From: Nitrospinae bacterium RIFCSPLOWO2_12_39_16
Lineage (GTDB): Bacteria; Nitrospinota; Nitrospinia; UBA9942
Reading direction: 5' to 3'
DNA: 39,636 bases
Assembly (NCBI GenBank): GCA_001805005.1
Contig: MHDO01000152.1
Coordinates: 1 to 39,636 of the forward strand
How positions within the stretch are numbered: the stretch's first letter is position 1; each line of letters opens with the position of its first letter. The position numbers and the translations under genes are program-made. The notes beneath the pieces were generated by a model that saw only the letters and a program-made list of their open reading frames with translations, had not been told where the DNA came from and did not search any database. Below, one piece after another: positions 1 through 39,636 of the stretch.

Positions 1-620
1 TTTAATGCGCGTTCTGCCTCTAATTCCGGACCGGGTTGACGATATTGTTTCCCTTCCGACGTGCCATTGAAATGTGCTTCAGTGTCAAGAAAATCCGCAT
101 CAACAAGACAAGAAAATACCATGCGAATATCCAGCATCGTGCTAACAGTGCTGTTTAATTCGTTGCCTAATAGCGTGTTTTTAATACTTGGGGTTATTCC
201 ATCAGTGAGCAGTCGGGATTTTATGACATCAAGATTTGTTTCACTTAACCGCAACTGTAGTGGATGATTCATTTCAAGTTGTTTCGGGTTGATACCACTT
301 AGATGATTTTTGCTGAGATGCTGCAAACCGATGTGATGTCCTTCTATAGCTAATGCGGCTGCTATTGCTTTATATTCACTTATCGCCGACCATGCGCCAA
401 AAGACCAATGATCAATTCCTTTTTCTTCACCTTTAAGCCTTGCCTGAAACAAATCGCCATATTTGCCGAGATCATGAAGAAGTCCAGCCAAAACTGCCTC
501 ATCTGCCAAAGGCGTATCTGCAAGTAATTCACCTGCCAACTTGCTGACTGAGGATAGATGATCAGATAGGTGATGCTTAATACCTGCTTTATTACGGCTA
601 TGCGCATATAAATCAGTCAT
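1..620 (-). CDS. cas3: CRISPR-associated Cas3 (HD nuclease N-terminus; type I-C-like), 5' part, runs off the left edge of the window
   Basis: Hand translation from ATG at 620: MTDLYAHSRNKAGIKHHLSDHLSSV...AGLLHDLGKYGDLFQARL...GIDHWSFGA...IEGHHIGL...RMVFSCLVDADFLDTE. Contains the Cas3 HD motifs (AHS, H..HL, HDLGK, DH, HH, S.LVDAD.LDT). No stop in the window, so the ORF track misses it. Confidence 0.93.
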   Translation of the reverse strand, partial: MTDLYAHSRNKAGIKHHLSDHLSSVSKLAGELLADTPLADEAVLAGLLHDLGKYGDLFQARLKGEEKGIDHWSFGAWSAISEYKAIAAALAIEGHHIGLQHLSKNHLSGINPKQLEMNHPLQLRLSETNLDVIKSRLLTDGITPSIKNTLLGNELNSTVSTMLDIRMVFSCLVDADFLDTEAHFNGTSEGKQYRQPGPELEAERAL

Positions 621-792
621 TCAGAATCCCCCCCAATTGCCCCATCCCCGCCAGCCTTCCCCATTCCCCGCACCCGAATTCCGCGGCAAAAGACCCAGCC
701 AGTTCAGCAGTCCCCTTTAGATGCTCCTCAAGAGTATGCCATTTGTCTAATGGCTTTCCTTTAACGCTATGTGCGTAAAATTTTTGCAACAT
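613..792 (-). pseudogene. Truncated second cas3 HD N-terminus (59 aa relic)
   Basis: MLQKFYAHSVKGKPLDKWHTLEEHLKGTAELAGSFAAEFGCGEWGRLAGMGQLGGILND*. Typical Cas3 start that decays exactly where HDLGK is expected; its stop overlaps the start of the intact cas3. Confidence 0.85.
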
Positions 793-850
793 TTTTCAAA
801 AAATATTTAATAGAATGTTATTTTTATAAGATAGGCGGTCTGATTACAGG

Positions 851-1231
851 CTACAGGCTTCCAAGAAGCCTCTTGATTTCAGCTAAAAAAGCTTTTCCCT
901 CTTCAATTTTCAGCGATGCAGTTGGCTCAACGATTTCTTCCTGAATATCATAATCAGCTATCTCGCGTATCTTCCTTGCATCTATAAGCATCCTGTGGTA
1001 TTTTGAATTAATTTTTCCGGGCTTTGCAAAGTAATATCCAAATGCTGATTCAACGGCTGAATGCTTGATAACATCAATCCCTTCTGATTTCAAAAGCGCC
1101 TGCGCTGCATAATACATTGAATAATAGATTTTGCTTGCGGCATCTGACGGATAGCTGTCATCCATCAGTTTCTCCGCCACTTCAAGCGCATGTTCAGCCT
1201 TTTCAATCAGTTTTTTTACTTCCTCGGTCAT
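851..1231 (-). CDS. HEPN domain protein (toxin of an MNT-HEPN pair)
   Basis: 126 aa, helical, YYSMYYAAQALL...KHSAV...REIADY (R-X4-Y HEPN motif); 4-bp overlap with the upstream nucleotidyltransferase. Confidence 0.88.
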   Translation of the reverse strand: MTEEVKKLIEKAEHALEVAEKLMDDSYPSDAASKIYYSMYYAAQALLKSEGIDVIKHSAVESAFGYYFAKPGKINSKYHRMLIDARKIREIADYDIQEEIVEPTASLKIEEGKAFLAEIKRLLGSL

Positions 1232-1557
1232 GCTGAAATCCCCTCTTTTTCAACATGCCTATAAAAGGAAAAACCCCTTTTAAGGGCGTTGTAAAAGTGA
1301 GATTCAGAGAATACCTTGAGGGATATGATAGGCTTAAAATCATGATCCCACATAACCTGATACACTATATCTTCAAGATGTTTTTCAATTTCAGGGGTTT
1401 TTTCATCTACTAATGCAATAGCATCAAGGTCTGAATCCTCTGCTGCTTCACCTCTCACCCTTGAACCAAAAACTATGAGACGCTTCACATGGTCTGCTAA
1501 ATCCGATGTGAGTCTTCTTTTAATTTCGAATATCAAATCCCTGTCTCTATCATCCAT
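1228..1557 (-). CDS. Minimal nucleotidyltransferase (MNT antitoxin)
   Basis: 109 aa with FGSRVRGEAAEDSDLD (GS-X10-DXD); RBS AGGAGGAG upstream. Confidence 0.9.
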   Translation of the reverse strand: MDDRDRDLIFEIKRRLTSDLADHVKRLIVFGSRVRGEAAEDSDLDAIALVDEKTPEIEKHLEDIVYQVMWDHDFKPIISLKVFSESHFYNALKRGFSFYRHVEKEGISA

Positions 1558-1702
1558 AACATCTCCTCCTTATCTGCAGAATACTGACATTCAGCCCCAA
1601 AAACAGTTTAGCCTTAAAATAATCTCAAGGCAAGGTCATTTTTCGTCCTTATTTTTTTACCAAAATTTTAGGCGCATGGAACACCTTATATAGATAAGAA
1701 AT

Positions 1703-1756
1703 ATACTTTCCCAAATCATACCTCAACCTCGCCAGATATACCCACTCCCCGCATCC
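1703..1756 (-). pseudogene. Degenerate cas3 HD fragment
   Basis: Translates GCGEWVYLARLRYDLGKY, matching GCGEWGRLAG of the 613-792 relic plus the LAGLLHDLGKY motif of the intact cas3. Confidence 0.7.
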
Positions 1757-1924
1757 GATAATCCCCCATCAAGTTCTCTCCAATAAAAAACACAAGCTTC
1801 CCTATGACAAAACAGATGGTTAAATCTACACCTCCCAGTAAAAACTGTCAATTCTTTCTTATGTCCATTTTTCCAATTGACATAGTTACTATTATAGTCT
1901 ATATTATAGCGAAAGGAGGGCGGC

Positions 1925-2200
1925 ATGAAAACTTTAACGGCACTTGATTTAAGGAAAAAACTCGGCTCTGTTCTTGACGATGTATCAATGAAAGGCGAGG
2001 AGGTAATCATATCAAGGGCAAATAAGCCCCTTGCCGTAATAATCTCCATAGAAGAATATGAGGAAAAAGTCCAGAAAAAACACAGGGAGAAAAAACTCGT
2101 TGATGTAGCGGCAGAAATGGACAGATGGAAAAAGAAGCATCTTAAAGAAACCAGGATAGATACTGTAAAAGCCATCAGGAAAATCAGAGAGGGCAGATGA
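1925..2200 (+). CDS. Phd/YefM family antitoxin
   Basis: MKTLTALDLRKKLGSVLDDV...EVIISRANKPLAVIISIEEYE; RBS AGGAGG; overlaps the PIN gene. Confidence 0.88.
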   Translation: MKTLTALDLRKKLGSVLDDVSMKGEEVIISRANKPLAVIISIEEYEEKVQKKHREKKLVDVAAEMDRWKKKHLKETRIDTVKAIRKIREGR

Positions 2201-2601
2201 TAGTCCTTGATGCCTCCGTTGTCCTTAAGTGGATATTTGGAGATGAAGACAGGGAAGAAAAGGCAAGGCTTTTCAGGGAAAACCACACTTCAGGCAAAGA
2301 TACCATAGCTGTCCATAATCTCTTTTTCTATGAGATAGCAAATGTCTTTTCAACTAAAACAAGGCTGAGTTATAATGACGCTTCCGATGCCTTTTCCCTT
2401 ATATGGGATTTTGATTTTGATGTCTTTGGTTTCGGACAAAATGAATATCTTAGCTCAATATACCTTTCAAAGCGTTATGGCATAACCCTCTATGATGCAT
2501 CTTATATAGAACTTGCACAGAGATTGAAATGCAGATTCATTACTGCCGACAGAAAACTCTATGAAAAGGTAAAGGGGATAAGTGGAATTGAACTTCTGTA
2601 A
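2197..2601 (+). CDS. vapC: VapC/PIN domain toxin
   Basis: IVLDASVVLKW...YEIAN...TLYDASYIELA...FITADRKL: acidic PIN catalytic residues. Confidence 0.9.
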   Translation: MIVLDASVVLKWIFGDEDREEKARLFRENHTSGKDTIAVHNLFFYEIANVFSTKTRLSYNDASDAFSLIWDFDFDVFGFGQNEYLSSIYLSKRYGITLYDASYIELAQRLKCRFITADRKLYEKVKGISGIELL

Positions 2602-2709
2602 TATACCCCAATCATGCCACACAACTTCAACCCTAAATTCAATCCGATTTTACCCAACTTAAGCCAACTTGCTTAATAATGAATCATTTGATACAATTCA
2701 AAAAATCCA

Positions 2710-3582
2710 ATGAAATATCTATTTAAAATCACAACATTCCTCTTTTTATCAATCTTCTACCTTGCAGATTCAGTTTACCCCCACACCTATTTCCAACGGT
2801 TACCGATGCCCATTCGAAACGACTCAACTTCCGCAGGAATAGGTGTGGGGGTTGACCTGCCGGAGGAATCTCTCTATTACGATATTAGTTTTTTGTGGTT
2901 TAAAAAGGCTGCTGAAGGAAAAATAACATTTAAGAAAAATAATAATGATAGTAATTATACTGCTGTATTAGAGGCGGAGACACTTGGGTTTATAGGCTTC
3001 ATCACAAGTTATCGCAAATATTTATACATCTCACATCTCAGATATGATGAGAATCTTAATAGATTAATATCCACAAAATTTGAAAGGATTGAGATTGTAG
3101 GAAATAAGATATGGCAGTCTGCCACTCTTATAGACTATGAAAGCAATAAGATAAACTGGAAGTCTTCTTTCATGCAAAAACTCTTAAAGGAGACTGTTGA
3201 AGAGATACCTTCTGATACAATCTATGATGATATTCTTTCTGCACTATTTAATTTCAGATTTGGATTCCTCGGGAATATTGAGAAAGGAAAAGATTATATT
3301 GTTAAAGGAATTCCTGATAAGGGGATTGTGAACTATTCCATTCATGTGTCCTCACATGGAGAGGAGATTCCTGTAAGGAAAAGATTGGGTATAGAAAAAG
3401 AGGACGGTTATATGCTTCTGGTAAAAATCCCCAGAGCGATATTCAAATCAAAAGGGATTGTCTGGATATGGTTTACCAAAGACCTGCTTCCTATAACAGC
3501 AACAGTTGAAGATGCTGTTATATTCGGCGATATAACAGGCGTATTAAATAACAATAGGCAACCCAATCTCTCATTACTATAA
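2710..3582 (+). CDS. Exported DUF3108-like beta-rich protein
   Basis: Signal peptide; E.L.YDISFLWFKKAAEG, LEAETLGFIG, DILSALFNFR and C-terminal IWF...P....VEDA..FGD.G.L resemble the DUF3108 family (from memory). Confidence 0.6.
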   Translation: MKYLFKITTFLFLSIFYLADSVYPHTYFQRLPMPIRNDSTSAGIGVGVDLPEESLYYDISFLWFKKAAEGKITFKKNNNDSNYTAVLEAETLGFIGFITSYRKYLYISHLRYDENLNRLISTKFERIEIVGNKIWQSATLIDYESNKINWKSSFMQKLLKETVEEIPSDTIYDDILSALFNFRFGFLGNIEKGKDYIVKGIPDKGIVNYSIHVSSHGEEIPVRKRLGIEKEDGYMLLVKIPRAIFKSKGIVWIWFTKDLLPITATVEDAVIFGDITGVLNNNRQPNLSLL

Positions 3583-3596
3583 TTATTGGAGGATAT

Positions 3597-4367
3597 ATGG
3601 GATTAATGGATGGTAAAAAGGGTATTGTATTTGGTGTGGCAAATGAGAGGAGTATTGCATGGGCATGTGCCAAACAATTGGCAGATGCAGGGGCTGAGGT
3701 TGCATTTACATATCAAAATGAAATCTTAGAAAAAAGGGTAAGACCATTGGCAGAGAGTGTTGGTGCAAAAATTATTGAGCCGTGTGATGTAAGCAAAAAT
3801 GAGCAGGTTGAGTCAGTTTTTAAAAAAATCAGCGATAGTTTTCAGGGGCTTGATTTCATGATACATTCCCTTGCATTTGCAAATAAAGATGAACTTTCAG
3901 GGAGATATATTAATACAAGCAGAGAAGGGTTTTTACTGGCAATGGATGTGAGTGTCTATTCCCTCACTCTATTGTGCAGGCATGCCGAACCTCTTATGAA
4001 TGGAAGAAATGGGAGCATTGTTACATTGACATATTATGGGGCAGAAAAGGTAATACCAAATTATAATGTTATGGGGGTGGCAAAGGCAGGGCTTGAGGCG
4101 AGTGTCCGCTATCTGTCATCCGATATGGGACAGAATGGCATCAGGGTAAATGCAATATCTGCAGGACCAATAAAGACACTTGCCGCATCAGGTATTGCAG
4201 GGCTTAGAACTATGCTGGAACATTGCGGTGAAAAATCACCATTAAAAAGGAATATTACAGCCGAAGAAGTTGGTAAGACAGCACTCTATCTATGCAGTGA
4301 CCTCTCAAGTGGTGTAACTGGCGAGATTATATATGTTGATGCAGGATATAATATAATCGGCATGTAA
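3597..4367 (+). CDS. fabI: Enoyl-ACP reductase
   Basis: GVANERSIAW, YNVMGVAKAGLE (Y-X6-K), VNAISAGPIKTLAASGI, VTGEIIYVDAG. Confidence 0.96.
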   Translation: MGLMDGKKGIVFGVANERSIAWACAKQLADAGAEVAFTYQNEILEKRVRPLAESVGAKIIEPCDVSKNEQVESVFKKISDSFQGLDFMIHSLAFANKDELSGRYINTSREGFLLAMDVSVYSLTLLCRHAEPLMNGRNGSIVTLTYYGAEKVIPNYNVMGVAKAGLEASVRYLSSDMGQNGIRVNAISAGPIKTLAASGIAGLRTMLEHCGEKSPLKRNITAEEVGKTALYLCSDLSSGVTGEIIYVDAGYNIIGM

Positions 4368-4379
4368 CCCCACACACAC

Positions 4380-5378
4380 CTATCCCATGTGATGCCCTGC
4401 TGATGTAATCATTCCATTTATTATAAGTCCAATCATTATCAGGAATATTATAATAAATACTGCAATCGCTGTCTTTCTTTCCCCGAGCTTTATTGAACTG
4501 TTTCTGTCAAAAAAAGGTAAAAGGATTAGTGGTGTAAATATTATAAAAGGGGCAAATATCAGAGAATATACCCAGATATTTTCTAATGAATATAGCCACA
4601 GGAACATCCATGGCGGTTTTGTAACCTCAATCCCTTCTACTGGCTCCCCCCCAAGCGAAGGCTCTATTATAAGGGCAAAGATAGAAATAATTAAAAGTGT
4701 AAATAGTCCATATTTTATCAACTGCCTTATATGGGAAGTAAAATCTACCATTCTTTCTTCTCCTCCTGACGGCAGCGGAGAAATTCTATGTATTTTTATA
4801 AGAAAAACATGGACTGATAACAAGAAGATAGTAAGAATTGGCAGAATTGAGATGTGAAGTGTATAAAACCTCCCCAATATATTGACTCTTGAAAATTCTG
4901 AAGAAAATATATTTCCAATAGCTCCAAGTTTTTCCATCGCCCACAGATGATGATGTAGTGCCTCATAACCCTCCTGGTCCCACTTTAAGACAGTCCCGGT
5001 AAATATAAATCCTCCTGCTAATGAAAGAAGTAATACACCGCTAAGCCAGGTAAATTCCCTCGGTTTTTTATATGATGCGGTTAAAAATACTCTGATTAGA
5101 TGCAGCGATACTGTTACAGTAATTATCTGAACTGCCCAATAGTGTATCCCTCTTATAAACCACCCAAGATATACTTCATCCTTTATATATGAGATACTCT
5201 TATTGGCATCTGAGACAGCAGGATTATAGAATTGAGTAAGAATAAAACCACTTATAAATAGAATAACAAGAGATATTAGTGTAATGCCTCCAAGTGTATA
5301 GGGTATTTTGTTGGCATGGGAAGGAATTTGATAGTGAAAAGAATTTATTCCTAATGACTCTTTAAATTTATCAACCAT
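4380..5378 (-). CDS. Cytochrome b (bc-complex QcrB/PetB-like), membrane quinol/quinone oxidoreductase subunit
   Basis: LGGITL, GWFIRGIHYW...SLHLIRVF...YKKPREFTWLSG, RFYTLHI...SVHV give four heme-b His ligands; PEWY-equivalent reads KPPWMF. Confidence 0.9.
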   Translation of the reverse strand: MVDKFKESLGINSFHYQIPSHANKIPYTLGGITLISLVILFISGFILTQFYNPAVSDANKSISYIKDEVYLGWFIRGIHYWAVQIITVTVSLHLIRVFLTASYKKPREFTWLSGVLLLSLAGGFIFTGTVLKWDQEGYEALHHHLWAMEKLGAIGNIFSSEFSRVNILGRFYTLHISILPILTIFLLSVHVFLIKIHRISPLPSGGEERMVDFTSHIRQLIKYGLFTLLIISIFALIIEPSLGGEPVEGIEVTKPPWMFLWLYSLENIWVYSLIFAPFIIFTPLILLPFFDRNSSIKLGERKTAIAVFIIIFLIMIGLIINGMITSAGHHMG

Positions 5379-5709
5379 CTCTATCCCTCTCTCTCCAATA
5401 AAATGAAACTAACCCCCAAACAACTGCATTAAATCCTGCAAAAACAACTGCAACATTATAACCCTGCTTCTCGCCAATCTGGATTGCATTAAACGAGCCT
5501 GTCTTTACTATTTTTGTGTGCCCATGTCCCTCATGTGAAACAGGAGGTAATGCAACTGCCTTCTCCTCTATGCCTTTGTCCTTTGGTTCTGCAACAGTTT
5601 CAGTACTCTTATCCACATGTTTTTCCTTTCCATGCGGATAGGCATCTTCTGCCCATATACATGCCATACAAAAAACTAACATCATTAGAAGTATTTTATA
5701 ACTCTTCAT
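5371..5709 (-). CDS. Small His-rich exported protein with C-terminal membrane anchor
   Basis: Signal peptide, HGKEKH and HEGHGH, C-terminal hydrophobic helix; overlaps the cytochrome b start. Confidence 0.65.
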   Translation of the reverse strand: MKSYKILLMMLVFCMACIWAEDAYPHGKEKHVDKSTETVAEPKDKGIEEKAVALPPVSHEGHGHTKIVKTGSFNAIQIGEKQGYNVAVVFAGFNAVVWGLVSFYWRERDRDG

Positions 5710-5721
5710 ATATCATCTTTC

Positions 5722-7746
5722 CTATTTTGAGTCAGGATGGCATTCTATACATCTGTTATCTTCAAAAGGTTTATGAAGAATTGTATGAAGAAGATTCTTG
5801 TTTTTAGAGAAATGAGACTCGTGACAGGAGGTACAATTCCCCTCCTTTAAAGGAATATTTCCGTGCCGCTGTATAAAACCTTTATCTGTTTTTTCATGAC
5901 AATTTGAGCATAGTGTCAGGTTATCAGACAGCAGCAGATTTTCCTCTTTTGCATAGTGGGGATGGTGGCATTTCAGACACTCGCCTTCATCAACTGGCTT
6001 ATGAATAAAACTGCCAGGGGTCGCCAGTTTATCAGCAATATCTTTATGACAGGAGAGACAGAGGACTTTCACAGACCTCTTTAAATAGCCCTTTATCTTG
6101 CCTCCATGAGAATTATGACATACCATACATTTACCCTCTGATAAAGGGATATGGGTATGTTTCATGGCGGCAAGCCCTACCTTTGTATCTTTATGACAGC
6201 CATAACAGAGTTCCGGTTCGTCATCTATCAATTGGTTATTTCTATTGCTGGCATGCGAGTCATGGCAGCTATAGCAATTCCCATCTTTATATGGACCATG
6301 CACAGCATCCTTTCCCCATTCCTTTTCCATATTGGTATGGCAGTTAAAACAAAGGTCCTCCTTTTTTTGCGTCAGCATCCCGTCTATATTAGAGCCATGA
6401 GGTTTATGACACTTTGCACAATCCCCATTTTTTAGCGGAGTATGGGTGCTAAATTTCTCAGATTTTTTCTTTATTTCATTATGGCACATATAGCAGATAT
6501 TCCCTTTCTCTGCAATAAGGCTATTTTCAAAGTCCGAGGCATGAGGGGAGTGGCATGCAATACATTTTCCTTCAGCAACAGGAGTGTGCGAAACCGTATT
6601 TTTAAAATTATCTTCTTTGTGACATTTGTAGCAAAGCATTCCGCCTGCATATTTCAGCCCCTTCTCTTGTTCGGAGGCATGGGGGTCGTGACAATCGGAA
6701 CAATTGTTTTTAGTCAAAGCCGTATGAATATATTTTTTCTTATGTTCTTTTTTTTGTTTTTCATGACAGCTATAGCATAGTTCTTTTTCAGGGCTTCTCA
6801 ATCCATTCTTATAATCTGATGCATGCGGACTATGACAAGACAGACATCTGCCATCTTTGACTGGGGCGTGGATATGTGCTTTTTGAAAGGACTCTTTCTT
6901 ATCAGAATGACATTTATAACATAGGGCATCTCCTTCTATCTTCATCCCCAGAGGTAATTTTGAGTCTGAGGGATTATGACAGGAACCGCAATCTAATTCG
7001 GCAAACGGCTTGTGAATATTCTCTCTTAACAGCTTTTCATTTGACGAAGAATGTGATGCATGGCAACTTGTACAATCACTATCTTCAAAAGGGTAATCCT
7101 TATGGGCTGCTTTTAACTCTATATTCACCTTGTGACAGTCCAGACATAATTGTCTAACAGGCATGGTGAGCCCGTGGGGACTATCCGATGAGTGAGGGTC
7201 ATGACACTTTATACATCCCTCTTCCTGGGGTTTATGAATCTTTTTTTTCTGATAATCCTCTTTACTGTGACAGTTAAAACAAAGGTCATTCCCAGCTATG
7301 CGTAATAATTTCTTTGTCTTTGATGAGTGTGGACTATGGCAGATTAAACAGTCTTTCTTTTTTAACGGGTCGTGCAGGTTTTTCTTTTCAAGCCTGACTT
7401 TATCTTTTTCATGGCAGTTATAACACAGGGCAGACCCTTGATTTTTTAAATAAAGTGCACCTATGGCACCATGAGGGATGTGGCACCCTTCACAAAGCTT
7501 CTGCGTTACAGGAATATGCTGACTCTCATCGCTGGAAAATTTCTTGTATTCTTTCTGATGGCAGTCAACACATGTCCTCCTTACAATGGCCACCTTTGGA
7601 GGTATGCAACTGTAAGACGCAAGGAGCAGGAGACAAGAAGCAAGAAGCAAGAAGCCAGACTTTTTGCTTCTTGTATCTTGTTTCTTACATCTTGTTTCTT
7701 GCATCTTGTTTCTTACCTCTTGTTTCTTACTTCTTGCCTCTTGCAT
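5722..7746 (-). CDS. 26-heme cytochrome c lipoprotein (paired CXXCH repeats)
   Basis: 26 CxxCH motifs counted by hand in a repeating H-x-P...CxxCH-x-PH...LCxxCH unit; lipobox-like ASYSC. Confidence 0.93.
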   Translation of the reverse strand: MQEARSKKQEVRNKMQETRCKKQDTRSKKSGFLLLASCLLLLASYSCIPPKVAIVRRTCVDCHQKEYKKFSSDESQHIPVTQKLCEGCHIPHGAIGALYLKNQGSALCYNCHEKDKVRLEKKNLHDPLKKKDCLICHSPHSSKTKKLLRIAGNDLCFNCHSKEDYQKKKIHKPQEEGCIKCHDPHSSDSPHGLTMPVRQLCLDCHKVNIELKAAHKDYPFEDSDCTSCHASHSSSNEKLLRENIHKPFAELDCGSCHNPSDSKLPLGMKIEGDALCYKCHSDKKESFQKAHIHAPVKDGRCLSCHSPHASDYKNGLRSPEKELCYSCHEKQKKEHKKKYIHTALTKNNCSDCHDPHASEQEKGLKYAGGMLCYKCHKEDNFKNTVSHTPVAEGKCIACHSPHASDFENSLIAEKGNICYMCHNEIKKKSEKFSTHTPLKNGDCAKCHKPHGSNIDGMLTQKKEDLCFNCHTNMEKEWGKDAVHGPYKDGNCYSCHDSHASNRNNQLIDDEPELCYGCHKDTKVGLAAMKHTHIPLSEGKCMVCHNSHGGKIKGYLKRSVKVLCLSCHKDIADKLATPGSFIHKPVDEGECLKCHHPHYAKEENLLLSDNLTLCSNCHEKTDKGFIQRHGNIPLKEGNCTSCHESHFSKNKNLLHTILHKPFEDNRCIECHPDSK
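7613..7746. repeat. Inverted heptamer tandem repeat forming the signal peptide of the 26-heme cytochrome
   Basis: Minus strand: ATG, 12 x YAAGARR-like heptamers, a short spacer, then about 6 x CTTCTTG-like (reverse complement). Confidence 0.9.
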
Positions 7747-9445
7747 TAAGACCTCTCATAAAAGATTCATTTATTCTAATCTTTGAAACTGCCCTTAATT
7801 TCATAATATAATCAGACATAAGCTGTTCATACTTTTTTTTACTCAAGGATTCAATAATGCTATCTCTAACAGATTCAAAATCTCTCAATTTCCCTTCCTC
7901 TTTCCCAGTGAGCTTAATAATAATAAAATCTTTTTCAAAATTAAAAGGCCCATATATCTCCCCTACCTCCATCTCATTTAGCCCATCTTTAATATCAGGA
8001 GGCATCATATTAACATATAACCAGCCTGTATCTTCCCCTTTTGAGACAGCTGAAGTATTAGATATATCAGAGGCAGTTATATCAAAATCAGCACCCTTTT
8101 TTAACTCGCCAATAATCCTCTCCGCCTTTTCTTTTTCCTTAATCTTAATTGTGCTCATTCTGATTTTTTCAGGTTCTTTAAAGAGCTTTTTGTTATCATC
8201 ATAATATCTTCTGATTTCCTCATCATCAACTTTAATTGCAGCAGCGATAATTTTATTTTTAAAAAACCTGTTTAAGACAGCCTCCTTTGTAATTAAGAGC
8301 GAATATCTAAAGTCTTCATTTTTCTCATAATTTCTTCTATCAGCTTCCCTGTCAAGAAGCCTCTGGTTAATTATACTGTCTATAACTAATTTTTTTAATC
8401 TATCCATCTCATCTTCATCTCTTCCCAAAGGTGCTGACCTCAAGCGAGCCAGAACTTCATCCCTTTTGATATCTTCCCCTTCTACAGTCGCCGCAATCCC
8501 TTTTCCCCCATCAAATTCCTCATCCCTTTTGATGCTTTTCAGTATATCTTCATTGATGGTAATTTTTGCCGTTTCTATTAATTTTGTCAGGTATTCCCTG
8601 TTTTTTTCTCGTTCTTTCTCACTAAAGATTAACCTCTCTGTTCTTTTTTTCTCCTTGTCGGAAATTGTTTCAGCTGGCACTCTTCTCTCCTCTAATTTGA
8701 TTATATGAAAACCATGCGCTGTATTGATTAACCCGCTTATTTCCCCTTCTTTCATGCCAAAGGCTGCATCCGCTATCTCCTTTGGCAATTCATCTCTCCT
8801 TTTAAAACCCACATCACCGCCTTTTTTCTTTACCCCATCAGAGTCTTCTGATTCCTTCTCTACGAGATTGGTAAAATCAGCTCCTTTTTTTAATTCGCCA
8901 ACAATCTTCTCTCCCTTCTCCCTTTCTTTTGTAAAGAAATGACGCAATCTCACTGATTCGTAAAGGATCATATAACGATTCTTTATTTCTTCATCTGTTA
9001 CCTTGACCTTATCAATAACTTCTTCTTTTTTTAGCATATATAGAGAGAGATTGAGTCTGTAGAGTTTATAATCCCCTGTAAATTCAGGTGTCTTATCAAG
9101 ACCTATCTTAATCGCCTCCTGAACAATCAGCTTATCATCTATCATCTCATTTAGTATTTTGAGATAGTCAACATTCGCTATATCTATATGCATCTTATCC
9201 CCTATATCCTTTATTGTATGAAACCCTTCAAGTCTTTTTTTGAAATCATATTCTGTAATTGTATCATCATTTACTTTTGCAACATACCTATCTCCCTGTA
9301 GCCAGAATGTCCCTCTACTACAACCGCTCAAAAAACAAGAAACAAGAAGCAAAAAAAAAGCTGAAAGCCTTAAACTTTGAGCTTTGAACCTTGAACTGTC
9401 TCTTGCCTTTATGCCCTTGCATCTTGCATCTTGCATCTTGTTCAC
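7727..9445 (-). CDS. SurA/PrsA-like parvulin PPIase chaperone lipoprotein, duplicated architecture (OscH-like)
   Basis: Lipobox LSGC; two VA.V....I SurA-N segments; two rotamase segments (LKKGADF...S.D...KKGGDVG...GEISGLINTAHGFHIIKL; LKKGADF...DTGW...GEIYGPF). Confidence 0.88.
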   Translation of the reverse strand: MNKMQDARCKGIKARDSSRFKAQSLRLSAFFLLLVSCFLSGCSRGTFWLQGDRYVAKVNDDTITEYDFKKRLEGFHTIKDIGDKMHIDIANVDYLKILNEMIDDKLIVQEAIKIGLDKTPEFTGDYKLYRLNLSLYMLKKEEVIDKVKVTDEEIKNRYMILYESVRLRHFFTKEREKGEKIVGELKKGADFTNLVEKESEDSDGVKKKGGDVGFKRRDELPKEIADAAFGMKEGEISGLINTAHGFHIIKLEERRVPAETISDKEKKRTERLIFSEKEREKNREYLTKLIETAKITINEDILKSIKRDEEFDGGKGIAATVEGEDIKRDEVLARLRSAPLGRDEDEMDRLKKLVIDSIINQRLLDREADRRNYEKNEDFRYSLLITKEAVLNRFFKNKIIAAAIKVDDEEIRRYYDDNKKLFKEPEKIRMSTIKIKEKEKAERIIGELKKGADFDITASDISNTSAVSKGEDTGWLYVNMMPPDIKDGLNEMEVGEIYGPFNFEKDFIIIKLTGKEEGKLRDFESVRDSIIESLSKKKYEQLMSDYIMKLRAVSKIRINESFMRGLNARGKK

Positions 9446-10128
9446 TTTATTGTCTCAATTATCTCCGAAACTACTCTTTTTGTAAGGGCGCTTATTGACC
9501 TTACCCGACCAAAGCCAAACACAGTAATATAATCGTCACCACTCTTCTTGTGCCTGACCATCCATAATATCTTCCCGCTTCTGATATCAATTAATTTAAC
9601 GCGGATAACTACTACAGGGGTTGTCAACCTGCCTCCCCAATCTCCACCTGTAAATTCTTCTACAACACCGATGAAAACTGCATCAATTTTTAATCTCATC
9701 CCTAATTTTTTTAACTGTTCCATATCCATCATTTGAACAGATTTTACTTTTTCGCTAATTAGAAACTTTTCTATATTACCCTTCTCCTCTATTTGAAATA
9801 TATCGCTTTTAAATAATATGGTATTAAATGTATTTGTAACAATCTCTCCTGCCTGCCGTTTTTCACTTTCATTTACAAATGGGAGCACCCCAACCCTCTT
9901 TATTTCAAATAGTCCTTTTTCTCTATTAAGATCAGAATAAATTATAACAGAAGAAGAACATCCATGAAATAATAATGGCAATATAAGGATTGCTATCAAA
10001 AACAAAAAACTGATTAATTTACAGATTTTGCCAACACCATTCCTGCCCCTGCTTTTGCAGGGGTAAACTTGTCCCTGCGAAAGCAGAGAGCAGAAATTTA
10101 TTTCCTTATACTGATTTTTGTTTTTCAC
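9442..10128 (-). CDS. CsgG/GNA1162-like lipoprotein (OscG-like)
   Basis: Lipobox FHGC; IKRVGVLPFVN...LGMRLKIDAVFIGVVEEF...VKLIDIRSGKILW. True start may lie downstream of the repeat-derived N-terminus. Confidence 0.75.
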   Translation of the reverse strand: MKNKNQYKEINFCSLLSQGQVYPCKSRGRNGVGKICKLISFLFLIAILILPLLFHGCSSSVIIYSDLNREKGLFEIKRVGVLPFVNESEKRQAGEIVTNTFNTILFKSDIFQIEEKGNIEKFLISEKVKSVQMMDMEQLKKLGMRLKIDAVFIGVVEEFTGGDWGGRLTTPVVVIRVKLIDIRSGKILWMVRHKKSGDDYITVFGFGRVRSISALTKRVVSEIIETIK

Positions 10129-10208
10129 TCCCTTAATAACGGTTGGGTAACTTTAATCCCGAAGTGGAAATTCTTTTTATTAGCAATCAGTGAGTTTTAT
10201 AAAATGTG

Positions 10209-10814
10209 TTAATACTTTCCAAAAAATGTCGCAAATACCTTTTTTACTACTTCGTTGCTTAATTCAATCTCACCTTTTTGCTCAATTCCAAATATTGATC
10301 TCATTAAACTGCTGCCTTTTTGAGAATGAAAACCCCGCCATAATGTCAGCCCGGAATTTGACTCTACCAGTCGAAGAGATAGGGAAACAACGGCATACTG
10401 TGAGCCTCCCCCACGGTTTTGACCGTATGACTCCACTGAACCAATAAAAATCGCCTGTACCCCAAGCTTCTCAGAAATTCTCTTGATGCCCTCAATGTCC
10501 AATGCAACAAGTTCTCCCTCTCTGAACCCCATTTCCCTAAAAACATCAACTACCACCTTATTAACTTCTCCATCTTCCGCCACTTCAAAAACACCGCTTT
10601 CAAGTATATTCATTACAATCATACTCTTAAGTTTCTCGCCAGCATACTTGTCATCCGTCAGATTATTAAGAGGAAGCACTGCAACCTTTTTAATATACTG
10701 AAAGTTTACATTAGTCCTGATATATTGTTTCGGAGATGTACCGCATCCACTATGAACAACTAAAAATCCAAATAAGGGAATCAATAAAATATATTTTATA
10801 TACCATTTCTTAAT
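10209..10814 (-). CDS. CsgG/GNA1162-like lipoprotein (OscF-like)
   Basis: HSGC lipobox; KKVAVLPLNN...LGVQAIFIGSVESYG...LRLVESNSGLTLW. ORF track start is 10784 (TTG); an in-frame ATT at 10814 behind a GGGGTG RBS restores a basic n-region. Confidence 0.75.
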   Translation of the reverse strand: MKKWYIKYILLIPLFGFLVVHSGCGTSPKQYIRTNVNFQYIKKVAVLPLNNLTDDKYAGEKLKSMIVMNILESGVFEVAEDGEVNKVVVDVFREMGFREGELVALDIEGIKRISEKLGVQAIFIGSVESYGQNRGGGSQYAVVSLSLRLVESNSGLTLWRGFHSQKGSSLMRSIFGIEQKGEIELSNEVVKKVFATFFGKY

Positions 10815-10919
10815 TTCAACATCACCCCTTTCTTCATCAATTTTATTAAATAAATTGTATTAATGTATCACTTTTTTATAATTTATTGAAATATTTTCTA
10901 CCGTTTTTCTTGAATTTCT

Positions 10920-12983
10920 TCATCTGCGGATTAATAAAGCTATACTATATAAATTACTGCGGTCTCCTGTGCTGTTGTGAGTCAAAGTCGTAGTATAGCT
11001 TGAAGAAATATACAGATATCTGCTTATATTCCAGTAAATACTGCCTCCCATTGTCTCTGCGCCTGTTTGTGAAACATTGTAATTAATATTCATTTGCAAA
11101 CTGCCCGGCAGCCGTGTATTTATAGAGTAATTCTGCTTCGTCTCAGGAAGATGCTGAATATTGGCAGACAAATTTACAAACCGTGATGGAGTTATATTTA
11201 CCGTTGATGTTAGAGCTTCAGATTGAGAACTGCTCGTTTCTCTCCCGGTATCAGATGTGGAAGATGAAAATGCGCCATTAATGAGGATGTTTATGCTATT
11301 TTTCGGTATTAAGGTTAAATTTCCGTTAACTGAATTAGTTGCCGTTTTTGTTCCACTGATAAGGTCATCTGTTTTGCTTGATGTAAAACCTGTTCCAAGG
11401 TCAATACCAGAATACAATCTAAAGAACATATTTATATTTTCAGAAGTTGTTTCCGAAGTTTTATCATCCCCCGAAAGGGATTCAAAACGGCCAAGGGCAA
11501 TTGATCCATTTATAGTTTCCATTGGGTTTGTGCTTAATGAAAATGTATAATTATTTGAACCGATACTTTTGCTTGATGTTGATTCAGTTTTCTGACTTTG
11601 ATAGTTTAGAAAAAATGAGGCATATTTAGACATTGCATAGGACAATACTATCCCCTGATTGATATTCGTATCTTTGCGGTCAATAGGAGACTGTTTTGAT
11701 TCATCATAATTTATATTGTATGAAATACCCGTCTTCTCCGTTGGTCTTAGGCTCAGATTCATCCCGCCATATTGTCTATCAGTAATTGTCTCAACTGTAA
11801 CGCTGGTCTTTTTAGAGATTGACCCTATCGCCTCTATCTCCGTAACACTTATCTTCTGGGCTGAAGAATCATAAGTTGTATTTACCGCCTTAAAAAAGAG
11901 TGCATTTATAGGCACTGAAAAAACCAGTTTAAATCGTTTATTAACCTCATCATAGGAACTGTCCGATACAGTTGCAAAGCTCCAGATAAGCCCTGAGAGG
12001 TCATTACTATAATAAATATTCCATCCGAAATTCATATTTGCTATATTGCTATCCAATGTATCTATATATATATAAATAGTGTTTATTGTATCTGTATTTT
12101 TTAATTTCAAACCTATATTTCTATAAGAACCGTTTAAGTCAATTCCTGTATCCGAAGATTTATTATCATCAATTAAAGATGGGTAATCGGACAACTGCCC
12201 GTCGCCAGGCAAGGTATCTATCGCATAAAGCCCATTGCTTGCATCTTTTTTATCAGGAAAGGTCTGAGGCACACCAGATAAACTTATACTTGTAGAGGTT
12301 GAGTTTGTTACACCAACATTTGTGCTAATATTCAACCTGTTATCAAAAAAGGAGTTATTATAACTGACGGTCCCCAGATGTGTCGGGTTCTCTTGTTTTA
12401 TCTGTGAGACAAAATCATTCAATGTTGAACTGCTATAATTATACAACAAATTAAGACGTTTGATTGTGTAATCTGTGCTGGCACTCATATATGACTGTCT
12501 TGAATTAACAAGAGAAAATCTGTCTTTTGATTGCAATTCATTATAATTAAATCTCAATGAGGGAAAACCAGCAGGGGCTGTTGAGAAAATGGCATTTTTT
12601 GAGGTAGTATTTATACTGTTACCTGTTGCAAGAAAACGATCATTTACCTGATACCCAATATTTGAATTAAAATATTTATTATTCATATCCAAAAATAAAG
12701 AGGGGGCAATTGTGCTGTTTTCAGTTGAATCCACCTTGTTCTGAGATGCTCTTATATCCCCAGACAACCCCATTGTCCCTGTAATTTTTTTATTAAAAAC
12801 AAATGAATAAACCTGAGATAAAGTCGACTTGGTGGTCATCTTTCCTGCAAATTCATTCTCGCTCATTGTATAAATTACATCTCCATTCAAAGATAGACCA
12901 TCTGCAAAACTTCTATTTAAGGAACCTATCAAATATAAAATCGTTATTCCTGTTATAGTACCAACTCTTTTTATTATTCTCAC
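10920..12983 (-). CDS. Large outer-membrane beta-barrel with inserted beta-sandwich domain (OscE-like)
   Basis: Signal peptide (SFA/D); S/T/N/Y-rich alternating beta-strands at both ends; central non-barrel segment; no CxxCH. Confidence 0.7.
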   Translation of the reverse strand: MRIIKRVGTITGITILYLIGSLNRSFADGLSLNGDVIYTMSENEFAGKMTTKSTLSQVYSFVFNKKITGTMGLSGDIRASQNKVDSTENSTIAPSLFLDMNNKYFNSNIGYQVNDRFLATGNSINTTSKNAIFSTAPAGFPSLRFNYNELQSKDRFSLVNSRQSYMSASTDYTIKRLNLLYNYSSSTLNDFVSQIKQENPTHLGTVSYNNSFFDNRLNISTNVGVTNSTSTSISLSGVPQTFPDKKDASNGLYAIDTLPGDGQLSDYPSLIDDNKSSDTGIDLNGSYRNIGLKLKNTDTINTIYIYIDTLDSNIANMNFGWNIYYSNDLSGLIWSFATVSDSSYDEVNKRFKLVFSVPINALFFKAVNTTYDSSAQKISVTEIEAIGSISKKTSVTVETITDRQYGGMNLSLRPTEKTGISYNINYDESKQSPIDRKDTNINQGIVLSYAMSKYASFFLNYQSQKTESTSSKSIGSNNYTFSLSTNPMETINGSIALGRFESLSGDDKTSETTSENINMFFRLYSGIDLGTGFTSSKTDDLISGTKTATNSVNGNLTLIPKNSINILINGAFSSSTSDTGRETSSSQSEALTSTVNITPSRFVNLSANIQHLPETKQNYSINTRLPGSLQMNINYNVSQTGAETMGGSIYWNISRYLYISSSYTTTLTHNSTGDRSNLYSIALLIRR

Positions 12984-13072
12984 TCAACCTATCCTGCCTC
13001 TCCTCATGAACAAAAACCTGAAAGTGCCACAGAGATACAGAACTCTGTGCCTAATTTAAATATGCCGAAATA

Positions 13073-14566
13073 TTATTTTACTGAAACAATTCCATAAGGC
13101 TTTTTCCCTACTATAATTATCTTTTCTACAACTTCGGAGACAGGATTTATAAGTATCACCCTGTTGGAACTATAATCAGTGATATAAAGATGGTTTCTTC
13201 CTTCATCAATTGCTAGTCCTATCGGCTTACTTCCGGCATTTATGCTTCTCGTAATGACTGCAGACGACGGAATTAAAAAAGAAACCTGTCCAACACCATA
13301 ATTTGAAAGATAAATTCTGTTGTATTTTTCAGAATAAATTCCCTTTCGCGGATTAATACCTGCCTGTATTCTCCCCTTAATAGTTTTTGTAACGGTATCT
13401 ATAATTGTAATACTATCTGATTCGGCATTCAGGACATAAATGTTATTTCTTACAACTACAACATCTACAGGTGTTCTGTCAACATTTATGGTAGCCTTTA
13501 CTTCATCTGTTATAGAATCAATAACTGAAATGGAGTTTGACCCGCTGTTGGCTACATATACTTCCTGCCTTTCTGGATTGGCGGATACTCCAAGCGGAGC
13601 ATTGCCAACCCTTACACTCTTTATCTGAGATTTCATAAATGTATCTATAGCAGTAACATCATTAGACCCCCGATTCGTAATATATAGTTTTCCATGATTT
13701 CTCCTGTCGCTGTATGGAATCATAGCCATTTCAACAGGTTCAATTCCTGAACTAAATTGTATCCTGTCCCGGACAAAGTCCTGCGATGTATCAATAATTG
13801 ATATGCTATTTGACCTGGAATTTAAAACATACAACCTCTCTTGTTCCTGGCTTAAAACAAGACTTGTAGGATTCTTTTCTACACCTATTACACCAACTAC
13901 TCTATTTTCAAACCTATCAACAACCGATACATAATTTGAACCGCTGTTTGCAACATATAAAAGCAGTGTCTTTGGAGAAACTCTTTGAGATTCAATAGTT
14001 ATTGAAGGGCTAAAAAGATAGTTATTTGAGACAGATTTATCAGGTTCCCATGTTAAAAATATAGCCCTACTCTCACTGCTTCCTATACTTATAATATCCC
14101 CTTTGAGTTCTACCTCTCCATTCGGTTGAGGCAGTGCCAGTGTATGAAATTTTTCATTTCTCCTTACACTGGCATTGGAGATACGTATCATAACCCTGTC
14201 ATACTCTCCTTCCATTATATTTGATTCAGTTAACAGAACCTGATCCTTTGCTATATCAAGGGACCTTATTACAAATGGTTTTTCTGATAATTTAATCCAT
14301 CCCCCATCCCTTTGTTTGATTTCAATCTTCTCAATTGTAAAATTTATATCCTGCTGGTTAGAATTTGGAAGATAAAGGTAAAAAACCAATGTCCCCTCTG
14401 ACACCTCTTCTCTTTCAATCTTCATCCCTGTACAAGAGATAAGGATAAGAAGTAAGAAGCAAAAAACCAGAGGACAGAGGACAGAAGACAGAAGACAGAC
14501 TTCTGACTTCTGTCTTCTGACTTCTAACTTCTGGCTTCTGACTTCTAACTTCTGGCTTCTATTCAT
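13073..14566 (-). CDS. YVTN/YncE beta-propeller lipoprotein with N-terminal beta domain (OscD-like)
   Basis: Lipobox LISC; about seven repeats such as LYVANSGSNYVSVVD, LYVLNSRSNSISIID, LYITNRGSNDVTAID, VYVANSGSNSISVID. Confidence 0.87.
   Translation of the reverse strand: MNRSQKLEVRSQKLEVRRQKSEVCLLSSVLCPLVFCFLLLILISCTGMKIEREEVSEGTLVFYLYLPNSNQQDINFTIEKIEIKQRDGGWIKLSEKPFVIRSLDIAKDQVLLTESNIMEGEYDRVMIRISNASVRRNEKFHTLALPQPNGEVELKGDIISIGSSESRAIFLTWEPDKSVSNNYLFSPSITIESQRVSPKTLLLYVANSGSNYVSVVDRFENRVVGVIGVEKNPTSLVLSQEQERLYVLNSRSNSISIIDTSQDFVRDRIQFSSGIEPVEMAMIPYSDRRNHGKLYITNRGSNDVTAIDTFMKSQIKSVRVGNAPLGVSANPERQEVYVANSGSNSISVIDSITDEVKATINVDRTPVDVVVVRNNIYVLNAESDSITIIDTVTKTIKGRIQAGINPRKGIYSEKYNRIYLSNYGVGQVSFLIPSSAVITRSINAGSKPIGLAIDEGRNHLYITDYSSNRVILINPVSEVVEKIIIVGKKPYGIVSVK
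14452..14566. repeat. Inverted heptamer repeat (CAGAAGT / TCTTCTG) forming a signal peptide
   Basis: Plus strand (ACAGARG)n then (ACTTCTR)n up to the start codon at 14566. Confidence 0.88.
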
Positions 14567-15227
14567 TTTTTATTTCTTTCACCTTATCCTTTTGTAACCG
14601 CTCCATATGACACCTGTAGCATTCCCTTAAAGGAAAGGCTATTTTACCATGACACCTGCCGCAATACTCTCCACTTAAAATTTTCCACATGGTCATCTCA
14701 GGATTACCACCCTTCTTTTGAACAAAAATACCCGGATGACAAATTTTACAACTTAACCAATATGTATGAATACTGTGAGGAAAGATGACATCCGTCATAA
14801 ATTCATTCTTAGCCTTGATTGATATAAGAAGGTCAATGGGATCATCATCTTCTTGCAAACCATCAATTGATGAAAGCGGAGAAATTATACCACTCCTCAC
14901 AGCCCCTGCCCAGTCAATTAAATCGTATTTGTCCCTTGGTAGAAGTGTAAGAGGAATAGCCCTTTGCTGGAGGAGAGATTGTGCTGTCACCTCATTCGCA
15001 GTTTTATACTTATATTCGTAAAACTGCTCTATGTAGCTATTTAAGGAGTTAGAGGAAGGGTTATCCTGATTTTCAACTGCATAAGATGGTGATATTAAAA
15101 AACAGATACTTAATTTACCACAGAGGACACAGAGAAAGAGGAAAGAACAAAGACCCGACCTTAGCCGCGAAGGACACAAAGGTAAAAATAATTTTAGGGT
15201 TTTTAATCTCTGTGCTCTCCGTGCCAT
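14559..15227 (-). CDS. Triheme c7-type cytochrome with N-terminal extension
   Basis: FPHSIH..CKICH...CGRCH...CYRCH; LPRDKYDLIDW extension shared with 22434-23183. Confidence 0.88.
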   Translation of the reverse strand: MARRAQRLKTLKLFLPLCPSRLRSGLCSFLFLCVLCGKLSICFLISPSYAVENQDNPSSNSLNSYIEQFYEYKYKTANEVTAQSLLQQRAIPLTLLPRDKYDLIDWAGAVRSGIISPLSSIDGLQEDDDPIDLLISIKAKNEFMTDVIFPHSIHTYWLSCKICHPGIFVQKKGGNPEMTMWKILSGEYCGRCHGKIAFPLRECYRCHMERLQKDKVKEIKNE

Positions 15228-15306
15228 TTGTGTTTAAATTTTCTATACAAGAGCAAAAAATTGATTTTATCGCAGATAACTTTGATTTAAACAGATTTTC
15301 ACCAAT

Positions 15307-16887
15307 CTAAAAATCGCTCTCCCCCCATCCAAATTGTAATTTTTCATTTCTCTTTGCAAACTTTTCCTTTTCTTTCTTTGAGAAAGCAATTGTCTGGTTT
15401 GAGGTTTTAAATATGTTTCCTGCTTTATCCACAGCCTTAAAAGCATACATTATCTTTCCACCACCTGCTGTCACTTCTCTGTTTTCAGATATTAAAGGTA
15501 TAATTAGCTTTTTAGCTACATTCCCTCTTCCGCTTAAATTCTTTATAATTTTTGAGTCCTCGCCCAATATTACAAATTCCCACTTCTCCATCATTTCATT
15601 TTCTTCGTAGTCAAGGTTAAAAATTACCACATCATTATCATCAGTTGCTTCAGCCTCTATTTTTACTGCCGGTGGTGTTGCATCCAGTATTATCTTCTTT
15701 TGAAAAACCCCTGCATTTCCTGCAGTATCCCATACCGTAAGGTTAAGATAATATATTCCATCATCATTTCTACTTCCTGCATTATTCTCACCTCTCCACA
15801 TAAGCTGCATAGGTAATGCACCAAATCCCCTCTCTCCTCTCACAAATTTATTTTCTTTATCCACTATTTCAACTTCCCACTTTTCTATAACCTCATTTGT
15901 TTTAAGGGTAAATATAATTGAATCCTTTTTTACAAGCCCGGCAGTAACATCTTTGTCTGTTGAAACTGTTACTTCTGGCGATACTGTATCAACCTTTACC
16001 TCCCCTACTGAAGGAAAATGAGAAATCTTATCATCAGACAGCACAGCAATAATATCTACAGGATATAAGCCATCTGCATAGGGAACGGTAATCTCGCCAT
16101 CATAATAATCACCATCTCCATCCTTCAAATCAAATTTCATTTCACCTATATAAGCCTGAACCTTCACTATTTTTTCTACAACAGATATAATTTTGACTGA
16201 TACCTTTGCAGACTTCCCCCCTCTGACAATTGCGGGAGAAATCTTTAAGCTCCCTATCTCAAAAAGATTATCATCTCTATTTTTCAAGAGATATTCCCTT
16301 GGTATCCCACCCACAATATTGCTAACAGCTACCGATCCAAGCTGAACAATCAATTTCACTCTACCAATACCAAGCAAGCCGGCAAAATCGCTTCCAGCAT
16401 AGGAAACGGTGTCCATCCATATTATTGAACAATCCCTTGTCCCAACAAGGCGAAGAGTTAATCCTACATATATTTCATTACTAACATTGGAATACTGGTC
16501 AATTGAACCTAAAACCACCGCATCAACTCCAAGCTCACGATTTAACTCAAGCGTTGTTATTCTGTCAATAAAACTCGTATTCCTAATTCTTCTCTTGGTC
16601 AAAAATTTATCCACATCTTCATATGGAACCAATTCAAACCCTCTTTTTTCAAGTTCTTTCTGAAGCAATGAATCTATAATTGCACGAGCATCTAAATTTC
16701 CAGAAATGTTTGCCATAGGAAGGACCACAATCCTATCTATTTTATGAACATCCTTTCCCACTTCTGCCTGAACAGCGGATGCAAAAAACAGTAAGCAGTA
16801 GGCAGTAAGCAGTAGGCAGTAAGCAGTAAACAAGAGATAAGTGGTCTTGCTTCTGGCTTCTGGCTTCTGACTTCTATCTTTTATCAT
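15307..16887 (-). CDS. CsgG/GNA1162-like domain fused to Ig-like (FlgD/Big-type) repeats
   Basis: RIVVLPMAN...ELGVDAVVLGSIDQY...LRLVGT N-domain, then VDTVSPEV, LMWRGEN..G....DGIY.L.LTVWDTAGN, LDATPP, AVDKAGN Ig-like motifs. Confidence 0.72.
   Translation of the reverse strand: MIKDRSQKPEARSKTTYLLFTAYCLLLTAYCLLFFASAVQAEVGKDVHKIDRIVVLPMANISGNLDARAIIDSLLQKELEKRGFELVPYEDVDKFLTKRRIRNTSFIDRITTLELNRELGVDAVVLGSIDQYSNVSNEIYVGLTLRLVGTRDCSIIWMDTVSYAGSDFAGLLGIGRVKLIVQLGSVAVSNIVGGIPREYLLKNRDDNLFEIGSLKISPAIVRGGKSAKVSVKIISVVEKIVKVQAYIGEMKFDLKDGDGDYYDGEITVPYADGLYPVDIIAVLSDDKISHFPSVGEVKVDTVSPEVTVSTDKDVTAGLVKKDSIIFTLKTNEVIEKWEVEIVDKENKFVRGERGFGALPMQLMWRGENNAGSRNDDGIYYLNLTVWDTAGNAGVFQKKIILDATPPAVKIEAEATDDNDVVIFNLDYEENEMMEKWEFVILGEDSKIIKNLSGRGNVAKKLIIPLISENREVTAGGGKIMYAFKAVDKAGNIFKTSNQTIAFSKKEKEKFAKRNEKLQFGWGESDF
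16788..16887. repeat. Heptamer repeats (GCAGTAR and GCTTCTG) forming a signal peptide
   Basis: cagtaag cagtagg cagtaag cagtagg cagtaag cagtaaa ... gcttctg gcttctg gcttctg acttcta. Confidence 0.88.
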
Positions 16888-16897
16888 CTCGTCTCTC

Positions 16898-18043
16898 CTA
16901 TTGATTATGACACTGCTGGCATGTATCTCTCATCATTGTGCCAGCCCCCCCTGATGCTGTCGGTGCCCCAAATATTAAATTAGAATGATTTGGAGAACCA
17001 TGCGACCTGTGACAGGTAAGACAAAACGGCTGTTCATCGCCGCCACTGTCAAGCCCATCCGGATTTATAGCACGCACCCGATTAAAACCAGTTATTGATG
17101 CAAAATTTGCCGGGACTGTATGCCCATTTCCAACCCCAACTGAAATCTTACCTACAGGATGACGAACCCATTGAGTATCTGTCCCGCTATCGCCTGTAAC
17201 ACTGCCACCCAACTTCCCACTTCCATAACCAATATCATCACCACCATACCCGTTAGAATTATAAAATTTTACATGACATTTACCACAAAAACCAGCTATT
17301 TGTTTAGTACTACTCCTAAATGTCATGTTAGATGTGGAATATTGGTTGGCAGGGTTACTCCCATCACAATTCCCATCTATAACCGCCTGTGCAATTGAGG
17401 ATATACCATCCCATACTCCATTATTATAGGTTACTATTTTATATGAATCCGCTGGTGTGCTATCTCCCGGTTCTCTGAAAGAGGGGTCTAATGGTTCGGG
17501 CCTAAAATTTCTGTAATTACTATTTCCATGCTGGTCATGGCAGTATATACAGCTGAAAACAGGACCGTATTTTGTCTGTGCTGTAGTCCAGTCACTCCCT
17601 ACATAACCCGGTGGCTTTATCCCTGTCAAATCAACTCCGATACTGTGCCGTTTATCTTCGTCAGGTGTTCCGCCTGTATTAAAATCACCTGCCGAAGCGT
17701 TATAAATAGGACTAAACAGGTCAGGTGCACCGATATTAATAGGATCTCCATCATGACAGTATTTACAAAGATTAACCACTGAATCTGCCCTAAGTAACTT
17801 TTCGTAAGTATTTATTCCTCCACTATAAATCAAAGATACACTACCCTGCGTGCCATGCATAACATGACACTGGGCACATGCAAGCGTAGTTTCAGCAGGA
17901 ATACCTGATTTATGATAATCTCCGGCAAAGGAATCATTAGCAAACAGTAAGCAGTAGGCAGTAAGCAGTAAGCAATATATAGTTTTTTTCTGCCTACTCC
18001 ATACTGCATACTGCCTACTTCTATTTGTTTCTTGTCTTTTCAT
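16898..18043 (-). CDS. OmcS/OmcT-like hexaheme cytochrome c (paralog 2)
   Basis: Six CxxCH (CAQCH, CKYCH, CIYCH, CGKCH, CLTCH, CQQCH) with OmcS-like spacing: CxxCHxMH, CHDQHG..NYR, RHPV, CHRSHGS, terminal CxxCH. Confidence 0.85.
   Translation of the reverse strand: MKRQETNRSRQYAVWSRQKKTIYCLLLTAYCLLFANDSFAGDYHKSGIPAETTLACAQCHVMHGTQGSVSLIYSGGINTYEKLLRADSVVNLCKYCHDGDPINIGAPDLFSPIYNASAGDFNTGGTPDEDKRHSIGVDLTGIKPPGYVGSDWTTAQTKYGPVFSCIYCHDQHGNSNYRNFRPEPLDPSFREPGDSTPADSYKIVTYNNGVWDGISSIAQAVIDGNCDGSNPANQYSTSNMTFRSSTKQIAGFCGKCHVKFYNSNGYGGDDIGYGSGKLGGSVTGDSGTDTQWVRHPVGKISVGVGNGHTVPANFASITGFNRVRAINPDGLDSGGDEQPFCLTCHRSHGSPNHSNLIFGAPTASGGAGTMMRDTCQQCHNQ
17944..18043. repeat. Inverted heptamer repeat (GCAGTAR / YTACTGC) forming a signal peptide
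   Basis: cagtaag cagtagg cagtaag cagtaag ... ctgccta ctccata ctgcata ctgccta. Confidence 0.86.
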
Positions 18044-18044
18044 C

Positions 18045-18923
18045 TTATTCCACCTTCTTAAACATACTAACCCTTCCCCTGCCTTTTTCTACTACATAAA
18101 AGTTCTCTCCCTTAAAATCAATGCCAAGGGGGTAATAGAGGTTTTCCCTGGAATTTCCATAAATACCAAATCCACTCAGTCTTTTTCCTTCATCATTAAA
18201 ACCTGTCACCCGATGCTTAAAGGCATCAACTACCCATATCATACCGTCATCATCGACTTTTATTCCAGAAGGCATAGAAAAATTCTGTTCCCCTTCCCCA
18301 ATATGCCCAAAACCTGCAAGGTATTCGCCTTTTGTATCAAATATCCTTACGACAGGGTCAGCACTCATTACCGACACATAAATCTTTCCACTCTTTGCTG
18401 CAATACCGCCAATTGATTTAAACAGATTTCTGCCGCCAAAGTTAAATTGATATTTCCCATCTTTATCAAATACACAAATCTTTAAAGAATTTCTATCAAC
18501 AACAAGAAAACCTACCCCATCCATAACCGCCATCTTACCTGGTGTAAATCCCTCATAAGGAGGCTCAATGCTTCCAACCTTTTCTCCCCTGATATTAAAA
18601 ATCTCTATATAATTTTTACCTTCTCCACTCATATAGATATAATTATTTGAAACAAAAATATCAATGGGGGATGATACCCCCTTTTCTTTTCCAAACCGAA
18701 AAACAGGCGTCCCATCAAGTTCAAAAATATAGATATTGTTCCCTCCATTATCAACAACATATAGTTCATCATCTTCTATAAAAATTGAGGATAATCCCTC
18801 AAATCTATATTCATCTGAAAATCTGTCAATAGCGCTGATAAAATAGAAACTCGAAGGTGCGGATTCTACCTTAGCTATAAGAATAATCAGAATTCCACAT
18901 GTTAAAAAGAATCTTTTCATCAT
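18045..18923 (-). CDS. NHL-repeat beta-propeller, exported
   Basis: Signal peptide; LYVVDNGG..IYIF...G..FRFG, FSMPSGIKVDDDGMIWVVD repeats. Confidence 0.88.
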   Translation of the reverse strand: MMKRFFLTCGILIILIAKVESAPSSFYFISAIDRFSDEYRFEGLSSIFIEDDELYVVDNGGNNIYIFELDGTPVFRFGKEKGVSSPIDIFVSNNYIYMSGEGKNYIEIFNIRGEKVGSIEPPYEGFTPGKMAVMDGVGFLVVDRNSLKICVFDKDGKYQFNFGGRNLFKSIGGIAAKSGKIYVSVMSADPVVRIFDTKGEYLAGFGHIGEGEQNFSMPSGIKVDDDGMIWVVDAFKHRVTGFNDEGKRLSGFGIYGNSRENLYYPLGIDFKGENFYVVEKGRGRVSMFKKVE

Positions 18924-19035
18924 AAGTAATTAAGAACAAAAACCCGAACAAAAAATAAAATCATTAGACAGAATAAACAGGATTTTTTTATTTTTCTTTT
19001 CTTTAGTTATCTTGTAAATCTTGACTATATATTAA

Positions 19036-19051
19036 AGCAAAGAATATGCCA
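19036..19051 (-). promoter_or_regulatory. sigma54 -24/-12 promoter
   Basis: Minus strand TGGCATATTCTTTGCT (GG-N10-GC), about 110 bp upstream of the NHL gene start at 18923. Confidence 0.75.
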
Positions 19052-19057
19052 AAACAA

Positions 19058-20521
19058 TTACTTTCCAATCAAAAACTCCACTCTTCTATTAATCTTTCTC
19101 CCCTCTTCAGTGTCATTATCGGCAATTGGTCTTGATTCTCCAAAGCTTATAGTGATAATTCTTGAGGGGGCAATACCCTTATTAGTGAGGTATGCCTTTA
19201 CCGCATCTGTTCTCGCCTGTCCAAGTTGCAGATTATTAACTTCTGCCCCCATATTATCAGTATGCCCGGTGATATGCAATTTATATGTCGGTTTCTTTAT
19301 CAGCAACTCGTATAATTTATCTAAAAATTCAAAGGAAGATTTTTTTATAATAACCTCCCCACTTTCAAATTCCAGATTTTTGAATACATCTGCCAATATA
19401 TCTTCCTCCTGCTTTTCAATTTTTATCGGCTCAATTTCTTTCTCAACAGACTGTGGCTCAACTACTTTCTCAATAACAGGCTCAACCTTTATTGGTTCGG
19501 TTGCCTTACCCCCCTCGCTCAATCCCTCTCCACTTGTGGAAGAAGGGAGGGGTGAGGGGATAGATTCAACAGTTTCTGGCAGTTTACCCTTACTAATTTG
19601 CTGAACAACCTTTTCTTCTGGCATAACAAGCTCATATACCTGAACCCTTGCATTACCCGTATCACAAACATATATCTTGCCATTTTCACCTATTTTAACA
19701 TCCGAGGGCCATGAAAGGTTTTCAGGGTTTCTGCCGGCCCCTCCAAACTCTGCTATTGGTTTACCATTCCTATCAAAGATTATTACAACAAACCTGTTTG
19801 TATCTACAACAAATAATCTCTCTCCATCTGTATCAATATTTGACGGCATACTAAAACCGCCGAACAAGCTTGATATAATGCCAAACATGAAAAGAAATTT
19901 ACCATCTTCCTTATTATAAACTGATACACGAAATAGTGCCGGGTCAAGAAGATAAAACCTCTCTGAATCTGTAGTAATTGCCTTTGCGTTCAAAAACTCC
20001 CCTTCATTACTACCCTTTTTCCCAAACTGAAATAAAAATTTACCTGCACTATCAAAGACAATAATCCTGCTTAATCTTCCATCACCTATATAAATATAGC
20101 CATTTTCATCTATGTGCAGCGACTGGATAGATAAAAGTGTGAAATCTGGCACAGAAGAAAGGTCGAACTTCCTCAGATATTCTCCCCTATAGTTAAGGAT
20201 ATTTATCTCACCTGCATCAGATAAATAAATATTCCCATCCTTTGTTACAGAGAAAATCTGTATAGAATTTGCAAGTGGGATTTTAAAGACTGCTATACCA
20301 TCTTCATTGATAATTATGATTTCTTTGCTCTTGCTGGCAACATAAAGCTCGCCCTGCTGATGGTCAATATGAAGTTTTGAAGGAGCTCCCCCTCCCATTG
20401 ATTTTGCTGTGTAAGAGGTAATATGTCTTACATCAATCTTTGAGGCGGCTTCTATATCAACTGATGCAAATATCAATATAGCTATGACAAAAAATATTGA
20501 ACGGGTTATATATATATACAT
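19058..20521 (-). CDS. NHL beta-propeller fused to OmpA-like peptidoglycan-binding domain
   Basis: NHL repeats, P/E/K-rich linker, C-terminal GHTDNMG...LGQARTDAVKAYL...GESRPIADNDTEEGRKINRRVEF. Confidence 0.88.
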   Translation of the reverse strand: MYIYITRSIFFVIAILIFASVDIEAASKIDVRHITSYTAKSMGGGAPSKLHIDHQQGELYVASKSKEIIIINEDGIAVFKIPLANSIQIFSVTKDGNIYLSDAGEINILNYRGEYLRKFDLSSVPDFTLLSIQSLHIDENGYIYIGDGRLSRIIVFDSAGKFLFQFGKKGSNEGEFLNAKAITTDSERFYLLDPALFRVSVYNKEDGKFLFMFGIISSLFGGFSMPSNIDTDGERLFVVDTNRFVVIIFDRNGKPIAEFGGAGRNPENLSWPSDVKIGENGKIYVCDTGNARVQVYELVMPEEKVVQQISKGKLPETVESIPSPLPSSTSGEGLSEGGKATEPIKVEPVIEKVVEPQSVEKEIEPIKIEKQEEDILADVFKNLEFESGEVIIKKSSFEFLDKLYELLIKKPTYKLHITGHTDNMGAEVNNLQLGQARTDAVKAYLTNKGIAPSRIITISFGESRPIADNDTEEGRKINRRVEFLIGK

Positions 20522-20528
20522 TTAGAGC

Positions 20529-20563
20529 AAAAAAAAAGGGAAGCGTCCCCGCCTCCCCTTTTT
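20529..20563 (-). terminator. Rho-independent terminator after the omcS-like gene
   Basis: Minus strand AAAAAGGGGAGGCG-GGGA-CGCTTCCC followed by a T9 run. Confidence 0.82.
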
Positions 20564-20582
20564 GAAATTAAACCAAACTTCA

Positions 20583-21800
20583 TTATCTGTTATGACACAA
20601 CTGACATCCTTTTGTTGATGAAACAGCATTACCTGTCTGACTACCTGTCCCAACAGCGGATGTATAATCCCATCTTAGATTATCATTATAAGGACCGCCA
20701 TGTGCAAAATGACAGGATAGACACATAACCCTATCGGTTGAATTATTTGTTTTGTAAAATACCCTATTAGACGATGAAGCACTTGCAACAGGAAGGTAGT
20801 AACCTGCTGTTGTAACATCATAATTAGTAGTATCTATGATAGTTACACCTGCCCCAGAAGTTGTTGAACCATCGCCAGCCAATGTGTTATTAACAGGATG
20901 CCTTTTCCAATCATCACCTGAGGCATTGGTCGTTACTATAGCCTCATGCCAGTTATCATGACACTGGGCACACCATCTTGAAATGCCATTTGACCCTCCA
21001 CCATAGGAATTGCTATTTGCAGTATCATCAGCAGCTGATCCTGTAGTAGACGCAGTTTTGATTACCGGCCATATATTATTCTTATTTGATGCCCCGCCTA
21101 TTGCAAGTATAGTATCCTGAAAGTTTGTCCCATTAATACCTCCAACCCAACTCGTATGGTCTGCATCAGTAAGTTCAACACCTGCATTACTTCCTGCATT
21201 TGTTGCACTCATCCTCAGATTTCTGAACTTATTTATAGCAGTATCGGCTGCATTGGCAGTTCCATGAGGGTCATGGCAAGATGTGCATGAGAAACCTGCT
21301 ATTTGCGTACTATCTGCACTACCCGGCGGTATGACATTTGCGAGACCAATGGAATGCCCTCTTCCAAGCGCAGTACTGCCTCCATCTGTACTCAATGTAA
21401 AATCTGCATTAACCTCTGGAAAGAAGTTACCACCAGCACCTATACCAGTCAGGTGATCCGTCTGTGTCCATAGTGTGCCAGTTGCAAGGTGCACCTTTGG
21501 TGGTTTTACATTCTTTGGCGCAAATTGAACATCTCCATTAGGGCCTTGATCAGAATGACACTGCAGACAAAGCCTGTGAATATTTTCTCTGCTGGATACA
21601 TCCGCCCTAAGCAAAACGAGTGAGCCGCCGGATGCACCACCAAGCGTATTAGTACCACCTCCCTGGCTGTTATGCATTGTATGACAGTTACCGCATGTCA
21701 AATCACCTGCACCTTTATGAACTGCAAAAACCGATGTATTTATTAATAAGAAACCAGTAATCAAAACAACAACTCCTAACCATTTTTTCATGTCTTTCAT
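20583..21800 (-). CDS. omcS: OmcS-like hexaheme cytochrome c, candidate nanowire subunit
   Basis: Signal peptide then VHKGAGDLTCGNCHTMHNSQGG (OmcS begins FHSGGVAECEGCHTMHNSLGG); six CxxCH; CTSCHDPHG, SRWCAQCH, RHPV, VMCLSCHFAHG, terminal CQLCH; 405 aa, G/S/T/N/A-rich. Confidence 0.87.
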   Translation of the reverse strand: MKDMKKWLGVVVLITGFLLINTSVFAVHKGAGDLTCGNCHTMHNSQGGGTNTLGGASGGSLVLLRADVSSRENIHRLCLQCHSDQGPNGDVQFAPKNVKPPKVHLATGTLWTQTDHLTGIGAGGNFFPEVNADFTLSTDGGSTALGRGHSIGLANVIPPGSADSTQIAGFSCTSCHDPHGTANAADTAINKFRNLRMSATNAGSNAGVELTDADHTSWVGGINGTNFQDTILAIGGASNKNNIWPVIKTASTTGSAADDTANSNSYGGGSNGISRWCAQCHDNWHEAIVTTNASGDDWKRHPVNNTLAGDGSTTSGAGVTIIDTTNYDVTTAGYYLPVASASSSNRVFYKTNNSTDRVMCLSCHFAHGGPYNDNLRWDYTSAVGTGSQTGNAVSSTKGCQLCHNR

Positions 21801-21875
21801 AATATTTTCCTCCTTTCTTTTCTTTATGTTTATTTTGTAATTTTATATTGCCTGTAACCCTTGCCTTGAATAATA

Positions 21876-21891
21876 AGCATATATCATGCCA
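21876..21891 (-). promoter_or_regulatory. sigma54 -24/-12 promoter of the omcS-like gene
   Basis: Minus strand TGGCATGATATATGCT (GG-N10-GC), about 75 bp upstream of the ATG; RBS AAAGGAGG. Confidence 0.75.
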
Positions 21892-22085
21892 TTCCAAAAA
21901 ATATTAATTTTCAAAATGAACAAAACCTAATTTAACCACAAAGACAGGAAAATCAAAGGCTTCAAGTTTATAAAGTAAAAATTTCATAAAAATAACTTTA
22001 GTGAAGCTGTAGATTTTGTGTAAAACTACACATTGTTTAGTTAAATTTCACACATTACCCCCCTTTTGTTAAGAGGGATTTAGAG

Positions 22086-22421
22086 TTATACATGACATTT
22101 TTTACAGGTTGACATATCCCATGAAGACTTCCCATTATGGCATTTTCCACAATATTCACCTTCTACATTCTTTTTCATTGTAACCAAATTTGCACCTTTT
22201 TTCTCTTTAAAAACAGATGGATGGCAATCTTTACATTTCAATTTACTATGCTTTGAATGGGAAAAGCGGGCAGGAGGCATATCTGCCTTTTTCCTGCTCG
22301 CCTTTTGATTTTCAAATACAATAACATCCTGCGGTTTTTTCTCCGCCGCAAATAGAGGAAAAATCCACACAATTGACACTACATAAAAAATTATAAAAAT
22401 TTTTAAAGTAGTTTTCATCAA
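22086..22421 (-). CDS. Triheme cytochrome c7 (PpcA-like size)
   Basis: FSHSKH..CKDCH...CGKCH...CKKCH, signal peptide. Confidence 0.9.
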   Translation of the reverse strand: MMKTTLKIFIIFYVVSIVWIFPLFAAEKKPQDVIVFENQKASRKKADMPPARFSHSKHSKLKCKDCHPSVFKEKKGANLVTMKKNVEGEYCGKCHNGKSSWDMSTCKKCHV

Positions 22422-22433
22422 TTAAAGCCCATA

Positions 22434-23183
22434 CTACTTAGATACTGTCCTCAGAGTAATAGTATCGTCAGGTTTATTCTTCTTTGGAAAGGTATGGCAT
22501 CTCTTACAATCTGCAAGAGGGAATGCAATCTTATTATGACACCTGCCGCACCACTTGCCGCCAGCCATTTCTATCATCTTTACATCATTCCCGCCTGCTA
22601 CCGGCTCAAATATAGGTCCACCGACACTCGCGTGACAAACCTCACATTTTAACCACCATGTATGGATAAAATGGGGAAATATAACATTATCCATAAAATC
22701 GCTTTTGGTCTCAAATAATATATTCATATCAAGTATCGCTTCATCATCAGGTTTTGCATTTGAGTCTAAATCAAAACGGGGGTCAATCGTCTTATCCCTA
22801 ACAACCTGTGCCCAATTAATCAACTTATACTTATCCAATGGAAGTCCTGAATCTGTAAGAGCAGTAGGATGCCATCCTGCCCCAATTTTTGCAAATGTAG
22901 ATGCAACTCCTGATTTATTGATATCACCCGTTCCAGCCATTTCGCCCTTTGTATCAAGGTAAATAAGACTTTTTTTATCTTTTGGGTCAAGAGTCTTTGT
23001 AGAAGGTGTCTCTACTGTAGGAGTTGGAGGTGCTTTAGGCTGTTCTACTACTACTGGTGGAGCTGCCTTTTCAGCAGCCTTCTTTGATGGTTTTTTTTCA
23101 GCCGCGTCAACTGAAATACAAAATATTGCAATAAATATTGTAATTAATAATGATATTTTTTTTAAAATTTTATTAATCTTCAT
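22434..23183 (-). CDS. Triheme c7-type cytochrome with N-terminal extension
   Basis: FPHFIH..CEVCH...CGRCH...CKRCH; A/P/K-rich linker after the signal peptide. Confidence 0.9.
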   Translation of the reverse strand: MKINKILKKISLLITIFIAIFCISVDAAEKKPSKKAAEKAAPPVVVEQPKAPPTPTVETPSTKTLDPKDKKSLIYLDTKGEMAGTGDINKSGVASTFAKIGAGWHPTALTDSGLPLDKYKLINWAQVVRDKTIDPRFDLDSNAKPDDEAILDMNILFETKSDFMDNVIFPHFIHTWWLKCEVCHASVGGPIFEPVAGGNDVKMIEMAGGKWCGRCHNKIAFPLADCKRCHTFPKKNKPDDTITLRTVSK

Positions 23184-23205
23184 TGATTCCCTCCTTTCTA
23201 TTTAT

Positions 23206-23586
23206 TTATTTGGCAATCTTCTTTGAATACTGAACAACACCAGGCGACCAGCCAGGTTCCCATGAATGACATCTCTCACAATAAAGAGGCTCCCATGCTA
23301 TAATACCATTGTGACACTTACCGCACTTTTCTCCATTCATAATCAGACTCATATTGATATCATTAGCACCTGCCTTTAATATAAAAATATCTTCATGACA
23401 AACCTTACACTTAAATCTTATACGGTGAAACCAGTGAGGAAACATGACATCATTAACCCCTGCCTTCCTCATACTTTCAGCCTTGCTATTCAGTATTATA
23501 TCTCCATATTCGGCAAATGAAAATTCAGCTAAAAAAAGAAAAGAATATAATCCTAAAAGTAAACCAATTAAAATTCTAATTTTCAT
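23206..23586 (-). CDS. Triheme cytochrome c7
   Basis: FPHWFHRIRFKCKVCH...CGKCH...CERCH, signal peptide. Confidence 0.9.
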   Translation of the reverse strand: MKIRILIGLLLGLYSFLFLAEFSFAEYGDIILNSKAESMRKAGVNDVMFPHWFHRIRFKCKVCHEDIFILKAGANDINMSLIMNGEKCGKCHNGIIAWEPLYCERCHSWEPGWSPGVVQYSKKIAK

Positions 23587-23762
23587 TTCACTCCCCCCCC
23601 TTTTTTTATTTTATGTGTATTTTCACACTCTATGAGTGTTATATTGCCCATCTTTCCTTTTTGAACTTTATGTATCCTTAAAAATAAAACAAAATATTTC
23701 AACAAATTACATAAGCAGTTCACCTCCCCATGTTTTACAAAACAGATAAGTAGATATATAAA

Positions 23763-23778
23763 AGCAATTAATATGCCA
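23763..23778 (-). promoter_or_regulatory. sigma54 -24/-12 promoter of the c7 trio
   Basis: Minus strand TGGCATATTAATTGCT (GG-N10-GC), intergenic between the NtrC gene and the first c7. Confidence 0.78.
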
Positions 23779-23876
23779 TTAATTAGAGGAGTTATAAAGT
23801 CTATCAAGTTGAAAGTTAAAAGTTGCTTTATGACTTTATTAACTTTACAAACCTTATAACTATATTCTTTCTAATC

Positions 23877-25271
23877 TTAATCTGTAGCATCTGCTTTTAA
23901 ATATCCAATCTTCTTCAACCTATATCTTAAGGCATATCTGCTCAGGCTTAGAAGTTTTGCAGCCCTGGATTGATTTCCCCCGGCTTTTTTGAGTGCTTGA
24001 ATTAAAAGATTTTTTTCTACTTCTTCAAGTGGAACTCCACCTTCCGGAAGGACAAAACTTGATTGTTGCTGTTCTTCACCTTTTACAGGGACACCCTCTA
24101 CCACTTCAATAGGTAGATGCTCAATTAATATCTCATCTTTGCTCTCAAGGATAATCGCCCTTTCAATCACATTTTTCAGTTCTCTCACATTTCCGGGCCA
24201 ATGATATGAGAGAATAGCCTGTTCAGCCTTTGATGATAAACCTTTAACATCTTTCCTGAACTCCTGATTGAACTTATCTATAAAGTACTTAGCAAGAATT
24301 AGTATATCTCCTTTTCTCGCCCTCAGCGGCAGTATAAAAATCGGTATTACTCTGAGGCGGTAATATAAATCCTCTCTGAACCTCCCATTCTTAATCTCTT
24401 CTTTTAGATTCTTATTGGTTGCCGCTATAATCCTGACATCCACCTCAATATCCGAAGCCCCTCCAACCCTCTTAAACCGCTTATTCTCAATAAATTTTAA
24501 CAGTTTCGTCTGTGTCATAAGTAGCATATCTCCGATTTCATCAAGAAGGACACTCCCGCCATCTGCAAGCTCAAATAGCCCTATTTTTTTCGCCTTTGCA
24601 TCTGTAAATGCGCCTTTTTCATAGCCAAAAAGCTCACTCTCAACAAGTGTATCTGGCAATGCAGTGCAATTTATATCCATGAATGGTCTTGCTGACCGTC
24701 TGCTCGCATAATGTATAGCCCTTCCTACAAGGTCTTTACCTGTCCCGCTCTCCCCTTCTATTAAAACAGTAGTTGCATCGCTCTGAACTATCTTTTGAAT
24801 CATGTCCAGAACATCTTTAATCTCTTTACTCTCCCCGATTATACTATCAATACTGTGGGTCTTCTTTTCCTTTTCAAGTCGCCATGTAACCTCCCTGTTG
24901 ACCCTTTTAGACTCAATAGCCTTCTTTGCAATTATAGCGACCTCAGTGAGGTTAAAGGGCTTGCTGATATAATCATAAGCCCCAAGCTTCATGGCAGTTA
25001 CTGCTGTATCAACTGAACCTGAGCCTGTAATCATAATTACAGGGATATCTTCATTTAAACCAATAATTTCCTTCAATATCTGAATTCCACCTATATCAGG
25101 CAAGAAGACATCAACAAATGCGATATCCGGCATATCTTCCCTTATAGAATTGATTGCCGATTCGCCATTTTCTGCAGTCTTGACTTCAAAGCCCTCTTTT
25201 GTCAGTTTTTCCTGCAATGTCCATGCAATAATATTTTCATCATCAACTATCAACGCCCTTGCCTTTTTCAT
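23877..25271 (-). CDS. sigma54-dependent response regulator (NtrC/AtoC family: REC-AAA+-HTH)
   Basis: LIVDDE REC, GESGTGKD Walker A, ESELFGYEKGAFTDA, LLDEIGD, FREDLYYRL, WPGNVREL, NQSRAAKLL HTH. Confidence 0.96.
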   Translation of the reverse strand: MKKARALIVDDENIIAWTLQEKLTKEGFEVKTAENGESAINSIREDMPDIAFVDVFLPDIGGIQILKEIIGLNEDIPVIMITGSGSVDTAVTAMKLGAYDYISKPFNLTEVAIIAKKAIESKRVNREVTWRLEKEKKTHSIDSIIGESKEIKDVLDMIQKIVQSDATTVLIEGESGTGKDLVGRAIHYASRRSARPFMDINCTALPDTLVESELFGYEKGAFTDAKAKKIGLFELADGGSVLLDEIGDMLLMTQTKLLKFIENKRFKRVGGASDIEVDVRIIAATNKNLKEEIKNGRFREDLYYRLRVIPIFILPLRARKGDILILAKYFIDKFNQEFRKDVKGLSSKAEQAILSYHWPGNVRELKNVIERAIILESKDEILIEHLPIEVVEGVPVKGEEQQQSSFVLPEGGVPLEEVEKNLLIQALKKAGGNQSRAAKLLSLSRYALRYRLKKIGYLKADATD

Positions 25272-26815
25272 AATAAAACCTCACTATCGTTATATTCGGC
25301 ATCTTCCTCAACTATATTTAATGAATTCTCAAGGGGTAATACTATTACAAACTTACTACCTTTGTCAACAACACTTTCTACCTTAATTGTCCCCTTATGT
25401 TTTTCCACTATCCTTAAGCTGATTGGCAGTCCCAACCCGCTGCCATCCTTCTTTGTCGTAAAAAACGGGGTAAATATATTCTTTATAATTTCAGGAGAAA
25501 TACCGCATCCTGTATCAGAAATCTCTATCTGAATGTATTCGCAGCCATTGGGTTTATCTGTTGATGTTGTAATTGTCAGCTTGCCATTTTCCTTCATAGA
25601 TTCAACAGCATTGAGGCAGACATTGAGTAATACCTGCTGCATCTTCTCTCCATCAATCAAGATATTTGGAATATTACTAAGGCTTGTGTCAATAGATATT
25701 TTACCCTTTCTGCACTTGAATTCAAGCAGATTAATTGTATCTGTTATCAGTTTATTCAAATCGTGCATCTTTGGATTTACAACAATAGGCTTTGAGAACA
25801 TGAGAAGGTCTTTTAGCATTGAATCCAACCTCTGAACCTCCTTAACTATCATATTAATAATCTCCTTTTTGGGGTCATCTGACGGAAGATCTTCATCAAT
25901 CAGTTGAACTGCACCACTGATTCCAGTAATAGGGTTTTTTATCTCATGTGCCAAAACAGCCGATATCCTGCCGAGAGATGCGAGGTGGCTCTCCTGTTTC
26001 AGCCTGTCAAGCATTATATTAAAATGCCTTGCCATATATCCAATCTCATCATTTGACTTCAAACCAATCCTCTGGTTTTTATTGCCATGTTCAATCTCCT
26101 TTATTGTCTTAATAACTGCATTCAGCGGCTTAGAAACCAGATTATAAACAATCCAGCTTATTACAATTACCAAAATGATTACAGTAGCTACAGATATCCA
26201 TAACATGATAATAAGGTGGTTATTTAGATGCTCAGCAAATTTTTCGTCGGATAAGGAAATTTTTAAAATACCACGAATCTTTTCTTTATCGCCATGACAT
26301 TTATGACATGCAGGCTTATTTAAAACTGGCAGATAATAATCATAGAAAACCTTTCCGTTTTTATCATAGCCATAGAACTCTTTCTCCTTCCCTTCTCTCA
26401 AGACATCTTTTATCTTCTCATCGCTGACCACATCTGCCTTTCCCTCTTCTAAATTCATATACTCCTCTATGACATCATGGGAAAATTGGTAAATCTCCTT
26501 TACCTTATAAAATGTCTCAAAATCCTTAAATGCCTCTTTTCCGTTTGTTCTGATTACCTGTAAATTTTTTATCCCTGGAATTTTTTTAAATTTATGGATT
26601 AGATCTCGGACAATAAAAGGCCTTTTTCCCTCCATTTCTTTTTCTATCATTGTAGAAATAGAATTTGCATATACCTTCGTCTTGGTAAGCCAGTCGTCAT
26701 GGAATATGTCCCTCTCCATTCTTTCTACGGTATATATCATGATGGAAAAAATTATGACAATAGCTATAATGATTGGCAATATTATTTTTACCTGCAGTCT
26801 GTTAAAAAAAATCAT
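25268..26815 (-). CDS. Sensor histidine kinase with periplasmic heme-c (CxxCH) domain and HAMP
   Basis: Two TM helices flank a domain with CHKCH; HAMP (DEIG.MA..FN.M); LAHEIKNP H-box; N, DTGCG, F and GSGLGL boxes. Confidence 0.93.
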   Translation of the reverse strand: MIFFNRLQVKIILPIIIAIVIIFSIMIYTVERMERDIFHDDWLTKTKVYANSISTMIEKEMEGKRPFIVRDLIHKFKKIPGIKNLQVIRTNGKEAFKDFETFYKVKEIYQFSHDVIEEYMNLEEGKADVVSDEKIKDVLREGKEKEFYGYDKNGKVFYDYYLPVLNKPACHKCHGDKEKIRGILKISLSDEKFAEHLNNHLIIMLWISVATVIILVIVISWIVYNLVSKPLNAVIKTIKEIEHGNKNQRIGLKSNDEIGYMARHFNIMLDRLKQESHLASLGRISAVLAHEIKNPITGISGAVQLIDEDLPSDDPKKEIINMIVKEVQRLDSMLKDLLMFSKPIVVNPKMHDLNKLITDTINLLEFKCRKGKISIDTSLSNIPNILIDGEKMQQVLLNVCLNAVESMKENGKLTITTSTDKPNGCEYIQIEISDTGCGISPEIIKNIFTPFFTTKKDGSGLGLPISLRIVEKHKGTIKVESVVDKGSKFVIVLPLENSLNIVEEDAEYNDSEVLL

Positions 26816-27082
26816 AATTTGCCTTGCCTCGTTAGAAAATCACGCCTACTCCGTTAGACAAATTATAGAAAAAACTTTCTAACGGGATTTGCTTTGGCAT
26901 GATATTTGGATATATAACTTTAATTAAGCAATTATAATCTCCATTTATTTTAAAAGCAACAGCAAATAAACAACATTTACATCCCTGCCTGTCCTGTTTG
27001 CCAGCAGGTAGGTCTAATATATTATTACAATCTGTGTCTTTTAATACACATTAATGTTGCATATAGCACAAATTTTTTAAAT

Positions 27083-28243
27083 ATGGAAAAAAGAACCGTT
27101 TTTATTATAGATGATGAGGAGATTATAAGAAAGACCCTCTCTATCCATCTGACAAAGGGAAATTATTCGGTCATTCAGTCAGCTGGCGGCTCTGGGATAT
27201 TTGAGGAGCTAAAAAATAACAATTATGAGCTTGTTATCAGTGATATCAGAATGCCTGAGGTTAATGGGCTGCAGATATTAGAATATGTCAAGAAGAATTA
27301 TGCTAATATCCCTGTCCTAATCCTCACAGGTTTGATGGATTTCAATATTACCATTGAAGCCATGAAAATGGGTGCCTTTGATTTCCTTATAAAACCAATT
27401 ACGAAAGAGCACCTCTTAAATACTGTCCAGAACGCACTTCATAATAGAGACCTCCTTATTCAGAATAAAAAATTAGAAAAAGAAAATCTTGAATATCGCA
27501 CCATTCTGGAAAATAAGGTAGAAGAGAGAACAGAGCAGCTCAACAAAAAGACTGTTGAACTTGAAAATGCTTATGAAACACTGCAAAAAATGAATTTTCA
27601 GATGGTAAAGGTGCTTGCTGAGGCAATTGAAGCAAAAGATAAGTATACGAGGGGGCATTGTGACAGAATGCGTTTCATCTGCCTTAAGATTGGTGAATTA
27701 CTTGGTATTTCAGGAGGGGAAAGGACTGACCTTGAATTTGCCGCCATCCTGCACGACCTTGGTAAAATTGGAATTGCCGATTCAATCTTAAACAAGATAG
27801 ACACCCTTAATGAAAATGAGTTTGATATGATAAAAGAACACTCTTTAATTGGCGAGAAGATTATCTCGGAGATAAGCACATTTAAAAATGTAAGCATGAT
27901 TATAAAACATCACCATGAAAATTATGATGGAAGCGGATATCCGGGAGGACTCAAAGGCAGCCAGATCCCCCTCCTCTCACGAATTATTGCAGTAGCGGAT
28001 GTATTTGATGCGCTGACAAGTAAACGCCCATATCGTGAATCCCTCTCCATAGAGAGTGCCATTTCTGAGATAAAAAATATATCTGGGACAAAATTGGACC
28101 CGTCTATTGTCCAGCTTCTAATCAACAACAAAGAGTACACAAAACTAAAACCTAATCAGCCACAGAAACACAGTGACACAGAGGAAAAAAATAAATTATT
28201 AAAAAAATCTCTGTGTCTCCATGCCTATGGCAATTCTCTGTAA
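27083..28243 (+). CDS. REC + HD-GYP cyclic di-GMP phosphodiesterase (RpfG-like)
   Basis: IIDDE/SDIRMP REC; YTRGHCDR, LHDLGKIG, HHENYDGSGYPGGL, VADVFDALTSKRPY. Confidence 0.94.
   Translation: MEKRTVFIIDDEEIIRKTLSIHLTKGNYSVIQSAGGSGIFEELKNNNYELVISDIRMPEVNGLQILEYVKKNYANIPVLILTGLMDFNITIEAMKMGAFDFLIKPITKEHLLNTVQNALHNRDLLIQNKKLEKENLEYRTILENKVEERTEQLNKKTVELENAYETLQKMNFQMVKVLAEAIEAKDKYTRGHCDRMRFICLKIGELLGISGGERTDLEFAAILHDLGKIGIADSILNKIDTLNENEFDMIKEHSLIGEKIISEISTFKNVSMIIKHHHENYDGSGYPGGLKGSQIPLLSRIIAVADVFDALTSKRPYRESLSIESAISEIKNISGTKLDPSIVQLLINNKEYTKLKPNQPQKHSDTEEKNKLLKKSLCLHAYGNSL
28159..28231. repeat. Octamer-period palindrome (GCCACAGA..CACAG..CACAGAG / CTCTGTG..TGGC)
   Basis: Inverted arms around an AT-rich loop; near copy at 39276-39347. 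Confidence 0.82.
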
Positions 28244-28258
28244 TTTCTTATTGCTTGT

Positions 28259-30685
28259 ATGGATCAGGAAAAAACAAACCTCATTTTTACCATCCGCAAT
28301 AAACTTATCATTATCTTCCTTCTTGCTTCAATACTGCCATTTATTATATTAGGTTATACAACCTATAAAAAAGGTGAATCTATCTTAAGGGAAAAAATAT
28401 TCAATCAATTGAGCAGTATTGCCGATAGCAAAGAAAAAAAGATCAGGACATGGTTTATAGAGAGGTTTAATGATACAGAGATGATTGCCCATAATAGATT
28501 TATGGAAATAAGTCTATCAAAACTTCTATTGATTAAAAAAGATTATGAGCATAGAGGGTTTCCACCAGAAATCTATTATGGGCGACTATCTAAATATACA
28601 GAGAGTGAGGAATACAGCAACATCGTCTCTTTCTTGAATATGACAATGAGTCAATTTGGTGTTTTTTCTGAGATATTCATTTTAGATACCACAGGACATG
28701 TAGTCCTCTCTACAGATGTCAAAAGACTTAATGAGGATGAATCAAGTAATGATTACTTTAAAATACCAATTTTACAAAAAGAGGTTTATATAAAGGATGT
28801 CTATTATTCTGATAGATTAAAACAGCCTATTATTACATTTTCAGATGTCATATACGATTACGGCGGAGAAGAACATGGTGTTGTCAACGGCGTCGTGGTT
28901 GCAAAAGTAAAGGTAAATGAGATATTGGAGCCATTGGTTGAAGATGCATCAGGAATGGGCGAAACAGGAGAAGAGATTCTTGTCAACAAGGATAATATTT
29001 CATTATTGAATCTCAAAGATTTTAAAGATAGTGCATTAAAATATAAACTGCCGGAAGAAACACCATCAACACTGGCTATTGCAGGAAAGAATGGTATCAC
29101 TGAAGGGATAGACTATAGGAAAAGGCATGTCCTCGCAGCATATAGGTATATACCCGACCTGGACTGGGGATTGGTAGTCAAGATGGATATTGATGAGGCT
29201 TATGCACCAATTAATAAACTATTTAAGATAATTATTATATTCACAGCAATAGGTATCAGTTTTATCCTGTTCTTCATCTCACAGGTATCAAGGCGTGTAA
29301 CAGCCCCCCTAATTGAAATGAAGTCAATTGCCAGAGAGATTTCACACGGCAATTATCAAAAGGGTAATGATTATAAACTTAAGAGGACAGACGAGATTGG
29401 AGGCCTTGCCCATTCAATCAGGGAGATGTCTATAAACCTGAATAAAAAACAGTCTGAGGTAGAAAACTACAAACAGAAATTGGAATCAAGGCTAAATGAA
29501 ATATCTGAAAAGAATCTTAACCTTGAAAAGACATACCAAGAGCTTTATAAGACAAAAAACTATCTTGAAAAGATTATTGACCATTCAAAGGATATAATCA
29601 TAACAACTGATATTAATGGAAATATTGTGGAATTTAACCCTGAGGCAGAGGAAAAGCTCGGATTCAGAAAAGATATGATAATAGGCAAGCCTGCTTCAAT
29701 CCTTTACGAAAACCCAGATGAGAGAAAACAGATAATGGAGTTCGTCAATAAATTTGGTGCGGTCAGAAACAAAGAAGTCCGTCTGCTGTCAAAAACCGGA
29801 GATGTTCATCATGTAAGCCTTACCATATCACAACTAAAAAACGACTCCGGAGAGATTGACGGAACTATCGGAATATCTAAGGATATCTCGGAAGAAAGAA
29901 TGCTTCAATATAAATTAATACAATCTGAAAAGATGGCTGGCATCGGGACACTCGCCTCTGGAATTGCCCATGAGATAAACAATCCCCTTGCAGGCATTCT
30001 TGGCATGGCAGAGGCTATTCTTGATGAAAATGACCACATCAGGATAAACTCATACGCAAAGGATATAGTCCATTATACCCTTGAAGCTACAGCCATCGTA
30101 AAAGAATTATTAACATATTCCCGACAGACACAAAATGAATCCATATCAACAATTGATATGGCAGTCATTCTTGAAAATTCCGTAAAGATGGCAAAACATT
30201 CAGCCGACTTCTCTTTAATCACCATCATCGCGGACATGAAGAGGGGGTGCTGGATAAATGCAAACGCAGGTGAAATGCAGCAGGTCTTTATAAATCTTAT
30301 AATAAATGCAACACATGCAATGGAAGAAAAAGGGGGCAAGCTGATATTAAGCTGCTATAAGACAAATGATTCTATCAATGCAGTTGTTACTGACACAGGG
30401 ATAGGGATTAAAAAAGAACATCTCAAACAGATTTATAATCCATTTTTCACTACAAAACCAGTGGGCAAGGGGACCGGCTTGGGGCTGTATGTGGTATATA
30501 AGATTGTTACAAAATACCATGGGCATATTGATTTGATTTCAGAGGAGGGAAAAGGGACATCTTTCGTTATAACACTCCCGATTGCCGAAGGCATAGCCGC
30601 CATTCAAGAAAACGGCTCTGAGGGCAAAGATGTAGCATATATGGTTGACGATGCTGATAATTCACAGATAAATCTATTTACTTAA
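28259..30685 (+). CDS. Sensor histidine kinase (Cache-HAMP-PAS-HisKA-HATPase)
   Basis: Two TMs, Cache-like periplasmic region (GIDYR...AAY..I..LDWGLVV), HAMP DEIGGLA, PAS IITTDINGNI, IAHEINNP, GKGTGLGL. Confidence 0.92.
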   Translation: MDQEKTNLIFTIRNKLIIIFLLASILPFIILGYTTYKKGESILREKIFNQLSSIADSKEKKIRTWFIERFNDTEMIAHNRFMEISLSKLLLIKKDYEHRGFPPEIYYGRLSKYTESEEYSNIVSFLNMTMSQFGVFSEIFILDTTGHVVLSTDVKRLNEDESSNDYFKIPILQKEVYIKDVYYSDRLKQPIITFSDVIYDYGGEEHGVVNGVVVAKVKVNEILEPLVEDASGMGETGEEILVNKDNISLLNLKDFKDSALKYKLPEETPSTLAIAGKNGITEGIDYRKRHVLAAYRYIPDLDWGLVVKMDIDEAYAPINKLFKIIIIFTAIGISFILFFISQVSRRVTAPLIEMKSIAREISHGNYQKGNDYKLKRTDEIGGLAHSIREMSINLNKKQSEVENYKQKLESRLNEISEKNLNLEKTYQELYKTKNYLEKIIDHSKDIIITTDINGNIVEFNPEAEEKLGFRKDMIIGKPASILYENPDERKQIMEFVNKFGAVRNKEVRLLSKTGDVHHVSLTISQLKNDSGEIDGTIGISKDISEERMLQYKLIQSEKMAGIGTLASGIAHEINNPLAGILGMAEAILDENDHIRINSYAKDIVHYTLEATAIVKELLTYSRQTQNESISTIDMAVILENSVKMAKHSADFSLITIIADMKRGCWINANAGEMQQVFINLIINATHAMEEKGGKLILSCYKTNDSINAVVTDTGIGIKKEHLKQIYNPFFTTKPVGKGTGLGLYVVYKIVTKYHGHIDLISEEGKGTSFVITLPIAEGIAAIQENGSEGKDVAYMVDDADNSQINLFT

Positions 30686-30700
30686 GGAAATTATAAAATT

Positions 30701-30797
30701 AACCACAGGTTTTTTAAACCGTTTAAGCCGTTTAAACCGTTTAAACTGTTTGAACCGTTTTTAATGAATCTGTGTTAATCTGTGTCCATCTGTGGTT
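30701..30797. repeat. Nested 9-nt repeats: 5 x AACCGTTTA inside an AACCACAG...(ATCTGTG)3..GTT element
   Basis: Read directly in the gap between the kinase and cheR. Confidence 0.8.
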
Positions 30798-30834
30798 TCA
30801 TTAGGTTTTGTTCTTGACTTTTTACGAGATAGTT

Positions 30835-32370
30835 ATGATTGTGAAAGAAAATAGAGATATAACCAATAAAGAAAACCTGCTTATTGTAAGAGACCTGATA
30901 CAGAAGAGGTCAGGAATATTCTTTCCTGAATCAAAAATCCTTACATTAGAAAAATCTATTTACTCAAATTATCTTGAGTCAATGGCAAATAACTTTAATG
31001 AATATATATTGTGCCTTTCTTCAAAGAACGGAGACAGTTATTTTAGAAAATTGATTTCCTTCCTGACAACAAATGAGACCTACTTCTTCAGGGGAAAGGC
31101 GGATTTTGATATATTGAAGAATATCATCTTTCCCGAGTTAATTAAAAGAAAATCATCCAATCATAGAACTATCTCTATCTGGAGTGCGGCTTGTTCAACA
31201 GGCGAAGAGCCCTATTCGCTGGCAATTATACTGAAAGAACTTATTCCAAAAATAGAAACATGGAAGATTAACATCATTGCTTCAGATATTGATGAGACGG
31301 CAATCAGCACCGCAAGGAAAGGGGAATACAGTCAATGGTCTTTCCGCGGGGTTGATACTGCTACTATGAATAAATATTTTTATAAAAAAGGTGATACATA
31401 TAAAATAAAGGAAGATTATAAGACACTTATTCATTTTATAAATCATAATCTCATCTCAGACCCTCCCCCTGCAAATGAAAATGATAATCTTGCCTCCGCA
31501 GACAGTAAGCATGAATTTGATATTATTATCTGCAGAAATGTCACCATCTATTTTAAAAAAGAAACAACCATGAATCTCGCTTTGAAGTTCTATAATTCCC
31601 TTAATGAGGGTGGCTACCTTGTTGTAGGACATACCGAGTATTCAGCAGATAATTACAGTAAATTTATAAGCAGGGTTTTCCCGGTCGGTATCGTTTATCA
31701 AAAAGCAACCAATGGTGCAGCAAAAAATAAGACTACTCCAGAACTGATTAGCATAGAAAAAAAACAGGTTAAGGAAACTGACAAATTGCTGAACATTATT
31801 AAAAAGAGCACCCCATCATTGCCGAAAATATCTGACAATCTCAACTTACATGAGCATAGAAACAATTTAAGTGAAGAGAAAATCATATTCAATGAGGCTA
31901 TAAAGTATTACACCAATAATAATTATGACTTCGCCATTGATAGATTCTTCAAAGTCCTTGACATCAATCCAAAAAATGTGAGAGCATCCTGGATGCTGTG
32001 CCATATATCAGCCAACAGGGGACATTTTGAAGATGCTATCAAATGGGGAACCCGCTGTATTGAGATAGACCCCCTTTTCAAAGAGGCATATTATTCACTC
32101 GCACTGATTAACCTTGAGAGGAAAGAGTATAATGAGGCTGTGGAGAAGCTGAAAAAGGTAATCTATATTGATCCGAATTTCACTCTCGGTTATTTTACAC
32201 TTGGAAATATCTACACATTAATGTATCTACATTCCCAGGCAACAGATTGTTTTAAGATAGCAATCGATATTTTGTCAGTAAAGCCGTCTGACGAAATCGT
32301 TTTTCAGGCTGAACATCTGACGGTTAAAGAACTCTTAAACCTTATTGAATTGAAGTTCCGTGCATCATGA
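30835..32370 (+). CDS. cheR: CheR methyltransferase with C-terminal TPRs (WspC/FrzF-like)
   Basis: TTNETYFFR, IWSAACSTGEEPYS, IICRNVTIYF, GGYLVVGHTE, TPR helices. ATG at 30835 preferred over TTG at 30808. Confidence 0.93.
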   Translation: MIVKENRDITNKENLLIVRDLIQKRSGIFFPESKILTLEKSIYSNYLESMANNFNEYILCLSSKNGDSYFRKLISFLTTNETYFFRGKADFDILKNIIFPELIKRKSSNHRTISIWSAACSTGEEPYSLAIILKELIPKIETWKINIIASDIDETAISTARKGEYSQWSFRGVDTATMNKYFYKKGDTYKIKEDYKTLIHFINHNLISDPPPANENDNLASADSKHEFDIIICRNVTIYFKKETTMNLALKFYNSLNEGGYLVVGHTEYSADNYSKFISRVFPVGIVYQKATNGAAKNKTTPELISIEKKQVKETDKLLNIIKKSTPSLPKISDNLNLHEHRNNLSEEKIIFNEAIKYYTNNNYDFAIDRFFKVLDINPKNVRASWMLCHISANRGHFEDAIKWGTRCIEIDPLFKEAYYSLALINLERKEYNEAVEKLKKVIYIDPNFTLGYFTLGNIYTLMYLHSQATDCFKIAIDILSVKPSDEIVFQAEHLTVKELLNLIELKFRAS

Positions 32371-32839
32371 ACAAAGACTTAATTTCCTATACATGAACTT
32401 TGTGATATTTTTTTTAAATAATGTCCGTTATGCAATTGATATATCGGTAGTTGAAGAGGTCATCCCTCTCCCCGCAATTACCCCAATTGCAAGGCTCCCA
32501 TCATTTATCCGTGGAATCATCAATTTAAGAGGAAGTGCTATTCCTGTTATTGACCTGAAAGAGAGGCTCGGGATTGGCTCAAGTACTTATGAGCTGAATA
32601 ATGATATTATTGTTGTCAGGGCACACAATAAAAAGGCAGGCTTTATCGTTGATGATACACTCTCTATAACGGATATCCCTGATAGCTTCTTTGCCCCTCC
32701 TCCTGATATAATCAGTGGAATTGATATCAGATATATATCTTCAACTGCCCAGATTGGTAAGGATTTGATAATCTCTCTAAATCTGGATAACATTTTAACC
32801 CTATCAGAAAAAGAGGAATTTGTAAAACTTGAGGTGTAA
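32360..32839 (+). CDS. cheW: CheW adaptor
   Basis: YAIDISVVEEVI...GIINLRGSAIPVIDL...AGFIVD. Probable start is ATG 32393. Confidence 0.92.
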   Translation: MHHEQRLNFLYMNFVIFFLNNVRYAIDISVVEEVIPLPAITPIARLPSFIRGIINLRGSAIPVIDLKERLGIGSSTYELNNDIIVVRAHNKKAGFIVDDTLSITDIPDSFFAPPPDIISGIDIRYISSTAQIGKDLIISLNLDNILTLSEKEEFVKLEV

Positions 32840-32841
32840 TA

Positions 32842-33015
32842 AACCACTTAACACAGAGAAAATTAAAAATTAAAGATAAAAAGTAAAAAATGCATATTAA
32901 AATGCAAAAATCATTTCTTACGCTTCAATTCACAAACTCATCTTTAATTTTTGATTAGTCATTTTGCATTTTTATTTTTAACTTTTTATTTTTTTAACCT
33001 GTTACCTCTGTGATT
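32842..33015. repeat. Long AT-rich imperfect palindrome nested in CACAGAG...CTCTGTG arms
   Basis: A-rich arm (aaaaattaaagataaaaagtaaaaaatgca...) mirrored by a T-rich arm (...ttttgcattttttattttaactttttatt). Confidence 0.72.
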
Positions 33016-33034
33016 AAAATTTTTATAATTTCAT

Positions 33035-33733
33035 ATGATAAAACACAAGACAAAAGGAAGTGTTGCTATGACAAATACGGATGTCTGGGAAAAAATCAGG
33101 AAAAGGGCTAAGGAGATTCAAAAGAAGTCAGAACTTCTGGAAAAGATATCTGATAGTGAAAAGAAAAAAATTTTCAGGGAACGGGCTGACAGGCTAAGCC
33201 AGATTAAAAAGGAATCTGATGATAGTAAAGATTTAATAAAAATTATCTCTTTTAATATCGGAAAAGAACTGTATGGAATTGATATAAGGTATCTTAACGA
33301 GGTCTATGAACTTGATAAAATCACCCCTATCCCCTGCACACCTCAGACAATATCAGGATTGATAAACTTGAGGGGGAGCATTTTAACTGTTCTAAATCTG
33401 AATTTATTACTCAACCCCTCAGCCGAGACAACTCAAAAAGAGTTATCTGATGAACTATCTTCCTTTCATCCTCCACTTGCAAAGAGGGAAAACAGGGGGA
33501 TACATAAAATCCTTATACTCAGCAGTGGAGAAATAAAGGCAGGCATCAGGGTTGATAGTTTTAACGCTCTATATGAACTCCCAAAAGACAGCATTCAACC
33601 AGTATCATCAATCTTTTTCAAGAAAAATAAGATTATCAAACATGAGTTTTATGTAAACAATACCTCACTCTGGATTATTGATGTAGAAGAGCTATTAAAT
33701 GATGAGAGATTAATTGTTAATGAAGATGTATAA
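33035..33733 (+). CDS. cheW: CheW adaptor with N-terminal helical extension
   Basis: IFRERADRL extension; YGIDI...ITPIPCTP..ISGLINLRGSILTVLNL...GIRVD. Confidence 0.9.
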   Translation: MIKHKTKGSVAMTNTDVWEKIRKRAKEIQKKSELLEKISDSEKKKIFRERADRLSQIKKESDDSKDLIKIISFNIGKELYGIDIRYLNEVYELDKITPIPCTPQTISGLINLRGSILTVLNLNLLLNPSAETTQKELSDELSSFHPPLAKRENRGIHKILILSSGEIKAGIRVDSFNALYELPKDSIQPVSSIFFKKNKIIKHEFYVNNTSLWIIDVEELLNDERLIVNEDV

Positions 33734-33833
33734 ACATAAGAAGCTCAAAGGGTTTGTTTTCAGCTTTCATTTGTTTCTTTCATGTCTTATGTTATAATCG
33801 GTTTCTAAATTTATTAAAGGGAGGAAAAATAGG

Positions 33834-35354
33834 ATGAAAATTTTATTTTTTTTAAATTTCAGCAAATTGCAGAGACAGCTTGTTCTGACCGTAACACTTA
33901 CACTTATTATCGGTTTCTGTATAACAACATTTTTATCTATTAAACATGATATGGCTAATATGGAAGAGGGGGAGCGGATAAAGATCGCCCTGTTTACATC
34001 CACAGTTTCCGATGTAATAAGGGAAGAGATGGTCACTGGCAATGCAGAGCTTGTTACAAACTGGCTAACAAATATCAAAAATTCCGGAAGTTTTAAGGTG
34101 GTTCGCCTTATGCGCACCGATAAGACAGAGGCATTCGCTGACAACCAGACAATAGACAAGGTAAACAATTATCTTAATTCCAAGGCATTTTCTCAAAAAT
34201 TAGCTACAAAACAACAGAATGAAATCTTAATTACAAATAAAGATATGTTTGATAGGGCAGTTCAAGGTGCCGCTGAAGTTGCCTACAATGAAACAATAAA
34301 TGGAGAGCCTGTCCACACCCGTTTGATCCCAATTGTCAGGGATGAGCGATGCGTTACCTGTCATGGATATGAAAATAACCCTGTCCGAGGTATCCTCCAT
34401 GTTTCAGCATCAAGGACTGAACTTTTGAGTAATATAAAGAACGATGCTATTAACGGAATTATAGGTGCTGTAATTATAATTATAGCAATCAGTATTACTA
34501 TGAGTTATCTTATTCAAAAGATAGTCATAAAACCTATAGCAGAGGTTATTTTTAAAATAACATCAGCCGTAACCCAGCAGGAGCAGGTTACTTCACAGCA
34601 AGCATCATCTGTTAACCAGATAACTACAACCGTAGAAGAACTGAATGCGTCATCAAAACAGGTATTTACAAAATCAGAATTCCTTGCACAACAGTCTAAA
34701 GAATCCCTCTCTATTGCACAGGAAGGGCAGAAGGCAGTGGAAAAAAGCATTGCTGAAATGAATTTAATAAAAGATAAGGTGGGGACGATTGCAGAAGAGG
34801 TTCTCACCTTAAGTGAAAAGACAAATCAAATTGGCATGATTATAAATGTAGTTGAAGATATAGCCAATAAGACTGATATGCTTGCATTAAATGCCTCAAT
34901 TGAGGCCGCAAAGGCAGGAGAGCATGGAAAGGGTTTTGCGGTAGTCGCATCTGAAGTGCGTTCCCTTGCAGACCAAAGCAAGAAGGCTACAGAGAAGATT
35001 TCTACCCTTATTCAGGAGATACAGTCATCTGTCAATTCCACAGTCCTTGCAACTGAAGAGGGGGCAAAAAAAGTAGATGCAGGGGTCAGCCATATTTTAA
35101 ATGCAGGCTCAACCATTAATAACTCTATCAATACAATCCAGACAACTTCAGATTCAGCCAACGAAATCAGCATTGCATCAAGACAGGAATCCCTTGCAAA
35201 TGATCAGGTAGCCGAGGCTATGACTCATATCAATAACGGAATGAAAGAGACAAGCAATGCAATAAAAGACCTGCATTTAATTGCACAGGATTTACAAGAA
35301 CTGGTTGATAGACGGAAAATCAGTAGGCCTAAATTAGATCTGAAAAATAAATAA
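33834..35354 (+). CDS. Methyl-accepting chemotaxis protein with periplasmic heme-c motif
   Basis: Two TMs, periplasmic CVTCH, signalling tip [37 protein letters not shown]. Confidence 0.94.
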
Positions 35355-35403
35355 GGAAGGGTTCAAGTAAATACCCTTGCCGCTGGAACCTTACTTAAAC
35401 AAT

Positions 35404-38136
35404 ATGCCATTCAGTAAAGAGGAATTTGAGAAGCTGTTTGAAATTTTTAAATTGGAGTGTGATGAGCATATACAGAAACTCAACAGCGGCATACTGACCC
35501 TTGAGGAAAATCCTGATAATATAGGACTCATTGGGGAAATTCTTCGGGATGCACACAGCCTTAAAGGTGCTGCCCGAATGATTGATTTTAAGTCAATAGA
35601 GGATATTTCCCACAACCTTGAAACAATTCTCGGAAAAATTAAAAAGGGTGAAATCAAACTTTCAACTGAAATCGCCAATCTAATCTTTAACAGCCTGGAA
35701 AACATTTCTGAAATCGTAAAAATCATATCACAGGGAGGCAGAGAAGATGAGGTTGATATCTCATCACTGATTGAACAGCTAAAGAAGGCATCAAAAGGTG
35801 AGCCATTTTCAAAGCCATCAGCCAAAAAAAATAAGCCAGATGAAACACCCCGCCTATCCCCCCTTTCTGAAGATGGGATAGATATGAATCTCTTCATGGA
35901 AGAGACAACTGATTCATATCAGAATCTTATAAACAGCCTCATCAAGATTGAGAAATCTCCTGACAATAAAAAGGCGATAGAGATTGCCTATAACCAAATA
36001 CATGCCCTAAAGGGGAGTGCCCGCATGATAAAACACAGTAAAATGGATTCACTCTCACTTGCCATGGAACAGATATTATCAGGGGCTATGGACAAAAAAA
36101 TTGTTATAACTCCTTCGTTGATAAGCACCCTCCTATCAGGTGCAGATTTCATAAAAATATTTATCCATCAAATCGGCAGCAAGATGAATCCTCCGTATAA
36201 TTGGCAAAACTCTGATGAAGTTCTGCCTAAAGATATAGACCAAAACACATTTAGAGAACTTACTGATATTATCAATTCAGTTAATCCATATCTATCGACA
36301 GGCAGGCAACAGACGACTGAAACTTCATCAAAAATACCTAACATTAAAAAGGGGCATAAGCCTAATGGTGGGGCTTCTGCCATCCAGTCAAAAAGCACTG
36401 TTAGGGTAGCTTCCGAAAAGCTTGATAGACTTATGGAAGAGGCGGGCGAGCTTTTAATCATGAAGTTAAAGGCACAGCAGAGAGTCATCCATGTCCAGTC
36501 AATAATCAATGACTGTAATTTGACTAATCAGTCATTTAAAAAAAATAAAAGGGTAATTCGCCACCAGGCAAAATTGAAGAATGATAAAACCTCAGAGGTT
36601 ACAGAGAAACGCATATTAACAGAATTTGAAAAAAAGATTTCAAATCTCTCTGACAGGCTTGATTCTCTCTACAAGACACTGTCTAATGACAGTCACCAGC
36701 TTTCACTTATCATCGAAAAACTTCAGGACGATATTAGAAAAACAAGGCTCCTCCCCTTCCATACAATCATGAGTGCATTTCCAAAGATGGTAAGGGATAT
36801 ATCTGTCAATGAAAATAAAAAGATAAAATTTGAATTCTCAGGCGGCGATATTGAGCTTGATAAATTTATCCTTGAAGAGATTAAATCCCCCCTTATGCAT
36901 ATGCTACGCAATTCCATTGACCATGGAATAGAACCGACGGAAGATAGAATAAAATTTGGTAAAACCGAGGAGGGAAATATAAAAATATTGCTGTCTCAGA
37001 AAGGGAATAATGTCATTATAGAAATAAATGATGACGGTAGTGGAATAAACATTGAACAACTAAAGAGTTCTGCTGTAAAAAAAGGATTATATACAGAAAA
37101 AGAGATGCAGCAGATGAAGGAGAGACAAATACTGAATATCATATTTCAACCAGGCTTTTCTACAAGTAAAATTATTACGGACATATCAGGCAGGGGAATT
37201 GGAATGGATGTAGTAAAGGCTACCATTGAACGGTTAAATGGAACAATTGACATTGAGACATCAAAAAATACAGGAACAAGATTCATTCTTACAATCCCTC
37301 TAACCCTCAGCATAACCCATGCTATTAAATTTTTAGTCAACAACGAAATTTATTACATCCCTATCGATATGATTGAAAGAATAATAATAGTTGACGAGAA
37401 AAATCTGTCTACCATTGAGAGGGGACTTGCGATACATTATAATGGTTCAATAATACCTTATGTCCGCATGCAGCAGATATTGGAGATACCGGTGTCTGAG
37501 TCTAAAGAGTCAGAGAGATTTGCGATTATCCTTAAAACAGGCAATACAATGGCAGCATTTGCTATAGATAAATTCCTTGGGGAGGAGGACATAACCATAA
37601 AAGGGCTGGGAAACTATATGAAGAGGGTTAGAAATATCTCAGGGATTACTATTATGAGCGATGGCAATATTGCACCACTTTTAAATGTAACCGATATGAT
37701 TAATACAATCCAGCTCAGAGGAATAGCATCAACAAAGAGAAAAATAGAAAGTCCTGATGTAGAAAAACACCTTTCAATTCTTGTGATTGATGATTCAATT
37801 ATGACAAGAACACTTGAAAAAAATATACTTGAATCTTATGGCTATGATGTAGTAACCGCCATTGACGGGCAGGATGCAATTTTAAAGCTGCATGAAAAGA
37901 ATTTTGATGTTATTGTAAGCGATGTCCAGATGCCAAACATGGACGGCATTGAATTGACAGAGAAAATCAAACAGGATAACAGATACAGCAAAATTCCTGT
38001 CATACTTGTTACCGCCATGGAATCGGATGAAGATAAAAAAAGAGGAATGCAGGTAGGTGCAGACGCATACATAGTCAAAAGCTCATTTGACCAGTCAAAC
38101 TTATTAACAACTATAAAACGGCTGACAAGTATATGA
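35404..38136 (+). CDS. cheA: Hybrid CheA (two Hpt, dimerisation, HATPase, CheW, REC)
   Basis: AHSLKGAAR and IHALKGSAR Hpt motifs, HMLRNSIDHGIE, DDGSG, PGFSTS..ITDISGRGIGMDVV, C-terminal REC. ATG 35404 preferred over TTG 35377. Confidence 0.95.
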   Translation: MPFSKEEFEKLFEIFKLECDEHIQKLNSGILTLEENPDNIGLIGEILRDAHSLKGAARMIDFKSIEDISHNLETILGKIKKGEIKLSTEIANLIFNSLENISEIVKIISQGGREDEVDISSLIEQLKKASKGEPFSKPSAKKNKPDETPRLSPLSEDGIDMNLFMEETTDSYQNLINSLIKIEKSPDNKKAIEIAYNQIHALKGSARMIKHSKMDSLSLAMEQILSGAMDKKIVITPSLISTLLSGADFIKIFIHQIGSKMNPPYNWQNSDEVLPKDIDQNTFRELTDIINSVNPYLSTGRQQTTETSSKIPNIKKGHKPNGGASAIQSKSTVRVASEKLDRLMEEAGELLIMKLKAQQRVIHVQSIINDCNLTNQSFKKNKRVIRHQAKLKNDKTSEVTEKRILTEFEKKISNLSDRLDSLYKTLSNDSHQLSLIIEKLQDDIRKTRLLPFHTIMSAFPKMVRDISVNENKKIKFEFSGGDIELDKFILEEIKSPLMHMLRNSIDHGIEPTEDRIKFGKTEEGNIKILLSQKGNNVIIEINDDGSGINIEQLKSSAVKKGLYTEKEMQQMKERQILNIIFQPGFSTSKIITDISGRGIGMDVVKATIERLNGTIDIETSKNTGTRFILTIPLTLSITHAIKFLVNNEIYYIPIDMIERIIIVDEKNLSTIERGLAIHYNGSIIPYVRMQQILEIPVSESKESERFAIILKTGNTMAAFAIDKFLGEEDITIKGLGNYMKRVRNISGITIMSDGNIAPLLNVTDMINTIQLRGIASTKRKIESPDVEKHLSILVIDDSIMTRTLEKNILESYGYDVVTAIDGQDAILKLHEKNFDVIVSDVQMPNMDGIELTEKIKQDNRYSKIPVILVTAMESDEDKKRGMQVGADAYIVKSSFDQSNLLTTIKRLTSI

Positions 38137-38140
38137 AGAA

Positions 38141-38208
38141 GGGGTCAAGGATACGAGGATTCAGGTGGAAAACACTTGAACCCATGGACCCTTGAATCCT
38201 TGAACCCT
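38141..38208. repeat. Octamer-period palindrome (GGTTCAAG / CTTGAACC type)
   Basis: ggggtcaagg atacgagg attcaggtg ... cacttgaac ccatggac ccttgaat ccttgaaccc; a relic lies at about 35358-35390. Confidence 0.8.
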
Positions 38209-38224
38209 TTGTTTAATTTTCTAT

Positions 38225-39316
38225 ATGATTAGAGTATTGATTACAGAAGATTCGCCGACAATAGCAGAGATTATAAGGATGACCCTTATCAAGGATAAGG
38301 AGATACAGGTCATTGGGTGGGCGAAAAATGGCAAAGAGTGTATAGAGATGACTAATAAATTAAAACCGAATGTTATTACAATGGATATCCGCATGCCTGT
38401 AATGGACGGTTTTGAGGCAACCAAGCAGATAATGGCAAAAACTCCCACCCCGATATTGGTCTTTAGTGCCTCTATAAATGATGACTTAAATGTTACCTTT
38501 AATGCACTAAAATTCGGGGCATTGGATGTCCTTGAAAAGCCCAGAACACTGACAGCCGGCAAGTCATCAGATGATATGGCAGAGGAACTCATACAGCGAA
38601 TTAAAATTGTATCAAGGGTCCGCCCCTTCAAAAAAACTTTTAAGCCAACTCCTCTGGAAAGTAAAAAACATCGTCCAAAAAGAATATCTATTTCTTCCGA
38701 TGGAGACAGCATCTTAATTATCGGCGCCTCAACAGGTGGGCCGCCTGTATTAAATTATATCCTAAATAAGCTGCCTTCAAAATTTCCTTTGCCGATTCTG
38801 ATTGCACAACATATAGCACGTGGATTTATTGAAGGACTGGTTACATGGCTTCAGGATGGATGCTCAATCAAAATTAAAATTGGCGAAAACAACGAAACCG
38901 TTGAAAAGGGTAAAGTCTATTTTGCACCTGACAATTATCATATGGGAATTACAGATAACAAAAAAATATTCCTGAGTAATGCCCCGCCAATTTCGGGACA
39001 CCGTCCTTCAGTGAATTTTTTAATGGAATCCTCTGCATCCGTATATAGAGAGCACTGTATGGGTATAATACTTACAGGCATGGGAAGGGATGGTGCCATG
39101 GGGATGATGGCAATAAAAAAGGAAGGGGGTTTTACCCTTTCACAGGATATGGAGAGTAGTGCTATCTTCGGTATGCCAAAGGTTGCAATTGAGAGTGGTG
39201 CTGTTATGAAGGTGTGTAATATTGAGCAGATTCCTAACGAGATAATATGGTGGATTCAGAAAAAAAACCTAATAAGCCACAGAGACACAGAGGCACAGAG
39301 AAATAAAATAAGTTAA
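38225..39316 (+). CDS. cheB: CheB methylesterase (REC + esterase)
   Basis: REC (MDIRMP); GASTGGP, AQHI and LTGMGRDG catalytic S/H/D. Confidence 0.95.
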   Translation: MIRVLITEDSPTIAEIIRMTLIKDKEIQVIGWAKNGKECIEMTNKLKPNVITMDIRMPVMDGFEATKQIMAKTPTPILVFSASINDDLNVTFNALKFGALDVLEKPRTLTAGKSSDDMAEELIQRIKIVSRVRPFKKTFKPTPLESKKHRPKRISISSDGDSILIIGASTGGPPVLNYILNKLPSKFPLPILIAQHIARGFIEGLVTWLQDGCSIKIKIGENNETVEKGKVYFAPDNYHMGITDNKKIFLSNAPPISGHRPSVNFLMESSASVYREHCMGIILTGMGRDGAMGMMAIKKEGGFTLSQDMESSAIFGMPKVAIESGAVMKVCNIEQIPNEIIWWIQKKNLISHRDTEAQRNKIS

Positions 39317-39347
39317 AGAAATCTCCGTGTCTCCGTGCCTCTGTGGC
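39276..39347. repeat. Octamer-period palindrome overlapping the cheB 3' end
   Basis: gccacagagacacagaggcacagag ... ctccgtgtctccgtgcctctgtggc. Confidence 0.88.
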
Positions 39348-39361
39348 AAATTTTATATATT

Positions 39362-39636
39362 ATGAATAATAAACGGGTATTGGTGATAGATGACAGCAAA
39401 ACCCAGCTTGTCTCGCTGCAAATGTCCCTCCAGAAGTATGGGTATGATGTCATAACTGCAGGTAATGGCATGGAAGGGGTCAACCGTGCATTCAGAGACG
39501 CACCTGATATTGTTGTCTCCGATGTAATGATGCCAGAATTAAATGGCTATCAAGTATGCAGACTGCTAAAAAATAATAAGGAAACCTCCGATATCCCTAT
39601 TATTCTGCTAACAAGTATGGACCAGCCGCAGGATAG
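39362..39636 (+). CDS. Response regulator, N-terminal REC domain (truncated by window end)
   Basis: Hand translation: MNNKRVLVIDDSKTQL...GYDVITAGNGMEG...PDIVVSDVMMPELNGYQVCRLLKNNKETSDIPIILLTS. Confidence 0.9.
   Translation, partial: MNNKRVLVIDDSKTQLVSLQMSLQKYGYDVITAGNGMEGVNRAFRDAPDIVVSDVMMPELNGYQVCRLLKNNKETSDIPIILLTSMDQPQD

Follow-up and report, generated by a model that had tools for sequence, protein, structure and literature searches.

The window analysed here, a stretch of 39,636 nucleotides from an uncultured groundwater bacterium, contains six minus-strand genes starting at positions 7746, 9445, 14566, 15227, 16887 and 18043, which we name by these starts. As judged by Pfam, all six encoded proteins belong to envelope families: three c-type cytochromes, a SurA-like PPIase, an NHL/YncE lipoprotein and a GNA1162/LpoB-like protein. 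The ORF of gene 7746 (5722..7746) encodes a multihaem cytochrome c of 674 aa with 26 CxxCH motifs (Paired_CXXCH_1, E 9e-144), and that of gene 9445 (7727..9445) encodes the 572-aa PPIase (Rotamase and SurA_N). Gene 14566 (13073..14566) specifies the 497-aa beta-propeller lipoprotein (NHL, YNCE and DUF4382), gene 15227 (14559..15227) a cytochrome c7-like protein of 222 aa with three CxxCH motifs (Cytochrome_C7), gene 16887 (15307..16887) the GNA1162/LpoB-like envelope protein of 526 aa and gene 18043 (16898..18043) a 381-aa multihaem cytochrome with six CxxCH motifs. The Pfam matches of the cytochromes are restricted to the generic Paired_CXXCH_1, Cytochrome_C7 and MtrC/MtrF domains, and a suggested role as nanowire parts is at most putative.

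Read on the gene strand, each of the six genes opens with a purine-rich and then a pyrimidine-rich arm, just as a preliminary description of this DNA had stated. Tandem arrays called by TRF are present at five of the six leaders, all on the minus strand and all with a period of 7 nt. In gene 7746 the purine arm (7660-7744, unit CAAGAAN, 12.1 copies) encodes the n-region and the pyrimidine arm (7614-7659, unit CTTCTTG, 6.6 copies) the h-region, and the two arms pair with each other; the 3' end of gene 9445 overlaps this purine arm. Gene 9445 itself carries a first array of CAAGATG x3.6 at 9416-9440, with ATGs in three frames, a second array at 9368-9396 and a TTTCTTG-type pyrimidine arm at 9329-9360. 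In gene 14566, nine copies of CAGAAGN at 14498-14560 (alternatively scored by TRF as three copies of period 21 with 95% matches) encode RSQKLEV-type heptads and pair with the CTTCTGT-type pyrimidine arm at 14468-14499, where the h-region starts. The two arms of gene 16887, CAGAAGC at 16845-16875 and CTTACTG at 16789-16829, belong to different unit families and are not complementary. The arms of gene 18043 are GCAGTAN at 17990-18019, with TAT at places where an in-frame TAA or TAG would occur, and TTACTGC at 17945-17974. For the leader of gene 15227 the TRF output contains no tandem array; this leader has a minus-strand inverted repeat of the ACACAGAG unit family, formed by 17-nt segments at 15207-15223 and 15119-15135 that are 82% complementary and hold about two 8-9-nt units each.

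We compared the periodicity of each leader with two null models, 2000 synonymous-codon resamplings and 2000 codon-order shuffles per gene. The proposed 7-nt periodicity lies above all 2000 resamplings and all 2000 shuffles in five of the six genes, but not in gene 15227, the best period of which is 9 and is equalled or exceeded by 71/2000 synonymous resamplings and 1/2000 codon-order shuffles. The corresponding 7-aa period of the peptides is evident straight from the translations. Reverse-complement-type arms pair convincingly in four genes, with RNA fold z-scores of -9.2 for 14566 (-58.7 kcal/mol), -7.5 for 18043 (-39.4 kcal/mol), -5.0 for 7746 (-48 kcal/mol) and -3.2 for 15227, but not in 9445 and 16887, both at z -2.0. 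The label ‘palindromic’ therefore suits the first four and is too strong for the other two, and the same division applies to the hairpin suggested to form directly past the start codon, which RNA folding predicts in the four; that of 9445 is weak. A predicted hairpin of -39 to -59 kcal/mol in this position would be expected to hinder initiation, and the hairpins may affect translation or mRNA stability.

The repeats lie inside the ORFs and, as had been proposed, supply n- and h-regions leading up to a lipobox or AxA-type site. The start codon is upstream of the purine arm in all six genes, and its context is identical in same-genus orthologues. Reading by eye, we found an apparent Shine-Dalgarno site at four genes but saw none at 9445 or 15227; internal ATGs are alternative candidates for the start, e.g. 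codon 15 of 7746 or codon 4 of 9445. The repeat-coded heptads of all six leaders include K or R (QEARSKK, RSQKLEV and SRQ are examples), as a Sec n-region requires, and the n-regions are unusually long at 16-30 residues. Since the pyrimidine arm is the sole hydrophobic N-terminal segment, there is no alternative leader further downstream. In the three cytochrome genes the maximum Kyte-Doolittle 11-residue window, 2.4-3.0, falls within this arm, and the h-regions of the three non-cytochrome leaders, which we assessed from the translations, pass a crude signal-peptide rule. A lipobox Cys or AxA-type site lying outside the repeat follows the pyrimidine arm. The repeat-built leaders of 7746, 9445 and 14566 terminate in the lipobox-type sites SYSC (likely lipoprotein Cys at residue 47), LSGC (Cys 42) and LISC (Cys 45), respectively, and cleavage is predicted after SYA (residue 50) in 15227 and, at the end of repeat-built leaders, after VQA (residue 41) in 16887 and SFA (residue 40, mature start GDYHK) in 18043. 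From this anatomy we infer that the repeat-coded leaders direct export and are cleaved.

For the orthologue comparison we used 26 copies across the six genes; the genomes cited carry the labels G000, G001, G002, G003, G006 and G018. The mature part is 61-97% identical within the bacterial family and the cleavage region is conserved throughout, and the leaders are repeat-built in 19 copies, often differing in unit family or copy number, and ordinary in seven, among them those of 18043 and 14566 in G018, of 7746 in G006 and of 15227 in G002, G003 and G006. The alignments thus bear out the prediction that the signal region alone is replaced, with the mature part and the cleavage site kept. For gene 15227, G002, G003 and G006 have an ordinary signal peptide in common, and in G000 and G001 a repeat element stands in its place. 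Orthologues of 9445 build their leaders from other unit families and retain a Cys with NGG directly after it, those of 16887 keep an AQA or VQA site behind other repeat families, five orthologues of 18043 align from about residue 18-22 onward, and the Cys preceding the xPP[RK]V motif of 7746 is kept in G002, G003 and G006. In the near-identical genomes G002 and G003, 30-nt windows on either flank of the 7746 orthologue share 87-100% identity, except for two windows (0.67 and 0.8) at the 5' end, but a leader block of about 140 nt, reaching from just past the Shine-Dalgarno site to just short of the lipobox Cys codon, is only 33-67% identical. The best other match to the swapped 142-nt block of G002 has only 75% identity over 133 nt, and the 140-nt block of G003 has a single other match in five genomes, 78% over 51 nt in G006. 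We likewise found no fixed element consensus: copies within a unit family vary in unit number, loop and flanks. With neither a consensus nor a near-identical donor copy found, the description of the element as mobile is not supported. The unit families are common to many loci and to genomes of one family.

Similar elements do also occur as non-coding intergenic hairpins elsewhere in the window. The element at 39271..39352, which separates a CheB-like gene from one for a response regulator, consists of CACAGAGA and TCTCCGTG arms (39271-39301 and 39322-39352, 31 nt each, 81% complementary, no strand assigned), and TRF calls further arrays at 23806-23866, 30713-30794 and 38171-38209. Genome-wide, array coverage is densest between genes, at 5.2% of bases, and falls to 2.3% within the first 150 nt of ORFs and 0.72% in their remainder; the purine arm precedes the pyrimidine arm in 73 cases, with the reverse order in two. 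There are 89 adjacent array pairs with reverse-complementary units, 17 of them within the first 240 nt of an ORF. Three of these 17 belong to genes of the window, and 13 of the other 14 were searched against Pfam: ten gave matches, one to a generic TPR and nine to typical envelope families (M23 peptidase, SurA, LptA, LptE, BamD-like, PBP4, DegP-like, SNase and polysaccharide deacetylase). Conversely, in seven comparison genes the element lies upstream and the start, in most cases with a Shine-Dalgarno site before it, lies downstream of the element; all seven fall into cytoplasmic or inner-membrane families, although they were picked by eye among 11 cases listed, of 67 non-5' elements, and are not an unbiased sample. 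An h-region falls inside an array in 45 ORFs, 17 of 59 lipobox-like and 28 of 501 SPase I-like ones; both the ORF caller and the signal-peptide rule behind these counts are crude, and the SPase I-like class surely contains membrane proteins. Each of the eight genomes of family f1 holds 20-121 occurrences of CAGAAGN x3, against 1-3 in three of 112 other genomes of the phylum; this one unit family marks a single family-level lineage.

Taken as a whole, these observations are, in our judgement, quite probably explained by repeat elements serving as tolerated, fast-turnover Sec leaders of envelope proteins in this lineage. The lineage carries a large, fast-evolving population of short-period tandem arrays, mostly of 7 nt and some of 6 or 8-10 nt, laid out as a purine-rich and then a pyrimidine-rich arm that are often complementary. 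Most occupy intergenic spacers, and at envelope genes the element sits within the ORF, between the conserved start codon and the conserved non-repeat cleavage region. As 7 is not a multiple of three, each arm is read successively in three frames, and the resulting peptide repeats every 7 aa. Codons rich in purines have A or G as their second base and specify K, R, Q, E and S, which provide the n-region; in their pyrimidine-rich complements the second base is T or C, and the residues specified, L, F, C, S, V and A, provide the h-region. With a charged and a hydrophobic arm, the element would come as a complete Sec signal peptide (SPase I or SPase II), and a purine-then-pyrimidine palindrome has the same arm order whichever strand is read. 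Because the leader would be removed after export, selection would ask only that the frame stay open, that the n-region carry a net positive charge and that a hydrophobic stretch be present. The leader block would otherwise be free to undergo slippage, homogenisation and wholesale replacement, with the mature protein remaining conserved. Leader turnover would then reflect largely neutral tolerance, not a switch; a strong hairpin after the start codon sits awkwardly with a purely neutral view of the leaders.

Alternatively, the elements may primarily be RNA or DNA devices, such as intercistronic hairpins that terminate transcription partially or in both directions, stabilise mRNA or gate translation, with leader coding a tolerated by-product of a spacer that has collapsed into the next gene. 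This alternative, which is compatible with the elements being tolerated leaders and differs only in the function under selection, we regard as possible though doubtful. It would account for the peak of array density in intergenic DNA (5.2%), for the stable folds predicted in four of the six leaders, for nested outer and inner arm pairs at two loci and for the placement of the 75 reverse-complementary pairs lying off contig ends, of which 64 separate tandem genes, 8 convergent and 3 divergent ones (of 829 spacers of 60 nt or more, 129 are divergent). A bidirectional intrinsic terminator consists of a stem between an A-rich and a T-rich side, and the 73-to-2 purine-then-pyrimidine order resembles this layout. 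However, the arms are poorly complementary in two of the six leaders (z -2.0), and the G002 and G003 orthologues of 16887 are ordered R1 R2 Y1 Y2, which makes a simple nested hairpin impossible. Rfam covariance models, run over the whole window, gave no match at gathering score, which also counts against such a device; a terminator scan matches only the innermost few pairs of two elements, and a terminator within an operon gene would truncate that gene's own transcript. No RNA run was found to contain the stretch.

We find it improbable that the leaders are contingency loci, in which 7-nt arrays would slip in replication and the gain or loss of units would shift the frame, switching envelope proteins on and off in the manner of opa. 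The idea, raised in the preliminary description as phase variation, finds some support in the arrays themselves: their unit is not a multiple of three and they lie within the 5' coding region (period 7 in five of six leaders), and some are perfect, such as CTTGCAT x3.6 and a 14-nt unit at 16789-16828 (100% matches in both). In addition, 9 of 12 alternative frames of the six leaders are without a usable start codon past the last stop, so that a one-unit slip would usually abolish the exported form, and two G000 genes outside the window (C117:2062 and C95:4625) have no ATG, GTG or TTG in frame ahead of the h-region. The CTCTT leader repeats of Neisseria opa, as described in PMC3960869, provide a precedent. 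Yet 18 of the 19 repeat-built orthologue leaders are in frame from the upstream ATG, the 19th having an assembly gap, and freely tolerated off states would have left about two thirds out of frame. Among close genomes, copy number was seen to differ only between G002 and G003, by a single 9-nt unit that keeps the frame; the leader of 14566 has equal unit numbers in G000 and G001, and most arrays are imperfect (69-96% matches by TRF). Across other runs, one contig covers 7560-11058, and in a second run two contigs cover 7400-7796 and 7767-11416, all with zero differences; copy number is as in the window for two arrays in the one run and for one array per contig in the other, a comparison of assembled contigs, in which minority variants are invisible.

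All genomes compared are metagenome assemblies, and repeats common to several loci tangle assembly graphs: the contig graphs cross-link different repeat loci, the other-run contigs break at 14499, 16815-16846 and 17974-17999, and one leader of G001 has an NN gap. Nevertheless, that the leaders are chimeric assemblies at shared repeats, or ORFs over-extended into upstream non-coding repeats from true starts downstream, is highly implausible: although the ORF caller did over-extend into elements at cytoplasmic genes (e.g. C113:5071, C149:33062, C26:9282 and C96:12445) and 17% (16/96) of the frames across intergenic purine-then-pyrimidine elements are open by chance, the six proteins require export and have no possible leader downstream of the repeats, the conserved cleavage region directly adjoins the repeat in all orthologues, the position of the element inside or outside the ORF tracks envelope versus cytoplasmic family, independent assemblies of five genomes have in-frame leaders at six matching positions with gene order unchanged, other-run contigs reproduce 7400-11416 exactly, and random repeat collapse would disrupt the frame two times in three.

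Several known systems resemble the elements in part. Like REP/BIME sequences they form abundant short intergenic hairpins between operon genes, but REPs are a fixed imperfect palindrome, not tandem arrays, and are linked to RAYT transposases. We rejected a REP/RAYT system, there being no arrays beside the three Y1_Tnp matches in G000 and no fixed palindrome; Y1_Tnp genes are also found in families with few arrays. PARCEL has dyad symmetry in coding DNA and an association with membrane-targeted proteins in common with the elements, but it is a domain of 25 residues that recurs inside the mature protein and spreads horizontally, whereas the elements here have a 7-aa (7-nt) period, are confined to the cleavable leader and have a charged and a hydrophobic half. 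Rickettsia palindromic elements, which Ogata et al. reportedly described in 2000 as inserted in frame into protein-coding genes, are likewise palindromic repeated DNA that is both intergenic and translated within ORFs. They are copies of a consensus of about 100-150 bp and occur anywhere in the protein; the elements here have no fixed consensus, short units and variable copy number, and always lie in the leader, the product of which is probably cut off. An in-frame mobile element of the Rickettsia RPE type was rejected because neither a single consensus nor donor-like copies were found. Cyanobacterial STRR are genome-wide families of 7-nt tandem arrays, mostly intergenic and lineage-specific, and the elements here are also genome-wide 7-nt arrays, mostly between genes and lineage-specific; STRR belong to another phylum and have other units, and we know of none that form paired purine-then-pyrimidine arms or code for signal peptides.

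The closest precedent is provided by the (CTCTT)n coding repeats in the leader-peptide region of Neisseria opa genes (PMC3960869). These too are pyrimidine-rich tandem repeats whose period is not divisible by three; located in the 5' part of the coding sequence, they specify part of the leader, and the peptide they encode is hydrophobic in every frame. As described there, opa has a single arm, a single unit family and a single gene family, and is a proven high-frequency on/off switch. The elements described here, in contrast, also occur in non-coding DNA, showed no out-of-frame alleles among the orthologue leaders (18/19 in frame), and combine two arms, for the n- and the h-region, in many unit families and at dozens of unrelated envelope genes.

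As judged by ORF reading, the window carries a run of minus-strand genes at 5722-18043, and six of these, named here by their start positions, have leaders in which a purine-rich arm is followed by a pyrimidine-rich arm. In 7746, 9445, 14566, 16887 and 18043, TRF detected a 7-nt purine-rich array and then a 7-nt pyrimidine-rich array opening the gene on its own strand. The sixth gene, 15227, is a weak member with zero TRF rows: it has a 17-nt inverted repeat (15119-15135 / 15207-15223, 82% complementary) with about two units of 8-9 nt per arm, the unit belonging to the commonest 8-nt family of the genome, ACACAGAG (14 arrays). No synonymous-codon resampling and no codon-order shuffle (2000 of each) reached the 7-nt score observed in the five array-bearing leaders. 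Gene 15227 scores best at period 9, which 71 of its 2000 synonymous resamplings and one of its 2000 shuffles matched or exceeded. The periodicity belongs to the DNA and not to the protein. The preliminary description, which had all six leaders opening with tandem repeats, is borne out for five of them and more weakly for 15227, and the pattern extends across the genome and the lineage. It had also called the repeats palindromic, and this stands for four genes, whose RNA folds are far stronger than those of dinucleotide shuffles (z of -5.0 for 7746, -9.2 for 14566, -7.5 for 18043 and -3.2 for 15227), but not for 9445 and 16887, which do not fold far better than the shuffles (z of -2.0 each); the two arms of the 16887 leader come from different unit families. 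In the purine arm of 18043, TAT stands precisely where an in-frame TAA or TAG would come, and TAA or TAG is present in intergenic copies of the same unit family. ATGA or GTGA overlaps at 7727-7746, 9442-9445 and 14559-14566 place the stop of the upstream gene on the start codon or purine arm of the next one, and the SurA-like protein takes its final residues from a purine arm, read in a different frame.

Pfam assigns all six products to families acting outside the cytoplasm: three c-type cytochromes (26, 3 and 6 CxxCH motifs), a SurA-like PPIase, an NHL/YncE beta-propeller with a lipobox and a GNA1162/LpoB-like protein. The start codon lies immediately 5' of the purine arm, and a purine-rich Shine-Dalgarno-like sequence, identified by eye, precedes it in four of the six genes (none is evident for 9445 and 15227). 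In each gene the product of the pyrimidine arm is the sole hydrophobic N-terminal segment, followed directly by a non-repeat lipobox cysteine (SYSC, LSGC, LISC) or a small-residue site (SYA, VQA, SFA). With envelope families and cleavage sites placed in this way, the proposed recruitment of the repeats as export-signal coding sequence is well supported; that the leaders are cleaved, that the proteins are exported and that the hairpin affects translation we infer. The ability of such DNA to encode a leader most probably lies in its geometry. Because 7 is not a multiple of three, an array is read in the three frames by turns and gives a heptad peptide, the purine-rich arm yielding K, R, Q, E and S and the complementary arm L, F, C, S, V and A. 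Any element with the purine arm first thereby supplies an n-region and an h-region whichever strand is read, the only further requirements being a start codon before it and a cleavage site after it. Since complementary codons have opposite hydropathy, the hairpin reads charged-then-hydrophobic from both strands, and could thus furnish either neighbouring gene with an export signal. A leader that is cut away after export would be under selection for openness, frame, charge and hydrophobicity alone, which would explain its fast turnover beside conserved mature proteins.

Across the genome of origin (1.88 Mb in 157 contigs, 38.8% G+C), TRF gave 2134 rows, 604 of them with period 7, which merged into 1672 arrays of period 5-12 with 395 neighbouring pairs within 60 nt. 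The units are reverse-complementary with at most one mismatch in 89 pairs, which a crude longest-ORF caller places within the opening 240 nt of an ORF (17), internally (5), overlapping an ORF end (32) or between genes (35). Of these 89 pairs, 47 run purine-then-pyrimidine, 42 are compositionally mixed and none runs pyrimidine-then-purine; across all 395 pairs the order is purine-first in 73 vs pyrimidine-first in 2. Because a palindrome holds the purine-first order on both strands, the order belongs to the element and not to gene direction, and the layout resembles that of a bidirectional terminator. Window elements at 7614-7744, 14468-14560 and 39271-39352 exemplify it. Nested composite hairpins, with arms of an outer family surrounding those of an inner family, occur on two other contigs (C113:4945-5130 and C95:4560-4700). 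Arrays make up 5.2% of the bases between genes, against 2.3% within the first 150 nt of ORFs and 0.72% in what remains of them. A primary role for the elements at the RNA or DNA level is compatible with their recruitment as leaders, and could explain both their polarity and their preference for spacers holding the 3' end of a gene; Rfam returned zero matches over the window, and a promoter/terminator scan matched just the innermost pairs of two elements.

Placement relative to the start codon follows the destination of the protein. Three of the 17 cases at ORF 5' ends are window genes, and 13 of the other 14 were submitted to Pfam, an ORF at C62:3019-3297 that looks spurious being left out. 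Ten of the 13 matched (nine typical envelope families and one generic TPR) and three had no match. As a comparison, we picked by eye seven genes from 11 listed cases in which the element lies upstream and the start downstream of it, mostly with a Shine-Dalgarno sequence: all seven fall into cytoplasmic or inner-membrane families (sulfite/nitrite reductase, H+-pyrophosphatase, FAD oxidase, FYDLN_acid, fumarase, Mur ligase and prepilin). On this split, then, the element falls inside the ORF of genes that need a leader and outside the ORF of genes that do not. A crude signal-peptide rule found 45 ORFs with at least half of the h-region array-encoded (17 of 59 lipobox-like and 28 of 501 SPase I-like), and in this survey identical repeat-coded peptides recur on unrelated proteins. 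Frames are open in 30 of 51 cases on the coding strand vs 15 of 51 on the opposite one; once the used frame is excluded (13 of 34 vs 15 of 51), the strand asymmetry in stop codons is weak. Two envelope-type ORFs, at C117:2062 and C95:4625, have no in-frame ATG, GTG or TTG 5' of the h-region; one shows a strong Shine-Dalgarno sequence and then ATA, and the other, with ATGs in other frames only, may represent either an off-frame allele or a misassembly.

We compared 26 orthologue copies of the six genes from four relatives in the same family (G001, G002, G003 and G006) and one in another family (G018). Family members share 61-97% identity over the mature parts and retain the cleavage region, but not the n and h regions; replacement of the signal region alone, as anticipated in the preliminary description, is what the orthologues display. 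Nineteen copies have repeat-built leaders, often with other unit families or combinations. The remaining seven have ordinary leaders: 18043 and 14566 in G018, 7746 in G006, and 15227 in G002, G003 and G006. The ordinary leader of 15227 is common to another genus and part of the same genus, and the repeat leader found in the window and in G001 is therefore derived. The G006 orthologue of 18043 has its start codon between the two arms, which leaves the purine arm in the 5' UTR and the pyrimidine arm alone translated. In G018, the n-region of the 16887 orthologue (stretch L029) is built from a ACCGCAGCA-type array, whose 9-nt period is frame-neutral.

The sharpest swap is seen in the orthologue of 7746, between G002 (L015:1454-1595) and G003 (L013:3386-3525). 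A block of about 140 nt, reaching from just 3' of the Shine-Dalgarno site to just 5' of the lipobox Cys codon, is 33-67% identical, and its flanks, scored in 30-nt windows, are 87-100% identical upstream, except for two windows at the 5' end (0.67 and 0.8), and 100% downstream. No near-identical copy of either block, as a donor would be, was found elsewhere in the five genomes. The G002 block combines sequence from two dispersed array families; the matches listed for it number 17-44 per genome in the five family genomes, most of them drawn at 85-95% identity by its first 40 nt, a ACACGAAT-type array. One possibility, which we rate as less likely than not, is that the arrays serve as a lineage-specific, self-renewing reservoir of portable leader cassettes. 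An active process, such as templated insertion or ectopic recombination between dispersed arrays, would then swap the whole block between ribosome-binding site and cleavage site, and the export signals of this bacterial family would be continually rebuilt from non-coding hairpin DNA. If true, and with each hairpin able to serve genes on both sides, secreted proteins could generally be born de novo by this route, and the hairpin would in addition gate how a new leader is translated.

Phase variation through unit slippage, also raised in the preliminary description for what it took as putative nanowire parts, is unsupported. While the geometry permits switching, with 9 of 12 alternative leader frames lacking a usable start, 18 of the 19 repeat-built leaders are in frame and the remaining one has an NN gap, which speaks against frequent switching; the lone copy-number difference between close genomes is a 9-nt unit, in frame. 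We checked unit numbers in Logan contigs, in which minority variants are invisible, of four metagenome runs out of the 20 runs that contain the window (no RNA run was listed among the 20), and the contigs agree with the window wherever an array is bridged, that is, at 7614-7744 and 9329-9440 only, with zero differences. Contigs break at 14499, 16815-16846 and 17974-17999. Summed depth at 14259-14619 and 16786-17146 jumps from ~13 to 485 in one run (X2), with a similar rise in the other three; the rise comes from repeat families that are present at numerous loci and shared with related organisms, and these families are therefore very abundant in those four communities. The idea of a frame-proof start, in which ATG-bearing units give a start in every frame, was true for 3 of 12 alternative frames and was dropped as a general rule. 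Artefacts of ORF extension or assembly are real risks in general but fail to account for the six window genes.

The repeats appear to be characteristic of the lineage. Named relatives of the 18043 protein, 80-86% identical, are groundwater MAGs labelled Nitrospinota or Nitrospinae. Three tandem copies of CAGAAGN occur 20-121 times in each of eight genomes from four genera of the same family (f1), whereas among 112 further genomes searched in the phylum just 3 have it, with 1-3 occurrences each. In a small sample of one 4-20 kb stretch from each of 20 relatives, array density per 10 kb is 0.8-15 in f1, 5.5-5.9 in family f4, 2.5-4.6 in f5 and 0-3 in f2, f3, f6 and f7; f4 and f5, both small samples, also have purine-then-pyrimidine pairs, made from other units. 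Residues 1-40 of the 14566 protein, a short, low-complexity query ill suited to the search and so uninformative on spread, drew nine candidates from the protein database, of which its own cluster alone passed. A link to Y1 transposases (RAYT) was rejected on present evidence: PF01797 is found in 20 of 31 relatives, array-poor families included, and is absent from G001, and no arrays adjoin its three matches in the genome of origin. Elsewhere in the window (18045-23586 and 23877-39636), translations read as more multihaem cytochromes and NHL beta-propellers with ordinary leaders, an ORF with an OmpA-like C-terminal part, a histidine kinase together with a response regulator of sigma-54 type, and a cluster of chemotaxis genes similar to CheR, CheW, MCP, CheA and CheB; 18045-18923 matches Pfam NHL and DUF5128.

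Signal peptides are usually described as changing through point substitution under loose constraints. Here, a whole lineage appears to make them from non-triplet tandem repeats that are also found as non-coding hairpins, and near-identical genomes appear to swap them wholesale with the mature protein unchanged. This natural example, on the scale of a whole genome, illustrates that an export signal requires very little sequence information, that complementarity in the code (A vs T at the second codon position) makes a hairpin an n-region plus an h-region, and that non-coding repeats can enter coding sequence. That the polarity is so strictly purine-first, and that swapped blocks have such sharp edges, suggests a mechanism still to be understood. 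In practical terms, gene callers and signal-peptide predictors will mis-start or mis-score such genes and the repeats break assemblies, and the leaders are a ready natural variant set for export assays.

A literature search, supplements aside, found no description of signal peptides made from paired tandem repeats or of such repeats in Nitrospinota, and the accessible part of the Nitrospina gracilis genome paper mentions neither repeat-built signal peptides nor such repeats. Analogies are offered by the in-frame Rickettsia palindromic elements and the cyanobacterial STRR heptamers. The nearest precedent is the leader region of opa, where a CTCTT coding repeat forms a single arm in one gene family and is a proven switch (PMC3960869). 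PARCELs are like the window leaders in being coding DNA with dyad symmetry, but unlike them in forming 25-residue domains inside mature proteins (PMC2996958).
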